Position numbers and translations under genes: made by a program
Shown here: piece by piece, positions 1-64,000 of the stretch
How the letters are laid out: each line of letters begins with the position of its first letter
Position numbering within the stretch: the first letter of the stretch is position 1
Source of the DNA: an uncultured Balneola sp.
Lineage (GTDB): Bacteria > Bacteroidota > Rhodothermia > Balneolales > Balneolaceae
Assembly: GCA_913058495.1 (NCBI GenBank)
Contig: CAJXQC010000001.1
Span: 60,779 to 124,778 of the forward strand
DNA length: 64,000 bases
Direction: 5' to 3'
Notes under the pieces: generated by a model
Seen by the model: only the letters and a program-made list of their open reading frames with translations
Told to the model about the DNA's origin: nothing
Database searches by the model: none

Positions 1-16
1 CATAACACATAATATT

Positions 17-346
17 ATGAAAGAAATAAAAGCCTTTATAAAACCAAACAGAGTAGAAAATGTAGTTGCAGCACTCCAAGAAGCAGGACATGAAAGTGTT
101 ACGCTTTCCAAAGGAGAAGGTACCGGAGCATACAAACAGAAAGATGCGTCCCCATCGCTGGATTTTCACTTTACGGACAGTCCAGTCGTAAAATTAGAGC
201 TGGTATGTCAATGCAAAGAATCCGATAACGTTGTTCAACTTATCTGCGCCAATGCCAAAACACCGGAACGCGGTGACGGCATCATTTACGTTACAGATAT
301 TCAAAAAGCGTTTAGGATTAAAACCTGTGAGCCTTTTGAGGGGTAA
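17..346 (+). CDS. P-II family regulator (metal-efflux-cluster-associated type)
   Basis: MKEIKAFIKP N-terminus, GEGTG loop, GDGIIYV C-terminal motif typical of P-II; adjacent to a cation efflux gene. Confidence 0.85.
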   Translation: MKEIKAFIKPNRVENVVAALQEAGHESVTLSKGEGTGAYKQKDASPSLDFHFTDSPVVKLELVCQCKESDNVVQLICANAKTPERGDGIIYVTDIQKAFRIKTCEPFEG

Positions 347-407
347 GGAACAGGTGATTCTTTGTCACAGTTAAGTTGAAGATGAAAATAATCCCATATA
401 TTCAACC

Positions 408-1202
408 ATGAAAAAATCCACATTTAATATTCCACAAATGGACTGCTCAGCCGAAGAGCAAATGATTCGAATGAGGTTGGAAGAGTTTGAAGATATTAAA
501 TCTCTAAACTTTGATATCCCGAATCGTACATTAGAAGTGTATCACGAAAATAGGCTTAATGAGATTGAGAAAGCCCTTGACTCCCTGAGTTTGGGTTCTA
601 AATTGAATTCAACAAAAGAGGCTCAAATGTCGCCTTTCGCTTCTGATGAGCAGCAACAAAAGAACATTCTATGGTGGGTTTTAGGGATCAACTTTCTCTT
701 CTTTATCATTGAAATGACAGCCGGATGGATTATCAATTCTATGGGGCTGATTGCAGACTCACTAGATATGCTGGCAGATTCATCCGTATATGCGCTCAGC
801 CTTTTTGCTGTTGGGGCAGCGGTAGCAAGAAAAAAGAAAGTAGCAAAAATTAGCGGCTATCTTCAGATGGGTCTGGCATCACTGGGATTTCTTGAGGTAC
901 TGCGGAGGTTTCTTGGAGTGGGTGAAATGCCCGACTTTCAGTGGATGATCATTATTGCTTCAACGGCTCTTGTTGCAAATGTTTTTACCTTATGGCTTAT
1001 CAATAAAGCGAAAAGCAAAGAAGCACACATGCAGGCAAGCACAATTTTTACCTCCAATGATATTATTGTAAATGGTGGTGTAATTTTGGCCGGAATTCTT
1101 GTTTATGCACTGGATAGCAGGTGGCCGGATTTACTCATTGGAGCTGTTGTATTCAGCTTTGTGATGCGAGGTGCAGTAAGAATTCTAAAATTATCAAAAT
1201 AG
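408..1202 (+). CDS. Cation diffusion facilitator (CzcD-like) with N-terminal HMA-like domain
   Basis: N-terminal MDC metal-binding fold; SMGLIADSLDMLAD and SNDIIVN CDF motifs; several TM helices. Confidence 0.85.
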   Translation: MKKSTFNIPQMDCSAEEQMIRMRLEEFEDIKSLNFDIPNRTLEVYHENRLNEIEKALDSLSLGSKLNSTKEAQMSPFASDEQQQKNILWWVLGINFLFFIIEMTAGWIINSMGLIADSLDMLADSSVYALSLFAVGAAVARKKKVAKISGYLQMGLASLGFLEVLRRFLGVGEMPDFQWMIIIASTALVANVFTLWLINKAKSKEAHMQASTIFTSNDIIVNGGVILAGILVYALDSRWPDLLIGAVVFSFVMRGAVRILKLSK

Positions 1203-1221
1203 CAGGTGTTGTTGCTGTTAT

Positions 1222-1644
1222 TTACTCCAGGGCATTCGTAATCTTTGTTATGATACCTTGCTTATCATCATCTGTTGTGATTTTATCAAGAACTTCATTG
1301 GTGTTGGCATCAAGCAACAGGACAAATCCGGTCATGCCTTCATTTTTCTCAAAAATTTCTGAAAGTCCTAACCTGGCTGCCATTAACTTTGATTGATGTG
1401 CCGTAAAATCATTGGTCATATCCATTTTGACGAAAAGCACCGGTTGTCCTTCAAACTCAGGTTTTGCTTCTTCCATTATTGGCTTTATTGCCTGGCAGGC
1501 TCCACACCAATCGGCATACATATACATAGCTATTACCCGAGGATCTTCATCTGAGTTAACCTGATTTGCGTTGAGAGTAAAAAATGATGTTGCAAATACT
1601 ACGGCGATTAGTAGTACTGGATAAGCGATAAATCGTTTCATCAT
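1222..1644 (-). CDS. Exported thioredoxin-like protein
   Basis: Signal-peptide-like N-terminus; WCGAC (CxxC) motif. Confidence 0.8.
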   Translation of the reverse strand: MMKRFIAYPVLLIAVVFATSFFTLNANQVNSDEDPRVIAMYMYADWCGACQAIKPIMEEAKPEFEGQPVLFVKMDMTNDFTAHQSKLMAARLGLSEIFEKNEGMTGFVLLLDANTNEVLDKITTDDDKQGIITKITNALE

Positions 1645-1721
1645 ACTGCTGATTGGTTTAATAAGTATTTAAGGGATTACAAAAGCTATGCATTATCTTT
1701 TACAGATTCTAAAAATGATTA

Positions 1722-2060
1722 ATGATAATAATGATCTATCTGAAATCAGTATTCTATTTTATCGTAGCGGGACTTCTGGAAATTGGCGGAGGGTATTTAG
1801 TGTGGATATGGCTCCGCGAAAGCAAAAGCTGGGTATATGGTATCTCTGGGATGATGCTGTTGGCGCTGTATGGATTTCTACCCACACTGCAACCCGCGCA
1901 CTTTGGCCGAGTATTCGCAGCATATGGAGGGGTTTTTATTGTTCTATCACTCCTGTGGGGGTGGAAAATAGATGACATTCAGCCCGATAAATTTGATATG
2001 ATTGGTGCCGGATTTGCCTTAATTGGTGTAATAATAATGATGTACTGGCCAAGAGGATAA
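1722..2060 (+). CDS. YnfA/UPF0060 family small membrane protein
   Basis: [13 protein letters not shown] and [13 protein letters not shown] family signatures; four TM helices. Confidence 0.9.
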
Positions 2061-2360
2061 AAAGATCCATGAAATTCTGAAATTCGCACTTATCCAATCG
2101 TGATTTCATTTTCAATCGGCTTTATGATTCTAAAACAGGGTGGCTTAACACTGTTAGTTGTTTAATGTATAAAAATGCTTGGCAATCATTCCTAAACCAT
2201 TCCAATAGTTGATGCTTTCACCACTTCTCAAGGGATCAAACTGTTTATTCATTTCTCTTTTCTTACGGATCTTACTGTTTTATTTATCATAAAAAATTCG
2301 CATCAGCTAAGTATGGTAGTATTAATTGAACATTGTTTTTAATCAAGACAAATTATATTT

Positions 2361-2374
2361 TTAGTCAAGGCTAA
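2361..2374. promoter_or_regulatory. Putative DtxR/MntR-type metal-dependent operator (TTAG-N6-CTAA)
   Basis: TTAGTCAAGGCTAA in AT-rich DNA 25 bp before the di-heme gene; matches the TTAG-N6-CTAA shape of DtxR-family boxes. Confidence 0.4.
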
Positions 2375-2399
2375 TAAATAATTTTGATTATTAAACATC

Positions 2400-3596
2400 A
2401 TGAAATATCGTATTTGGATACCAGTATTGTACACCTGTTTCCTTCTGCTAATGATCGGCTGTGATACAGTTGTACCAGAAGCCCCGGCTGAGAAAGATTT
2501 ACTGGATGGCCCCATACCCGGACTGACTCACGAAGAACAAGATCAATTTCTTAAAGGGGACATTGCCTTTAATGATGATGTTTTTACACCCCAAACGGGC
2601 TTAGGGCCTACTTTTGTGGCCACTTCGTGTGGGAGTTGCCACCCTGGCGATGGAAAAGGGCATCCATCAACATCACTTATCCGATTTGGACAAACCGAGC
2701 CTAATTCACCGATTAATGCGCCTGGTGCACCACAACTTCAAAACCGGGCTATTCCCGGATATCAGCCGGAAAAATTACCTGAAGGGGTTCCAAGTATGAA
2801 AATGACGCCTCCGGCCGTTACCGGGCTGGGCTTGTTGGCCGCACTGACAGATCAACAAATTCTAGAAAATACCGACCCCAATGATGAAGACGGAGATGGA
2901 ATTTCAGGTGTTCCCAACTATGTTACTCCGCCGGATTACTTCATCCCGGAAGATCATCATCAGCCAGAAAATGTCAAGTATATTGGCCGGTTTGGTAAGA
3001 AGGCCTCAGCTGTTAATTTGCTGCACCAAACCGCTACAGCTTATAACCAGGATATTGGGGTCACCTCTACCTTCGAACCTCTGGATGTTTACTCGGGTTT
3101 GACGACTGATCCGGAAGTATCGGATCAAGTGGTAAGAGATGTAGTTTTTTACCTGAAGACGTTAAAGGCTCCCATCCAGCGTAAGCCACAAAATCCCCTT
3201 GTTTTAAAAGGAAAAGGGATATTCACTACTATCCAATGCAGTTCGTGTCATACCCCGCAATGGACCACTCCGGAAACAGACATTGCCGCACTTTCAAACA
3301 AAACATTTTATCCATATACCGATCTATTGCTACACGATATGGGGCCTGAATTGGATGACGGAGCTACGGAAGGTTCAGCGGAAACATACGAATGGAGGAC
3401 CCCTCCCTTATGGGGATTGGGGTTGTCACCCGATTCACAAGGTGGAAAGTACTTCCTGATGCATGATGGCCGGGCTGAAAGTATTGAAGAGGCAATTTTG
3501 ATGCACGGTGGGGAGGCTCAAAACAGCCGTGATCAATTTCAATTGCTCTCCCCTGAAGAAAAAGAAGCACTAATCATTTTTTTGGAATCTCTTTAA
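2400..3596 (+). CDS. Di-heme oxidoreductase family lipoprotein
   Basis: Lipobox (LMIGC); two CxxCH motifs (CGSCH, CSSCH); YTDLLLHDMG, WRTPPLWGLG, MHDGRA motifs. Confidence 0.85.
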   Translation: MKYRIWIPVLYTCFLLLMIGCDTVVPEAPAEKDLLDGPIPGLTHEEQDQFLKGDIAFNDDVFTPQTGLGPTFVATSCGSCHPGDGKGHPSTSLIRFGQTEPNSPINAPGAPQLQNRAIPGYQPEKLPEGVPSMKMTPPAVTGLGLLAALTDQQILENTDPNDEDGDGISGVPNYVTPPDYFIPEDHHQPENVKYIGRFGKKASAVNLLHQTATAYNQDIGVTSTFEPLDVYSGLTTDPEVSDQVVRDVVFYLKTLKAPIQRKPQNPLVLKGKGIFTTIQCSSCHTPQWTTPETDIAALSNKTFYPYTDLLLHDMGPELDDGATEGSAETYEWRTPPLWGLGLSPDSQGGKYFLMHDGRAESIEEAILMHGGEAQNSRDQFQLLSPEEKEALIIFLESL

Positions 3597-3605
3597 CCAA
3601 GTACT

Positions 3606-4046
3606 ATGGAACGAAAAGAATTTATAAAAACCTGCAGTTATAGTTGCCTTGGCCTTGTGGGGGCAGCATTTTTCCTGAAAGGCTGCTCAGGTCCAAAATA
3701 TCTGAGTGCTCAATTTGAAGATGAGTATTTACTTGTTCCCCTGTCTTCGTTTGAATATGAAAACAAGAAAGAAAAAAAATTCAGGAAATATATTGTGGCC
3801 TATAATAACCGACTTAAATACCCGGTATCTATCTTCAGATTTTCTGAAACGGAATACAGAGCTTTGCTTATGAAATGCACCCACAAGGGTACTGAACTGC
3901 AAGTATATGGCGACCGGCTTCAGTGTCCCGCCCACGGAAGTGAATTTACCCAAAACGGAGAAGTGCAGAATGGTCCGGCAGAAGCTCCGCTTCGAACTTT
4001 TCCTGTACAGGTTGAAGGTACTGTATTAAAAATCGATATGGGATAA
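3606..4046 (+). CDS. Rieske [2Fe-2S] domain protein
   Basis: CTHKG...CPAHGS Rieske ligands; N-terminal RKEFIK Tat-like signal. Confidence 0.9.
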   Translation: MERKEFIKTCSYSCLGLVGAAFFLKGCSGPKYLSAQFEDEYLLVPLSSFEYENKKEKKFRKYIVAYNNRLKYPVSIFRFSETEYRALLMKCTHKGTELQVYGDRLQCPAHGSEFTQNGEVQNGPAEAPLRTFPVQVEGTVLKIDMG

Positions 4047-4076
4047 GTACATCTTTAAAAAATATTTTTAGCCCTT

Positions 4077-5306
4077 ATGAAAAAAATAATACTACTTTTT
4101 TTAATTCTATTCAGTACAATCAACGCCAACGCACAGGTTGATAGTACCCTGTTCAAAGATACCCCGCGCGATACATTGGCGGAAGATACAATGAACATGG
4201 ATGCCGTTTATGAGCGCCCGTTTTTCCAGGCGGGAACATCGCCTGTCTCTGTCGGTGGCTATATAGAGGCCGATTACCAATATATAGGAGAAGACGGGAT
4301 TACCGAAGGCCATACCTTCCGCGTTCCTCGGTTTACACTTTTTGTAGGCTCTTCCATTCATCCAAAAGTCAAGTTTCTTTCAGAAATTGAATTTGAAGAA
4401 GGTGGTAACGAGATTGCCATTGAGTTTGCGGCATTGGATATCAATTTTTTCCCGATGCTTAATTTTCGTGGAGGGATTATTATGAATCCTATTGGGGCTT
4501 TTAACCAAAATCATGATGGCCCTAAATGGGAGTTTGTTGACCGGCCCATTGCCATGACCGAAATGCTGCCTGCTACCTGGAGCAACGTGGGTTTTGGCCT
4601 CTACGGAAAGCGATATGTTAACGATTGGGCCTTTGGCTACGAGGCCTATCTCACCAACGGATTTGATAACAGTATTATCGCAAACAGGGAAAACAAAACC
4701 TTTCTCCCCGCAGCCAAAGAAAATTTCGAACGTTTTGAAGAAAGCAACAATGGGCAACCTTTAATTACAGGAAAACTCGCTGTGAAAAATCAGAACATCG
4801 GGGAAATTGGCCTTTCTTATATGGGAGGGGTTTACAATACCTTTGAAGATGACGGACTGATTCTGGATGAAGAAAGGCGGTTGGATGTTTTTGCCATAGA
4901 TTTTAATACCTCCCTGGAAAAAACAAGTACCTACATAACCGGCGAATGGGCTTGGGTGATGGTTGATGTTCCGGAAACTTACGGGCAGCAATTCGGAGAC
5001 CGGCAGCAAGGCGGATTTGTGGATATCGTGCAGCCGGTTTTCAGGCAGCCGTTGGCTGGTTTTGAGAATGCGGTACTAAACCTGGCTGTCAGGCTGGAAT
5101 ATGTGGACTGGAATGTGGGAACATTTCGAGAAACAGGAGCAAATATTTCAGATGATTTGTGGGCCATTGTTCCAGGTGTGAGCTTCAGGCCTTCTGCTCA
5201 AACCGTGCTGCGCTTGAACTACCGATATATGCAGCAGCAAGATATTTTGGGTAATCCAGCGGCAAAAATTGCAGGAATTCAAATCGGGATTTCCAGTTAT
5301 TTTTGA
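4077..5306 (+). CDS. Outer-membrane beta-barrel (porin-like) protein
   Basis: Signal peptide, alternating amphipathic strands, C-terminal aromatic residue (ISSYF). Confidence 0.7.
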   Translation: MKKIILLFLILFSTINANAQVDSTLFKDTPRDTLAEDTMNMDAVYERPFFQAGTSPVSVGGYIEADYQYIGEDGITEGHTFRVPRFTLFVGSSIHPKVKFLSEIEFEEGGNEIAIEFAALDINFFPMLNFRGGIIMNPIGAFNQNHDGPKWEFVDRPIAMTEMLPATWSNVGFGLYGKRYVNDWAFGYEAYLTNGFDNSIIANRENKTFLPAAKENFERFEESNNGQPLITGKLAVKNQNIGEIGLSYMGGVYNTFEDDGLILDEERRLDVFAIDFNTSLEKTSTYITGEWAWVMVDVPETYGQQFGDRQQGGFVDIVQPVFRQPLAGFENAVLNLAVRLEYVDWNVGTFRETGANISDDLWAIVPGVSFRPSAQTVLRLNYRYMQQQDILGNPAAKIAGIQIGISSYF

Positions 5307-5494
5307 AAATCTTCTCAAAAATAAGTCGGGATTCTTAAATAAATTAGAAGCCAGGAACCTTTATAATCCGGATGATGTGAATAAGAGAATTCACGAGATT
5401 CTGAAACCTTACAACTTCAGCCATAGCACTATAGAAGTGTAATTAGATGAAGGAACTTCACCTTTGATTGAGTCAAATGGTTGTTAACACTCTG

Positions 5495-7132
5495 TCAAAC
5501 CGCACAGCAGCTCAATTTCTTCACGTCTTTGTCGAAAGTGAGAGCCGCAAGCTTAATTCCTTCAGAAAGGGTCAGATAGGGATGAAATTCCGACTTGAGT
5601 GACTGAATGGAAACCCCGTGTCGAATAGCCAGAGCCAGTTCCATTAATAGTTCAGAGCCTTCGGGTGCCAAAATACGGGCTCCAATCAAACGGTCATTGT
5701 CTTTGTTTCGGATTAATTTGATATATCCGCGGGTATCTCTTGCGGCAATAGATCTGGGTACATTGTCCAGCGTAAGTTTCGTTGCCTGATAGTTGACTCC
5801 CTCTTCTTCGGCTTGTTGTTCATCCATGCCCACACCGGCCACTTGTGGATCAGTGAAAATAACCCACGGTAAGACTGAAAAATCGGCTTTTCCATGACTG
5901 GCTCTCATCGCATTTTCAGCTGCGATTTTTCCTTCATAGGCCGCAGTGTACACGAACTGCCGTTCGCCCAGTATATCGCCGGCGGCAAAGATGTTGGGTG
6001 TATTGGTTCGCATGGTTTCATCAACGGGAATGTAATTGCGTCCTTTGGTCTCAATTCCTGCGGATTTAAGATTCAGATTGCCTGTATTTCCCTGCCTGCC
6101 GGTAGCAACTAATATCTGATCGGCTTCAAGTTCTTTTTCTTCTCCGTTTACCGTAAACCGAATACTTCTTTTTTTATCTGTTTTCGTTACTTCCAGAATG
6201 TCTGTATTCGTCAAAATGGTTAATCCTTCCTCTTCCAAATATCCCGTTAAGGCTGTTGCAAGCTCTTCGGGTTGGTCACTTAACACATGTTCTGATCGCT
6301 GTAATACAGTCACATTGCTTCCAAGTCGACTAAAGAGTTGTGCATTTTCAAGAGCAATATATCCACCGCCAAGTATGACGAGATCTTCCGGAAGTTCCTC
6401 AAGTTCATAGGCCGATTCATTGGTCAGATATCCCGCTTCTTTGAGTCCGGGTATTTCAGGTATAAACGGGGAAGCTCCTGTGGCAATTAAAATGTTCTCG
6501 GCGGTGTAGGTTGAATTATTTACCTGAACCTGATTTGTTTGAATTAACTTTCCGTACCCTTCAATAAGGGTGATGCTTGGATCATCCTTTATCACATTCA
6601 CATACTTTTCCTGTCGTAGGTCCCGAACCATCTCCCGTTTTTGCTCAATCACTTTTTTAAAATCACTGATGGTTGCCGTGGTTTCTATACCTTCAAACCT
6701 CGGATGAGAAGCGTTGTGAAAGGCTTCTGCGGTTCGGATCAGCGTTTTGGATGGCACGCACCCCACATTTACGCACGTTCCACCTGTTGGCAGACCTTTA
6801 TTAATAATAAGCGCAGTTCCCCCCAATTCACTGGCTCGGATAGCGGCAGCAAAAGCAGCCGAACCGCCCCCGATAATAATCAACGAGTAATGGTTTTCAC
6901 CAGTTTGATCTTTTCCTGATTCGCCAACTACCTGATACTTTCCTGTCTGATTTACCGCTTCAATCACCGATGCTTTATCAAGGATGGATTCATCAAATGA
7001 TACCGTAGCCGTTCCGTTGGGGTAGCTTACATCCGCCTTCTGTATTCCGTTTAGTTTGGATAGATTATTTTCAATAGACACGGCGCAATGATCGCATGTC
7101 ATGCCCGCTATGTCCAGTTCCAGTTCTTTCAT
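5495..7132 (-). CDS. merA: Mercuric reductase
   Basis: N-terminal HMA GMTCDHC; GGGSAA FAD motif; GGTCVNVGCVPSK redox centre; C-terminal vicinal CC (LSCCAV). Start placed at MKELE. Confidence 0.95.
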   Translation of the reverse strand: MKELELDIAGMTCDHCAVSIENNLSKLNGIQKADVSYPNGTATVSFDESILDKASVIEAVNQTGKYQVVGESGKDQTGENHYSLIIIGGGSAAFAAAIRASELGGTALIINKGLPTGGTCVNVGCVPSKTLIRTAEAFHNASHPRFEGIETTATISDFKKVIEQKREMVRDLRQEKYVNVIKDDPSITLIEGYGKLIQTNQVQVNNSTYTAENILIATGASPFIPEIPGLKEAGYLTNESAYELEELPEDLVILGGGYIALENAQLFSRLGSNVTVLQRSEHVLSDQPEELATALTGYLEEEGLTILTNTDILEVTKTDKKRSIRFTVNGEEKELEADQILVATGRQGNTGNLNLKSAGIETKGRNYIPVDETMRTNTPNIFAAGDILGERQFVYTAAYEGKIAAENAMRASHGKADFSVLPWVIFTDPQVAGVGMDEQQAEEEGVNYQATKLTLDNVPRSIAARDTRGYIKLIRNKDNDRLIGARILAPEGSELLMELALAIRHGVSIQSLKSEFHPYLTLSEGIKLAALTFDKDVKKLSCCAV

Positions 7133-7136
7133 CCTA

Positions 7137-7763
7137 TTATTCGTTTTCTTGTTCTTGTTGAAGGTTGGCTGTAAATCCGGTCTTATTGATGGCATCCTGG
7201 AGTTCTTTTTCAGTAAGCTTCGTTCTCAGATACGAAATAGTAGCCGTTCCGCTGTCGTAGGATACCTCAGATTCAATAATTCCATCCAGTTTACCCAACT
7301 CATTTTTCACACTGGCTTCACACCCAGCGCAGGTCATGCCCTCCACATTAAAGATGACATGTTCTACATCTGCCTCGGAAACATATTGTATTTGAGTTGG
7401 CTGAGCGTCAGAGAAAAACCAATGAGAGTAATTTGGAAAAGCCAACAAAAGTGCCGCCACAACGGTTACGATGCCAAGAAACGATTTAGACTGGGTGAAA
7501 CGGGCTTCTTCAGGATCACATTCGCAGTCGATCTCTTTTGAGGGCTTCAGTTTTTGGTACCATGCAAACCCAAGTAAAAGAACAGTCAACCCAATTAAAT
7601 AAGGTCGAAATGGGTCCATGAATGAAAACGTAGAGGCGATACCACTTGTGCCTGCCAGAATAGCCAGCACCGGAGTGATGCAGCAAAGGGAGGCGATAAA
7701 TGCAACTCCGAGTCCCGCACCCAGCCATTTGGTATCAGAATTATTTTTCTGTTGCTTGTTCAT
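7137..7763 (-). CDS. merTP: MerT-MerP fusion mercury transporter
   Basis: ASLCCITP first TM Cys pair, CECD loop, C-terminal HMA GMTCAGC. Confidence 0.9.
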   Translation of the reverse strand: MNKQQKNNSDTKWLGAGLGVAFIASLCCITPVLAILAGTSGIASTFSFMDPFRPYLIGLTVLLLGFAWYQKLKPSKEIDCECDPEEARFTQSKSFLGIVTVVAALLLAFPNYSHWFFSDAQPTQIQYVSEADVEHVIFNVEGMTCAGCEASVKNELGKLDGIIESEVSYDSGTATISYLRTKLTEKELQDAINKTGFTANLQQEQENE

Positions 7764-8140
7764 GCGGCTAATACCTCCATAATGGTATTGTTTTCAATTT
7801 GGTTGAAAAGTGGTTTCAAAAGGTCGTCATAGGGTTTCTGAAGGGAATAGAAAATGAGTTTCCCCTCTCTTCTTGAGTCTAAGAGCCCGGCGTCTTTCAA
7901 TTTTCGCAGGTGTTGTGATACCGCCGGTACGGTCATATCTAAAATATCGCTCAAATCGCACGGACATAAATCTTCCTCCGTGCTCAACAAGAACAGAATC
8001 TTCAGGCGAACATCATTGCCGGCCAGCTTTAGTATGTCCGAGAGTTTTAAGATGGATGATTCTACCGCATGGATAGAATCAATGCAGCGGTTGATCTGGT
8101 TCAGATCGGCTACATCACGAATACAGGATTGTTTACTCAT
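7760..8140 (-). CDS. ArsR/SmtB family metalloregulator heading the mer operon
   Basis: LCPCDLSDILDMTVPAVSQHLRKLK HTH; RREGKLIFYSL; start placed at MSKQSC. Confidence 0.9.
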   Translation of the reverse strand: MSKQSCIRDVADLNQINRCIDSIHAVESSILKLSDILKLAGNDVRLKILFLLSTEEDLCPCDLSDILDMTVPAVSQHLRKLKDAGLLDSRREGKLIFYSLQKPYDDLLKPLFNQIENNTIMEVLAA

Positions 8141-8149
8141 AGTGATTTT

Positions 8150-8204
8150 ATTTAAGTGATTGCTTAAATATATAGTCAATAAAACGTTTAAGCAAATGAT
8201 TAAA
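8150..8204. promoter_or_regulatory. Two ArsR-type operator palindromes
   Basis: ATTTAAG-N6-CTTAAAT at 8150-8169 and a related TTTAAGCAAATGATTAAA at 8187-8204, directly upstream of the ArsR start. Confidence 0.65.
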
Positions 8205-8410
8205 TGAGGGAGTAAGTTAGGTACATACCCGTGTCTAAGGGCGCTCACTTATAAAAAATTCGGAATCATTGAGTAAAATTATAGTATCCAAAGGCGTGAT
8301 CATATATTGAATAAAGGAAAAGTTGCTTATAGACTTCTTTAGTAGGAAGAAATCACATTGTCTTTAAGCCCTGATTTTGTTAGCCTAAGCGCCAACCAAA
8401 TTGTTTATCT

Positions 8411-11400
8411 ATGACCATTCAGGAATACGTTGATCAGTTAAATCTGAGATATAAATCAGGCATTTCTAGGGAACACAGTTATCGGGGCGATTTACAATCA
8501 TTGCTTGGTGATCTATTACCCGATCTACTTATAACCAATGAGCCCTCACGAACAGATGTTGGAGCTCCCGACTATATCCTCACTAAAGGTAAAATTCCTG
8601 TCGGATATATTGAAGCCAAAGACATAGGCGATCCAGATCTTGAGGGAAAGAAGAAGAATAAAGAACAGTTTGAACGCTACAAAACCGGTCTTCCAAATCT
8701 GATTTTTACTGATTACCTCAATTTCCGTGTATATCGGGATGGAGAATTCCTGACCTCCGTTTCTATTGCTGAAATCAAAGACGGCAGTATTGTAGGGTTA
8801 ACTGAGAACTACAATGAGTTCGAAAACATCATCAAAGATTTTGGGACGCATGTGGGGCAAACCATCCGCAGTGCCAATAAGCTGTCGAAGATGATGGCCG
8901 GTAAAGCCCGAATCCTCGCTGATGTAATTGAAAAAGCCCTGAATGCCGATGAAGAAAAGCAGAAAAACAAAGTAAACGAGACGGCTAACAATACCCTGCG
9001 GGAACAATTGACCGCATTTCAGAACGTCTTGATTCACGATATCAGCGCTAAGGAATTTGCAGATATCTATGCACAGACGATTGCTTATGGTATGTTTGCA
9101 GCTCGTTTACACGATTCGACTTTGGATACCTTTGATCGCCATGAGGCAGCTGCGCTGATTCCGAAAACCAATCCCTTTCTTCGTAAGCTTTTCCAATACA
9201 TAGCTGGTTATGATTTGGATGATCGTATTGTATGGGTGGTAGATGGATTAGCTGATATTTTTAGAGCTACTGATGTTGATGGCCTTCTCAAGAATTTTGG
9301 CAAAGCTACTCAGCAACAAGATCCCATCATTCATTTTTATGAAACGTTCCTGGCTGAATATGATCCCAAACTTCGGAAAAGCCGCGGGGTTTGGTACACA
9401 CCTGAACCGGTCGTGAACTTTATAGTTCGGGCCGTCGATGACATTTTGAAAGACGATTTTGGGCTAAAAGACGGCTTGGCTGATACCTCTAAGACCAAAG
9501 TGAAGGTAAAAGTTCCCACCCACGACAAACGTCACAAGGGCGGAATGGTGGGGGAAGAGCGAGAAGTGCATAAAGTGCAGATTTTGGACCCGGCCACTGG
9601 AACCGGAACCTTTTTGGCCGAAGTGATCAAACAGATTCATTCCAGGTTTGAAGGACAACAAGGCATCTGGGCCACCTACGTGGAAGAACACCTGATTCCC
9701 CGTCTGAACGGATTTGAAATTTTGATGGCCAGTTATGCCATGGCGCACCTCAAACTGGATTTACTATTGCGGGAAACCGGAGTGGAACCGAGCGGAAGTG
9801 AACGCTTTCGCGTGTATCTTACCAATTCTCTGGAAGAACACCATCCTGATACCGGAACCCTTTTTGCCGGTTGGTTGAGTGAAGAGGCCAATGAAGCCAA
9901 TCATATTAAGCGCGATACGCCAGTGATGGTTGTATTGGGTAATCCACCTTACTCAGTCAGTAGTACAAACAAAGGAAAGTGGATTGAGAAATTAATGAAG
10001 GATTATAAGCGCAACCTTAATGAAATAAATATTCAACCGCTATCAGACGACTATCTAAAATTTATAAGATTTGGGCAGCATCTCATTGATAAGAATGGTG
10101 AAGGGCTACTTGCTTACATATCAAACAATAGTTTTCTGGATGGACTGATACACAGAGAGATGAGATCTACTTTAACGGACTCATTTGACAAGATTTACAT
10201 TATTGATTTGCACGGGAATTCAAATCGCAAAGAAAAAGCTCCAGATGGAAGTAAAGACGTAAACGTTTTTGATATTCAGCAGGGCGTTTCAATAAACATT
10301 TTTATAAAAACTGGAGCTAAATTTAAGGGGTCGATTAAACATTTAGATTTGTATGGGGACAGAAATAAAAAATATCATTTATTAAGTACTACTCATCTAA
10401 AAGACATTGATTGGAACGAAATTGAGGTAAGAAGCCCTGAGAATTTTTTCATTCCAAGAGACTACAATTTACAAGAAGAATTCCGCAAAGGATTTTCAAT
10501 TGAATCATTATTCGTAAATAGCTCGACTGGTATTACTACAGAGCGAGATGAAGTTTGCATACAATTTTCAGATAATGAAATTAAAGACGTAGTCAAAGCA
10601 TTGAAAAATCTTGACGAAGACACTTTCAGAAATGAATACACTCCAAAAAAAGATGGAAGAGATTGGAAGGTCTCTTTTGCCAAAGAAGACGTACTTGAGA
10701 ACAAAGGAGAATTTGAAGGACTACAATATCGCCCATTTGATTTCCGAAGAACCTATTACACAGGTAATAGCAAAGGCTTTATGGCATATCCAAGGCATGA
10801 AACCAGTTCGAACATTATTAAGGAGAATGTAGCTTTAATATCGTCTCGTCAAACTAAAGAAGATTTTGGGATTCTTGTCACAAGTAAATTGATAACACAT
10901 AAGGTTTTAACTGCTTATGACAGAAGCTATTTATTTTCGTTGTATTCTTATCCTGATAACTCCACCCAACAAACCCTTGATGGTAAACCAGAACGTACCC
11001 CGAATTTAGATAAGAAGATTGTCAAAGAAATTTCGGAAAAGCTTGGACTAAAATTCACTCCGGAAAAAGTAGAAACCGAAGGCACGTTTGCTCCCATTGA
11101 TCTACTCGATTACATCTATGCGGTATTACACTCCCCAAGCTACCGGGAGAAATACAAAGAGTTTCTAAAGATCGATTTTCCAAGAGTACCTTACCCTGAA
11201 GATCCCGAGCTTTTCTGGCAACTCGTAGAACTTGGTGGAGAGCTGCGCCAAATTCACTTATTGGAGCATCCAGTGGTAGAAGAATTTATAACCACCTATC
11301 CCATTGCAGGAAGCAATGAAATTTCCAACCGGCTTACCAAGACCGATCCCGGTTTTATTCCTGAAGACGATGATGAAACCACCGGCAAAGTGTGGATTAA

Positions 11401-11605
11401 CGAAGAGCAGTATTTCGGCAATGTGCCAAAAAAAGCCTGGGAGTTCTACATCGGAGGTTATCAACCCGCCGAAAAATGGCTCAAAGATCGCCGAGACCGT
11501 GAACTTTCCATAGACGAAATCCGACACTACCAAAAAATAATCGTCGCCCTTATAGAGACAGATAGGTTGATGCAGGAGATTGAAATTCTTGCCACAGAAA
11601 GGTAA
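8411..11605 (+). CDS. Type IIG-like REase-MTase fusion with type ISP-like C-terminal specificity domain
   Basis: PD...GYIEAK nuclease motif; ILDPATGTGTF and GNPPY MTase motifs; C-terminal WEFYIGGYQPAEKWLKDR. Confidence 0.85.
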   Translation: MTIQEYVDQLNLRYKSGISREHSYRGDLQSLLGDLLPDLLITNEPSRTDVGAPDYILTKGKIPVGYIEAKDIGDPDLEGKKKNKEQFERYKTGLPNLIFTDYLNFRVYRDGEFLTSVSIAEIKDGSIVGLTENYNEFENIIKDFGTHVGQTIRSANKLSKMMAGKARILADVIEKALNADEEKQKNKVNETANNTLREQLTAFQNVLIHDISAKEFADIYAQTIAYGMFAARLHDSTLDTFDRHEAAALIPKTNPFLRKLFQYIAGYDLDDRIVWVVDGLADIFRATDVDGLLKNFGKATQQQDPIIHFYETFLAEYDPKLRKSRGVWYTPEPVVNFIVRAVDDILKDDFGLKDGLADTSKTKVKVKVPTHDKRHKGGMVGEEREVHKVQILDPATGTGTFLAEVIKQIHSRFEGQQGIWATYVEEHLIPRLNGFEILMASYAMAHLKLDLLLRETGVEPSGSERFRVYLTNSLEEHHPDTGTLFAGWLSEEANEANHIKRDTPVMVVLGNPPYSVSSTNKGKWIEKLMKDYKRNLNEINIQPLSDDYLKFIRFGQHLIDKNGEGLLAYISNNSFLDGLIHREMRSTLTDSFDKIYIIDLHGNSNRKEKAPDGSKDVNVFDIQQGVSINIFIKTGAKFKGSIKHLDLYGDRNKKYHLLSTTHLKDIDWNEIEVRSPENFFIPRDYNLQEEFRKGFSIESLFVNSSTGITTERDEVCIQFSDNEIKDVVKALKNLDEDTFRNEYTPKKDGRDWKVSFAKEDVLENKGEFEGLQYRPFDFRRTYYTGNSKGFMAYPRHETSSNIIKENVALISSRQTKEDFGILVTSKLITHKVLTAYDRSYLFSLYSYPDNSTQQTLDGKPERTPNLDKKIVKEISEKLGLKFTPEKVETEGTFAPIDLLDYIYAVLHSPSYREKYKEFLKIDFPRVPYPEDPELFWQLVELGGELRQIHLLEHPVVEEFITTYPIAGSNEISNRLTKTDPGFIPEDDDETTGKVWINEEQYFGNVPKKAWEFYIGGYQPAEKWLKDRRDRELSIDEIRHYQKIIVALIETDRLMQEIEILATER

Positions 11606-11755
11606 GAATAACACAAATTGCACATATACTTATTTTTTTATACTCTTCTTATTTAAAATTGTATTTTGATAATAAATATTTTTTTCACAAGACAAGTACA
11701 AATAGTTAATTATCAATCCCTTAATTATTTAGGGTAATAGTACTCAAATATTTGC

Positions 11756-14671
11756 ATGAATAAACTTAAAGGTTTAAATACGCATTTTAAAAAAGGCTTG
11801 TCTAAGCTTGGTTTTAACAAAAACCAAGAATTTCTTTTTTTTACTGATCAAATTAACCTGTCTGATCCAGAAGTAAGGTTCCATGTAGAAAAAGCAAAAG
11901 AATTTGAAGCTTCTGCTGTTTTTCTTAGAAAACAATTAAATGGTATCTATAAACCTCAGGTCTATATATATGATTTAACCGATGAAGATTTAGAGAGTGA
12001 GATTGTATTATCTGAGATACAGAAAAAACTGTGGACAAGTGGTGAAGTCCCTTTGGCTTGTATCTTTTACAAAACCGAAATTAAAATATTGGATTGTACT
12101 ACTCATTTAGATAAGAACTATAAGCCAGAGTATTTAATTAATCACCTTAAAACTACAGGCAGAACTCATGAGATTTTTAACGAACAGTTTGCATTAAGAA
12201 TTAAAAGCGGTGTATTCTGGGAAGAACCTAAATTTGAAAAAAAATTTCAGTTCAGAAACTCTTCTTACGATAAGCTTATAAGTAATATTAGATACATTGT
12301 AAATTTACTAAATAGAGAATACTCAAACGTTTCTAAGCAGCTTATTAATAAACTAATAATACAATCTATATTAATTAAATATCTTGAGGAGAGAATAGAT
12401 GTTGATGGAAATAGGTTGTTATCTGATAAGTATTTTGCAAAGTATGGCGAAAGTTTATCATTTAATGATGTACTAAGAAAGGGTAAGTTTTCTGATCTGC
12501 TCACTGATTTAAATGATGCAAAATCAGGTTTTAACGGCAATATTTTTAATTGGTCCAAAAAAGAAAAGAGAATTATTTCCGAATTAAACTTGGATATTCT
12601 TGCTGATTTATTGGAAACAAAAAAAACTGATTTAGTTTCAGATCAGACTGAGCTTTTTGATTGGAGGTATTTTGAATTTAAGTATATACCTGTAGAGCTT
12701 ATTAGTAGGCTTTATGAGGAGTTCTTGGGGCAAAATAAAAGAGATGAAGGTTTATATTATACTCCGTCACATTTGGCCAAATTATTAGTTAATGAAAGTA
12801 TTTCTCTCAATGATTATAAAAATATTGATCTATTAAACTTTAAAGTATTAGATCCGGCATGTGGCTCTGGGATATTTTTAGTTTTAGCTTTTAAAAGACT
12901 TGTCCAAATTTGGAGACTCCAAAATGACATGAAATCACCACCCCTTAAAGTCTTAAAAAAACTATTAAGGTGCATCTATGGTGTAGATAAAGAAGGACAA
13001 GCTGTAAGACTTGCATCTTTCAGTTTATGTTTGGCTTTATGCAATGAATTAAAGCCAATTGTCATAATAAATGAACTTAAATTTGATGACTTAGAGGAAA
13101 CGGGAAATTTACTACAAACTGATTTTTTTGTTTCCCATCCTATAAAAAAGAAAAAGTTCGATCTAATTATTGGAAATCCTCCTTTTAATCGAGGGGCCTT
13201 AGATAATTACTCAAACTACTGGCAGGAAGAGAATTTCAATGTCAAAATACCTCAGGGACAAATAGCATTAAAATTTTTAACTGATTCAATTCCACTTTTA
13301 AAGCCGGAAGGTTTGTTATGTTTAATAATCAAATCTTCAGGATTGCTTTACAATACATCATCCACAGAGTTTAAAAAAGCACTTTTTAAAACTTATAATG
13401 TAATACAGTTATTTGACTTTACAGCTCTTGCCAGAAATAAAACCCTTTGGGATAATGGAGCAGATGTAGCCAGCGCTGCGATATTTTTAAAGAATCAAAA
13501 GCCCAATTTTGATAAGAACATTCTTCATCTAACATTCAGAAGGACAAAGGCCACAAAAGATCGAATAATTTTTGAAATTGATGAGTATGACCTTCACTAT
13601 GTAAACAGAATTTCTGCAATACATCAATTTTTTATTTGGAAGAATAATTTACTTGGCGGTGGTAGAATTAACCAAGTTGTAGAAAAATTGATACAATACG
13701 AATCACTTGAGCAATACTTAATTAAAAATGACTGTTCTGCCAATGAGGGTTTCATAGTTGGCTCAAAAGGGAATAAATCACCAGATTTCATATTTGAATT
13801 GCCAAATTTGCCTACCACTGCAATAGATGAAAACAATATTGATTTAGAGAAGCTCACCACTCTTGATGCATCTTTAAAATTTCAAAAGATACCCAGGAGA
13901 GATTTCTTTGAAGGACCAAATGTCCTTATTTGGGAGAATATTGGAAAAAACTCTTTACCTGTCTTTTATAATGAAAAGGCTTTCTCTTTTAGGGATAAAA
14001 TTGTGAGTATCATAAGTGAGAAAAAGGACCGAAAAATCTTAAAAAATATTCATCAGTCATTAAGAGAATTATCAGCCTTTTTTCGCTTTTTTATTTTCGC
14101 AACAAGTAGTCAAGTTTTGATTAATAAAAACACTGCTATTTTAAAGAAGGACATCCTGAATTTACCCTTTGTTCAACATTCAGAGAGTGAAGAGTTTACA
14201 GAGTTTGATCACAAAATTGTGCATGACGTAAATGAATATATGCAAGATTATTTAAGATATGGTGAAAGGTCAAAAGCGGTTGAAAAAATTAAAAAACGAG
14301 ATATAAAAAAGATTGTTGGGAATTATGGTAATCAATTTTCCAAAATTCTTAATATTGTATATCAAGATCAGGATAAAAGATTTAGATTGAAGAATATATT
14401 TGATATTAATAATTCATTTATTGCAACGGTCTTTAGCTATGACAATCAAAAAAATAAAGCTGAAGTTATAGATATAGAAAACAACTTAGAGCTTGAAAGA
14501 TTAATTGATTTTGAAATTTCAAATAGTCTCGCGTCAACTCGTGTACTTAAAATATATCCACACAAAAATACTATAGTGTTTGTTAAGCCAAATCAATACA
14601 AATATTGGCTATCATTAACCGCATATAGGGATGCAGATAAATGCTTTTCAGATTTAACCAAAATAGTTTAA
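11756..14671 (+). CDS. N6-adenine DNA methyltransferase, type IIG/I-like large subunit
   Basis: YYTP, VLDPACGSGIFL, GNPPF; very AT-rich. Confidence 0.85.
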   Translation: MNKLKGLNTHFKKGLSKLGFNKNQEFLFFTDQINLSDPEVRFHVEKAKEFEASAVFLRKQLNGIYKPQVYIYDLTDEDLESEIVLSEIQKKLWTSGEVPLACIFYKTEIKILDCTTHLDKNYKPEYLINHLKTTGRTHEIFNEQFALRIKSGVFWEEPKFEKKFQFRNSSYDKLISNIRYIVNLLNREYSNVSKQLINKLIIQSILIKYLEERIDVDGNRLLSDKYFAKYGESLSFNDVLRKGKFSDLLTDLNDAKSGFNGNIFNWSKKEKRIISELNLDILADLLETKKTDLVSDQTELFDWRYFEFKYIPVELISRLYEEFLGQNKRDEGLYYTPSHLAKLLVNESISLNDYKNIDLLNFKVLDPACGSGIFLVLAFKRLVQIWRLQNDMKSPPLKVLKKLLRCIYGVDKEGQAVRLASFSLCLALCNELKPIVIINELKFDDLEETGNLLQTDFFVSHPIKKKKFDLIIGNPPFNRGALDNYSNYWQEENFNVKIPQGQIALKFLTDSIPLLKPEGLLCLIIKSSGLLYNTSSTEFKKALFKTYNVIQLFDFTALARNKTLWDNGADVASAAIFLKNQKPNFDKNILHLTFRRTKATKDRIIFEIDEYDLHYVNRISAIHQFFIWKNNLLGGGRINQVVEKLIQYESLEQYLIKNDCSANEGFIVGSKGNKSPDFIFELPNLPTTAIDENNIDLEKLTTLDASLKFQKIPRRDFFEGPNVLIWENIGKNSLPVFYNEKAFSFRDKIVSIISEKKDRKILKNIHQSLRELSAFFRFFIFATSSQVLINKNTAILKKDILNLPFVQHSESEEFTEFDHKIVHDVNEYMQDYLRYGERSKAVEKIKKRDIKKIVGNYGNQFSKILNIVYQDQDKRFRLKNIFDINNSFIATVFSYDNQKNKAEVIDIENNLELERLIDFEISNSLASTRVLKIYPHKNTIVFVKPNQYKYWLSLTAYRDADKCFSDLTKIV

Positions 14672-14672
14672 T

Positions 14673-15347
14673 GTGATAGCTGACGAATATCCTAAAAATA
14701 TTATTAAAGGGGGATCTGCTAATTTCAGCTTTGACAAAAATCGACCAGTTGAATTAATAATAGATTCTTTAAAAAGGACTGTGCCTCACTTTAAATCATA
14801 TTTGCTTACTAAAATTGATAAAAAATACTTAAACGAAGATGAGCTAACTCAAGTTTTTGTTGAACAATTAGATATACAAATTCGAAAATTAAATCTGCCT
14901 TTTGGTGTGAAAAATGAGTACCAAGATATCTATAGTAGAAGTCCCGGATACTCAGACTTTTATTTTCATCCAATTGAAGAATTTAAATCTACTGCTTCAT
15001 TATTTTCGGTAGAATGTAAACGCCTTCCTGCACCTACTAAATCAAGAGAGAAAGAGTATCTAATTGGTAATAAAAAAAATGGAGGAATTGAGAGATATAA
15101 GCTTGAAATTCATGGAAGGGGATTATCAAATTGTGGTATGTTAGCGTTTATCGAGGATAAAAGTACAGATCATTGGCTAAAGTCGATTAATGAATGGATT
15201 TATGAGATTGCGGAATCTGACAAAAAATGGAGAATAAAAGAGCGTTTAATTAGAAAAGAGAAGGCGATTGAATTTACATATTTACATTCTGTAGTTTATA
15301 CAATTTCTCAAAGGAAAGTTAAACTTCATCATTTTTGGCTTTGTTGA
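14673..15347 (+). CDS. Putative PD-(D/E)XK nuclease-like partner of the upstream MTase
   Basis: SDFYF...VECKRL resembles the PD-(D/E)XK core; 1-bp gap after the MTase stop. Confidence 0.5.
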   Translation: MIADEYPKNIIKGGSANFSFDKNRPVELIIDSLKRTVPHFKSYLLTKIDKKYLNEDELTQVFVEQLDIQIRKLNLPFGVKNEYQDIYSRSPGYSDFYFHPIEEFKSTASLFSVECKRLPAPTKSREKEYLIGNKKNGGIERYKLEIHGRGLSNCGMLAFIEDKSTDHWLKSINEWIYEIAESDKKWRIKERLIRKEKAIEFTYLHSVVYTISQRKVKLHHFWLC

Positions 15348-15363
15348 AAATAAATAACAAGCT

Positions 15364-16041
15364 TTACTTTTCATCCTCATCAGAAATATCGTAAACAAAT
15401 TTGTAGCAAACTTTCGCCCACCACTCAAAATGTTCTTCTTTACCAGTATCGTGATAGTAGTTCAGCTTTCTTAGGAAGTCACCTTTATCTTGCAGGTTTT
15501 TCCAATCAACAAACTTACTATAAGCCAACAAGTAAAGGTTTACGAACAGTCGGGCAATTCTTCCATTACCATCATAGAATGGATGGGTAAAAACAAACTT
15601 CTGATAGAAACGAAGTACATCATTAACCGGGCTATCACTTTCAAAGTCTAATAGGTGCTGAAAGGATTCTTTTAAATCATTCTCAATATTCTCTGGCTTA
15701 GAACCGGTAAACCTTGGCCGTAATTCTTGACGTCTTTGCCCACCAAAATAAACAGACCCAGAACCATCGTGATCAGAACTTCTGAATTCACCATTTATTG
15801 AAATAATTTCCTTAAAAATAAATGCGTGATACTCTTTACAAAAAGCAATAAAACTTTCTACACTTACATTTAGCAAGCCATTTTTCGTATAAATGATTTG
15901 TTTGGGAATAACAGTGTTATCCAGTACTTCAAATCGAGTCCGCGCCAAACGATTTGCTTCTTCAACATCATCAATGGAGTATTCAGCAGGAAAGAGTTCG
16001 ATTAGCTCCCGTAATTGCTCTAACTCAGCACTTTCGCCCAA
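15364..16041 (-). CDS. Fic family protein
   Basis: Canonical HPFYDGNGRIAR motif. Confidence 0.9.
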   Translation of the reverse strand: MGESAELEQLRELIELFPAEYSIDDVEEANRLARTRFEVLDNTVIPKQIIYTKNGLLNVSVESFIAFCKEYHAFIFKEIISINGEFRSSDHDGSGSVYFGGQRRQELRPRFTGSKPENIENDLKESFQHLLDFESDSPVNDVLRFYQKFVFTHPFYDGNGRIARLFVNLYLLAYSKFVDWKNLQDKGDFLRKLNYYHDTGKEEHFEWWAKVCYKFVYDISDEDEK

Positions 16042-16043
16042 AA

Positions 16044-16673
16044 TCAGCTAATCTGATTTACAAGGAATGTGTAGTCTTCAGAAGCTTTTGAAAAGAGACT
16101 TTTGTATTCCTCAATAGAATCAAACATTACTTCCGCTGCTTTATCCGATTTGTCCATATCAAAGATAAAGGCGTAGTGCGAAATGGTGTTGGGCGGATAG
16201 TAACCCTGATTCTTGGTTAACGGGAAATTTTTAGCAAATGACTCGTAGGTATAATAATCCAGAATCTCCTGATCAGTAATTCTGCCATTTACTTCTCTCT
16301 TGTTAATCCAGGGATCTTCAGCATGGGTTGCTTTAGAAAGCGTGATAGCGTTATAGAAGCCATAGCTATCCAAGATAAAATCTACTACTTCTTTTTCCTC
16401 TTTAGAGAGCGGAATGTAGCTTGGAGAATCTTCGATAGGGTTATTTTTATACTCCTTATACTCATGGTAAATACCGGGATTTACCGGTCCATGCTTCCAT
16501 GCAAAGAAAGCATCAGAAGATTTGATCATCTTTTGATCAGCAACAAGTGTCCATACCTTTACATAGTAGAGAAGTTTTTGGAGCTTCATCGGGGTAATTT
16601 CTCCTGGATACTTATTCAGGATATAAGACGCTATGTTGTGTAAAGAATGCATTCGTTGATTTTTTTGGAACAC
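16044..16673 (-). CDS. Panacea (DUF4065/SocA-like) antitoxin-domain protein
   Basis: ITPMKLQKLLYY, AWKHGPV, LSKATHAEDPW motifs; start may be 16652. Confidence 0.85.
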   Translation of the reverse strand: MFQKNQRMHSLHNIASYILNKYPGEITPMKLQKLLYYVKVWTLVADQKMIKSSDAFFAWKHGPVNPGIYHEYKEYKNNPIEDSPSYIPLSKEEKEVVDFILDSYGFYNAITLSKATHAEDPWINKREVNGRITDQEILDYYTYESFAKNFPLTKNQGYYPPNTISHYAFIFDMDKSDKAAEVMFDSIEEYKSLFSKASEDYTFLVNQIS

Positions 16674-16817
16674 TTAATATAACAAAACTTGCTGTTTCTT
16701 ATTACCTGAACGTATTAAAAAAGTTATTCATTTCCATATCGGGTAAATGAAATTCTATATTCGTTATTAGAATAAGGCGCATAAAATTTGAAATTACTAA
16801 ATGATGAGATAGATTTC

Positions 16818-17183
16818 TTAAACACCAAATTCATTTTTAGCTATAGAAGTAAGGAGTTCGGTTGCAATTGAAAAGGGAATCGAGCCACCTTTTTCTACAA
16901 CCTTTGTTTTGAATTTTTCCCAAATATTTTGGTTACGAGCAGCATCAATAAATTCCTGGCCTTTCCATTTGATTTCATTTACTTGAACATATGCAAAAGA
17001 GCCACCTGCTGTCTCATTGGTTGTGATATCTAAATATCCACCATCTCCAAGAAGCCAAACATGATACCCAATAGTTTCCTCGTCATATCCTTCAATTTCG
17101 ACAGGCCTAAATCTAACTTCCTCCGCAGGCTCATTAGATACTTTAAATAAAATAGCGCGAATTAAGTCGAGATCTCTTTTCAT
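16818..17183 (-). CDS. DUF2513-like winged-helix protein
   Basis: MKRDLDLIRAIL start, IGYHVWLLGDGGYL, W.GQEFIDAAR pattern. Confidence 0.7.
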   Translation of the reverse strand: MKRDLDLIRAILFKVSNEPAEEVRFRPVEIEGYDEETIGYHVWLLGDGGYLDITTNETAGGSFAYVQVNEIKWKGQEFIDAARNQNIWEKFKTKVVEKGGSIPFSIATELLTSIAKNEFGV

Positions 17184-17293
17184 TCGGAATTGATCATTCA
17201 TGAGTTTATTTGGTATTTGAAATATAATTTGAGTATTTAAAATGGATAGAAACTACGTTTATTCAAACGATTAATCACAATTCGGGGGAAATC

Positions 17294-17563
17294 ATGCAAG
17301 TACTAATCATAGTATATGAATTACATAAAGAGCCAACCAGTGAAGACTATAAAAAAGTATTGAATATCATAAAGAGTTATGATTTTATAAAAATTGGTGG
17401 TTCAGAATACTGTATTTATACTAATGATTCTCCACAAACTGTATCCGATAAACTAACAGTATATTTTGATGGAAATGATAGGCTATTGGTAATTAAAGTA
17501 ACAAACCCCAAACAAGGTTGGTTAAGTAAGGATCAATGGAAATGGCTTAATGATCGTTTGTAA
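17294..17563 (+). CDS. Small Cas2/VapD-like ferredoxin-fold protein (SinR-like family)
   Basis: IVYEL...DYKKV...I...S...L...FDGNDRLLV...GWL pattern recalled from this family; no cas genes nearby. Confidence 0.5.
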   Translation: MQVLIIVYELHKEPTSEDYKKVLNIIKSYDFIKIGGSEYCIYTNDSPQTVSDKLTVYFDGNDRLLVIKVTNPKQGWLSKDQWKWLNDRL

Positions 17564-17661
17564 TTAAAGTTCTCAAAATATCTTAAAAAGACACTTTAGA
17601 ACTCGATGATGGACAATTGAAAGGTCGGATCGTCAGTAGTAAATTAATAGAAGTAATAATT

Positions 17662-18483
17662 ATGCGAATAATAATTTCAATTATAATAACCGTTTTTCAT
17701 TGCAGCAGCAGCCATTCTCAAACTATTCACAAAGATGATCTTCGAGACTTTTCGGCAGTTTTGGTTACAACCCCAGTGAACAAACCTTCCGATTGGCCAA
17801 GTGATCAAAAATTTGAAAAGAATAAACCTCTGGAGTCACAATTCCATGAATTTTTTATTGGAAAAGATTCTCGAGAGCTTCAGAATAAGTTTCCTGGGTG
17901 GAATGGAACCTCTACATCTACATACTCAATTATTTCAATCCCGAAGAATCAAAGATTTAACTTTGTACTTAATATTCCTGAAGAAAAAATACAATTAGTA
18001 CTATTTAGGAATAATCAATTTGAGGGGGGAACAAATTATTTAACCATATGGAAAGTCAAAAGAGATAGTCTTGAATTCAAATACCTTTCAGATCAACCGA
18101 TCTATTCAGGGAATAGAATCAAGGGATTACGTTCTGATTACATGATTAACGGCTCTCGTGAAATTTACTTAGTAACTGAAATGTCGAATGGATACGACTT
18201 CATCGACGGGTTAGAGTTTACCTTTTATCAGCTACCTCAGAGTTATGAATTAACTGAAATATTAACAGAGTACTCACGATATACTCTACCGAGTATAAAT
18301 TCAAAGGATGGTTATTATGAAATGTTTTCTTATGATTTTATACATCCTTATTACCTAATCACCCATTCCTCAAAAATGACTGGAACAAAAGTACAAGATG
18401 AGCAACTTGGTGAGTATTTTGAGTTTAAGTTGGACAGCACAAAATCGAATTTATTGAATCTTAGATCAAAGGCTCAAAAATGA
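17662..18483 (+). CDS. Hypothetical exported protein
   Basis: Open frame with hydrophobic signal-like N-terminus (MRIIISIII); AT-rich. Confidence 0.6.
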   Translation: MRIIISIIITVFHCSSSHSQTIHKDDLRDFSAVLVTTPVNKPSDWPSDQKFEKNKPLESQFHEFFIGKDSRELQNKFPGWNGTSTSTYSIISIPKNQRFNFVLNIPEEKIQLVLFRNNQFEGGTNYLTIWKVKRDSLEFKYLSDQPIYSGNRIKGLRSDYMINGSREIYLVTEMSNGYDFIDGLEFTFYQLPQSYELTEILTEYSRYTLPSINSKDGYYEMFSYDFIHPYYLITHSSKMTGTKVQDEQLGEYFEFKLDSTKSNLLNLRSKAQK

Positions 18484-18546
18484 AGCAATTTGTCGTAAGG
18501 CGGCGACTTGCAAGCAAAACATATAGTTGCCTTTACAGACTCATCG

Positions 18547-18813
18547 TTAAGTATTTGGGTTTGCTTGTGCACTTCCAGCCAGCAAAGCAATCACCCCATA
18601 CACATATCCAATAGCTTCAACGATAGCTAAAATAATAAGAACCGTTTCATCCAATTCCCCGGCATTAATTCGTCCGGTGGTAATCATACCAGATATACCC
18701 AAACTGGTTAGCCCACCTATGGCGATATCCTTTCCTTCCTGGGGAGTTTCTTTTTTGAATAAGGTGATAAGTGTTGGTACGGATTTGATGACGTTTCTTA
18801 GTAGTTTTTTCAT
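18547..18813 (-). CDS. Putative holin
   Basis: 88 aa, two hydrophobic segments, last gene of the lysis cluster. Confidence 0.5.
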   Translation of the reverse strand: MKKLLRNVIKSVPTLITLFKKETPQEGKDIAIGGLTSLGISGMITTGRINAGELDETVLIILAIVEAIGYVYGVIALLAGSAQANPNT

Positions 18814-18844
18814 GGGTATAAAGGCTAATTTAGGTTAATAAGGC

Positions 18845-19132
18845 TTATTTACTCCCTCGTTCAAGGGACTGAATGCGTTGTTCGTGTTTGGTTAGTTCTT
18901 GGTCGGTTTTGGCTTGGAAGGATTCAATGGACTCTTTTATTGTTTCCAGATCAACGCCCTGAATTTTTTGTTCAGCCCTGATATTGATCATCAGCTCATA
19001 CCATCGTTTGATTTCATCGGTCTGGTTGTTGATCGAGTCGTAAATGCCGGTCAAAAACAGGCAAATGATGGTCGTAATGATCAGCTCTTTATACTTGCTG
19101 AGGTAATGCTCGGGCTTTGGTGGCTTGCTCAT
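18845..19132 (-). CDS. N-terminal TM plus coiled-coil protein (lysis accessory/holin-like)
   Basis: LIITTIICLFLTGI TM followed by a heptad-rich tail; overlaps the peptidase gene. Confidence 0.45.
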   Translation of the reverse strand: MSKPPKPEHYLSKYKELIITTIICLFLTGIYDSINNQTDEIKRWYELMINIRAEQKIQGVDLETIKESIESFQAKTDQELTKHEQRIQSLERGSK

Positions 19133-19664
19133 AGCGTTGCTCGTAGTTCTGAATAGCTTCAGTTAGTGATATAGTTAGTTTGTTCTCCCGGCAGTAAAAC
19201 CGTCCGGTTTTTGTCGATTGGTAGTAGTAATGGCCATCAATCCGGAGCCACCGCAGAGGCCGCTCATTGATTTGTTTGCCACTCCACCCGTCCACATGAA
19301 GGCCGATAGCCGGAATCTTCTTTCCACTTATCTTGTGAGTGAAATTCCAGTCGAAATACAACCCCACTCCCTGAAAAGGCCAGGTAGTTGCAAGCAGCCA
19401 GTGTTGGAAAGGATTTGCCTGTTTGGTAAGCCACTCGGTAAAAAGCAGGCAGTCAATAGCCAGACCTTTACCATGTGATTTCAGGTCGTTATCTCGCCAG
19501 GCAGACGTGATTAGAGTTTTTGTGCCCGTCCAATCTCTCCAGGCAAGAAATGAGCGCAAGAAATCCACATCCATTTGGGAGATATCTCCCTGGATTTCAA
19601 AGTCGGACAGCGAAAAATTGCCCCCATAGCTTTCTATAAGGGCAATGTAGTCGGCTCGTTTCAT
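19089..19664 (-). CDS. Peptidase M15-like endolysin
   Basis: SAWR...SHGKGLAID (HxxxxxxD)...GVGLY...LHVD Zn-peptidase pattern; adjacent to holin-like genes. Confidence 0.75.
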   Translation of the reverse strand: MKRADYIALIESYGGNFSLSDFEIQGDISQMDVDFLRSFLAWRDWTGTKTLITSAWRDNDLKSHGKGLAIDCLLFTEWLTKQANPFQHWLLATTWPFQGVGLYFDWNFTHKISGKKIPAIGLHVDGWSGKQINERPLRWLRIDGHYYYQSTKTGRFYCRENKLTISLTEAIQNYEQRYEQATKARALPQQV

Positions 19665-19668
19665 GGGG

Positions 19669-19902
19669 CTATTTCTTGAACTTTAGCCACAGAAAGCCTG
19701 CCGCAAGGGCAATGGCAGCCGCTTTGTACTTCATAGGCACATCGCCGTTGACGTATTTCTTGGCGGTATCCACCAAATCCGTTTTGGTGTTTTCGGCTTC
19801 GGCATTTTTAACGTCCACTACAGGGGAGGAACCGATACCGGCTCCATTGTTTCCGCAGCCGCATCCAAGGCCGTTATCGGAGGTATAGCTTGATTTACTC
19901 AT
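19669..19902 (-). CDS. Small tail-anchored membrane protein (GLG motif)
   Basis: SSY...NGLGCGCG; C-terminal AAAIALAAGFLWLKFKK. Confidence 0.6.
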   Translation of the reverse strand: MSKSSYTSDNGLGCGCGNNGAGIGSSPVVDVKNAEAENTKTDLVDTAKKYVNGDVPMKYKAAAIALAAGFLWLKFKK

Positions 19903-19918
19903 GGGTTATCAGGTTAGG

Positions 19919-20305
19919 TTAGCGTAAGATTTTAAAGAGGATTCCGGCTCCAACAATACCGGCCCCGGCCAGTGCGATCATCTTCTTGTTGATCGGTTTT
20001 TTCTGTGTGACCACCGGCTCACTTTTGGTTATAGGTGGCTGGGCAGTTGCCACAGGCTTTTTGGTCAAATCACGGACCACCGGAGTTACTTTGGGTGGCG
20101 TAATTTTGGGCAATTTTGGCAGAACCGGTTTTCTCATCCTGGGAGAAAGCCCCCGAGGAATGGATATGGTTGGTCGCCGAGTAACACCAGTAGATACCGG
20201 TCGGATAGCGGTGTTCAACTCAGTGGGTAGTGTCGGGCCGAGTACCATTCGCCCCAAACCGGGGGAGCTTTCCTCGCTGTAGATATATCCGGAAGATGAT
20301 TTCAT
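19919..20305 (-). CDS. Pro/Lys-rich tail-anchored membrane protein (SGY...GLG motif)
   Basis: SSGY...PGLG; C-terminal MIALAGAGIVGAGILFKILR. Confidence 0.6.
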   Translation of the reverse strand: MKSSSGYIYSEESSPGLGRMVLGPTLPTELNTAIRPVSTGVTRRPTISIPRGLSPRMRKPVLPKLPKITPPKVTPVVRDLTKKPVATAQPPITKSEPVVTQKKPINKKMIALAGAGIVGAGILFKILR

Positions 20306-20311
20306 AGTGTT

Positions 20312-20866
20312 TTATTGTGTGTTAAAGATTTGGTAGGAAATAAATCCTGTGATGATGAGTGGCACCAGTACCATGCTGGCCGTGGAAGCTTTGGAAATAC
20401 CCATTACCGACTCCACGATTTCTTTACGGCGCAGCACATCGGAGGCGTAATTTTGCCCGGTGGTAATCAGGTTCGGATCAATGCCAGCATTTATGGTATT
20501 TCTTACTTTTGAGTAGCCTGCGTTGTATGCCGCTACAGCTGGAGTGAGCTTGCCGCCAAATTTGCCGATCAGATCTGCCAGGAACTTGCTGCCATAGTGG
20601 ATGTTAGCGCGGTGGTCGTTATTGGTATGGGAGCTCGTAAAGTCCGAGTGATACCTGCGGTCGATTTGCATGATGCCGATGCCGTTGCCGTTGTCGCCCG
20701 TCCAGTTATTGTCCAACGCCAATCCCATATGGCTTTCCCTGGAGGCGATGGCCAAAAGCAGGGAAACCGGCACATTATTAGCCCGAGAAGCCTCATAGAA
20801 GTGCCCCATAATGCCTTTCACCCGAAGGTAGCTGAGCTGGGAAGATATGGACAGCGCGCTGCTCAC
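20312..20866 (-). CDS. Membrane-anchored lytic transglycosylase (SLT/lysozyme-like)
   Basis: IASRES (catalytic Glu), GIMQID, AAYNAG motifs; C-terminal TM. Confidence 0.85.
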   Translation of the reverse strand: MSSALSISSQLSYLRVKGIMGHFYEASRANNVPVSLLLAIASRESHMGLALDNNWTGDNGNGIGIMQIDRRYHSDFTSSHTNNDHRANIHYGSKFLADLIGKFGGKLTPAVAAYNAGYSKVRNTINAGIDPNLITTGQNYASDVLRRKEIVESVMGISKASTASMVLVPLIITGFISYQIFNTQ

Positions 20867-22288
20867 TTATACAATGGCCTTACAGTTGAAGGTGACTTTT
20901 GCGGTTTCACCCGCTCCGATGGTAAACTGATCGACCGGAGCCAATGCCTTTCGGGCCAAAAGATGCGGATGGATATTTAATGAGTTATTCTTGTTCCCGA
21001 ATAACCCAATTTCCCGGACGGTAATGGGTGTTGCTCCCCGGTTCTCAAAAATACGCTCTACCGGGAAGTAAACCTCGTTGGCCACATCATCGACTACCAA
21101 TTTTCCGATATGCGTGCCGTGGTGCACCAGTTCTCCATTCCCATATCCGTGTGGAACACCATTCACTTCTGCATTTTCTGGGGTGAGCGAAGTATCGGTC
21201 ATGGATACAAACTTATTGGAGGTTCCCACGCGAACGCCAAATTGCCAGCCTTCCAGATTCCGATCGACATTGAAGTTTACCCCTGTTCCGCCACCACCTA
21301 AACCGGCAGTAAAATGAAACTCGTTTTCCCAGTTGTAGGCAGCGCTTGGGTTGGCAATCCGGTGCAAGATAGACATGAAACTTTCCGTCCAACCACCATT
21401 AGTGCCATTGGCGTCCGTATCCTGATTAAAGTTCTCAATCATGGAAATGATCTCGTAATCCAGTGACAAGGTGGAGGTATTTCCAAGACTGATGGGTGCC
21501 CCAAGCACGTCCCGAGCCATTAGCATATACGCACTCTTGGCATTGCCAGACATAATGCCAATTTCTCTAATATCTCGAATGGCTCCCGTCATGTTGGTGA
21601 ACGGTCGGGATAGGGTAAATTTGGAACTCTCCTGGTCGGTAATAAGTGAAGTAATGGACACAGCCCCTTGGGTGCACCCCCGCTTGAAATACCCCGGAAG
21701 GCACAAGTCAGAAGCCTTAACCGGCTGATCACTCATGCCAATGATCGGCTCCCAATTTATGGGCAGGTGATAATCTCTGTCTGTCCAGGTATTTCTGTAT
21801 TTGGCTGCCATAGAAACACCGGAAGTTCCATCCCATACCCCGGTCAGGTGAGGAACAATCCCCCGAATGTAATATTTATACGTGCTATGGCGATCCAAAG
21901 GGAATTGCCCGATTGCATTATCATGAAAGTACACGCCGTTCAATCCTTCTAACCCGAGTACTCCTTGTATGGTGATCAAGTCATGTTCCACACCACTGTA
22001 TTCATGATACTTGTCCAGCTCAATGATGAGATCCTGCCCGGATTCAGTAATACTGGTGATGTTACTGATTTCTTTTCGGGTACTATCTCCATCCCAGTAG
22101 TCATCCTGATTCGTTTTACCCATTTGAATGCGCATCCACTTTAGCAGGTTTCCTACAAAGCTTTCGCATTTCATACGGTACAGGTGCCGTTGTTCCAGAG
22201 ACAGGTCACAGTACATATCAAGACCGCTTGCTGTTTTTCCGACGTTTAAATCCGTTGTAATGATTTTCATGGGGGTTTGTTTATGCAA
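20867..22288 (-). CDS. Putative spike/receptor-binding protein with two-fold internal repeat
   Basis: Repeated R.F.N...REIG[IL]...L[ML]AR unit; beta-rich and Gly-rich. Confidence 0.45.
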   Translation of the reverse strand: MHKQTPMKIITTDLNVGKTASGLDMYCDLSLEQRHLYRMKCESFVGNLLKWMRIQMGKTNQDDYWDGDSTRKEISNITSITESGQDLIIELDKYHEYSGVEHDLITIQGVLGLEGLNGVYFHDNAIGQFPLDRHSTYKYYIRGIVPHLTGVWDGTSGVSMAAKYRNTWTDRDYHLPINWEPIIGMSDQPVKASDLCLPGYFKRGCTQGAVSITSLITDQESSKFTLSRPFTNMTGAIRDIREIGIMSGNAKSAYMLMARDVLGAPISLGNTSTLSLDYEIISMIENFNQDTDANGTNGGWTESFMSILHRIANPSAAYNWENEFHFTAGLGGGGTGVNFNVDRNLEGWQFGVRVGTSNKFVSMTDTSLTPENAEVNGVPHGYGNGELVHHGTHIGKLVVDDVANEVYFPVERIFENRGATPITVREIGLFGNKNNSLNIHPHLLARKALAPVDQFTIGAGETAKVTFNCKAIV

Positions 22289-22296
22289 ATATGAGG

Positions 22297-22875
22297 TTAT
22301 GTAATGGTGTAGCTGATGTTGGTAGTCAGAGAACTGTTGTTGTTGGCATTAACCTCTTTCACCTGGTCCAGTGGCTCGGGTTGAGAGTGCTCGTGGTCAA
22401 AAGCCGCTGGCTGATCCGAAGCAATGGGTTCGGTACGATAGCCCGAAATGGAAGTGGTTGGAAAGTTCGTGCAGTCGATGCTGGTGGTTTTTACCAATAC
22501 CAACTCCAGCTGGGTTTCGGTAGCCATTCGCCCACGGTTTTTGATATCCAGATCCGGGGGAACCACGACCATGTAGATGTCCGAGATCCCGGTTTTTCCG
22601 TGCTCGGTTCGAGAGCGCACGCGGAAATAATGCCGCTGATCAACCAGCGTTTGAGGCAGGTAGAGCTGGTGATAACGAACCATTTCTTCGGGTTCAATGT
22701 GAACTTCGGGCGTTTGAAATGGAACCGAGTCGTCCCAGCCCCAGTCAATCTGGCTTGATGCTGGTTCTCCGGTAGCCCACGAGATCAAAATAGAGCCGTC
22801 CACAAGCATACCGCTGACGACTCGCATCTTGAAAGCCTCGTTTAGGCCAAATTCCTGCCCGCTAATCTTGCTCAT
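22297..22875 (-). CDS. FN3-like domain protein
   Basis: ISWATGEPASSQIDWG...HQLYL...HYFRVRS fibronectin-III pattern. Confidence 0.65.
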   Translation of the reverse strand: MSKISGQEFGLNEAFKMRVVSGMLVDGSILISWATGEPASSQIDWGWDDSVPFQTPEVHIEPEEMVRYHQLYLPQTLVDQRHYFRVRSRTEHGKTGISDIYMVVVPPDLDIKNRGRMATETQLELVLVKTTSIDCTNFPTTSISGYRTEPIASDQPAAFDHEHSQPEPLDQVKEVNANNNSSLTTNISYTIT

Positions 22876-22876
22876 C

Positions 22877-23290
22877 TCAGCTCGTCCAGAAGATTTCGGT
22901 TACTAGCGCTTTGGACTCGTCTCCGGGATTCGTCGCCTCATCCCATAGCCCCATAAAGCCGCCTTTGTAGAGCTCGCCGAACCGGCGTAGATCAAAGTGC
23001 AGGGTTTCACCCGCCCGAAGTTTGAAGGTGTAGTACTTGTCCGAGATGCGCTGGCTGTCTAGGGCAATCATCAGTTCGCCTTCGCTGCTGTTTTGGATGA
23101 TCACCCCCAACCGGTGCGGGTTTTCGTTGACCAGGCGAACGGGCTGCACGCCCTGTTTCATCACCGGGGAAATGGAGGAGGCAATTCGAGCTTGACTGGG
23201 CTGGCTGCCTTGCGTTTTTTGCAGGTTTGTAACCAGCGCTTCCACGTTGGCGGCCAGCTCGCAAAGCACTTTAATCAGTTCGTTGAGCAT
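22877..23290 (-). CDS. Putative single beta-sandwich minor capsid/penton protein
   Basis: N-terminal coiled helix then NPHRLGVIIQNSS...KLRAGETLHF all-beta domain; directly downstream of the capsid candidates. Confidence 0.4.
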   Translation of the reverse strand: MLNELIKVLCELAANVEALVTNLQKTQGSQPSQARIASSISPVMKQGVQPVRLVNENPHRLGVIIQNSSEGELMIALDSQRISDKYYTFKLRAGETLHFDLRRFGELYKGGFMGLWDEATNPGDESKALVTEIFWTS

Positions 23291-23292
23291 AG

Positions 23293-24069
23293 CTACTCCG
23301 CTGGGATGAATCCGGTTCTTATCTGCACGTAGCTCTCACAAAGGAAACTTACCTCGGCAGGCTGGGCACCATAGTTGGAAGCGTACACGTCAAACGGCAC
23401 GTTCGAGCCCACCACAAAGGGTACGTTGATGTACTTGTCGTTGAACTCGTCGTTCACCTGCTCCAGGAATACTTCATCGCGAACCGTGGTGTTGTACACT
23501 TTCATCGAAGCGGTAATAGCTCCTGGCTGGTTACTGCTCATGGCCATGCGCCGAACCTGAACGTCCACGCTTTTGCTTTTCACGCCCAGATCAATGTTGA
23601 GCCCGCCAGCTGGAACCGTGCTATGGCCATACAGGAACCGGGGCACGGGAATCGAAGCTCCAATCTGCTGGTAGGCCGCATTTAGTTTGGACAGGGCAAA
23701 CTGGTCATAACCGACAATCTGAATGTTTACCGTTTGCTTAGCAGCACCGGTATTGGTGAGTTCAAAAACGATATGGTTGTTCTTTTGAATGATAAAAGGA
23801 GCAAATAGTCCGTCAATAGATTTGAACAGATTGTGCACTACCGAGAGCTGGACGCCCCGAAACAGATAAAGGTCTTCGTTTAGACGAGCGGAAATCAAAA
23901 TGGCATTCATGTTGGCGCTGAACGGGAGAATCTTTCGGATGCCGTAGCGCTCTCCACCCATGCCGTTCATGGTAAGGTGAGCCGTTGCTCCCGGTTGCAC
24001 CTCAACCGATTTGGCCGGATTGTAAGCTGAACTTTCTTTAGGAGGTAAAAAATTGGAGAGTATCTTCAT
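23293..24069 (-). CDS. Putative double jelly-roll capsid protein (tandem duplicated beta domain)
   Basis: Halves align: VQPG/VPAG, GIRKI/QVRRM, PFIIQKN/PFVVGSN, TNTGA/SNYGA, IQIVGY/FLCESY; size similar to small DJR capsid proteins. Confidence 0.55.
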   Translation of the reverse strand: MKILSNFLPPKESSAYNPAKSVEVQPGATAHLTMNGMGGERYGIRKILPFSANMNAILISARLNEDLYLFRGVQLSVVHNLFKSIDGLFAPFIIQKNNHIVFELTNTGAAKQTVNIQIVGYDQFALSKLNAAYQQIGASIPVPRFLYGHSTVPAGGLNIDLGVKSKSVDVQVRRMAMSSNQPGAITASMKVYNTTVRDEVFLEQVNDEFNDKYINVPFVVGSNVPFDVYASNYGAQPAEVSFLCESYVQIRTGFIPAE

Positions 24070-24101
24070 GGTGTTGCTTTGAGGTAGTCAGGATTACTTG
24101 G

Positions 24102-24143
24102 AAAAAAGAATCCCGCCGGAATCAGCGAACTGAAACCGGCGGG
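24102..24143 (-). terminator. Intrinsic terminator after the 203-aa capsid candidate
   Basis: CCCGCCGG-N16-CCGGCGGG stem, then ATTC and a T6 run on the minus strand. Confidence 0.75.
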
Positions 24144-24153
24144 TAGGGATGGA

Positions 24154-24765
24154 TTACTCAACTTCAGCGACTACCATGGAAGCCCTGAGCCACAACTCTC
24201 CCTGACCGGATTGGTTCCAGTTCTCTGTGGTTGGGAACACTGAGGCGTCATCAAAATGGACGGCAAGGGAAACCGTCTGGTTGATGGCCAGATCAAACGG
24301 ATCGGCCAGGCGGTACTCACTGGCAGATTTCATGGTAACAAGCCGGCGATACTCGGCTACGGCGTCAACGGTATTATTGGTGGCCGAGGTAAACTGAATA
24401 CCGGTTCCAGCAAAGTTGGAGAACTCACTCATGGGAGCGCGGAGGAATTCCTTGTTGTCGTTATCGGCCTGAAGCAGAATGGCCGCGTCTTTGAGCCCGT
24501 TCACGATGGCGCGTGCATCGATGCCATTGGCTGGATCGTCTTCAATAAATTGTTTGGTGAGTTCAAAGGATAGGCCCAGAATCCGGCGTTTCATAGCTCC
24601 GGGAAACGGGTTACTTACATAGTTGTCCCGCGTTAGTTTTCGATCTGCATTAGCAGGAAAGAAATTAAGGACTGATTGATTTTGCTGTACTTTGCGTGTG
24701 TCAAAATAGGTCTTGATGCGCGCAGTAGCTGGAACAAGTGCTTTTTTGGAGATTTTATCGCTCAT
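24154..24765 (-). CDS. Putative single jelly-roll major capsid protein
   Basis: YFDT...LNFF...DN...PFP...RILGLSF...PFDLAIN beta-rich pattern; shares PFx[ILV]xxN with both halves of the next gene; followed by a terminator. Confidence 0.5.
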   Translation of the reverse strand: MSDKISKKALVPATARIKTYFDTRKVQQNQSVLNFFPANADRKLTRDNYVSNPFPGAMKRRILGLSFELTKQFIEDDPANGIDARAIVNGLKDAAILLQADNDNKEFLRAPMSEFSNFAGTGIQFTSATNNTVDAVAEYRRLVTMKSASEYRLADPFDLAINQTVSLAVHFDDASVFPTTENWNQSGQGELWLRASMVVAEVE

Positions 24766-24856
24766 AACTGTGATTTAAAAGGTTTAGAAAATGGCTGATA
24801 GCCGGTTTGGTATTACCAGTACCCCTTTTGCAATGCAGAGCTATGAGGTGTTATTT

Positions 24857-25360
24857 CTAGACTTCGATGGTATTATCAACCTCTAAAGAATGTTCTACCT
24901 CATCCACATGGTGTGTTTTTTCCTGGATTTCAGGCAGGTTGTCATACACGTACCCGGAGCCATCCATAAGACCTTGCTGGGGTGTCCAGTCAGGGGTAAT
25001 AAATTTGATGACTTCCATTACGCCTTGTACGCCCATACCCATGGCCAAACCGCGAACGTGTTTGTTTTTGGAAAGGAGCGTTAGAAGTACTCCAGCGGTG
25101 AGAGGGATACCTGCTCGGGTGGCTTGTTGAATAGTTGCTGAGGCGTTGCCTGTCAGCAAGGGGACGGCCAGGACATTCATCTGGGCTGCCACCGCTTGTC
25201 CACCAAGAATATATCCGGCGGTGATAGCCTGCTGCTTGAACTCAGAGACCGCCTTCTCGGTAGTGATTTTGCTTTCTGTTATCATATTACTGCGTCGTTT
25301 GTTTGGGTTTTCGATGATTTGTAGCTCGGAAGGGTTCTTGGCGAACACGCGCTCTTTCAT
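24857..25360 (-). CDS. Virion membrane protein candidate
   Basis: Several Gly/Ala-rich hydrophobic segments; N-terminal NP motifs; directly upstream of the capsid candidate. Confidence 0.5.
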   Translation of the reverse strand: MKERVFAKNPSELQIIENPNKRRSNMITESKITTEKAVSEFKQQAITAGYILGGQAVAAQMNVLAVPLLTGNASATIQQATRAGIPLTAGVLLTLLSKNKHVRGLAMGMGVQGVMEVIKFITPDWTPQQGLMDGSGYVYDNLPEIQEKTHHVDEVEHSLEVDNTIEV

Positions 25361-25388
25361 AGGTGCCTTCGTTGTTCTGGCGGGTGGC

Positions 25389-28300
25389 TCAATTAAGAAT
25401 GCCCCTGCCGTCTATGTTGACGTTAGCGATGATGTACACATCACCGTATTTAAACACCGGTCGCTTGCCCGCATCGAAGTAGTGGAAATAGTGATTGTCT
25501 TTGCCTTTTTCGTCATCGGCGTAGATAATCTTATCGCTCACGTACATAATGCGGTCGGCATAGCCGGCACTGATCAGTTTCTCGCCTAAAGGCGGAAACA
25601 GCTCATAATCGTAGTCATCTGCCGGGAAATGATGAAACTCCTCAAACATTTCGGCGGCTTTCGGGTCATTGTAAGCTCCCTTGGAGAGCCTCATTAAACT
25701 GGTTGGAAACACATAAATAGTGGTGCCTTTGGCGTTGATGATCATCGCCAGATCATCAGATTCGGCTTCCACGCGCTGCATGTAGCCCTTGGCGTCGATG
25801 TACTCCAGTTCCTTGACGATGCCGGAATAGACCAGTGGTTCTTCATAGAGGGTTTTGAGTACGCCGTGTCGTTTGGTGGTTTTTGCAGGCACACTGTCCG
25901 CCTTGTTCTCACGAAGTTGAGGCGATCCTTTGGGTGCACTGCCTTTTAGCGAACCCACATCACGGACAGTGATCGTTTTGCGGATCTTGTATTTCGGGGC
26001 GATCCGGTTGATCTCTTCATACAGCTCGTTCCGGTCATCGTAGCTCACCGCCACCAGCTGGTTGACCACATCGTTGAGTTCGATCACGGTCTTCTGATTG
26101 TTTTCGCTTGCGGTTTTAGACGCTTCCAGCTCTGTTTTGGTATCTGCCAGCACCTTTTGAAGTTCAGCCAGCGTTTTCTCGGTCTGCTTTAATTCACTGC
26201 TTAGCAGTTCCATGCGGGACTGGGAGGTTCTGATCCACGCTTTTTCGAGTTCCAGGAATAGCTCCGCCAGTTTTCGGGTGATAATCGGCTGCCACTTTTT
26301 GATGGTAAACATCCCGGCGGACTCTTTGATGGCCTTGAAGCTTTGCTCGTTTCCAACCTCGTCTTTTTTGGCCTTTTCGGCTTCGATGTCGATGCCGTAT
26401 TCCGCGTAAAAATCTTCCTCCGTGGCAATGATGTTGCCAAGGTTGCCGGAGATGGATTTGCCCTGTCCGGTCTTTTCTTCCAGCGTCCACCCGAAGGCAG
26501 TGGCCAGCTCTTTGGAGGCCATACGTTTGATGGAACCCCACGTCTGCTTGTTGTAGAACGAGCGGTCAGGGATATTGCTGTCGGGGATCAGGTGAAACCA
26601 TACCCGCCCGTTGGCATTGTTTTCGGGCACGTCCAGCACGGTTTTCATGCGGTAGCCGGAAATGCGTTTGGAGTCGGAGCTAAGCTGGATATCGAGCTGG
26701 TACGGCTCGCCGTTCCACCCGTACTGCACGTCTAACAGGTTCTCCTTTAACGCTTTTTCAGCGCTTTCGGGAAGCTTTGAGTTTTGTAAGGCCGATTCCC
26801 GCTCTACCACGCTTTTCATGCGATCCTGTTTTCCCTGGATATCGGTGGTCGCCTGCGCTTGGCTGGCTTGGAGTCGTTGCACTTCAGATTCCAGGTTGTC
26901 AATCCGGTCATCGAGTACGTTCTTTTGAGCTAAAGCTTCGAAAAATTGTTTTACTCGCGGATCGGAGTTGGTCGCGGCTACCATCTGCTCGTATTCCAGT
27001 GACTCCGAGTCGCCACCCGTGGACACTTCACGCACGGTGCCAAAGAACAGGTCATCAATCCAGCTCTGTTTTTTGGAGACCAGTTCCAGCCGGTACTGAT
27101 CAAAGGAGTCCTGCATTAGGTAGTAGTGAATCTGAACTTCCCCATACTGATTCCCCTGACGAAGCCCGCGCCCGTTGCGCTGCTGGATTTGCGAAGGCGT
27201 GTAGGGAACGTCCATGTGGTGCATGTCGGTCGTCCACTTCTGAAGGTTCATCCCCTCGGCAATCGACTGGTTGCCAATTACCACCCGGTACTTACCCTGG
27301 TTGAAATTGTCCTGCACTTCTTTCTTAAGCGCTTCCTTGTCGTCTTTGCTACTCACGGAGTAATCATCCCCGTTTTTGCTCGTGCCAATGATAGACCCGT
27401 TGATGATCGCAATCTGCTCTTTGGGGATTCCGGCTTTGACCAGCTCGGATTTGATGAGCTGATGGAAACTACCTCCCTGAGACTGATGAAGGCTGATCCA
27501 GTCGCAGAATATAATCTGGTTGCGAATAGCAGGGCTGGCTGGATTGGATCGGCTTGCTTTGATCTGCTCCCATTCTTTATTGAGCTTATGGGCGCGTTCG
27601 GTAGCTTCTTTTTCGTTGCCAAAGATGCCTTCGCTCCATGTGTGTTCTGGTTTTTTGGGCTCCAGTATATGCAGGGGCTCATACACTTCTTTCTTTTCAT
27701 CCCAGACCACCCAGTAGCCGCTCTTTTCTTTTACCACACCCTTGCTGGTAATGACCTCAATATGGGATGGGTTCTCCCGGAGGTGCGGAGGAGTCACGGC
27801 AATCTGTCCTCTGCCTGGCCGGTGAAAATAGTCGCCGTATAGGTCTTCCGGCACCATTTCGGGAGCGGGATTGGAACGGGCCCCGTAGGAAGCGGCCACG
27901 TTTTCGACCATTGCTCCAAGCTTGAGGTAGGATCGGTCGATACCTTCAAAATCCTTGTCGTACACCCGCAGGTCGGTCGCAATTTTGCTGCCATCGCCGG
28001 TAATTACAAGAAAGTTGTCGCGGGTTTCGCACTGCCGTTCTTTCATGCAGGCGATGACCTCGTTGGCCCGGAGGATAATGTCATCAAAAAGAAGCTTATG
28101 CAGCTCGCTGGGCTCAATAATCACGTTTCGGGTACTGGCCTTGGGGCGCTTGAATTTGGGTTCGAGCACCTTGGGTTTTCCATCCTTGCCATTGACCGTT
28201 TTACCGTCCTCATCCTGAATATAGTCTGGGAATTCCTTGTAAAAACCAATCAGCTGATCGTAGCTCTTGATGTCCATTACCTCGTCAATGATCTTGCGCA

Positions 28301-31300
28301 TTTCCGGCAGGTTGTAGTACCCGGCCACCACACGCTCGGAGCGGTATTCTCCGTTGGTCTTTTTGACGATCTTTTCTTCTTCCCGGACAAACAGGTTAAT
28401 GAAGTTATCGAGGTTTTCAATTTCGTATTTGGCCAGCAGATCCGGGGCGCATAGGTTAAGCATGTGCCACACCTCTACCGGAGAGTTCACGACCGGGGTT
28501 GCGGTAAGCACAAACACGTTTTTATGGCCCACTTTGCTGAACAGCCACCGCGTTTTTTGCAGGGTGTCTTCGGCTCGCTGGGAAGGCTTGTTCGCCGAGA
28601 TTCCCAGCTTGGCGGCTTTGGCCGAACCCAGGGCGTTTTTGTAGAAATGCGCCTCGTCAAAGAACAGGCAGTCCACGCCCAGCTCGTCAAAGAAAATATC
28701 GGTTTCAAGGCGCTTGGAATGCGCCACATTGCGGAGCTTGGTTTCCCATTCTTCCATCTGCTTTTCCATGCGTTTCATCATGGAGGTTTTGGCCGCTTTC
28801 GAGATGGCCTCGTCTTCTTCAAGCAGGTCCTCAAAATTTTCCAGCATTTGGTTGAAGTAGTCGATGCGCTCCTGGTAAATACGAGCCTGCTCTGCCGGAG
28901 ACAATGGAAGTGATTTAAAGGCGTGGTCGGCGATAAAGATAGCGTCCCAGTTGTAGAGCTGGGCCATCGTAAGTTCTTTATGCTTGTCTCCACCGGCCAT
29001 TTTCATGTTGAGGACTTTGGCGTCTGGAAAGAGCATCAGGTATTCTTCCACCCATTTTTCCTGCACTTTGCCGGGCACGACAAACATCGGTTTTCGGGCG
29101 GCTCCCTGCTGGAGGAGCACTTGGGAGGTGATAATGGAAGCCAGCGTTTTTCCGGCTCCCACATCGTGGCAGTTGGCACCTTTGCCGTTCCACACCAGCT
29201 TTTCGGCAATGGCGCGATTGTGCTTGTACACGGTAAAGTCTTTCACCCCGTAAAAGGTGTCGCTCATGCCTCGAACCCGAAGGGTGCGCCCGTCAAAAGG
29301 CGGGTTGATCACCGCGTTATAGGTATGGTTGTAGGCGGCCTCGATCATGCCTCGGACTTCGGAGGAAGCTTTGGTGCGCACCCAGTTGTTGAACTTTTTG
29401 GGCACGTGCGTAAGCATCCGGTTGTTGTTCTGGCGCTGTATTTTTCGCGCCCGTTCGATGAGCATCTGACCGCGTTCTCCCTTCATGGATTGCGCTTCTT
29501 TGAGCGTCATAGACGGCATGAGGTTGTCGTCCTCATCATAGAATTTCAGCGGAAAGGTGCTGTCCTGAATGTACGAGGTAATGATTTTGGTAAATGGCGT
29601 CTCGCCCCAGCCCAGGTTGTTGTCGTCGGGGGTTTCATCGCCCGTGCCCACATAACGGCCCCATTTCCGAAGCTTCATGTAGAACCGGTTGCCGAGCTCG
29701 GCTTTGTCTTTGACAAGGCCGATTTCCACTTTGTCGTAGTTCATTTCATCTTTGATCCACTCTTCAATGGCTTTGGCAGGCAGGTAAGTAAACACGTGCT
29801 GCGGGTCCACGGTAATGTTGTACACGTCGATCCATTCGGGCACCACCTCTTGTAGCGCCTTGATGTTCTTTTCCAGCTCGTGCTCCTGGGCCAGTTGCAG
29901 TTTCTCGCGCACGTTACCCGAGAGGTACTGGTAGCGAAATTCGTGGTTTGACGTGGCCGGATTCCAGTAAAAGTCAGGGTGATCTTCCAACGCTTTTTCC
30001 AGCTCCTCTTTGCTGGTCGTGCCCCCTTTGTACACCGATTGGTAGAAGTCAAGATCTAAGGTCTCACCAATACTGCGCCCGAACATGGCCAGCTCAGCCA
30101 AATCGTCAGAATCCTTTACCGCAGGCACATAGTTGCGATTGAACATAGAATCGGCGTCGATGATGTCGGCGTGCACCAGCTCTCCATTAAGCGGATCTCG
30201 TTTCACAAGGGTCGTGAGCTTGTAAAGCCGGTTGTCAAACTTGAACACCTTGCGAATGTCTTCGTCTTCATCGGGAACCCCGTACTGCTCGATGTGACCC
30301 GATAAAAGCTGCTTGAATTCAGCACGGAGGGCGTCTTTTTCGCTCGTTTCCTGCGCCAGTGCGGTTATATAGTCGTCGTATTTGTCCAGCAGCTGACAGG
30401 CCGATCGGGTGCGCGCCTCCAGTCCGGAGCCGCCTTTGAGGGTAAGCCGCTTGAAAAACCGTCGCTGTTTCTCGTAAAAATGGTTCTCATGGAAGACGAT
30501 ATTTCCCGGATGGTACGACCTTGGCAGGTTAAGCATAATGCCATCATCGGGAATGTTGTACAAGGGCATCTCGACCGGAAGCGAGTAAGGAAAAGTCAGC
30601 CCGTCAGAAAGCACGGAGTTAATAACAGATTCAGAAAGTTCACCTTTCACTCCCATACGGGAATAAAACTGTACGTGGTGCCCCTGAATATGCTCACCCA
30701 ACACGTGGTTTGGGTGTTCTTTATAGTACGGGTTGTAAGAAGCGGTATAGGTTTCACCATTATAGGAGACCTGACTTTCAATCAGCTCCTCTTGGGCAAA
30801 AAGTCGGTTGAGTTTCGAGTCCACGTCCGGATGAATGTCGCCCTGATGCTCTCCATATTTCTGGAAGAAAAGAATATCGGTAGTTACCGTGGTATCGGCG
30901 TTGTCTTTAAACGCCGTAGAAGGCAGCCGGTAGGCCCCTACAAAATGGGCGCGTTGTATCATAGCCTGACGAATGGACGGGTCTTTTTTATCCATTGTGC
31001 CCGTCGAGGTGATCACCGCCAAGAAACCACCGGGTTTAAGAGCGTCCAGGGATTTTAGGATAAAGTAGTCGTGAATGCGTGGGCTCATTGGGGCCAGCGG
31101 ATCGCGGGAAGTATGAATTTTCAGGTCCCCAAAGGGCACGTTCCCAACCACGCCAGTCAGGTTGTATAGGGAAAGATCGGTGTCGGCAAAGTTTTCGTGG
31201 CGCACGGTCTGCATTGGGTATAGCAGACTCGCAATACGGGAACTAATGGCCGAGCGTTCGATCATGACCATCCGAAACTTGTCGCGGTCGGGAAGGAATC

Positions 31301-32618
31301 CGGCAAAGTTGCCCACGCCAGCGCCTGGCTCTAAAATATTGCCACCCGTGACACCCATTAGTTGAAGCTTATCCCAAATGAGTTTGACCACGGGGTACGA
31401 GGTGTAGTGCTCATTTAGCAAGCCCCGCTTGGACTGCTCGGTGGATTCGGTGTAGCCTAACCCGCCCGCCCCGGTGTAAGAGCGGAGTAGGTCGATATCG
31501 GATTTGGTAATCGCGCGGTCTTCTTTTTGAAGCACCCCGATGGCCGCTTCGTTGGCTTTGCGACGCTCGGAGGCGGTTAGCTTGATGGGCGCAAATTCCG
31601 AAAGTTCGGTGTCGCTAAACCTAAAAGTTGATTGGCCTGATTTCTTTTTGGGCTGTTTGGCAGGTGTTGGTTTCTTAGATGTGGCTCGGTTAAATACCCC
31701 GTCAAAATCGACGCCGATGATGCGACCGTGTGCCCTGAAAAGCTCCAGGGCTTCTTCTCTATGCTCTGCCGGAAACTTGTCCAGCTGAAATGCCAAGGCC
31801 AGTTTACCTATGGTCTGCTCAAAATCTGCCTGAAGCTGTTGGAGCTCGCTGCCTGGATTAGACCGAAGGGTAAGCTGGGTTTCAAGCGCTTCCAAATCGA
31901 CCAAATAAGGTTCGAGTTTTTCCGCTGATTCGGTGTCGCCTTTGTCGGCTTTCCACGCGAGTTGGGTGAGTTCTTCCAGGAGTGCCCCGTTAAGCTGGCC
32001 CACTTTATAGGGCTGGTGCGAGGCCGCCGAAATCATGGACATCCGTTTGGTTTTAACCTGGATTTCGACCGGGTACTGCCCGTCCACTACGAGGATAAAA
32101 TGATGGGCGCGGTAGCCATTCGCTGGGTTTTTATATTTGTCTTCGTGTTCCCACACTTCGCCCAACTCGCCCGAAAGGATACGCTCCACCATCTTATCCA
32201 CCTGCTCCTGGGTTTCAGCAATGGCCATACAACCCGCCACATCGGTCAGGCCGGTAGTGTATTTTTCTCCGGCTTTGGTGGCCATTTTTTCGGTAAAGGG
32301 AAACCTTTTGCGAATGAGTTTCCCTAAAGTGGAATAAATTTCTTTAATTCGGCCCTTTACCACCAAGGCCAGATTCATAGCCAATAGCCCTTTCATGACT
32401 TTCTTTAGGGCCGGGATATAGTTGTTTTTCGCCTCAATCACGGCCTTGATCTGCGGTGCCAGTTCGGCCTCAGAAACCGGGGCGGTATCTCCCGGAGTAA
32501 GCGGGTTGGGATCATCAATATTGACAATCCCGTCGGAGTCCCAGTCGCCCAACCAGTGATCAAAGTCGCCGGTGGACAGGTGGGTAATCTGGTCGATATT
32601 TGTTTTAACTACGGGCAT
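25389..32618 (-). CDS. 2409-aa polyvalent protein: RelA/SpoT-like synthetase + N6-adenine MTase + SNF2 helicase (DarB-like) + unknown C-terminal domain
   Basis: KGRIK, DVAG, NGYRAHH, EIQVKT; LEPGAGVGNF, GNVPFG; HDVGAGKT, DEAH, LTATP, AEGMNLQ, QRNGRGLRQ. Confidence 0.85.
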   Translation of the reverse strand: MPVVKTNIDQITHLSTGDFDHWLGDWDSDGIVNIDDPNPLTPGDTAPVSEAELAPQIKAVIEAKNNYIPALKKVMKGLLAMNLALVVKGRIKEIYSTLGKLIRKRFPFTEKMATKAGEKYTTGLTDVAGCMAIAETQEQVDKMVERILSGELGEVWEHEDKYKNPANGYRAHHFILVVDGQYPVEIQVKTKRMSMISAASHQPYKVGQLNGALLEELTQLAWKADKGDTESAEKLEPYLVDLEALETQLTLRSNPGSELQQLQADFEQTIGKLALAFQLDKFPAEHREEALELFRAHGRIIGVDFDGVFNRATSKKPTPAKQPKKKSGQSTFRFSDTELSEFAPIKLTASERRKANEAAIGVLQKEDRAITKSDIDLLRSYTGAGGLGYTESTEQSKRGLLNEHYTSYPVVKLIWDKLQLMGVTGGNILEPGAGVGNFAGFLPDRDKFRMVMIERSAISSRIASLLYPMQTVRHENFADTDLSLYNLTGVVGNVPFGDLKIHTSRDPLAPMSPRIHDYFILKSLDALKPGGFLAVITSTGTMDKKDPSIRQAMIQRAHFVGAYRLPSTAFKDNADTTVTTDILFFQKYGEHQGDIHPDVDSKLNRLFAQEELIESQVSYNGETYTASYNPYYKEHPNHVLGEHIQGHHVQFYSRMGVKGELSESVINSVLSDGLTFPYSLPVEMPLYNIPDDGIMLNLPRSYHPGNIVFHENHFYEKQRRFFKRLTLKGGSGLEARTRSACQLLDKYDDYITALAQETSEKDALRAEFKQLLSGHIEQYGVPDEDEDIRKVFKFDNRLYKLTTLVKRDPLNGELVHADIIDADSMFNRNYVPAVKDSDDLAELAMFGRSIGETLDLDFYQSVYKGGTTSKEELEKALEDHPDFYWNPATSNHEFRYQYLSGNVREKLQLAQEHELEKNIKALQEVVPEWIDVYNITVDPQHVFTYLPAKAIEEWIKDEMNYDKVEIGLVKDKAELGNRFYMKLRKWGRYVGTGDETPDDNNLGWGETPFTKIITSYIQDSTFPLKFYDEDDNLMPSMTLKEAQSMKGERGQMLIERARKIQRQNNNRMLTHVPKKFNNWVRTKASSEVRGMIEAAYNHTYNAVINPPFDGRTLRVRGMSDTFYGVKDFTVYKHNRAIAEKLVWNGKGANCHDVGAGKTLASIITSQVLLQQGAARKPMFVVPGKVQEKWVEEYLMLFPDAKVLNMKMAGGDKHKELTMAQLYNWDAIFIADHAFKSLPLSPAEQARIYQERIDYFNQMLENFEDLLEEDEAISKAAKTSMMKRMEKQMEEWETKLRNVAHSKRLETDIFFDELGVDCLFFDEAHFYKNALGSAKAAKLGISANKPSQRAEDTLQKTRWLFSKVGHKNVFVLTATPVVNSPVEVWHMLNLCAPDLLAKYEIENLDNFINLFVREEEKIVKKTNGEYRSERVVAGYYNLPEMRKIIDEVMDIKSYDQLIGFYKEFPDYIQDEDGKTVNGKDGKPKVLEPKFKRPKASTRNVIIEPSELHKLLFDDIILRANEVIACMKERQCETRDNFLVITGDGSKIATDLRVYDKDFEGIDRSYLKLGAMVENVAASYGARSNPAPEMVPEDLYGDYFHRPGRGQIAVTPPHLRENPSHIEVITSKGVVKEKSGYWVVWDEKKEVYEPLHILEPKKPEHTWSEGIFGNEKEATERAHKLNKEWEQIKASRSNPASPAIRNQIIFCDWISLHQSQGGSFHQLIKSELVKAGIPKEQIAIINGSIIGTSKNGDDYSVSSKDDKEALKKEVQDNFNQGKYRVVIGNQSIAEGMNLQKWTTDMHHMDVPYTPSQIQQRNGRGLRQGNQYGEVQIHYYLMQDSFDQYRLELVSKKQSWIDDLFFGTVREVSTGGDSESLEYEQMVAATNSDPRVKQFFEALAQKNVLDDRIDNLESEVQRLQASQAQATTDIQGKQDRMKSVVERESALQNSKLPESAEKALKENLLDVQYGWNGEPYQLDIQLSSDSKRISGYRMKTVLDVPENNANGRVWFHLIPDSNIPDRSFYNKQTWGSIKRMASKELATAFGWTLEEKTGQGKSISGNLGNIIATEEDFYAEYGIDIEAEKAKKDEVGNEQSFKAIKESAGMFTIKKWQPIITRKLAELFLELEKAWIRTSQSRMELLSSELKQTEKTLAELQKVLADTKTELEASKTASENNQKTVIELNDVVNQLVAVSYDDRNELYEEINRIAPKYKIRKTITVRDVGSLKGSAPKGSPQLRENKADSVPAKTTKRHGVLKTLYEEPLVYSGIVKELEYIDAKGYMQRVEAESDDLAMIINAKGTTIYVFPTSLMRLSKGAYNDPKAAEMFEEFHHFPADDYDYELFPPLGEKLISAGYADRIMYVSDKIIYADDEKGKDNHYFHYFDAGKRPVFKYGDVYIIANVNIDGRGILN

Positions 32619-32621
32619 GGC

Positions 32622-34040
32622 TTAGCTAAGGACTTTTTCTAAAAAGGCATCGAGTTTGGCCTGGCTTTTTCGGGCGGCTTCTAGGTCTACTTCAGCCTTT
32701 GGAGGCGTCTGCTCTTTAGGCTTAGGTGCTGGTTTGGATTTCTTTACCGCCGATTTTTTCTTGGCGGTTTTCTTGGTGGGCGGAGTAGGTTTGCGCTTAG
32801 GTGTTTTCTTGGCTTTGGCTTTGCCGGTTGGCGGGCAATCCGCGGTGCCATCTTGCAACTTTTCCTGCCTCCGGTATTCTCGCGCGCCCAACACTTTCTT
32901 TGCATGATCCTGGGCCAGAATCTGTACTTCCAGATTTCCGTGCTTTTTCACCAGCTGAGCCCAGGAAGCCGCAAATCCGCCTTTGGCCCCTTCGGTGCAG
33001 ATCTGGGTTTTCAGCTCCCCGTCAATGAGCAGCTCCACGATGTAACGTTTGTTGTAGTAGTCGGGCACATAGCGAATGCTCAGTGTTGCCCGTTCGGACT
33101 CCCCGGAATGCTGTTTGGCGTAGCACGGCATTTTGGAGCCGAGCAGTGAATTCACCCGTTTCCAGGAGCGCAGTTTGTGGAGGGTATTGATTTTTTTGAG
33201 TGAGATCGTAAATGGCAACTCTACGGGATTATCGCGTGGCTCGCTGTGCGTGGGATTCATTAAATAGCTTCCTCTTTTTGAGGCCCAATGGGCTGCCTGC
33301 TGTTTAGTGAGACCAAATTCATCCTGAAAAAAGTCGATGAGTTCCTCATCAGTTGAGGTCTCATTATTAGAAAGCTGGTCTTCCACGCCTTCATGCTGGC
33401 TTTGCGTAAGCGGGGGAATAATTTTTAGAGTTTCGGCAGTGGCTAATGTGCCAAATGGAACATCGATGGCATTTAATAACTGATAGCGGTTTTTTTCGGT
33501 CTCAGCCAGTCCCTCTTTGGTTACTTTAATTTCAATGTCGCATTCGTGTGCGATACTGGTGTTGCCCTTATACTTGCCATCTTTGGTCGCATGTGCCACC
33601 ATGATGAACCCAATGCCATGTTCGCGGCACCACTGTGCCAGTTCTACCGTGGAGGCGTCTTTGGCGTCAATGACAGAAATAGAATCCAATACGCAAAAGG
33701 CAGATCTGTTTTTCAGCAGGGTTTCTTTTAGCGATGTGAGTGATTTCCACTTAGTAAAGTTCAGGTTGTTGTGGGTCGCTTTTAATCGCTTGACTCGGTC
33801 AATGAGTGTTTTACCGAAATGTTCTTCGGCTGGTATATATTCGACTCTACCGTGCTGTGCAAGAGCGTTTGCAAGGCCTAAACTGAAGGTGGACTTTCCG
33901 GCCCCTTTCTCACCCCAGATAAAGATGACGGCATTTTTCTCCGGTTCCCCAAGAAGTGTACCATAAGGTTCGGCAATCTTGATGCCTTTGATGTTTATTT
34001 TTGCCAGTTCTTTGGCGCTCAGAGTATTCTGGATGTCCAT
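32622..34040 (-). CDS. RecA/RadA(Sms)-like ATPase with Lys/Pro/Ala-rich C-terminal tail
   Basis: WGEKGAGKS Walker A, CVLDSIS Walker B, AH.TKDG...G...IAHECD, KNRY; tail KKTPKRKPTPPTKKTAKKK. Confidence 0.8.
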   Translation of the reverse strand: MDIQNTLSAKELAKINIKGIKIAEPYGTLLGEPEKNAVIFIWGEKGAGKSTFSLGLANALAQHGRVEYIPAEEHFGKTLIDRVKRLKATHNNLNFTKWKSLTSLKETLLKNRSAFCVLDSISVIDAKDASTVELAQWCREHGIGFIMVAHATKDGKYKGNTSIAHECDIEIKVTKEGLAETEKNRYQLLNAIDVPFGTLATAETLKIIPPLTQSQHEGVEDQLSNNETSTDEELIDFFQDEFGLTKQQAAHWASKRGSYLMNPTHSEPRDNPVELPFTISLKKINTLHKLRSWKRVNSLLGSKMPCYAKQHSGESERATLSIRYVPDYYNKRYIVELLIDGELKTQICTEGAKGGFAASWAQLVKKHGNLEVQILAQDHAKKVLGAREYRRQEKLQDGTADCPPTGKAKAKKTPKRKPTPPTKKTAKKKSAVKKSKPAPKPKEQTPPKAEVDLEAARKSQAKLDAFLEKVLS

Positions 34041-34041
34041 A

Positions 34042-34362
34042 TCAACGGTTCCTCATTTTTTTAGCGATCACAATTAAAGCACCGATGGCAATGCCAGCCA
34101 GAACAGCTTTGGTCAGCATGGCTTTTTTATCTGTTTTCATATTTAATGGAGCATTGGATACCCCCAGTTTTGAAAGTAGTGTTGGCCCGGCCTCTCCGGT
34201 TACCGGAAGAGAATACCTACGTTGAGCTTTCATAACGGCAGATTGGGTTTCACTTCCAAATTTTCCGTCAATACCATATTGAGGTAGATCAAATCCTGCT
34301 TTTTGCAATCCTGCTTGGAGCCTGATTACCTGTTGTCCTGAGGCGCCTTTACTGAGAGTCAT
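34042..34362 (-). CDS. Tail-anchored peptidoglycan-binding protein
   Basis: LSKGASGQQVIRLQ...L...IDGKFGSET..AV...Q...LPVTG PG-binding pattern; C-terminal TM plus KKMRNR. Confidence 0.85.
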   Translation of the reverse strand: MTLSKGASGQQVIRLQAGLQKAGFDLPQYGIDGKFGSETQSAVMKAQRRYSLPVTGEAGPTLLSKLGVSNAPLNMKTDKKAMLTKAVLAGIAIGALIVIAKKMRNR

Positions 34363-34754
34363 TTCTTCGATGTTGAGTTATACGTTCGATGTGCAAGCAC
34401 ACCTATTGTGATACCGATCAGAAGCGTAGAGCTATACTTTATCAGTGGTGATTTAGCTGAGGATGATAAAGGATCATCGGTAGTTAATTTCTTTGCCAGA
34501 GCCACCAAATCCACATACTCGAAGTAGGCGTCAATGACTCCGGCGTTCTGTTCATATACCCTGGTGATACCTGCTTTACTGGTGGTCAGGTTGGCCAGGT
34601 TGAGTCCCATCGTGGCAAGCTGGCCGCGACGACCACTTGTGGCGCTCTGAAGTTTCCCCGCAAACAGCTTAAAGGCGTTTTGCGAGGTGCGTTGCAGGTA
34701 ATCGTCCATGCCGTGTAATGCAGTACCGGTATGTGGTATAAAAGTTGATTTCAT
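34359..34754 (-). CDS. Tail-anchored membrane protein
   Basis: C-terminal LLIGITIGVLA plus basic tail; 4-bp overlaps on both sides. Confidence 0.6.
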   Translation of the reverse strand: MKSTFIPHTGTALHGMDDYLQRTSQNAFKLFAGKLQSATSGRRGQLATMGLNLANLTTSKAGITRVYEQNAGVIDAYFEYVDLVALAKKLTTDDPLSSSAKSPLIKYSSTLLIGITIGVLAHRTYNSTSKK

Positions 34755-35434
34755 TCGGCAGGTACTTTAGGAGCTAAGGCTTTTACACCCGCCCGAAGTC
34801 CAGGGAGCATGGGGGCTAAGAAATAAAGCCCCGCACCAGCAACCGATATAATGATCACCCGTTTGAGTAGCGTATTCACCTCCCCAAGGGTGTTACCCGG
34901 TCCAAGTTCGGGCATCTTGTACCACGACTCGGTGGGTGGAGAATACACCCCGGACTGCTCGCCGGTTTTCTGGTCCAGGTCGAGGGAAATGGGTGCGGAC
35001 TTTTCGATGAGATCTGAAGCGGGTAGCTTGCTTAAATCAATATCATCGGGGTACACTTCAAAAACCACTTTATGGCCCGAGGTGGGAACAAACGAACGGT
35101 CAAAAACGAGTCGTCCCTGTGCGCGGCAACCGTCCATCATCGACGTTCCGAACCGCTGGAAGCCTAATACAGACCCAGTCTGCTCCGACCGAACCACCAC
35201 AAGGGCGTCGGGGCATTGCCCCCAGCTGGCCAGAAACGGAACAAACAGCACTTTGGCCCAATTCCGGAAGGTTTCAATTTCAAGGTCAAGCGAAAACGGA
35301 ACCCCGCTGGGCGGGTTCCCCGAGGCGGGGTTACGCCCGATAATGCGAAGTTCTACAGCCTCGGAGCTTATGATATTGCTGGACAGGTTGAGCTGCCCGA
35401 GTCCGGTGTCGATATATCCTGATTGCGCGTTCAT
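34751..35434 (-). CDS. Tail-anchored beta-sandwich protein (SGY...GLG motif)
   Basis: QSGYIDTGLG; beta-rich core with two Cys; TM VIIISVAGAGLYFL. Confidence 0.6.
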   Translation of the reverse strand: MNAQSGYIDTGLGQLNLSSNIISSEAVELRIIGRNPASGNPPSGVPFSLDLEIETFRNWAKVLFVPFLASWGQCPDALVVVRSEQTGSVLGFQRFGTSMMDGCRAQGRLVFDRSFVPTSGHKVVFEVYPDDIDLSKLPASDLIEKSAPISLDLDQKTGEQSGVYSPPTESWYKMPELGPGNTLGEVNTLLKRVIIISVAGAGLYFLAPMLPGLRAGVKALAPKVPAE

Positions 35435-35435
35435 T

Positions 35436-35705
35436 TTACCTCCTTAGCAAGCGGTAGCCTACATAAAGGCCACCTGCGATTAGTAAGGTGTTCTGGTTAT
35501 CCCGAATCCACTGCGAAAGTGAAATCGGCTGCTCCTGAAGTCGCTGGCATAGTTTTTTGGCCGCAGGCTCTTCGCCTTCGCCCATTTCTATGACCTGCAT
35601 ATCCGGCTGCTCGTAAGAAGTATCTTCCGTGTCAGGCAATACCATAGGGGCATGGCCACCTGGAACGCCACCGTCTAAATACGTTGAAATTCGTCCTGCT
35701 TGCAT
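35436..35705 (-). CDS. Small acidic tail-anchored protein
   Basis: C-terminal LLIAGGLYVGYRLLRR. Confidence 0.6.
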   Translation of the reverse strand: MQAGRISTYLDGGVPGGHAPMVLPDTEDTSYEQPDMQVIEMGEGEEPAAKKLCQRLQEQPISLSQWIRDNQNTLLIAGGLYVGYRLLRR

Positions 35706-35707
35706 AC

Positions 35708-36031
35708 TTACTTCTTCAGCACTTTGAGTAGAATGATCCCACCGACTATGGCGATTCCTGCTATGCCCGCATACTTGATCAACTCTCCCGAGCCGCTGGG
35801 AGCAGGTGCGCCTTGGCCGGGATATAGCACCGGCGGTTGTCCGCCTCCAGACTTGTTTCCGCCTTTGTTGACGACCCCATCTATGGTCACCACGGTATCG
35901 GTTGCGGTCTTAAGTAAGTCGTTGATAGAGGTTAAAGCCGAGCCAAATTTGGTTTGGGTGGGCTGGGAAACGATAGCTGCTCGTTGGTTGAGAAGGTCAA
36001 AACTGGTATAACCGCTGGGTTGTTTGGTCAT
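35708..36031 (-). CDS. Small Gly-rich tail-anchored protein
   Basis: PSGY; C-terminal YAGIAGIAIVGGIILLKVLKK. Confidence 0.6.
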   Translation of the reverse strand: MTKQPSGYTSFDLLNQRAAIVSQPTQTKFGSALTSINDLLKTATDTVVTIDGVVNKGGNKSGGGQPPVLYPGQGAPAPSGSGELIKYAGIAGIAIVGGIILLKVLKK

Positions 36032-36044
36032 GGGACAGGCCTGC

Positions 36045-36467
36045 TTATTTAGAAGATTTCTTTTTTCGTTTCAGCATCAAAACCGCCAAAGCAATAGCTC
36101 CGGTAAGAGCAACTCCACCCACAGCGATACCCGACTTCATGGTCGAATTGGCTGTCTGCTGCTGGGAAGCGGTAGTGGTAAGATTGGTCTGGAGCGCCTG
36201 CATCATTTCTTCGCGCTGGCCTTCCCACTGGGCTTTCTTTTGAAGGGAAGCTTCGTGCGCTTTGCAAAGCGCCTGACTTTTCTCACGTTGACGGCGGCAG
36301 CTTTTCAGCTTGCCAAACATTTTGCCTTTACAGCTTTGGTTGGCGTACCGGCACGGGTCGGTTTCTTCCCAATTGCCCAGTCCGGGACTGATGGCCACGG
36401 CAATCACCGCATTTTCCTCTCCAATGACAGTATCCTCTAAGGGAATGATAAATCCACTTTTACTCAT
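36045..36467 (-). CDS. Cys-containing tail-anchored protein (SGF...GLG motif)
   Basis: KSGF...PGLG; four Cys; C-terminal TM plus KRKKKSSK. Confidence 0.6.
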   Translation of the reverse strand: MSKSGFIIPLEDTVIGEENAVIAVAISPGLGNWEETDPCRYANQSCKGKMFGKLKSCRRQREKSQALCKAHEASLQKKAQWEGQREEMMQALQTNLTTTASQQQTANSTMKSGIAVGGVALTGAIALAVLMLKRKKKSSK

Positions 36468-36470
36468 GGT

Positions 36471-37487
36471 CTATTTATTTAGAAGCATATACCCGCCACC
36501 AATCAGAACCAAGGTTCCAATGGCAAGACCAGCATACAGCCCCATTTTTTTGGTTTTATTTGCTGCTTGTTGTTGAGTAACCCAAACCGGGGAAAGTTGC
36601 CCGTAGCGATTCAGTTGCTGAACCGCCGGGGCACCAAGTTCATCTATAATCTGTGCGTAGCGCTGAAGTGTGGCATTATCCTTTTGGGAAAGACTGATGA
36701 CCTCGGATTGCACGCCTCGCTGCATGAGGTGATCTCGAAGGGCTCCGCGCATTTGGCGCTCACCAGAATCCTTGGCTCCAAATATGCTGGACAAGGTATT
36801 TTTTAGCGTCATCCCGGTACTGGCCATTGTTGTAGCCGTGGTGAGTAGCGTAATAGGGTCAAGCCCCAAACCTTCCGGCATCAGGTTGGTGACGTGCCTG
36901 GATTTTTTAATGAGCCGCTCATCAAATACGTAACCTGGATATTTCAGCACAGTTGTATCGAAAGATTTCCAGCCGGTAGGTGATTGGTACACCGCGTAAA
37001 TATGGTCAAAGTGACGTCCCGTTCGCGAGACAATGCGAAAGCCCGTTTGAATACCTAAGCTTTGCAGCAAGGCAGCACCTAAAATGGCATGATCATCGCA
37101 GTCACCGGCTCGCTGAGTAATGGTGACAAAGGGCGATTGAATACGCTCGACATCCCATGGGTCGCGCACGTAATTCACGTTGCGCACCATCCACTTGTAT
37201 ATGGCGGAGGCAATAGCGTCAATGTTTCGCAGGTCGGGTTGTCCGGTAAGCCGGTGTCGCCGGATTGTGCTTGTAATTTTGAGAGCAAGTGAGCGAATGC
37301 GCTCGTCGCCGGTATATTTAGTAACCAACCTGCTGGCTGCCGAAATTACGCCTTCCACACCGGGGTAGGCCTGGCGTCGTGTAGAAAGAGGTACTGTGGA
37401 TGCTTCCAAAGAAGCATCCACAGCCCGTGCTCTGGCATGTTGCTGCTGGGTATCTGGTAATATCTGTACGTAGCCACTTTGCATCAA
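36471..37487 (-). CDS. Transglutaminase-like (Cys-His-Asp) enzyme with C-terminal membrane anchor; putative maturation protease
   Basis: YVRDP...GDCDDH, FDHIYA, SFDTT triad; internal EGLG; C-terminal TM. Confidence 0.8.
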   Translation of the reverse strand: MMQSGYVQILPDTQQQHARARAVDASLEASTVPLSTRRQAYPGVEGVISAASRLVTKYTGDERIRSLALKITSTIRRHRLTGQPDLRNIDAIASAIYKWMVRNVNYVRDPWDVERIQSPFVTITQRAGDCDDHAILGAALLQSLGIQTGFRIVSRTGRHFDHIYAVYQSPTGWKSFDTTVLKYPGYVFDERLIKKSRHVTNLMPEGLGLDPITLLTTATTMASTGMTLKNTLSSIFGAKDSGERQMRGALRDHLMQRGVQSEVISLSQKDNATLQRYAQIIDELGAPAVQQLNRYGQLSPVWVTQQQAANKTKKMGLYAGLAIGTLVLIGGGYMLLNK

Positions 37488-37705
37488 CGTATCAACCCTT
37501 TGGTAAGCTGGCTAATCGAGTGGACGGGATTTTCCTTGATTCTTTTATGGGTTAAAGATGCCAATCCATATGTGGGAAAATTTTCGGTAATTAGGACTCC
37601 AATAAATTGTCCATTTCGGGTCACGGTGGTAATACTTGCTTCCTCGGCTATGGAGAACAGCTGATTTCGCAGTTGGGAGATCGTTTTAGTTTGGACTGTC
37701 CTCAT
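37484..37705 (-). CDS. Phd/YefM-like small DNA-binding protein
   Basis: ISQLRNQLFSI...ITTVTRNGQFIGVLI matches the Phd N-terminal fold pattern. Confidence 0.6.
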   Translation of the reverse strand: MRTVQTKTISQLRNQLFSIAEEASITTVTRNGQFIGVLITENFPTYGLASLTHKRIKENPVHSISQLTKGLIR

Positions 37706-38133
37706 GAGTGGGCAATTGGATTAGTTCGCGTTATGTATAGCTTCTGCAGTTCTGCAATTACATCAACCAATAGCGCTTTTTCTTCTGGTCGAAGTGAAAA
37801 AGTACCCGACCAAATGAGTAATAGGTTGGTGGCAGCACTGGCAGAGATACCGGCATAGGTCGAAAATTGCCCTGATCCATCCACTAAGGGATATATACTT
37901 TCTGCAATTCGTTTCGCGCCGATATCTCTTTCCAATGCCCTTCTGCCCAATTCAATAGCGATACTGATCCAGTCCTTGGCCGTCAAAGGTCTGTTTTCAA
38001 TGCCCTGAATGATTCCAATTTGTGATTGTATGGCCCGTACATAGGTTATATAGCGGGCCGCAGAGGGGGAGTCGATAGCCATAAAATCCAAAGCAGCCTG
38101 TATTAATTTTTGATAGGGGAAGTGCATGCTCAT
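37702..38133 (-). CDS. Hypothetical alpha-helical protein
   Basis: 4-bp overlaps with both neighbours. Confidence 0.6.
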   Translation of the reverse strand: MSMHFPYQKLIQAALDFMAIDSPSAARYITYVRAIQSQIGIIQGIENRPLTAKDWISIAIELGRRALERDIGAKRIAESIYPLVDGSGQFSTYAGISASAATNLLLIWSGTFSLRPEEKALLVDVIAELQKLYITRTNPIAHS

Positions 38134-46520: not shown

Positions 46521-47096
46521 TTAATCCAGCCCGTTTAAAAAGGAATTCCAGTCACGGGTATTTAAGTAACCCGTCAGTTTTTTACCCGGACAGAGTGTTT
46601 CCGCATAATCTTTATGAGTCTGTATCTTTTCGGCAGCAACTGATTCCTGCTTTGCTAAATATGCAGTCACGGTTTTAAGAGATTCAATTTGTTCGGCTTT
46701 CACTTCCTGCTCTTCAAAATTCCCGAGTAACACAACAAGTGCATGTCCGGTAGGGTCGTATGTGGTATTGGTATCGCCCCGATAATTCAGTGGTCTGCCT
46801 TCATAAACTTTACCGTCACGGGCAATTACGTAATGATAGGGAATGTCATTCCATTTTCGGTCAGAGCGGCTCCATTTTTGTAAATTCTGTAAATAAGTAA
46901 CTGTGTTTTTATCGTCCGGAAAGATCTCCCCGCCATGATGGATAGTGATATAAGATATTTCATGTTCCAGACTTGAATCAACAGAATCAGTTCCACCCCA
47001 GTCTTCCTGAGTGATCAACCAGTTTTGGGCAAATTGGTTTTGGCTGAATAGGAATAAAAGTAGCAGACTTAGAAAAAATTTCATGGGTGACCACAA
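46521..47096 (-). CDS. N-acetylmuramoyl-L-alanine amidase (PGRP-like)
   Basis: ITIHH, DIPYHYVIARDGKVYEGR, THKD...CPG. Confidence 0.88.
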   Translation of the reverse strand: MWSPMKFFLSLLLLFLFSQNQFAQNWLITQEDWGGTDSVDSSLEHEISYITIHHGGEIFPDDKNTVTYLQNLQKWSRSDRKWNDIPYHYVIARDGKVYEGRPLNYRGDTNTTYDPTGHALVVLLGNFEEQEVKAEQIESLKTVTAYLAKQESVAAEKIQTHKDYAETLCPGKKLTGYLNTRDWNSFLNGLD

Positions 47097-47170
47097 GTTT
47101 TGTTAGGGGTTTTCTTCTAATGAAGTGTACAAGGTACAAAAATAAATAATCATCAAAACAGGAGACAGTC

Positions 47171-47665
47171 ATGAGAAGAATTATAACAACCGCATTTCTT
47201 TTGTTGCTAATAGGAACACTATCCGTTCAGGCACAGAGAAGTGATCAGCAAGAAAAACGCAAAGAACTAAAAGAGCGCATCGAAAAAAGAGGCGGACAAA
47301 AAGGACAAATGCGAAGAGGGCAGGAACCTATGTTGGCAAAATTAGATCTGAACGAAGATCAAAAAGAGCAAATAAAAGGGATCATGCTGGAAGGAAAGCA
47401 AGAAAGTCTTCCTTTAGAAAATCAATTGAGAGAGAAAAGAGCAAGATTACGAACTCTTTCATCCGGTGATACTTATGATGTTTCTGCACTCAATAAAGTA
47501 GCTGATGAAATGGGTGATCTTCAGGTTAGTATCCAAAAAATTCATATTGCAAAGAAAGGAGAGATCAGAGCATTGTTGAATGACGAGCAAAAAATTAAGT
47601 TCGATACAATGCCGGAAAGAACACAGAAAATGAAGCGACAGGCTTTGGTAAGAAAGCGCCGTTAA
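47171..47665 (+). CDS. Spy/CpxP family periplasmic protein
   Basis: Signal peptide; LNEDQKEQI and LLNDEQKIKF (LTxxQ-like) repeats. Confidence 0.85.
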   Translation: MRRIITTAFLLLLIGTLSVQAQRSDQQEKRKELKERIEKRGGQKGQMRRGQEPMLAKLDLNEDQKEQIKGIMLEGKQESLPLENQLREKRARLRTLSSGDTYDVSALNKVADEMGDLQVSIQKIHIAKKGEIRALLNDEQKIKFDTMPERTQKMKRQALVRKRR

Positions 47666-47698
47666 TTTGACAGGATTAATGGCAGCTGGTAAGAGAGA

Positions 47699-47731
47699 GA
47701 AGCCATTCTTCGAAAGAAGAATGGCTTTTTT
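47699..47731. terminator. Intrinsic terminator between convergent genes
   Basis: AAGCCATTCTT-cgaaag-AAGAATGGCTT followed by a T run. Confidence 0.8.
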
Positions 47732-47738
47732 ATTTGAG

Positions 47739-48833
47739 CTATGTAATATTTTTACTGATCTGTATAATATCGGAAAGAACACCTGCAGCAGTAACTTCTT
47801 TTCCGGCCCCGGGCCCCTGAATTGCAATGGGAGAATCGGCATAGCGTTCTGAATAGATCTGGATCAGATTATCCGTTTTTCGCAGCCCTCCTAAAGGTGA
47901 ATCCGTTGGGACTTCCTTAATCCCGATCTCGATTCCTTCGGGAGTGAATTCCCCCGTGTATCGAAGACGTTTATTGTTCAATAATGCCTGCGAGTTTCTG
48001 TTTTTCCAATGTTCATCATAAAAAGAGAGATGATCTAAAAAACCATTAATCTGATAATCTATGAGTTCTTTTGGGACCAATGATTCTACTTTAATCTGAT
48101 CTCTTTCATATCTATATCCACAGGTTCTGCCCAGGATTAAAAACTTACGGGCTACATCTTCTCCGGAGAGATCATCTCGTGGATCGGGTTCTGAATAACC
48201 TTCTTTTTTCGCCGCTTTTATAATCTCACTAAAAGGAATTCCTTGTTGAAGTTGATTAAAAATGTAGGTCATAGTACCGGAAACAACGCCGGTTATTTTT
48301 GTTATGGAGTCGCCCGATTCAATCAAATTATTGATGGTGTTGATGACCGGAAGACCTGCGCCCACAGCAGTTTCATATCTGTATTGAGCCTTTCCCGGCT
48401 TTTGAAAAACTTTAAGATCCTCAAAATAACTCTGTTCAAACGTGTTGGCTCTTTTACTGGGCGTTGTAACATGGATTCCCTGAGTGAGAAGCCTCAGATA
48501 CTGACGAGCTACAACCTCACTCCCGGTTGCATCTATGAATATGAGTTCTTTCGGATAGTGAAAGAGTTTATTTGTAATATTTTCCCAATTGGTTTCTTCT
48601 TCAGAAGAATTAAGTTCTTCAAGAAGTGAATCCGGATCAGGATTCCAAATCACATTCCTGCTGTTGCAAACCCCAATAATTTTGATCTTAAACTGAGTAT
48701 TATTCAGAGCTTTGATTTGTTGAATTAGAGTGCTGCCAATTGCTCCATTCCCGGCAATAAAAACAGGAATAATTTTTTTACTCTTATAAATGGATATGTT
48801 TTTTCCGGTTATTGAATTAAGTGTGATGCTCAT
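47739..48833 (-). CDS. Homoserine dehydrogenase (stand-alone)
   Basis: GNGAIG NAD motif, YETAVGAGLP, EPDPRDDLSGEDVARK, GPGAG. Confidence 0.92.
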   Translation of the reverse strand: MSITLNSITGKNISIYKSKKIIPVFIAGNGAIGSTLIQQIKALNNTQFKIKIIGVCNSRNVIWNPDPDSLLEELNSSEEETNWENITNKLFHYPKELIFIDATGSEVVARQYLRLLTQGIHVTTPSKRANTFEQSYFEDLKVFQKPGKAQYRYETAVGAGLPVINTINNLIESGDSITKITGVVSGTMTYIFNQLQQGIPFSEIIKAAKKEGYSEPDPRDDLSGEDVARKFLILGRTCGYRYERDQIKVESLVPKELIDYQINGFLDHLSFYDEHWKNRNSQALLNNKRLRYTGEFTPEGIEIGIKEVPTDSPLGGLRKTDNLIQIYSERYADSPIAIQGPGAGKEVTAAGVLSDIIQISKNIT

Positions 48834-49872
48834 AGGGGTAATAAATAGAATGATAAAATGATGTCAGATGTTTATTGATCTGGTCGAATTCGATCAAAAA
48901 GGCATCATGACCGTAATCGGACTGGATTTCTTTGAACTCTGAATTTGGAATTAATTCGGTAAGTTCTTGTTGCTCAGCAATGGGATAGAGAATGTCTGAA
49001 TCAATACCAAGGATCAAACAAGGTATTGTCAGCGAACCTAAGACTTCAATAAAAGAGCCGCGGCTTCTGGATACATCATGGGTATCCATAGCTTTTGTCA
49101 ATGTGACGTACGAATTGGCATCAAAACGGCTACTGAGCTTTTCTCCCTGATAATCTAAATAAGATTCCACCTCAAACTGATCTTTGGTACTGTTGAAGTC
49201 TCTTCGGAACTTGTGTTCATAATTATGAGGTGAACGGTAAGTGATCATTGCAAGTGCTCTGGCAGCAGATAAACCTTTCTGTGGAGGGATTTTGGGATCA
49301 TAAAATCCATCCTGCCAATGTTCATCAGCACAAATAGCTTTTCTTTGTGCATGACTGATTCCTATTGCCCAGGGAGTATGAGATTTCCCCATAGCAAATA
49401 ATGCTAAAGATTGGATTCTAGAATCCATCAGCCCAAATTCTAAAGCAACCATGCCGCCCATTGATCCGCCAATTGCCAATTCAATGCCTTTAATGCCAAG
49501 ATGATCAAGCAGTAATTGTTGATGTTTCACAATATCCCGAATGGTAATTTTCGGAAAATCTGCCTGATAGGGTTTGTCGGTTAATGGTGAAACAGAAGTG
49601 GGTCCGGTTGATCCGTAACAACTGCCCAGATTGTTAATACATAAAACAAAATGTCTGTCAAGATCAATAAACCCGCCAGACTCAAATAGTCCGTAAAACC
49701 AATCTTTGGCATTAGAACTTCCGGTCAATGCATGACAAATCAGAATCACATTGTCCTTTTTTTCGTTGAGTGTTCCCCAACTATTCCAGGCAATGTCCAA
49801 TGCAGGAAATTCAAACCCGGATTCAGTAGTCCGGGCTTGATTTATTGTTGTGATATTTGGTTTGTTGCTCAT
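48817..49872 (-). CDS. metX: Homoserine O-acyltransferase
   Basis: HALTG, GGSMGG nucleophile elbow, GHDAFL; start placed at MSNKP. Confidence 0.92.
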   Translation of the reverse strand: MSNKPNITTINQARTTESGFEFPALDIAWNSWGTLNEKKDNVILICHALTGSSNAKDWFYGLFESGGFIDLDRHFVLCINNLGSCYGSTGPTSVSPLTDKPYQADFPKITIRDIVKHQQLLLDHLGIKGIELAIGGSMGGMVALEFGLMDSRIQSLALFAMGKSHTPWAIGISHAQRKAICADEHWQDGFYDPKIPPQKGLSAARALAMITYRSPHNYEHKFRRDFNSTKDQFEVESYLDYQGEKLSSRFDANSYVTLTKAMDTHDVSRSRGSFIEVLGSLTIPCLILGIDSDILYPIAEQQELTELIPNSEFKEIQSDYGHDAFLIEFDQINKHLTSFYHSIYYPYEHHT

Positions 49873-49894
49873 AAAAACTCCTTGTCGAAATACA

Positions 49895-51229
<1,335 letters not shown>

Positions 51230-51240
51230 TTATAATTAAT

Positions 51241-51278
51241 AAAAAAGCCCCTTTCGGGGATGAGTCCGAAAGAGGCTT
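51241..51278 (-). terminator. Terminator of the SAM riboswitch expression platform
   Basis: AAGCCTCTTTCGG...CCGAAAGGGGCTT stem followed by a T run on the minus strand. Confidence 0.8.
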
Positions 51279-51302
51279 ACAAATACAGTAGAGCTCTTCG
51301 CA

Positions 51303-51423
51303 CTCATCTTTCTCAGTACAATATTTGCACTAAGCAGGATGTAGCACCTTTTCCTGTACAAATTTGTACAGGACGGTTGCCAAGGCTTCGCAGGACCTGA
51401 TCCCTCCACCTTTCTCGATGAGA
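51303..51423 (-). ncRNA. SAM-I (S-box) riboswitch
   Basis: Minus strand CTCATCGAGAAAGGTGGAGGGA...CCTGCGAAGCCTTGGCAACC...AAGGTGCT...GAAAGATGAG. Confidence 0.92.
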
Positions 51424-51467
51424 ATGCATGATGTTAAAGAACGAATGAAACTAACAGCCAATAAAAA

Positions 51468-51500
51468 AGTCCTTCAGATCATACACTCTAAAGGACTTTG
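51468..51500 (-). terminator. Attenuator terminator upstream of the riboswitch
   Basis: Minus strand AAAGTCCTT...AAGGACTTT followed by further T residues. Confidence 0.75.
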
Positions 51501-51528
51501 AAAATTTCTTTTCTAAAATATAAAAGCC

Positions 51529-51600
51529 CTAGTGAGGTGTTTGCATATAGCAACACATACACATCATTTCCCGGGCGATATATTGGTTTGTTAATTTCAT
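51529..51600 (-). CDS. Met/Cys-rich leader peptide MKLTNQYIAREMMCMCCYMQTPH
   Basis: Manual translation of 72 nt; control tract MMCMCCYM just before the stop, followed by antiterminator/terminator-compatible sequence. Confidence 0.7.
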   Translation of the reverse strand: MKLTNQYIAREMMCMCCYMQTPH

Positions 51601-51900
51601 TGCTTCAAGATTACGAGTTAGATTTTTAGAATGCAAGGATTAATATTAGCCGGTAATCGTTGAATTATTTATCGGGGATATCTGAGGTTTAGTATTAAGG
51701 CGGGGCTAATATGTTTTCATTTTCATTTACTCGTCACAGACTTTAATATTATGATTCAATGGTACTTAGGAAGCTATAAATTTTCAAAAATATTATATGT
51801 TTTTACATGGCTCGCAAGTGTTTATAGATAATTCCGTCTTGACACTTTCCCTTTTTATTCTATTTTGTATGCGGGTTTATGGGTTGAGAAAAGAACGAAT

Positions 51901-52605
51901 ATGGGGTACAGAACAGAAACTGAAATTCTGAAGACGCAGGTTCAAAGCTTATATATTTTAGACAAGCTTTTCCGGAAAAACTTTGATTCACTTCAGGAGT
52001 TAGTGGATCTGATGCCGGGTATATTCCATGTAAACGATAAAAGTGATCTCACTATCGGTCATTTAAATAAAGCGGGAGAAGAGTGGGGGCTGCTCTCAAA
52101 AGAAGAGATCAATGACATGGGCTTCGAGTATTTTGAAAAGAATATACATCCCGACAGCCTGAAGTATGTAGCGCCTCGATTCCTTGAATTTTATGAGAAA
52201 GCCGATGATGATCAGCTTCATGCAGAATTCCAGAAAATTCGCAATCCCAGAACCGGGGAGTTCGACACTTTCTTTACCGTTTGTAAGCCCTTCAAAGAAC
52301 ATAATTTATTACTCACTTCCTCAAACCCGATTTCAGGAATAGATTCGGTAACTCGGAGAATAGAACGTATAGCCGGTGAGGAGATGTATGTGAGAAAACA
52401 TTTTGATGAATTCCGATCGCTTACCAGAAGAGAAAGGCAGGTTTTAACCAGGATAGCGCAGGGATTTAGTAATAAAGATATTTCGGGACAACTGTATATA
52501 ACTTTGGAGACGGTGAAAAGTCATCGAAAAAACATTAAGAAAAAAACGGGGATACCGACAACGGCAGGATTGGTTCAATTTGCAATAGCGTTCGAGCTGA
52601 TCTGA
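51901..52605 (+). CDS. LuxR-family HTH regulator with PAS-like N-terminal domain
   Basis: LTRRERQVL...GFSNKDIS...TVKSHRKNIKKK. Confidence 0.9.
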   Translation: MGYRTETEILKTQVQSLYILDKLFRKNFDSLQELVDLMPGIFHVNDKSDLTIGHLNKAGEEWGLLSKEEINDMGFEYFEKNIHPDSLKYVAPRFLEFYEKADDDQLHAEFQKIRNPRTGEFDTFFTVCKPFKEHNLLLTSSNPISGIDSVTRRIERIAGEEMYVRKHFDEFRSLTRRERQVLTRIAQGFSNKDISGQLYITLETVKSHRKNIKKKTGIPTTAGLVQFAIAFELI

Positions 52606-52672
52606 AAAATCACCAGAAGTGGGGATTTACAGCACCGATGGAATCGAATATTTTAACAAACAAAAAGACATC

Positions 52673-53716
52673 ATGAAAAAAGCTCTCTTTATACTCATCG
52701 CTGTATTAGCAACTCAAACTACAACTGCACAGAATATACTGATAGTTGATAGATCATTGTCAAATACGTTGGGCGATAACTACTATACAGATCTTCAGGC
52801 TGCAATAGATGCAGCTGTTTCCGATGATATAATTTATTTGATGCCCAACACAAATACTTATGGAAATATCAAGATCAATAATCAATTTAATCTTACGATA
52901 ATTGGTGCCGGTTATAATGCGGCAGCGGCTTCGTTAGACAGACCTTACCATAGTAGAATCCTGAACCTGGAGATGAGAAACTCTCATAATATAACTCTTA
53001 AGGGATTGTACATAAATGGAAGTGGGGGATTTGAAATAGGAAATGCATTAGATAGTGAATCCACTAACATATTAATTGATGAGACTTTTATTGCTCGAAT
53101 GGATATTGATAGAGCAAATAATGTTACCATATCCAATAGTTTTATTTATACTAGTTTTAGTACCTCACAATCTTCCGGCTTCTCTGAAAATATATCAGTT
53201 CTGAATAGTGTGATTCGTGTTTCAACGTTTCAATCTGTACATAATACTTCATTTGAAAACTGTTTAATCACAGGAGCAACTTTGGGTAGTAGTGTTGACG
53301 ACTCAATTTTTAAGAACAACATCTTCGCGAACAATTCTACAACTAGTGAAGGACCAATCTGGGCCAACAATAACAATACTTTTATTAATAATTTCACAAC
53401 CACTCCAATTTCATACGATGGCGGTAATAATACAGGCTCTGGAAATATTGGAATAATTATGGGTTTGGATGGTATTTTTGCTGATGACAGTGTACGCGCA
53501 GATGTTAATTGGAGTTCTGATTGGCTATTAACACCAGAGCATGAACTGATAATAAACGGTGGGAGTGATGGCACAGATATTGGGCCAACCGGGGGTGCAA
53601 ATCCTATGGATGGCTCACCTATTTTTTCTCTGCCAACGATATATGAATTAAGAATTCCTACTGAAATTAAAGCCGGTGAGGACATTGAAGTGACCATCAA
53701 AGCAAAAGGGAATTAA
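52673..53716 (+). CDS. Secreted parallel beta-helix-like protein
   Basis: Signal peptide, YTDLQAAIDAAVSDDIIY start, Asn/Ile-rich repeats, DGTDIGPTGG. Confidence 0.65.
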   Translation: MKKALFILIAVLATQTTTAQNILIVDRSLSNTLGDNYYTDLQAAIDAAVSDDIIYLMPNTNTYGNIKINNQFNLTIIGAGYNAAAASLDRPYHSRILNLEMRNSHNITLKGLYINGSGGFEIGNALDSESTNILIDETFIARMDIDRANNVTISNSFIYTSFSTSQSSGFSENISVLNSVIRVSTFQSVHNTSFENCLITGATLGSSVDDSIFKNNIFANNSTTSEGPIWANNNNTFINNFTTTPISYDGGNNTGSGNIGIIMGLDGIFADDSVRADVNWSSDWLLTPEHELIINGGSDGTDIGPTGGANPMDGSPIFSLPTIYELRIPTEIKAGEDIEVTIKAKGN

Positions 53717-53719
53717 GTC

Positions 53720-55135
53720 GTGAAGTTCCTTGCAAACGTATTGCTGGTGATGCTTTTAGCATCACCCTTAATGGGACAGACGGTAACTCAATTGGAATAC
53801 TTTTTCGATTCTGATCCGGGTTTTGGAAACGGTATTTCTATTTCCGTAACCGAAGTAGATGGTAAAGTAAATTACGAAGGTTCCATTATGGCTTCTTCAC
53901 TTTCCAGAGGATTACACACACTTTTTATCCGTGCAAAAAACAGTGACGACGAGTGGGGATTAACCATCAAAAAACTCATTTTGGTGGATCAGGGAGAAGC
54001 GAGAGAAATAGAAGCCTTGGAATATTTCTTTGATGAAGATCCGGGTCATGGAAACGGAACGAGCATTTCAATTACTGCATCTGCGAAAATCGATAAAGAA
54101 GCAATGCTTAGTACTGAGGGGTTATCAGTAGGTTTGCATACAATTTTCATAAGGGCAAAGTTTACAGATGGAAGCTGGGGCATGCCTATCAAAAAACTGA
54201 TCCTGATCGACCAAAGTGATCCTGTTTTAGTTAGTAATATTATATCTGCAGAATATTTCTTTAATACCGATCCCGGTTTTGCCACTGCCACTCCTATTTC
54301 TGTTAATGCAGCAGCCGATATTGAAACCACGTTTACAATCCCATCAACAAACCTGCCGATCGGAGATCAGATCTTGTTTGTGAGAGTTATGAATGCAGAT
54401 AGTGTATGGGGAATGTACTCTTCTGAAGTTTTTAGTTTATCAGAAGTGGCCAGTTTATCTTTTGAATCATCGGATACATTAGAATACTTTCAGGACAGTC
54501 CGGAATTGCTAATAGCCGGTGATCTTGGTATTTCCTCAAGCACTGATATTTCTGCTGACAGTGCTATCATAAAAATAACGAATGGTTTTCTGGAAGAAGA
54601 TTCATTATTCATAGACGATCCGGGTTCTTTCGATATTGATTCTGTAGAAAGTGGAATAAAAATATCAGGAAACGCTTCTCTGGAAGATTATCAGGATGCA
54701 ATAAGGACAGCGTATTATATCAATAATAATGAAGTTTCAGAGAAAGCTGACACCTTAAAGGAATTCTCTATAACCGTGTATTCCGGAGCTTTCGCATCAG
54801 AAGCAGTTGTGAGATATGTAGAGGTGTTAGATCAGATCATGACATCTAATGAGAACGAATTGGGTTTGCCTAAAGAATTCAGTTTAAGGCAAAATTATCC
54901 AAATCCATTTAACCCAAGTACGAATATTGAGTTTGCACTACCTGAACAAGCTGAAGTAAGCCTGAAAGTGTATAATCTACTGGGACGTGAAATTTATACT
55001 CTTGTGAGTGAAAAAATGAATGCCGGAAATCATAAAGTTGAATTCAATGCGTCGGGTCTTTCAACGGGACTTTATTTCTACCGAATACAGGCAGGGAGCT
55101 TTATACAAACAAAGAAGATGATGCTGATCAAATAA
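53720..55135 (+). CDS. T9SS-secreted protein with three EYFFDxDPG repeats
   Basis: EYFFDSDPG, EYFFDEDPG, EYFFNTDPG repeats; C-terminal QNYPNPFNPST...TKKMMLIK sorting domain. Confidence 0.85.
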   Translation: MKFLANVLLVMLLASPLMGQTVTQLEYFFDSDPGFGNGISISVTEVDGKVNYEGSIMASSLSRGLHTLFIRAKNSDDEWGLTIKKLILVDQGEAREIEALEYFFDEDPGHGNGTSISITASAKIDKEAMLSTEGLSVGLHTIFIRAKFTDGSWGMPIKKLILIDQSDPVLVSNIISAEYFFNTDPGFATATPISVNAAADIETTFTIPSTNLPIGDQILFVRVMNADSVWGMYSSEVFSLSEVASLSFESSDTLEYFQDSPELLIAGDLGISSSTDISADSAIIKITNGFLEEDSLFIDDPGSFDIDSVESGIKISGNASLEDYQDAIRTAYYINNNEVSEKADTLKEFSITVYSGAFASEAVVRYVEVLDQIMTSNENELGLPKEFSLRQNYPNPFNPSTNIEFALPEQAEVSLKVYNLLGREIYTLVSEKMNAGNHKVEFNASGLSTGLYFYRIQAGSFIQTKKMMLIK

Positions 55136-55252
55136 AGATAAAAATATATAGCTTGTGGAGAGGATTTTTAAATTCTAAAAATTGACATATCTGTAGATGT
55201 TTTATAATTCGTTGACAAAATTTCTTTATACCAACCTCAATATTGTAAGTAG

Positions 55253-55284
55253 GTCATCCCGTCCGCCAGCTGGCGGATCGGGAT
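55253..55284. repeat. REP-like GC-rich palindrome
   Basis: GTCATCCCG-TCCGCCAGCTGGCGGA-TCGGGAT hairpin in intergenic DNA. Confidence 0.5.
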
Positions 55285-55665
55285 TGTAGATGTCAGCTAA
55301 TTCGCTTACAAAAATTGACTTGTTTATAATTCTGACGATTTCAGAAAAGGCTTCTAACTACACCGACCTTTAGAATTATTGGCGAGCAAAGAACGTAATG
55401 AAAGCGACGGCTCCGGAGGAGCAATCATTACACTCTGGCTGATTCGTGAATATGTATCATACGAATGAAGACCTTTTGTAATGATTAGTCGATGTAATGG
55501 AGTTCGCGCCAATAATTCTTGTCGGGAGTTTTTGGTACTTTTGTCGGTACAAAAGTACATAGAGCCGAGTAACTAAATATTAAGAGCGAATTTCTATAAA
55601 ATCATCACTACTAACTGAACAAAGAATCTTAATCAAAAAAATCTTTTATTAAAGGAAACCAAACC

Positions 55666-56358
55666 ATGGAGACCACTATGAAAAAAATAACAGGATTTAT
55701 TTTAGCGGTATTATTAACGACGTCATTTTCTTTTGCTCAAAATGCAGCAGACGGAAGCAAACCTCAGGGAGAAAACCTGAAAGTGCCTGATGGTTGGGAA
55801 TGGAGATTCGATAAAGCCGACGCTGAAGTGAATGTTGGTTCCGATTCAGAATCTGCAGATGTGTTTTTTGTAAATATGACTCCGGGTTGGCATATAACCA
55901 CGGGACCGGCAGGAATCTACTATCACACTGATAACAAAGTAGAGGGAGATTTTACGTTGGATTCCAAGATATATCTTTTCGACACCAAAGGAAGAAACAG
56001 AGAAGCGTTCGGATTATTTATTGGAGGTCAGGATCTTAAGTCGGATGATCAAAGCTACGTCTATTTTCTTTTGAGGAACACAGGAGAATTTTTGATCAAG
56101 AAAAGATCTGGTTCTGAAACTTCCACCATAAAAGGATGGACAAAAACCGACGCAATGACCATGTTTACAGAAGAAACGGAATCTACAGCTGAGAATGATT
56201 TTCAGGTAAAAGTAGCCGGTGATGAAATCATCTTTTCATTAAATGGGGAAGTTTTAAGCAGTATGGAAAAAGGAGATCTGAATACGGATGGACATTATGG
56301 ATTCAGAGTGAATCACAGTATAAATCTTCATATTTCCAGTTTGAAATTGTCTGAGTAA
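55666..56358 (+). CDS. Exported ConA/DUF1080-like beta-sandwich protein
   Basis: Signal peptide; FGLFIGG...YVYFLLR...GHYGFRVNH pattern. Confidence 0.55.
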   Translation: METTMKKITGFILAVLLTTSFSFAQNAADGSKPQGENLKVPDGWEWRFDKADAEVNVGSDSESADVFFVNMTPGWHITTGPAGIYYHTDNKVEGDFTLDSKIYLFDTKGRNREAFGLFIGGQDLKSDDQSYVYFLLRNTGEFLIKKRSGSETSTIKGWTKTDAMTMFTEETESTAENDFQVKVAGDEIIFSLNGEVLSSMEKGDLNTDGHYGFRVNHSINLHISSLKLSE

Positions 56359-56409
56359 TTACAATTTTTTTGAACGGAACACGTAGATCAAAAGAGTCGA
56401 ATCAAAAAA

Positions 56410-56889
56410 ATGAGAAACTATAGCCTTTTTGTACTCCTTATTCCGCTGATCTCGTGTTCATTATTTACAAATGAAAACGACGGCTATGAAGTGGCTCTGG
56501 CGAAGTGGGAAGAATCAAAATTAGTCGATTACGAATACAGATATGGTCTGGGGTGCTTTTGTCCGCAGGTCACGCCTGCGGTTTTAGTAATAAATGCAGA
56601 CACGGTTTATCAGGTTCTGGATCCTTTCGAAAGGGATTCTGTGATTGTTCAAACAGGCGAAAACACATATGAATATGCTGGAGAAGTTTATAAAGACTTT
56701 TTCAAAACCATCGATGAACTATTTGAAGTTATAAAAGACGCCAGAGGTGCTGATAAATTGAAGGTAGAGTATGATGAGGAGAATGGATTCCCCACCAGAA
56801 TCGAGATAGATTATGATAAAAACGCTTCAGACGATGAGGTGATTTATACAGTTTCCAACTTTACACCACACAGGATTCTTGCCTACTAA
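56410..56889 (+). CDS. Lipoprotein (DUF6174-like)
   Basis: Lipobox LISC; GCFCP; TIDELF...YDEENGFPTRIEID. Confidence 0.65.
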   Translation: MRNYSLFVLLIPLISCSLFTNENDGYEVALAKWEESKLVDYEYRYGLGCFCPQVTPAVLVINADTVYQVLDPFERDSVIVQTGENTYEYAGEVYKDFFKTIDELFEVIKDARGADKLKVEYDEENGFPTRIEIDYDKNASDDEVIYTVSNFTPHRILAY

Positions 56890-57239
56890 ACGCCCAGTTC
56901 GCTTTTGATAGCATCCAATTTTTCTTGTTCAGCTTTAGAAATGGTACCGTCGCAAGCAGCTATTGCTTCCAGTAAACTATAAGTAAGCTTCTTCCCATCA
57001 TCAGAAAAACTTCTGTTAATATGGTCAACAGCTTCATTAGCCATTTGTTTAACTTCGTCTATTCCCATTGCAGAAATCTGAGACATGGTTTTTTGGAATG
57101 TCTCCATATCATATTTCATGTTGGAAAGAATTCTTTTCACGGCTTCTTGTTCTTCATAAGAAATGCTTCCGTCGGAACTTTCGATCCAGAAAATAAGGGT
57201 ATCAATTGATGTTTCGTCAGTAAGGGCGTAAGTACTCAT
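56886..57239 (-). CDS. TerB-like protein
   Basis: SDGSISYEE and IAACDGTISKAEQEKL; start placed at MSTYAL. Confidence 0.7.
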   Translation of the reverse strand: MSTYALTDETSIDTLIFWIESSDGSISYEEQEAVKRILSNMKYDMETFQKTMSQISAMGIDEVKQMANEAVDHINRSFSDDGKKLTYSLLEAIAACDGTISKAEQEKLDAIKSELGV

Positions 57240-57247
57240 AGTATTAT

Positions 57248-57724
57248 TTAGAATTCGTTTGAAAGTAACGTACAAATTTTTTCAAGAAGTTCCTTTTTCT
57301 CTTTTGAAATGGAATTCTTAGTGTTGGAATCTATATCTATTTGCGCAACAAAGCGATCGCCTTTCATAATTGGAACAACAATTTCAGACTGAACGTGGTT
57401 GCTGCATGAAATATAATTTTCTTCTTCACTAACATCCTGAGACACAAAAGTTTGATGACTGACGGCTACTTGTCCACAAATTCCTTTTCCGTAAGGGATA
57501 GTGGTGTGATCTGTTGGCTCGCCAACAAAAGGTCCTAATTTTAGCTGATCTTCGACATCAGGATCTGCTTTGTAAAAACCAACCCAGTCAAAATGTTCAA
57601 CATTATCCTGGAGAAGTTCACAAATGCTGAAAAGTTTTTCATCCAATGAAATTTCCTTTGAGAGTACATTCTCAACTAAGGGAAGTACCATTTCCTCGAG
57701 TGATATTGATTCTGTTGTTGTCAT
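57248..57724 (-). CDS. GAF domain protein (free methionine-R-sulfoxide reductase-like)
   Basis: FDWVGFY, LGPFVG, GKGICG, SEIVVP, QIDIDS. Confidence 0.85.
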   Translation of the reverse strand: MTTTESISLEEMVLPLVENVLSKEISLDEKLFSICELLQDNVEHFDWVGFYKADPDVEDQLKLGPFVGEPTDHTTIPYGKGICGQVAVSHQTFVSQDVSEEENYISCSNHVQSEIVVPIMKGDRFVAQIDIDSNTKNSISKEKKELLEKICTLLSNEF

Positions 57725-57840
57725 TTAATTTCTGTTGCAAAGAAGATATAAGATTGTGTGTGATAATAAAGTTAAGCTTTGATAAAAGCATTCCCGAAAT
57801 ACTAAAAATTTGATAAAAAGGTGCGTATCTTTGACCGCAT

Positions 57841-58515
57841 ATGGAAGAATTTTTTAAAGATATTATCCCTTTTTCAACTCAAATGATGGGAGCCGGAGCG
57901 TTGCTGGTAGCAAGCTTTACTTCATTATTTTCAGTAGTTAACCCGCTTACAGCAATGCCAATATTTCTTTCTTTAACAGAGGGAAATACCGAAAAAGAAA
58001 CGGCCCGAACGGCGCGCAAGGCAAGCATTTACATGTTCTTTGTACTGATCACCTTCCTTTTGATCGGGACATATATACTTAGCTTTTTTGGGATATCGTT
58101 GCCCGGAATCAGAATTGCGGGTGGCATTATCATTATGAGAGCCGGCTTTTTTATGATGAATCCTGAGAAAACAGGACGCAAGCTTTCTAAAGAAGATCAG
58201 GAAGCAGCAATGGATAAAGAAGATGTGAGTTTTAGTCCATTGGCAATGCCGTTACTTTCAGGACCGGGAAGTATAGCTGTTGTAATTGGGTTTGGGTCAC
58301 AAGCAACCAGCATGGTAGATTATATAGTAACAGGTGTTGCGGTTTTTTTAACAGCATTTCTGGCTTGGGGTATTTTAAAAGTAGCGCCTTGGTTAAACAA
58401 GTTGATCGGTAAAACAGGGATGACCGTAATTACAAGATTGATGGGTTTTATAGCACTGGCAATTGGAGTTCAGTTCATTATTAATGGGATTGCAAAATTC
58501 TTTGGGATCGGATAG
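57841..58515 (+). CDS. MarC family membrane protein
   Basis: SVVNP, RIAGGII, PLAMPLLSGPGSI, RLMGFI. Confidence 0.92.
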   Translation: MEEFFKDIIPFSTQMMGAGALLVASFTSLFSVVNPLTAMPIFLSLTEGNTEKETARTARKASIYMFFVLITFLLIGTYILSFFGISLPGIRIAGGIIIMRAGFFMMNPEKTGRKLSKEDQEAAMDKEDVSFSPLAMPLLSGPGSIAVVIGFGSQATSMVDYIVTGVAVFLTAFLAWGILKVAPWLNKLIGKTGMTVITRLMGFIALAIGVQFIINGIAKFFGIG

Positions 58516-58958
58516 TGAATTTCGAACAACAAATAGCATATAATTCATGGGCAAATCAGTTGATCGCAGAAGCTATTGGTGAATCAACTGAAACCAGAAC
58601 GGATGCTAGCTTGTTGAAACAATTCGGACATCTTCTTCATGTTGAAATAGAATGGTACAACCGCGTGATGAAAGTGAACGCAGACACTGTAATATGGCCG
58701 ACTCTCAGTTATGAAGAATGTGTAGATTTAATGTCAAAGGGCTCAGCAGTTGATTTCTCGGAATTTCTTCCAATATTGGATGAAGTTTGTTCATATAAGA
58801 ATTCAAAAGGTGTCGAGTACAAAACTAAAGTATCAGAAATTCTACAACATGTGATCATTCATGGACAACATCATCGGGCACAGATCGCATTACTGTTAAG
58901 GCAAAAAGGAGTAACCCCTCCGGGAACAGATTTTATTTATTTCACTCGTCAGTCTTAA
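58515..58958 (+). CDS. DinB family protein
   Basis: YNSWAN, HLLHVE, HVIIHGQHHRAQI. Confidence 0.88.
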   Translation: MNFEQQIAYNSWANQLIAEAIGESTETRTDASLLKQFGHLLHVEIEWYNRVMKVNADTVIWPTLSYEECVDLMSKGSAVDFSEFLPILDEVCSYKNSKGVEYKTKVSEILQHVIIHGQHHRAQIALLLRQKGVTPPGTDFIYFTRQS

Positions 58959-59829
58959 TTCCGGGTACATTTAGGCTCTCACTTTTTAATTTTATTTCAT
59001 AGTCAGAACTTGATTCCCCTACCTCACCGTCTAAATGGATGAAATGCGAATCTGCAATTTTTAAAGACGCTCTGTTAAAAGTAATTACCTCACTAAAAGT
59101 ATCTGGTATCGCTCTACCCAAACTCAGAAGTATAAAAGCCAGACCGAGTTTTAGTCGATTATAAGCAGGTACAATCACCAATTCTAAAAGTTTGTCAGAA
59201 TTTACCGAATTTGGAGAGATCAAGTATTTGCCCCCTTCTACTGCTCCGTTCGCAACTGCGATCAACCAAACTTTGCGGTCAAAACTCGATCCGTCAATTG
59301 TTCCTGAAACACAAATAGGTTTGGCGTTCAGAAAAGCCTTTAATCCTGCAAAAGTATACTTCATGGTTCCTTTCAGCGACTTGAAACCGGAAGCATAATA
59401 ATTGGTCAATCCATCAAAGCCTATACCCGTAGTATTAATAAAGATCTGATCATTAATGACAGGCACATCAACCGAAATCACTTGCTGTTTAAGAATTACA
59501 TCCAGGTAATATTCTACAGGTTGTTTTGTCTTTAACCCGATTGATTTTGCAAAATCATTACCGCTACCCACCGGAATCAATCCCATTAATGCATTCGAAC
59601 CATGAATTCCTCTGGCAATGCTTTGAGCAGTTCCGTCCCCACCACAGGCAATTATAACAGAAGAGCTTTGTGCTGATAGTGAAGCTTCTTTTAAAAGTTG
59701 GTCGGGCGAAGAAATGTATTTGATCTCGCAGTCAGATAGCTTTTTGCGAATAATATCCTCGGAAAGCCGAATAAAATTCTCAGCTCTTGAGGAGTTTGAT
59801 TTACAATTAACAATTAGTGTATAAGTCAC
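58942..59829 (-). CDS. Diacylglycerol kinase family lipid kinase
   Basis: ACGGDGT, PVGSGNDFA, GIGFDG, HLDGE. Confidence 0.92.
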   Translation of the reverse strand: MTYTLIVNCKSNSSRAENFIRLSEDIIRKKLSDCEIKYISSPDQLLKEASLSAQSSSVIIACGGDGTAQSIARGIHGSNALMGLIPVGSGNDFAKSIGLKTKQPVEYYLDVILKQQVISVDVPVINDQIFINTTGIGFDGLTNYYASGFKSLKGTMKYTFAGLKAFLNAKPICVSGTIDGSSFDRKVWLIAVANGAVEGGKYLISPNSVNSDKLLELVIVPAYNRLKLGLAFILLSLGRAIPDTFSEVITFNRASLKIADSHFIHLDGEVGESSSDYEIKLKSESLNVPGIKTDE

Positions 59830-59983
59830 CGAAAAATGTTGATCTTTTGAATACTGATTTGGTGAATATAATCTTTAATAACATTATTGCGATTTCTAAG
59901 TTAACTTCACTTCCTCAATATTTAAACAAACACACAGCACTCTGGAAACTTTAGATACTATTTTAGCCGAATTTTCATCCTTT

Positions 59984-61318
59984 ATGTGGGGAACACCGCT
60001 CGTTGTTTTGTTAGTTGGTGGTGGATTATTCTTCCTTATTTATTCACGTTTTATCCCATACCGGTATTTCTTTCATTCCATAAATATTCTTCGTGGGAAA
60101 TACGACGATCCGGATGATCCGGGAGATATTAGTCACTTTGAAGCTTTAGCGAGTGCTCTTGCTGCCACAGTTGGTTTAGGAAACATATCCGGAGTTGCAG
60201 TAGCAATAGCGATTGGAGGGCCGGGAGCCGTTTTCTGGATGTGGATCAGTGCCATTGTGGGCATGGCAACGAAGTTCTTTACTTGTACACTTTCCATCAT
60301 GTACAGAGGAAAAGATACCAACGGCGATATCCAGGGAGGAACCATGTACATGATCATGGAGGGGCTTGGAAAAAAGTGGAAGCCTCTTGCGGTACTTTTT
60401 GCTGTGGCAGGTTTGTTTGGTCCGTTACCAATTTTTCAGGCAAATCAGGTTACACAAATCGTAAGAGATTTTGTTTTGATACCAAACGGTTTAGCTGATG
60501 CTGCTAATCATTTCAATACAGATCTGATAAGCGGAATCGTAATTCTGGCTATTGTTTCTTTAGTTATTTTCGGAGGAATTAAACGAGTAGGGAAAGTGGC
60601 TTCAAAAATGGTTCCGGCGATGGTGGTTATATATGTAGCGTGTGTGTTGGTGATCATTGGAATCAATATTGATATGCTTGGAAGTACGTTCGCTTTAATT
60701 TTCACAGATGCTTTTACAGCTAATTCGGCAATGGGTGGCGCGCTTGGAGCACTGATCGTAACCGGAGTTAGAAGAGCAGCATTCTCAAACGAAGCCGGAA
60801 TTGGTACGGCAACACTTGCTCACGGAGCTGCAAAAACGAAAGAGCCGGTTCGTGAAGGTTTGGTTGCCATGATGGGGCCATTCATTGACACTTTGGTTGT
60901 TTGTACAATGACGGCATTAGCAATTTTGGTAACAGGAGTTTGGCAATCAGGAGATGAAAATGGAATTACACTTACCGCTTCTGCTTTCGAAGCCGCGCTC
61001 GGACCGTATGGTGTTTATCTGTTGATCTTCTGTGTGTTGATCTTCGGATTCAGTTCACTGTTTACCTATTCTTACTACAGTACAAAATGTCTTGGTTTCC
61101 TTATCGGTGCCGACAAGCAGAAATACTTCAATTTCTTTTATGCAGCGGCGATCATATTCGGTTCTGTTGCAACCATACAGGCCGTACTGAACTTTACGGA
61201 TGGAATGTTTGCATTAATGGCTATTCCTACGATGACAGTAGCATTGTTACTTTCACCAAAGGTAATGGCAGCAGCGAAAGATTACTTCGGAAGAATGGAG
61301 AAGAAAGAGATTTTGTAG
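59984..61318 (+). CDS. Alanine/glycine:cation symporter family protein
   Basis: ATVGLGNI, GGPGAVFWMW, FSNEAGIG; true start may be about 14 codons upstream (CTG at 59942). Confidence 0.93.
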   Translation: MWGTPLVVLLVGGGLFFLIYSRFIPYRYFFHSINILRGKYDDPDDPGDISHFEALASALAATVGLGNISGVAVAIAIGGPGAVFWMWISAIVGMATKFFTCTLSIMYRGKDTNGDIQGGTMYMIMEGLGKKWKPLAVLFAVAGLFGPLPIFQANQVTQIVRDFVLIPNGLADAANHFNTDLISGIVILAIVSLVIFGGIKRVGKVASKMVPAMVVIYVACVLVIIGINIDMLGSTFALIFTDAFTANSAMGGALGALIVTGVRRAAFSNEAGIGTATLAHGAAKTKEPVREGLVAMMGPFIDTLVVCTMTALAILVTGVWQSGDENGITLTASAFEAALGPYGVYLLIFCVLIFGFSSLFTYSYYSTKCLGFLIGADKQKYFNFFYAAAIIFGSVATIQAVLNFTDGMFALMAIPTMTVALLLSPKVMAAAKDYFGRMEKKEIL

Positions 61319-61768
61319 TTGAGTGCTAAAAAAAGAATATCAAGTTATCTGTCTACAGCAGTTTTTATTGCTCTTTCCAGTATGTTGCTTATGTCTGTAG
61401 GAGTTTTAGGAGCCATAGCTTTATACAAAGTTTATTTAGGTAGTCCTGACTTATATATCAACTCTGTATGGTTTATTTTTTCTATGATACTTTACTATCC
61501 AATTTATAAAGTGCTTAGTAAAATTAATTATATATGGTTGCATGGAGGCAAAATCAGTGTTGCAAAGGTAAGTATGTTAGGATATGGTGTGCCGACACTT
61601 TTTCCAATGGAAGAAAAGGTTTGTGAACTAAAAGATATTCAAAGTATTTCTTCTAATTCCATCTTTAATAACCTTGTAACTATAGAACTGACTCATGAAA
61701 ACTCACTGATAACTATAAAAAGCTTTTTTAAAAAAGGAGAGTATCAAAAGTTTAAAGCTTTGGTTTAG
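61319..61768 (+). CDS. Hypothetical membrane protein
   Basis: Two N-terminal TM segments; AT-rich. Confidence 0.55.
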   Translation: MSAKKRISSYLSTAVFIALSSMLLMSVGVLGAIALYKVYLGSPDLYINSVWFIFSMILYYPIYKVLSKINYIWLHGGKISVAKVSMLGYGVPTLFPMEEKVCELKDIQSISSNSIFNNLVTIELTHENSLITIKSFFKKGEYQKFKALV

Positions 61769-61806
61769 GTTTTTTGAATGAGTAAAGTTTATTAGGGAAT
61801 AACCCT

Positions 61807-61901
61807 CAACTCTGACAGGATTTAACTTCAGAAAGGTTTTTAAGCCTATGCTCCAATAATCCTGTCAGAGTTGCCCCAACCATAAACAGCATTGACCTCA
61901 G
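61807..61901. repeat. Inverted-repeat element copy 1 plus conserved 3' tail
   Basis: CAACTCTGACAGGATT (61807-61822) and AATCCTGTCAGAGTTG (61858-61873), then CCCCAACCATAAACAGCATTGACCTCAG. Confidence 0.85.
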
Positions 61902-61926
61902 ACATGCCGGAACCAATTTAACGAGA

Positions 61927-62316
61927 CTAAAGCAAGATCAAGTCTAGCTCAGAAGCGATATGTTCAAAGTCTCGGTCATTTTGAAGAAGTGGTAATTGAT
62001 GTTCAATGCAATAGGTAGCAATCACAATGTCTTGTGTTTTTCGAATAGTGATTCCCTTTTTTCTAAGCCTTCGGTAATTATCGGCCGATTTTATTGCTAA
62101 AGAACGGTTCGAAAGTGTATGATACTCAATCATAGAAAGCAGAGATATAGCGGTTTTATAATCTCTGTCATTATTAAACCCTTGCAAAGTTTCTGTAATA
62201 ATTAAGTCACCAATACCGGCTGAATTATCATTAAGAAGAGCCTTCAACTTTCGGGTCGGAACATTATCCACCCCATTAAAGAAGTCAATCCAAACCGAGG
62301 AATCTACAATAGTCAT
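61927..62316 (-). CDS. vapC: VapC PIN-domain toxin
   Basis: IVDSSVWIDFF, ETLQG, DIVIA, LLQNDRDF. Confidence 0.92.
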   Translation of the reverse strand: MTIVDSSVWIDFFNGVDNVPTRKLKALLNDNSAGIGDLIITETLQGFNNDRDYKTAISLLSMIEYHTLSNRSLAIKSADNYRRLRKKGITIRKTQDIVIATYCIEHQLPLLQNDRDFEHIASELDLILL

Positions 62317-62516
62317 GAAACATGCTTACTGGTTCTCATATCATCCAGATCTCCTTCCCATTTAAGTTTTCCAAAATATTTAAGGAGTTCTTTTTGGTTT
62401 TTGGATTCGATGAGTTTTTTTAAACCTTCTTCAACCACAGCTTTTTTTGTCTTTAGCCCGGTTTTTTTCAAGGCCTTTTCCATCAAGTCATCATCAATAT
62501 CAATATTTGTTCTCAT
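62313..62516 (-). CDS. vapB: VapB antitoxin
   Basis: MRTNIDIDDDLM...TKKAVVEEGL...WEGDLDDMR; 4-bp overlap with vapC. Confidence 0.92.
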   Translation of the reverse strand: MRTNIDIDDDLMEKALKKTGLKTKKAVVEEGLKKLIESKNQKELLKYFGKLKWEGDLDDMRTSKHVS

Positions 62517-62591
62517 AGTAAAAACCTCAATGTGTATAGATTTCGAATATTATACACATTTTTAACTTTCCAAGGAATTAGAAATTGCTTC

Positions 62592-62660
62592 CAACTCTGA
62601 CAGGATTTATAAATTCGTTTATGTATAGAAGTCTATATTCTAATAATCCTGTCAGAGTTG
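62592..62660. repeat. Inverted-repeat element copy 2
   Basis: Same perfect 16-bp arms at 62592-62607 and 62645-62660. Confidence 0.85.
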
Positions 62661-62727
62661 TTCTTTTCTAGAGTGTACCAAAGATTTATATTCTGCTTGA
62701 ATTCTAAAAGGCAAACGATCCAACAAA

Positions 62728-63225
62728 GTGATAGATCTTGAAAAACTAACAGGCAGTAAAACCTATGAAGGTGAAAATTGGCTTTATTTTCCTCCCAAAA
62801 AACACGAAGAACTTCCGTTAGAACATAAAGATCAGCTATTCTATCTGGACAATGAATCAAAAGAACACGTCTATAATATTGCTAATGATCTTGATATACT
62901 TTGTGGGGATGACGGTTGGGGGAACAAGCCATTCAGCGGTGGTTGCTATGAGAATGTCATTAAAACAGAAAGCTGGGCAACCGAAGATGAGTTAAAGAAA
63001 TGGATGTATAAATGCGGGGTGCCGTTCAGATCTAAGGTTTTATTGTTGCCCGTATTTGCGCCCAAAGATCAACCAATGCTACAAACAACCTGGAAAATGA
63101 CAGTAAAATATGCAGAGACATTTTTCAGTTATGATAATTTGATCATTCTGGACCCGAAACTAAAATGGTGTCTCTATTATCATCATGATGATATCATATA
63201 TTTTGCAGAAGGAAGGCGTTTTTGA
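62728..63225 (+). CDS. Hypothetical protein between repeat copies 2 and 3
   Basis: 165-aa aromatic-rich open frame; no family recognised. Confidence 0.6.
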   Translation: MIDLEKLTGSKTYEGENWLYFPPKKHEELPLEHKDQLFYLDNESKEHVYNIANDLDILCGDDGWGNKPFSGGCYENVIKTESWATEDELKKWMYKCGVPFRSKVLLLPVFAPKDQPMLQTTWKMTVKYAETFFSYDNLIILDPKLKWCLYYHHDDIIYFAEGRRF

Positions 63226-63291
63226 GGAAATTCGATTTCTAAAATTTGGGATCTTTTCTGAGCCTGAAGTCTCTCCCGGTTTCTAATTTTT

Positions 63292-63388
63292 CAATTTTGA
63301 AAGGATTTTAAGTTCAGAAATATTTAGGCAAACTAAACTCTAACAATCCTATCAGAGTTGTCCCAACCATAAACAACATTGACTTCAG
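63292..63388. repeat. Inverted-repeat element copy 3 (degenerate) plus conserved 3' tail
   Basis: CAATTTTGAAAGGATT and AATCCTATCAGAGTTG arms; tail TCCCAACCATAAACAACATTGACTTCAG matches copy 1. Confidence 0.8.
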
Positions 63389-63479
63389 TCATTTAAACTG
63401 TAAAAAGCTTTAACCCGAATTTTAAATCCCATCAAAAAGCGGTTACTTTAAGTTTAGATGTTAACCTAACTACAAAGTA

Positions 63480-64000
63480 ATGAAGCGACTTTCTATTCTG
63501 ATTTTATTCTTGGCTGTTTCTGTATCAGCTATTGCACAAACTCCTACCATCAAAGAAAAAACCAAAGACCTTAAAATTACAGAGGGTTACTTCGATTATT
63601 ACTTCGATGAAGCCAACGACAAAATGTGGTTGAAGGTGGATAAGTTGAACGAAGAGTTTCTGCATGCTAATTATCTGGCTGCAGGTGTTGGGTCAAATGA
63701 TATTGGGCTGGACAGAAGTCAACAAGGCGGACAGCGAGTGGTTTATTTCGAAAAGCGCGGACCAAAGCTAATGTTGATTCAGCCAAATCTGGATTATGTG
63801 GCAAAGTCAGATAATGAACTTGAAAAGAAATCAGTAAGAGAAGCTTTTGCATCGTCGGTAATTCATGGTTTTAAAATTGAAGCTGAAGAAGGTGGTTCTT
63901 ATCTGATCGATCTGACTCCTTTCTTGATGGATGACTCGCATAATGTTTCCGGAAGATTAAGAAGCATGGGAGAAGGATCGTACAATCTGGATAAAAACAG
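63480..64000 (+). CDS. Zinc-dependent metalloprotease (DUF5117/5118-type), 5' part only; runs off the window
   Basis: Manual translation MKRLSILILFLAVSVSAIAQ...GYFDYYFDE...GVGSNDIGLDRSQ...LIQPNLDY. Confidence 0.8.
   Translation, partial: MKRLSILILFLAVSVSAIAQTPTIKEKTKDLKITEGYFDYYFDEANDKMWLKVDKLNEEFLHANYLAAGVGSNDIGLDRSQQGGQRVVYFEKRGPKLMLIQPNLDYVAKSDNELEKKSVREAFASSVIHGFKIEAEEGGSYLIDLTPFLMDDSHNVSGRLRSMGEGSYNLDKN

Follow-up and report, generated by a model that had tools for sequence, protein, structure and literature searches.

An FtsK/HerA-type packaging ATPase and a vertical jelly-roll capsid protein are the hallmark genes by which the PRD1-adenovirus lineage (Varidnaviria) is traced, and the locus described here raises the question of which enzyme moves the viral DNA when a RadA/Sms-type ATPase stands in the place of the former. 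The window, that is, the whole stretch of 64,000 nt that was analysed, carries a provirus related to the Salisaeta phage SSIP-1 in a Balneolaceae chromosome, and the virus is temperate, membrane-containing and icosahedral. Gracilimonas tropica DSM 19535 bears a nearly identical element. The G+C content is 49-52% across 20-38 kb and about 31-44% in the flanks; on the right, the provirus is bounded by a tRNA-Met gene (44142-44216), and homology with element-free relatives starts at about 44141, while the left limit was drawn from gene content (Table 1). No convincing direct repeats (att) were found flanking the provirus, no integrase was recognised in the element of the window, and the sampled relatives lack a homologue of SSIP-1 gp13.

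Table 1. Position of the provirus, of the ATPase gene with the parts of its product, and of neighbouring genes in the window.
Feature	Position	Strand	Basis or remark
SSIP-1-like provirus, approximate extent	18547..44140	(-)	G+C, tRNA, homology, gene content
ATPase, whole gene: 472-aa RadA/Sms-type ATPase	32622..34040	(-)	ORF, ATG start
RecA-superfamily ATPase domain, aa 1-197	33450..34040	(-)	PDB profile, hhalign, Foldseek, BFVD
Walker A GEKGAGKST, aa 43-51	33888..33914	(-)	G48, K49, S50, T51 invariant in alignment A3
Glu pair E72-E73 past strand 2	33822..33827	(-)	invariant in A3; aligns with RadA GEES motif
Walker B strand FCVLDS, aa 115-120, 'DS' type	33681..33698	(-)	D119, S120 invariant
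HATKDGKYKGN, aa 150-160, equivalent of RadA GHVTKEGxxAGP	33561..33593	(-)	K153, G155, G159 invariant
KNRY, aa 183-186, counterpart of RadA KNRFG pore motif	33483..33494	(-)	alignment to RadA
Variable linker, aa 198-268	33237..33449	(-)	inserts differ between homologues (alignment A1)
RDNP, aa 269-272, conserved RxNP boundary motif	33225..33236	(-)	R, N, P, V invariant in A5
Middle domain, aa 273-393, conserved	32862..33224	(-)	alignments A1, A5; pLDDT 75-90
Disordered K/P/A/T-rich basic tail, aa 397-450	32691..32852	(-)	composition, pLDDT <50
C-terminal amphipathic helix, aa 453-471, conserved	32628..32684	(-)	alignment A1; helix in model
2409-aa polyvalent protein (RelA/SpoT, N6-MTase, SNF2 helicase)	25389..32618	(-)	Pfam
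C-terminal all-beta domain, ~150 aa, ending RGILN	25392..25841	(-)	conserved; within 2409-aa protein
203-aa SSIP-1 gp45/gp46 homologue, capsid candidate	24154..24765	(-)	blastp E 1e-15, 3e-8
258-aa SSIP-1 gp47 homologue, capsid candidate	23293..24069	(-)	blastp E 1e-10
Transglutaminase-like cysteine-protease-fold protein, gp34 homologue	36471..37487	(-)	Transglut_core 5.6e-8; blastp gp34 5e-34
Replication module: 771-aa helicase-like and 254-aa CHC2 primase zinc-finger protein	39653..42732	(-)	Zn_ribbon_DnaG 1e-31

The ATPase lies between genes for membrane proteins and those for a giant polyvalent protein and the capsid, an arrangement shared by SSIP-1 and 9 + 31 related loci. Its stop codon is 3 nt ahead of the ATG of the 2409-aa polyvalent gene, which is thus predicted to be its translationally coupled downstream partner. 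The 2409-aa protein matches a DarB-like antirestriction PHROG (8e-172) and, as its C-terminus matches SSIP-1 gp43, is the orthologue of gp43. Among the other neighbours, the 203-aa capsid candidate is kept in 9/9 related elements and the transglutaminase-like protein in all of them, and the 258-aa gp47 homologue accompanies the ATPase in all 32 informative genomes; compared by hhalign with VP16 and VP17 of P23-77, the capsid candidates showed no similarity. The 771-aa protein is homologous to the primase/helicases of about 920 aa in related elements (phrog_6088, 3e-41).

By sequence, the ATPase is the orthologue of SSIP-1 gp40 (35% identity over aa 7-210; blastp E 4e-36, tblastn 5e-22), and it matches phrog_6891, 'ATPase', at 4.9e-31. 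GenBank NC_017983 lists gp40 as 'structural protein', the one annotation from which its presence in the virion is known, and a packaging ATPase had been predicted for it earlier (PMC4124505). The order gp34-36 / gp40 / gp43 / gp44-47 / gp54 is kept between SSIP-1 and the provirus, so that the genes upstream and downstream of the ATPase are equivalent in both, except that gp41 and ORF42 lie between gp40 and gp43. The initial annotation had placed the ATPase in a structural block, and synteny with SSIP-1 identifies this block as the virion module of an element that resembles tailless, membrane-containing phages. At 320 aa, gp40 is shorter and has DRR/KSR at the position of KNR.

The RadA/Sms-type motifs claimed for the protein are present, and homologues with as little as about 30% identity keep them. 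The pair E72-E73 takes the RecA/RadA-type position of the catalytic Glu and, by analogy with the family, is probably catalytic. K183, N184 and R185 are invariant in alignment A1, as are K183 and R185 in A3; in the family KNR is kept as KNRY, KNRF, KNRL or KNRH, and the G of the RadA motif is not conserved. Searched against the PDB, the family profile gave RadA of S. pneumoniae (5lkm, 8rxc; E 4e-20, aa 7-194) with RecA as the next match at about 1e-3, and hhalign of the ATPase against the RadA of the same genome gave 99.3% probability (E 7.5e-21). Foldseek with the AF2 model (pLDDT 76) placed RadA first, followed by Twinkle, KaiC, RecA and T7 gp4, the superposition on RadA having an rmsd of 2.6-3.6 Å over 188-219 columns; the structural neighbours in BFVD were DnaB-like, SF4 and RecA proteins. 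Judged from its motifs, the first 197 aa form an ATPase domain of the RecA superfamily that is of RadA/Sms type and catalytically intact.

RadA belongs to the hexameric helicases of DnaB type, and in the structure 8rxc it encircles dsDNA. With RadA as the nearest family and DnaB-like and SF4 proteins as BFVD neighbours, the gene could be read as encoding the element's replicative, DnaB-like helicase or as a host chromosomal RadA repair gene, readings that we find scarcely credible. A separate primase-helicase module already serves the element, the gene lies within a structural operon, and the orthologue gp40 is annotated as a virion protein. A separate canonical radA of 445 aa is present elsewhere in the genome, and its product bears the zinc finger (CSNC...CPSC) and the C-terminal domain. 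In the provirus protein the ATPase domain begins at about aa 7 and no N-terminal C4 zinc finger was found; likewise, no C-terminal Lon-like domain was found, as Pfam gives no match past aa 197 and the alignment to RadA stops at the ATPase domain. Identity to bacterial RadA/Sms is about 27%, and the family HMM scores family proteins at 230-290 bits and chromosomal RadA at 81-90 bits. Grouping with ordinary chromosomal RadA, against which the initial annotation had cautioned, was therefore not seen, given the different architecture and the separate radA. In the search of the class, moreover, 19 of the 21 remaining genomes of the genus lacked the provirus ATPase, save for a single one that has a distant fused form.

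RadA leads the profile, hhalign and Foldseek comparisons alike, which bears out the view that the ATPase is RadA/Sms-like rather than FtsK/HerA-like. A divergent FtsK/HerA or A32-type ATPase was sought in the element, in 9 related elements and in SSIP-1 and was not found; Walker-A scans of all of these returned only the ATPase described here and the replicative primase-helicase. The initial annotation had noticed no other P-loop in the structural block apart from the SNF2 domain; a six-frame Walker-A scan gave no second canonical P-loop among real ORFs of the element, and the GAGKT of the neighbouring SNF2 domain is off the strict pattern. In the whole genome PF01580 matched chromosomal FtsK only and PF04665 the provirus ATPase only.

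It may be asked whether the ATPase is itself a very divergent FtsK/HerA (A32-like) packaging enzyme, RadA-like in appearance only. Its Pox_A32 score is borderline (22.0 bits by hmmscan and 23.7 bits genome-wide, with a cut-off of 22.8; 25.5 bits for the homologue P0021), hhalign aligns it to P23-77 ORF13 with 95% probability (E 2e-8) over a partial region of 116 columns, and one homologue is listed at NCBI as 'ATPase/DNA packaging protein'. The A32 model is promiscuous, however, with matches in 7/14 control genomes too, and the RadA match is better by 12 orders of magnitude and spans the whole domain including KNR, while hhalign probabilities are 2% for PRD1 P9, 5% for FtsK and 21% for PM2 P9. 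No FtsK/HerA, A32 or B204 structure appears within the top 50 of either Foldseek list, that against BFVD included. The Walker B of FtsK/HerA enzymes is hhhhDE, with the catalytic Glu next to the Asp; D119-S120 aligns to D-E in the packaging ATPases of P23-77 and PRD1, so that the provirus protein has 'DS' and a distal Glu pair instead. We consider a disguised FtsK/HerA enzyme very improbable.

Whether the ATPase belongs to the core of these elements was judged from 400 genomes of the class. Of these, 34 have the ATPase, 33 the capsid gene and 32 both, the three discordant cases all being at contig edges. The order of ATPase, polyvalent cargo of 0-2300 aa, RGILN β-domain and two capsid genes was invariant in 32/32 informative genomes and in the 31 loci compared, as far as the contigs extend. 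Fusions of ATPase and cargo are frequent in related elements. At the minimal end, the 353-aa P0097 consists of the ATPase and the RGILN domain only, directly fused, and in L069 the two are adjacent genes with no enzymatic cargo between them. As judged from these gene layouts, the cargo is variable and dispensable, and the ATPase domain counts among the genes that the capsid module of SSIP-1-like elements always has. The RGILN domain is found in SSIP-1 and all related elements and is absent from non-SSIP polyvalent loci, and an IMG/VR scan with it recovered SSIP-1 itself only. Its AF2 model is confident (pLDDT 86.5, pTM 0.82) and has no neighbour in the PDB (Foldseek, best E 0.16, TM < 0.2); because of this result, a penton-like or jelly-roll vertex domain, which we had considered, is without support.

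The region past the ATPase domain varies more. In the linker of aa 198-268 AF2 places three short helices with confidence, and these are not conserved. An RxNP motif lies just past the ATPase domain in 9/9 related elements, with an enrichment of about 10-18-fold over shuffles, and we regard RDNP, aa 269-272, as a candidate processing site. The middle domain is present in 17 of 144 representative homologues and absent from SSIP-1 gp40; it has no Pfam match, and a PDB profile search with it gave nothing credible, the matches to histone H2B and PrsA being weak and compositional (E >= 0.0016). A zinc site in it was dropped because its Cys and His vary in distant homologues, and a ParB-like insert, suspected in the tails of some homologues from a motif, found no Pfam support.

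The tail itself (aa 397-450) holds 17 K, 11 P, 7 A and 7 T among 54 residues and has a net charge of +14. The initial annotation had called it histone-like and DNA-condensing, a description that did not survive comparison with other members of the family, as gp40 of SSIP-1 has a strongly acidic segment in its place and fused forms have no such tail. In both proteins the C-terminus consists of a disordered spacer and, after it, an amphipathic helix, which has analogues in the G120 and G142 homologues as well; what is conserved in this region is the spacer and the helix rather than charge. These observations bear on the alternative offered in the initial annotation, that there is no motor at all, the ATPase only organising or condensing DNA while capsid and membrane assemble round a genome condensed by the tail. 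Such assembly would suit the disordered, highly charged tail, the similar basic tracts in the G120 and G142 homologues and in P0079, and the circular genome of SSIP-1 (PMC6260650), and is improbable in our estimate: besides the acidic tail of gp40 and the fused forms, the invariance lies in the catalytic ATPase core, not in the tail.

A more serious rival is supplied by the 'SMS/RadA domain' already described in Bacteroidetes polyvalent proteins, for which a role in post-entry DNA processing was proposed, mainly in conjugative elements and plasmids (Iyer et al. 2017, PMC5512222). The ATPase of the provirus could be such a domain standing alone, loaded on the genome, passively packaged and carried along with the DNA into a new host, where it would act, with the DarB-like giant, as a branch-migration helicase or clamp aiding circularisation, recombination, integration or protection, and encapsidation would proceed without a dedicated ATPase. 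As in the polyvalent proteins, the clade is fused or adjacent to polyvalent partners: here it adjoins the RelA/SpoT-MTase-SNF2 giant, to which it is coupled, in G099, G031, G166, G145 and G226 it is fused to the polyvalent protein, and relatives are fused to ArdcN/MPTase/ddrB-ParB cargo, MPTase-PolyVal, ddrB-ParB and ArdcN being borne by 6 of 55 remote homologues. A recombination helper would be useful because neither the element nor the sampled relatives gave a recognisable integrase. At other Bacteroidota loci RadA-like ATPases follow RadC/Sno-helicase/MTase giants beside serine recombinases, and these are clearly no capsid-packaging enzymes, because capsid genes, like RGILN genes, are undetectable there; their neighbours include no Pfam tra or capsid families.

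These non-SSIP ATPases nevertheless form a separate group, scoring 90-145 bits where the SSIP-1-like family scores >230 and carrying the domain at the C-terminus (for one C-terminal-type homologue, a contig search gave only a contig of 1.9 kb), whereas all cases of the N-terminal type that were examined go with SSIP-1-like capsid modules, a difference from the account in PMC5512222. Unlike every other polyvalent domain, the ATPase domain is invariant in all SSIP-1-like elements while the cargo runs from 0 to 2300 aa, minimal forms have no effector cargo, and a dsDNA lineage enclosed in a capsid would be left without a packaging enzyme. Delivery with the DNA is a possible role for the ATPase, although we doubt that it is the right one.

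With a RadA-type ATPase in the place of FtsK/HerA and as an invariant core gene, a different motor probably moves the DNA. The reading that we put forward, with its chances about evenly balanced, is a hexameric DNA translocase at a virion vertex that has displaced the FtsK/HerA motor. The ATPase domain would form a RadA-like hexameric ring whose pore, lined by KNR[YF], grips DNA; it would dock at a capsid vertex through the RGILN domain or the C-terminal helix and drive the viral genome, at the expense of ATP, into the membrane-lined procapsid, the FtsK/HerA packaging motor having thus been replaced by a non-orthologous one, and may stay in the virion like PRD1 P9. Cleavage at RxNP past the ATPase domain would probably free the ATPase from tail or cargo, and the cargo, once cleaved off, could be delivered along with the DNA. 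We count in favour of the motor the match to RadA, itself a hexameric ring helicase, the orthology with gp40 and the core-gene status, and also that the ATPase is the sole candidate packaging ATPase in all elements examined and that its gene position is P23-77-like. Against it count the ArdC-N/MPTase/ddrB-ParB fusions in many elements, typical of DNA-delivered proteins, the RadA-like ATPases beside polyvalent giants in capsid-less Bacteroidota islands, and the post-entry role given to the SMS/RadA domain. A circular genome such as that of SSIP-1 is also awkward, as it fits portal-type packaging poorly. To our knowledge, no dsDNA virus packages by a RecA/RadA-type ATPase.

Tentatively, and with somewhat less confidence, we propose that the SSIP-1-like lineage replaced FtsK/HerA by a RadA/DnaB-type ring translocase within a three-part unit of ATPase, exchangeable injected cargo and capsid-docking β-domain, with conserved RxNP sites between the parts; the motor that packages the genome would in this way also serve as a loading platform for anti-defence proteins that enter with the DNA. 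The packaging prediction for gp40 and the SMS/RadA domain of polyvalent proteins were already known, which the initial annotation had missed, and SSIP-1-like proviruses are widespread in Balneolales and Rhodothermia. If the proposal is true, a packaging motor can be displaced by another ASCE ATPase superfamily with the layout of the capsid module kept, which would explain why A32-like profile searches miss SSIP-1-like elements. The Bacteroidetes SMS/RadA polyvalent proteins, earlier linked to conjugative elements, belong, at least in Rhodothermia, to tailless membrane-containing viruses, and the design with RxNP sites could show how large effectors are loaded into tailless virions.

In comparison with known systems, the ATPase is homologous end to end to the ATPase domain of bacterial RadA/Sms, sharing Walker A, the EE past strand 2, the 'DS' Walker B, the HxTK(D/E)G motif and KNR(F/Y), and differs in being virus-encoded and probably virion-associated. 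With PRD1 P9, PM2 P9, P23-77 ORF13 and STIV2 B204 it shares the genomic position relative to the capsid genes, the order in P23-77 (ATPase, two small ORFs, small MCP, large MCP) being mirrored, and like these FtsK/HerA packaging enzymes it is a small ASCE P-loop ATPase, probably virion-associated as P9 is; it differs from them in its RecA/RadA superfamily, its 'DS' Walker B and the long C-terminal extensions or effector cargo of its family. The precedent for the proposed mechanism is P4 of the cystoviruses (phi6, phi12), a RecA/DnaB-like hexameric packaging motor retained in a membrane-containing virion. P4 packages ssRNA into the procapsid of a dsRNA virus, and the SSIP-1-like ATPase, if it is a motor, would be the second RecA-like packaging ring and the dsDNA example.

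The ORF of the RadA/Sms-like ATPase, whose boundaries in the initial annotation proved exact, lies in a block of 49-52% G+C at about 20-38 kb of the window, with ~31-44% G+C in the flanks. The ATG of the gene of the 2409-aa giant protein is found 3 nt past its TAA stop, so that the two genes are translationally coupled. A six-frame scan for [AG]xxxxGK[ST] confirmed that this block has a single canonical P-loop in a real ORF, that of the ATPase. Pfam gave only sub-threshold P-loop matches (AAA_25, 26 bits; Pox_A32, 22 bits with a cut-off of 22.8; KaiC), and in PHROGs the protein matched phrog_6891 "ATPase" (4.9e-31).

We compared the ATPase domain with RecA/Sms and FtsK/HerA enzymes by using two alignments, one of 25 homologues (A1) and one of 11 very diverse domain sequences (A3). 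Across both, G48-K49-S50-T51, E72-E73, R85, D119-S120, K153, G159, K183 and R185 are invariant, and the RadA/Sms signatures are all present (Walker A, "EE" after strand 2, "DS" Walker B, H-x-T-K-[DE]-G and KNR[FY]), bearing out the RadA/Sms-type motifs first noticed in the sequence. In the PDB, the A1 profile matched Streptococcus pneumoniae RadA (5lkm, 8rxc) at E 4e-20 over aa 7-194, with RecA next at about 1e-3 and no FtsK/HerA chain among the matches. RadA was also nearest by hhalign of A3, where E-values against single-sequence templates are rough: 99.3% for the RadA of the same genome (E 7.5e-21, 170 columns), 95% for P23-77 ORF13 (E 2e-8, 116 columns), 21% for PM2 P9, 5% for FtsK and 2% for PRD1 P9. 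For an AF2 model (pLDDT 76), RadA headed the PDB matches (188-219 columns, rmsd 2.6-3.6 A), ahead of Twinkle, KaiC, UvsX, RAD51C, RecA and T7 gp4; the neighbours of the model in the viral library BFVD were DnaB-like, SF4, primase-helicase and RecA proteins, and no packaging ATPase was in the top 50 of either search.

The protein is not the host RadA, as a canonical 445-aa radA product with C4 zinc finger and C-terminal domain is encoded on another contig, nor does it group with ordinary chromosomal RadA: HMM scores across 401 Bacteroidota genomes were 230-290 bits for family members and 81-90 for chromosomal RadAs. A minor alternative is an A32-like (FtsK/HerA-type) packaging enzyme, to which the weak similarities to Pox_A32 and P23-77 ORF13 would point; the best explanation for these is ASCE features held in common, together with the promiscuity of the Pfam model. 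In the whole genome, PF04665 (Pox_A32) matched the RadA-like ATPase alone (23.7 bits), and it was also positive in 7 of 14 control genomes, while PF01580 (FtsK_SpoIIIE) matched the chromosomal FtsK alone. Walker-A scans of the window element, nine relatives and SSIP-1 revealed nothing beyond the RadA-like ATPase and a P-loop protein of ~920 aa, which is a primase/helicase (phrog_6088 at 3e-41, CHC2 and Toprim motifs), and Pfam and PHROG scans found no ATPase among the remaining element proteins. No divergent FtsK/HerA ATPase was thus seen elsewhere in the element.

Features of the window, with SSIP-1 counterparts by pairwise BLAST
Feature	Position in window	Strand	SSIP-1 counterpart (E)	Remark
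RadA/Sms-like ATPase ORF, 472 aa	32622..34040	minus	gp40 (1.5e-34)	
P-loop GEKGAGKS	33891-33914			in the ATPase
RxNP sites	33225-33236, 31854-31865, 27867-27878, 27768-27779, 27540-27551, 37717-37728			
RGILN domain, ~150 aa	25392-25841			all-beta, C-terminal; conserved in SSIP-1 gp43 and all related elements
2409-aa giant			C-terminus of gp43 (5e-8)	
Transglutaminase-like protein			gp34 (5e-34)	
227-aa protein			gp35 (1e-3)	
131-aa protein			gp36 (2e-5)	
167-aa protein			gp44 (4e-8)	
203-aa protein			gp45 / gp46 (1e-15 / 3e-8)	
258-aa protein			gp47 (1e-10)	
Transglycosylase			gp54 (5e-26)	
SSIP-1-like provirus	about 18547-44140			right limit at tRNA-Met
tRNA-Met	44142-44216			
gp33-like gene, two ORFs	37702-38882			
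Defence-type island	8411-17201			
Mercury-resistance cluster	5.5-8.2 kb			

The whole virion module is common to the window element and SSIP-1. This phage is described as icosahedral (T=49), with a membrane but no tail; it carries 44 kb of circular dsDNA, its architecture is of the PRD1 type and its major capsid proteins are of two types (PMC6356626, PMC6260650, PMC4958249). Its gp40 is already known as a virion protein with a packaging role predicted from Walker motifs (PMC4124505). By homology to SSIP-1 structural proteins and from the literature, the 203-aa and 258-aa proteins are capsid candidates. The window element further includes a replication module with primase/helicase, and a repressor region. 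It adjoins tRNA-Met on the 5' side of the tRNA; no integrase or recombinase was recognised in the provirus, no clear att repeats were found, and the SSIP-1 integrase gp13 had no homologue in the sampled relatives. The gp33-like gene, 400-490 aa in relatives, corresponds here to two ORFs of 250 aa and 143 aa with a 4-nt overlap, of which only the shorter, 143-aa one resembles the relatives' protein, at its C-terminal end; this may reflect a split or a partial replacement of the gene. Immediately to its left, the provirus is bordered by a low-G+C (31-35%) defence-type island with a Type ISP restriction-modification enzyme, a second Eco57I/MmeI-like methylase-type protein, a Fic/DOC and SocA(Panacea) pair and a DUF2513 protein, and a cluster with MerA-like, MerT and ArsR genes is also found in the window.

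The ATPase family is common in Balneolaceae (Gracilimonas, Fodinibius, Aliifodinibius, Rhodohalobacter). Searches of 400 genomes from the class detected the ATPase in 34 and the gene of the 258-aa capsid candidate in 33; 32 had both, and the three discordant cases are all situated at contig edges. Nine diverse whole elements and SSIP-1 share a conserved core of the gp34-like protein, gp35- and gp36-like membrane proteins, ATPase, RGILN-ended protein, two capsid candidates and transglycosylase. Scanning one genome per species for the RGILN domain gave 31 loci, in which the ATPase is followed by the cargo, the RGILN domain and, after about 1.4 kb, the capsid gene wherever the contig was long enough. 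ATPases 92-99% identical to that of the window occur in species from other genera of the family (genomes G246, G101, G023, G232, G242, G041, G065), and in its own genus only one other of the 21 genomes searched has any copy, a distant fused form. This pattern agrees with an active virus that has recently spread horizontally, and with the element's 50% G+C against its lower-G+C flanks.

The cargo differs greatly between elements. In the window, it is RelA/SpoT-MTase-SNF2 (DarB-like); in other elements it is ArdC-N and MPTase, at times with ddrB-ParB, and ATPase, cargo and RGILN domain form one polypeptide of 774-1736 aa. Cargo is missing from the 353-aa minimal fusion P0097, in which the ATPase is joined directly to the RGILN domain, and from locus L069, where the two are adjacent genes without enzymatic cargo. 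The RGILN domain, also found as a stand-alone 166-aa protein, was confidently modelled as all-beta (pLDDT 86.5, pTM 0.82), but Foldseek returned no neighbour for it in the PDB (best E 0.16); it is a candidate capsid-docking domain. Among the best 144 representatives at 50% identity, drawn from 1.8 billion proteins, the ATPase domain is N-terminal in 63 (RGILN domain in 20 of these, middle domain in 16) and C-terminal in 76. Loci L024-L034 of other Bacteroidota show a recurrent pair, a giant polyvalent protein (RadC, C5-MTase, MutS-I, Strawberry-notch helicase) followed by a ~500-aa protein with the RadA-like ATPase as C-terminal domain; a large serine recombinase adjoins the pair in two loci. 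Neither capsid nor tra genes were recognised in L024-L034.

Downstream of the ATPase domain, a variable linker leads to an invariant R-x-N-P-V motif (RDNP, aa 269-272) and a conserved 120-aa middle domain without detectable relatives. Window structural proteins contain 6 RxNP sites (0.6 expected), and the ATPase and giant proteins of nine relatives (L004-L021) contain 27 (1.5 expected), a 10-18-fold enrichment equalled in 0 of 2000 shuffles for either set. RxNP directly follows the ATPase domain in every element and RxN[PG] precedes the RGILN domain; enrichment and placement at domain boundaries suggest proteolytic separation of modules, and the motif is likely a processing site for a virion protease. 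After the middle domain come a disordered basic tail (K 17/54, P 11/54, net charge +14) and, at the C-terminus, an amphipathic helix that is conserved. The tail described as histone-like and KPA-rich is indeed basic and K/P-rich, but a DNA-condensing role is weakened because its charge is not conserved: an acidic D/E-rich spacer precedes the terminal helix in gp40, and fused forms have no such tail. Forms without the middle domain (SSIP-1, 24775-25737; L010, 4290-5273; P0079) share C-x(8-10)-[QD]C[KR]A[IM]FAxL right after RxN[PG], then a charged low-complexity spacer and the terminal helix; Balneolales relatives have a basic spacer, and SSIP-1, a phage of a halophile, has an acidic one.

The data are compatible with two readings. 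We give about even chances to the ATPase being a packaging or vertex motor, for which we infer oligomerisation, vertex location and activity. This is favoured because the gene belongs to the invariant core whereas polyvalent-arsenal features vary or are missing, because it is the only candidate, and because RadA is a hexameric DNA-encircling translocase; the title of structure 8rxc reads "coordinating dsDNA". An escort or early function on incoming DNA is the main rival, less likely than the motor. In its favour, the ATPase domain is fused or coupled to polyvalent proteins in these elements, and C-terminal-type related ATPases follow RadC/Sno-helicase/MTase giants beside serine recombinases in other Bacteroidota loci without capsid and RGILN genes. 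Also in its favour, the SMS/RadA domain is already known from Bacteroidetes polyvalent proteins, with a role in manipulating incoming DNA proposed by Iyer et al. (PMC5512222). Both functions are compatible, since a DNA-bound motor could also be a platform carrying cargo into the cell.

In the searchable literature, we did not find the SSIP-1-type "packaging ATPase" assigned to the RadA/Sms type of the RecA superfamily instead of to FtsK/HerA, a RadA-type ATPase described as invariant across a sizeable lineage of proviruses, the assignment of N-terminal-type SMS/RadA polyvalent proteins to an SSIP-1-like virus lineage, or ATPase, cargo and a docking-like domain (a fold without PDB neighbour) as one modular unit.

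Comparison with known viruses further favours the motor. In P23-77 the ATPase is followed by two small ORFs, then the small MCP and last the large MCP, and the RadA-like ATPase fills the slot of its FtsK/HerA ATPase; gp40, moreover, is located in the virion, as is PRD1 P9.

What the first reader, a model, noticed from the sequence alone, without database searches (positions are those of the whole stretch)
51241..51600. Stacked Met/Cys leader-peptide attenuator and SAM-I riboswitch controlling metY-metX-hom
Seen: minus-strand 23-aa ORF MKLTNQYIAREMMCMCCYMQTPH (7 Met/Cys in an 8-codon tract). AGGGCTTT, overlapping its stop codon, can pair with the 5' arm (AAAGTCCT) of the terminator at 51468-51500. 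A SAM-I aptamer with its own terminator follows. Known: ribosome-stalling attenuation and SAM-I termination are each classic. Inference: a two-input gate sensing charged tRNA-Met/Cys and SAM on one transcript, which I do not recall being described as a tandem.
Basis: partly seen in the sequence, partly recalled or inferred. Interest (0 to 1): 0.7.

Follow-up and report, generated by a model that had tools for sequence, protein, structure and literature searches.

The report
Met/Cys leader peptide before SAM riboswitch
In front of the methionine-pathway genes metY-metX-hom of this Balneola bacterium, one mRNA leader carries a tiny gene packed with methionine and cysteine codons plus its own stop signal, followed by a SAM-sensing riboswitch. 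The operon is therefore probably switched on only when both charged Met/Cys-tRNA and SAM are scarce, and this design is conserved across the order Balneolales and not found in the papers searched.

Summary
The minus-strand ORF at 51600-51529 encodes MKLTNQYIAREMMCMCCYMQTPH. It is followed by terminator T1 (51499-51466), a canonical SAM-I aptamer (51424-51301, 75.5 bits), a second terminator T2 (51278-45) and then metY-metX-hom.

- All 22 Balneola genomes read keep an in-frame Met/Cys tract whose order is permuted (MMCMCC, MCMMCC, MCMCMC, MCCMCMC).
- 57 of about 74 metY-type SAM-I loci across all seven sampled Balneolales families carry such a uORF. None of 21 metH-type SAM-I loci in the same family do, and only 1 (spurious) of 81 SAM-I loci outside the order does.
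- A segment at the stop codon (region 2, GGGC) can pair either with an upstream segment (region 1) or with the 5' arm of T1. Region 2 and its own T1 arm pair better than arms from other genera.
- A Bacteroidota-type promoter ends about 5 nt before the AUG, which implies a leaderless uORF.
- A covarying long-range helix joins the start of the ORF to the sequence just after T1, which argues for one continuous transcript.

[quoted passage not shown] No Met-codon leader peptide, and no leader-peptide/riboswitch tandem for SAM, was found in the literature searched. This scan had already noted the same element in other Balneolaceae genomes.

The parts
51606..51636 (-). Promoter. The -33 box is TTGCA (51636-51632) and the -7 box is TAATCTTG (51613-51606). 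The -7 box ends 5 nt before the leader AUG.
   Evidence: TTG and TAAnnTT are invariant in 20 Balneola sequences. The same TTG(CA)-N16-22-TAnn(n)TT-N3-8-ATG geometry occurs at 33 of 57 leaders in other genera, against 0.65% of control ATGs. The start site itself was not measured.
51529..51600 (-). Leader ORF of 23 codons plus TAG: MKLTNQYIAREMMCMCCYMQTPH.
   Evidence: It is conserved in frame in 22 of 22 Balneola loci read.
51544..51567 (-). Regulatory Met/Cys codon tract (codons 12-19, MMCMCCYM).
   Evidence: The composition is conserved while the order is permuted among species, and UGU and UGC alternate. It is unique among intergenic ORFs of the genome.
51571..51576 (-). Region 1 (GCCCGG). 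It pairs with region 2 when no ribosome covers it, acting as an anti-antiterminator.
   Evidence: Per-sequence folds show GCCC/GGGC, GUCCUC/GAGGGC, GUCCUCAGA/UCUGGGGAC, CAGUC/GGCUG and CAGCC/GGCUG. Column counts are weak, at 68-71% paired.
51523..51540 (-). Region 2, the 5' strand of the antiterminator. The distal part is ACACCUC (51540-51534). The proximal part is AGGGCUUU (51530-51523), which overlaps the stop codon.
   Evidence: The duplex with the T1 5' arm and loop is -14.9 to -15.7 kcal/mol, against about -6.5 for shuffles. Order-wide, the 3' end of region 2 lies -7 to +17 nt from the stop codon.
51460..51499 (-). Terminator T1. The 5' arm is AAAGUCCUUUAGA (51499-51487), the loop is 51486-51479, the 3' arm is UCUGAAGGACUUU (51478-51466), and the U tract runs to 51460.
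   Evidence: 96% of cells are paired, with compensatory U-A to C-G and A-U to U-A changes.
51581..51600 (-). 5' strand of the long-range helix P0: AUGAAAUUAACA (51600-51589) and CCAAUA (51586-51581). It includes the start codon.
   Evidence: It appears in the minimum-free-energy fold and in RNAalifold. 5 of its 18 pairs change on both sides.
51445..51463 (-). 3' strand of P0: UAUUGG (51463-51458) and UGUUAGUUUCAU (51456-51445). It lies just 3' of the T1 U tract.
51301..51424 (-). SAM-I riboswitch aptamer.
   Evidence: RF00162, 75.5 bits, model positions 1-108. It is the only SAM-I in this genome.
51241..51308 (-). SAM-I expression platform. The antiterminator joins the P1 3' strand GAUGAGU (51308-51302) to ACUCAUC (51265-51259). 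Terminator T2 lies at 51278-51245, with a U tract to 51241.
   Evidence: The antiterminator folds at -20.8 and T2 at -21.3 kcal/mol. T2 is found by the scan.
47739..51211 (-). The regulated operon: metY (51211-49895), metX (49908-48817) and hom (48833-47739).
   Evidence: NCBIfam matches. Overlapping stop and start codons are visible in the ORF list.

Best explanation
I read this as a ribosome-mediated (trp-type) transcription attenuator keyed to methionine and cysteine codons, placed in series with a standard SAM-I riboswitch on the leader of metY-metX-hom.

Proposed sequence of events:
1. Transcription starts at or within a few nucleotides of the leader AUG, so the uORF is leaderless or nearly so.
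2. If Met-tRNA and Cys-tRNA are plentiful, the ribosome runs to the stop codon and covers region 2. If nothing is translated, region 1 pairs with region 2. In both cases the T1 hairpin forms and transcription ends at about 51460.
3. If the ribosome stalls in the MMCMCC..M tract, it covers region 1 and leaves region 2 free. Region 2 then pairs with the 5' arm and loop of T1, and the polymerase reads through.
4. The read-through transcript meets the SAM-I riboswitch. When SAM is bound, T2 forms. When SAM is absent, the P1 3' strand forms the antiterminator and metY-metX-hom is transcribed.

The output is therefore (shortage of charged Met/Cys-tRNA) AND NOT (SAM).

After read-through, helix P0 pairs the AUG and the first 7 codons with the sequence just 3' of T1. 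This probably closes off the leader domain and blocks further initiation on the leaderless AUG.

What is shown: the sequence elements, their conservation, the alternative pairings, the specific association with metY, and the promoter geometry. What is inferred: translation of the uORF, stalling, the termination outcomes, the gate logic and the role of P0.
For: **Conservation of the uORF**
- It is present in 21 of 22 Balneola genomes by DNA search.
- All 22 loci read keep MKL..Q.. followed by a Met/Cys tract with permuted order.
- In 38 representative leaders, 258 of 804 non-start codons are Met or Cys.

**Specific association with metY**
- 57 of about 74 metY-type SAM-I loci carry the uORF, spread over all 7 sampled Balneolales families.
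- 0 of 21 metH-type SAM-I loci in the same family carry it.
- Only 1 (spurious) of 81 SAM-I loci from other orders and classes carries it.

**Terminator and antiterminator**
- T1 is present.
- In 19 distinct Balneola leaders the 2:3 duplex is -9.9 to -22.3 kcal/mol, against about -6 to -9 for shuffles.
- Across 39 loci of many genera, region 2 pairs better with its own T1 arm than with arms of other genera: -14.0 against -10.6 kcal/mol, Mann-Whitney p = 1e-10. Examples of matching pairs are GAGAGCC/GGCUCUC, GGGUUCG/CGAACCC and CAGAGGGU/GCCCUCUG.

**Geometry**
- The 3' end of region 2 lies -7 to +17 nt (median +7.5) from the stop codon, mostly within the reach of a terminating ribosome.
- Region 1 lies 4-9 nt 5' of the codon tract.

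**One transcript**
- The promoter motif abuts the AUG.
- P0 and T1 covary: 89% of cells are paired against 36-60% for slid controls, and the covariation score is 0.19 against at most 0.074.

**The SAM-I part is canonical**.

**The lineage uses the same design elsewhere**: a WWW leader with the same promoter geometry and a terminator precedes trpE in this genome.
Against:
- Column-wise covariation of the antiterminator on the MAFFT alignment is inconclusive: 61% paired, against 64% for the +1 slide. Support for helix 2:3 therefore rests on per-sequence duplex energies.
- Region 1:2 is only 68-71% paired by columns.
- The cognate versus non-cognate test uses related sequences, so its p value is overstated.
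- Leaderless translation has not been shown in Balneolales.
- One genus (g8) has the uORF but no T1. Some lineages (g9, g22, g37) lack the uORF altogether.
- This genome shows no MetH or MetE. What the Met codons report about the operon's end product here is therefore unclear.
Confidence: 0.8

Rival explanations
1. The mini-ORF and T1 form an independent small gene or sRNA with its own terminator, and the SAM riboswitch and operon are transcribed from a separate promoter. On this reading there is no tandem logic.
For: T1 is a strong terminator (-17.4 kcal/mol). The transcription start was not measured.
Against: Only 41 nt separate the T1 U tract from aptamer P1, and I saw no -33/-7 motif there. 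In relatives without the uORF, the promoter sits directly 5' of the aptamer instead (L062-L065). Helix P0 pairs sequence on both sides of T1 and covaries, which requires read-through RNA. The uORF is found only at metY-type SAM-I loci.
Confidence: 0.05
2. The uORF is translated and regulatory, but it acts mainly by another route than T1 antitermination. Candidates are ribosome-dependent control of Rho loading, control of SAM aptamer folding, or control of mRNA stability through the 5' helix.
For: Genus g8 keeps a Met/Cys uORF upstream of SAM-I without any T1. Its longer ORF ends in a helix that pairs the 5' end with the segment just 5' of GUUCUUU. P0 has no role in the classical model.
Against: In Balneola, and in all but one of the other sampled genera with a leader, a T1 with a matching region 2 is present and co-varies with it.
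Confidence: 0.1
3. The peptide itself is the functional product. It could be a Cys/Met-rich metal- or redox-binding peptide, a precursor of a modified peptide, or a nascent arrest peptide that senses free Met or SAM. On this reading codon supply is not what is sensed.
For: The N-terminus MKL(T)xQ is conserved within the genus.
Against: The conserved N-terminal codons coincide with RNA helix P0 and change in a compensatory way. The order of Met and Cys is permuted, and length and flanks vary freely between genera. No modification or export genes accompany it. The stop codon always tracks region 2.
Confidence: 0.04

Closest known systems
Classical leader-peptide transcription attenuators (trpL, hisL, leuL, thrL, pheL, ilv leaders of Proteobacteria). 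Established knowledge; reviewed in PMC2965389.
   Same: A short ORF with clustered codons for the pathway's amino acid, alternative pairings 1:2, 2:3 and 3:4, and an intrinsic terminator before the structural genes.
   Different: The regulatory codons are Met plus Cys, and no Met-codon leader was found in the papers searched. The uORF appears leaderless behind a Bacteroidota-type -33/-7 promoter. An extra helix (P0) encloses the whole attenuator. A riboswitch follows on the same leader.
[quoted passage not shown] 2022, PMC9481103: 2 and 7 examples).
   Same: One leader senses tRNA-Met charging and SAM in series, each sensor with its own terminator. The logic is 'A AND NOT B'.
   Different: Here the tRNA sensor is a translating ribosome on a uORF, not a T-box RNA. 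No T-box match was found even at E up to 10. It also reads Cys codons. It occurs in Balneolales (Bacteroidota). That survey does not mention leader peptides or uORFs.
SAM-I/AdoCbl tandem riboswitch, a NOR gate (listed in PMC9481103 with 8 examples).
   Same: Two independent termination switches in series upstream of a methionine gene, one of them SAM-I.
   Different: In that system the second input is a metabolite aptamer, not ribosome stalling.
Cysteine-codon leader ORFs: mycobacterial leaderless polycysteine sORFs (bioRxiv 10.1101/834739), Actinobacteria cys/cbs leaders (PMC1262725), the Rhodobacterales cysS uORFC-8-2 motif (PMC8632094) and the Deinococcus deserti cysS leader (PMC4007540).
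   Same: Runs of Cys codons in a small ORF, often leaderless, report cysteine supply to downstream sulfur-metabolism or cysS genes.
   Different: Those carry Cys only. The mycobacterial ones act on translation by exposing the ribosome-binding site and have no terminator. None is combined with a SAM riboswitch, and none controls metY.
Salmonella mgtA leader, which combines a Mg2+-sensing leader RNA with the proline-codon uORF mgtL (own knowledge), and the mgtCBR tandem attenuators (PMC3641672).
   Same: These are precedents for one leader that combines an RNA sensor with uORF translation to integrate two signals.
   Different: There the uORF lies inside the sensing RNA and acts through Rho-dependent termination. 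The signals (Mg2+, proline, ATP) are unrelated to each other, whereas Met, Cys and SAM belong to one pathway.

Membership tests
Ribosome-mediated leader-peptide transcription attenuator | A short ORF with clustered codons for the amino acid(s) linked to the regulated operon. | tested here: met
   7 of 8 codons are Met or Cys. The tract is conserved in frame across the order. It is unique among the intergenic ORFs of the genome.
Ribosome-mediated leader-peptide transcription attenuator | An intrinsic terminator between the leader ORF and the downstream genes. | tested here: met
   T1 lies at 51499-51466 and is followed by a U tract. It is present in all sampled genera with a leader except g8.
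Ribosome-mediated leader-peptide transcription attenuator | An antiterminator that excludes the terminator, with its 5' strand placed so that ribosome position decides its availability. | tested here: met
   Per-sequence duplexes are stronger than shuffles. Cognate pairs are stronger than non-cognate pairs. Region 2 sits at the stop codon. Column-wise covariation is inconclusive.
Ribosome-mediated leader-peptide transcription attenuator | An upstream segment (region 1) that sequesters region 2 when no ribosome is stalled. | tested here: inconclusive
   Per-sequence folds show compensatory variants, but column counts are only 68-71% paired. It was not tested order-wide.
Ribosome-mediated leader-peptide transcription attenuator | The ORF is translated, and stalling at the regulatory codons raises read-through. 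| not testable with these tools
SAM-I riboswitch (RF00162, S box) | The aptamer matches the covariance model above the gathering score. | tested here: met
   75.5 bits against 44.4, full length 1-108.
SAM-I riboswitch (RF00162, S box) | An expression platform in which the P1 3' strand alternates between the aptamer and an antiterminator that competes with a terminator. | tested here: met
   The antiterminator folds at -20.8 and T2 at -21.3 kcal/mol. T2 was found by the scan.
SAM-I riboswitch (RF00162, S box) | It binds SAM. | not testable with these tools
   This needs in-line probing or ITC.
Tandem two-input RNA gate (as defined in PMC9481103) | Two sensors, each with its own expression platform, on one 5' leader transcript. 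| tested here: inconclusive
   Two terminators lie in series. The promoter is seen only 5' of the uORF. Helix P0 spans T1. The transcript itself was not observed.
T-box riboswitch | A match to the T-box model, with a specifier loop and T-box sequence. | tested here: not met
   No T-box match between 51200 and 51900, even at E up to 10.
Mycobacterial-type leaderless polycysteine sORF attenuator | The transcript begins at the sORF start codon. | tested here: inconclusive
   The -7 box ends 5 nt before the AUG, and this geometry is conserved. No start-site data are available.
Mycobacterial-type leaderless polycysteine sORF attenuator | [quoted passage not shown] | tested here: not met
   Here an intrinsic terminator follows the sORF, and the next element is a riboswitch rather than a gene.

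The most novel reading that the evidence does not exclude
This would be an undescribed, order-wide class of ribosome-mediated attenuator that reads methionine and cysteine codons from a leaderless uORF. It is hard-wired in series with SAM-I, so that metY expression requires both a shortage of charged Met/Cys-tRNA and low SAM. A covarying closing helix (P0) sequesters the leaderless AUG once T1 has been passed, which would limit sensing to the ribosome or ribosomes loaded during transcription.
Probability: 0.55. Interest if true: 0.7.

Novelty: new variant of a known kind. Interest (0 to 1): 0.6.

Why it matters
Leader-peptide attenuation is a textbook mechanism, yet methionine is missing from its list of known amino acids. 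Methionine control is normally attributed to SAM riboswitches, T-boxes or repressors.

This case shows a lineage that added a ribosome-based sensor of Met/Cys-tRNA in front of an ancestral SAM-I riboswitch. Sister orders have SAM-I directly before metY, with no uORF. The result is a natural two-input gate made of two different kinds of sensor: a translating ribosome and a metabolite aptamer.

It extends the catalogue of tandem RNA logic beyond riboswitch and T-box pairs. It adds evidence that leaderless uORFs are used as amino-acid sensors outside Actinobacteria and Deinococcus.

It also offers a compact system for study, about 390 nt from the promoter to the T2 U tract. It could be used to ask how co-transcriptional folding keeps two switches independent.

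It has practical value for annotation too, because these uORFs are invisible to gene callers and to Rfam.

Tried and rejected
- **Rfam at a permissive threshold over 51200-51900.** Only SAM-I is credible. No leader, T-box or sRNA family fits the uORF/T1 part.
- **Column-wise covariation of the antiterminator on the MAFFT alignment A2.** This was inconclusive because region 2 shifts register between clades. I relied on per-sequence duplexes instead.
- **A covariance model of the leader.** I did not build one. The SAM-I model was used as the anchor to collect loci instead.
- **A relaxed genome-wide scan for other single-amino-acid leaders.** It returned mostly out-of-frame noise. Only the strict scan with the promoter filter gave a credible hit, the Trp leader.
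- **A search for the reverse arrangement, a Met/Cys uORF downstream of the aptamer.** It appeared in 1 of 174 fetched loci, so it is not a feature of this order.
- **The independent small gene, functional peptide and Rho/stability readings.** These were considered and given low weight (see the rival explanations).
- **Literature.** Seven searches and seven papers read found no description of a Met/Cys leader peptide or of a leader-peptide/SAM riboswitch tandem. Subscription journals are not covered.

Full report
**1. What is in the sequence**

On the minus strand the 653-nt gap between a divergent LuxR-type regulator gene (51865-52605) and metY contains the following elements, in order.
- A promoter-like pair: TTGCA (51636-51632) and TAATCTTG (51613-51606).
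- A 23-codon ORF (51600-51529) encoding MKLTNQYIAREMMCMCCYMQTPH.
- A 13-bp hairpin followed by a U tract, T1 (51499-51466).
- A full-length SAM-I aptamer (51424-51301; RF00162, 75.5 bits against a gathering score of 44.4).
- A second hairpin followed by a U tract, T2 (51278-51245).
- metY (51211), overlapping metX, overlapping hom.

The terminator scan finds exactly T1 and T2 in this region, where shuffled sequence gives 0.4 sites. At a permissive Rfam threshold nothing but SAM-I is credible here.

**2. Is the Met/Cys ORF more than chance?**

In all six frames of the organism's 3.4-Mb genome, only five windows have at least 6 Met/Cys in 8 codons. At least three of the other four lie inside longer reading frames, so this is the only one found as a short intergenic ORF.

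The organism is a Balneola species (Balneolaceae, Balneolales), according to the record titles of relatives carrying the same T1 sequence.

**3. Conservation within the genus**

The 201-nt leader is found in 21 of 22 Balneola genomes at 71-98% identity. Every one of the 22 loci read keeps an ATG-started ORF of 21-27 codons beginning MKL. Each has a Met/Cys tract whose order differs between species: MMCMCC..M, MCMMCK.M, MMCMMCC, MCMCMC, MCCMCMC, MCSMCMC. UGU and UGC are used interchangeably, while the remaining residues drift. This is the pattern expected when selection acts on codon identity rather than on a peptide sequence.

**4. The switch**

- *Antiterminator.* Folding each distinct Balneola leader without the T1 3' arm gives a two-part antiterminator. 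The proximal part pairs (A/G)GGG(C/A)U, at the stop codon, with AGUCCU of the T1 5' arm. The distal part pairs CACU(U)C with GAGUG of the T1 loop, which explains why the loop is conserved. Energies are -9.9 to -22.3 kcal/mol, against about -6 to -9 for shuffled region 2. For the window itself the value is -15.7 kcal/mol.
- *Region 1.* Folding the ORF alone shows that region 2 can instead pair with a segment just 5' of the codon tract. Variants that look compensatory are GCCC/GGGC, GUCCUC/GAGGGC, GUCCUCAGA/UCUGGGGAC, CAGUC/GGCUG and CAGCC/GGCUG.
- *Design.* The layout is therefore the classical 1:2 / 2:3 / 3:4 design. A ribosome stalled on codons 12-19 covers region 1 (4-9 nt upstream) and frees region 2. 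A ribosome at the stop codon covers region 2.
- *Column-based counts on a MAFFT alignment of Balneola plus four sister genera (A2).* These support T1 (96% paired; U-A to C-G in 9 sequences, A-U to U-A in 8). They also support the structure as a whole: 89% paired against 36-60% for slid controls, and a covariation score of 0.19 against at most 0.074. They are only weak for 1:2 (68-71% paired). They are inconclusive for 2:3, at 61% against 64% for a +1 slide, because MAFFT shifts the register of region 2 between clades.

**5. An unexpected extra helix**

The minimum-free-energy fold and RNAalifold both pair the start codon and first codons (AUGAAAUUAACA..CCAAUA) with UAUUGG.C.UGUUAGUUUCAU, which lies immediately 3' of the T1 U tract. 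Five of its 18 pairs change on both sides, for example U-A to A-U to C-G and C-G to U-A.

This helix, P0, can exist only in RNA that has read through T1. It is therefore independent evidence that the uORF and the riboswitch share a transcript. Its function is inferred only. It may seal off the leader domain and hide the AUG after the decision has been made.

**6. Promoter**

TTG and TAAnnTT are invariant in Balneola, and the -7 box ends 5 nt before the ATG. In other genera the motif TTG-N16-22-TAnn(n)TT-N3-8 precedes an in-frame leader ATG in 33 of 57 loci, against 0.65% of control ATGs in the same loci. Relatives without the uORF carry a TAtaTTTG box directly upstream of the aptamer instead. 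I saw no such motif in the 41 nt between T1 and the aptamer here. The uORF is therefore probably leaderless or nearly so, but the start site was not measured.

**7. Distribution**

Using SAM-I as an anchor, I fetched 174 SAM-I loci and scanned the region upstream of the aptamer. The uORF criterion was at least 4 Met/Cys in 8 codons, with the ATG 100-260 nt 5' of the aptamer.

| Group of SAM-I loci | Loci with a Met/Cys uORF |
|---|---|
| Balneolales, followed by metY, or by a CoA_binding_2 gene (which was followed by metY in the four such loci checked) | 57 of about 74, across all seven sampled families |
| Balneolaceae, upstream of a metH-like gene | 0 of 21 |
| Other orders of the same class | 1 of 48 (a GC-rich chance ORF) |
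| Other classes of the phylum, including at least 12 SAM-I-metY loci | 0 of 33 |

Some lineages have weaker, Cys-only versions or none at all. The uORF was therefore added in front of an ancestral SAM-I-metY arrangement in Balneolales.

Across 39 representative leaders, region 2 sits at the stop codon: its 3' end lies -7 to +17 nt from the stop, median +7.5. Region 2 also pairs better with its own T1 arm than with arms from other genera: -14.0 against -10.6 kcal/mol, p = 1e-10. The p value is overstated because the sequences are related. Matching examples are GAGAGCC/GGCUCUC, GGGUUCG/CGAACCC and CGAAGGGU/ACCCUUCG.

One genus (g8) has the uORF but no T1.

**8. The SAM-I half**

This half is ordinary. 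The P1 3' strand GAUGAGU and the following bases pair with the T2 5' arm and loop (ACUCAUC) at -20.8 kcal/mol, and T2 itself folds at -21.3 kcal/mol. It is the only SAM-I element in this genome.

**9. Physiology**

MetY is an O-acetylhomoserine/O-acetylserine sulfhydrylase-type enzyme that makes homocysteine. The genome also encodes the following:
- a cysE-like and cysK-like gene pair;
- a protein resembling the catalytic domain of cystathionine beta-synthase;
- three further Cys/Met-metabolism PLP enzymes;
- metK.

Homocysteine can therefore plausibly feed cysteine as well, which would explain a joint Met/Cys sensor.

No MetH, MetE, PF02574 or PF01717 match was found in this 99.4%-complete genome. 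What the Met codons report in this strain is therefore an open point.

A WWW leader with the same promoter geometry and a terminator precedes trpE. This shows that the lineage uses this style of attenuator elsewhere.

**10. Comparison with what is known**

- Cys-codon leaders are known in mycobacteria (10.1101/834739), other Actinobacteria (PMC1262725), Rhodobacterales cysS (PMC8632094) and Deinococcus (PMC4007540).
- Tandem RNA gates are catalogued in PMC9481103. [quoted passage not shown] The survey does not mention leader peptides or uORFs.
- I found no paper that describes a Met or Met/Cys leader peptide, or a leader-peptide/SAM riboswitch tandem. The library does not include most subscription journals.

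I class this as a new variant of known kinds.

**11. Earlier notes of this scan**

The scan's own notes record the same tandem in other Balneolaceae genomes, and Met/Cys leaders in unrelated phyla.

**12. Limits**

Translation, stalling, termination efficiencies, gate behaviour and the role of P0 are all inferences.

Noticed in passing
Own genome contig C9, about 73010-73215 (outside the window): A leaderless-type Trp leader, MLIKQHNNTWWWPNAYTGSGIVA, lies immediately upstream of trpE. It has the same TTGC-N19-TAtatTTT-N5-ATG promoter geometry and a terminator.
   Followed up: partly
Whole own genome (G000): No MetH, MetE, S-methyl_trans (PF02574) or Meth_synt_2 (PF01717) match was found in a 99.4%-complete assembly. 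There was also no tblastn hit with relatives' MetH N-terminus. About half of Balneola species have a second SAM-I upstream of a metH-like gene; this strain has only one SAM-I. It may be a methionine auxotroph that uses MetY for homocysteine and cysteine.
   Followed up: partly
window 51436-51442 (-) and 51293-51299 (-): GUUCUUU lies about 12-25 nt 5' of the SAM-I aptamer in nearly all the Balneolales loci whose upstream sequence I read, including those without the uORF. It is complementary to GAAGAGC just 3' of P1, so it may be a P1 extension or part of the platform.
   Followed up: no
Loci L058, L060, L061 (genus g8, family f6): A variant leader. A 31-35-codon Met/Cys uORF lies upstream of SAM-I with no terminator T1. 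Its stop lies within or just 5' of a long helix that pairs the 5' end of the RNA with the segment just before GUUCUUU. This suggests a different read-out of the same sensor.
   Followed up: no
Locus L144 (another order of the class, family f13): A small ORF ending ...HPMCCCCSSRC starts about 130 nt downstream of a SAM-I aptamer. This was the only such case among 174 loci. It has the opposite order of sensors and resembles earlier scan notes on SAM-I followed by poly-Cys leaders.
   Followed up: no
Loci L043-L053, L057-L060 and others: In many Balneolales the SAM-I-controlled transcription unit begins with a gene of about 160 aa for a CoA_binding_2 protein (PF13380, 132 bits for the one example scanned). 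In the four such loci I checked, metY follows it. Its role in the pathway is unknown.
   Followed up: partly
Loci L090, L092, L098 (genera g18, g23): In these genera the 5' end of the leader (AUGAAAAAU..) pairs with a segment located before T1 rather than after it. Sequestration of the start region seems conserved, but its partner moves.
   Followed up: no
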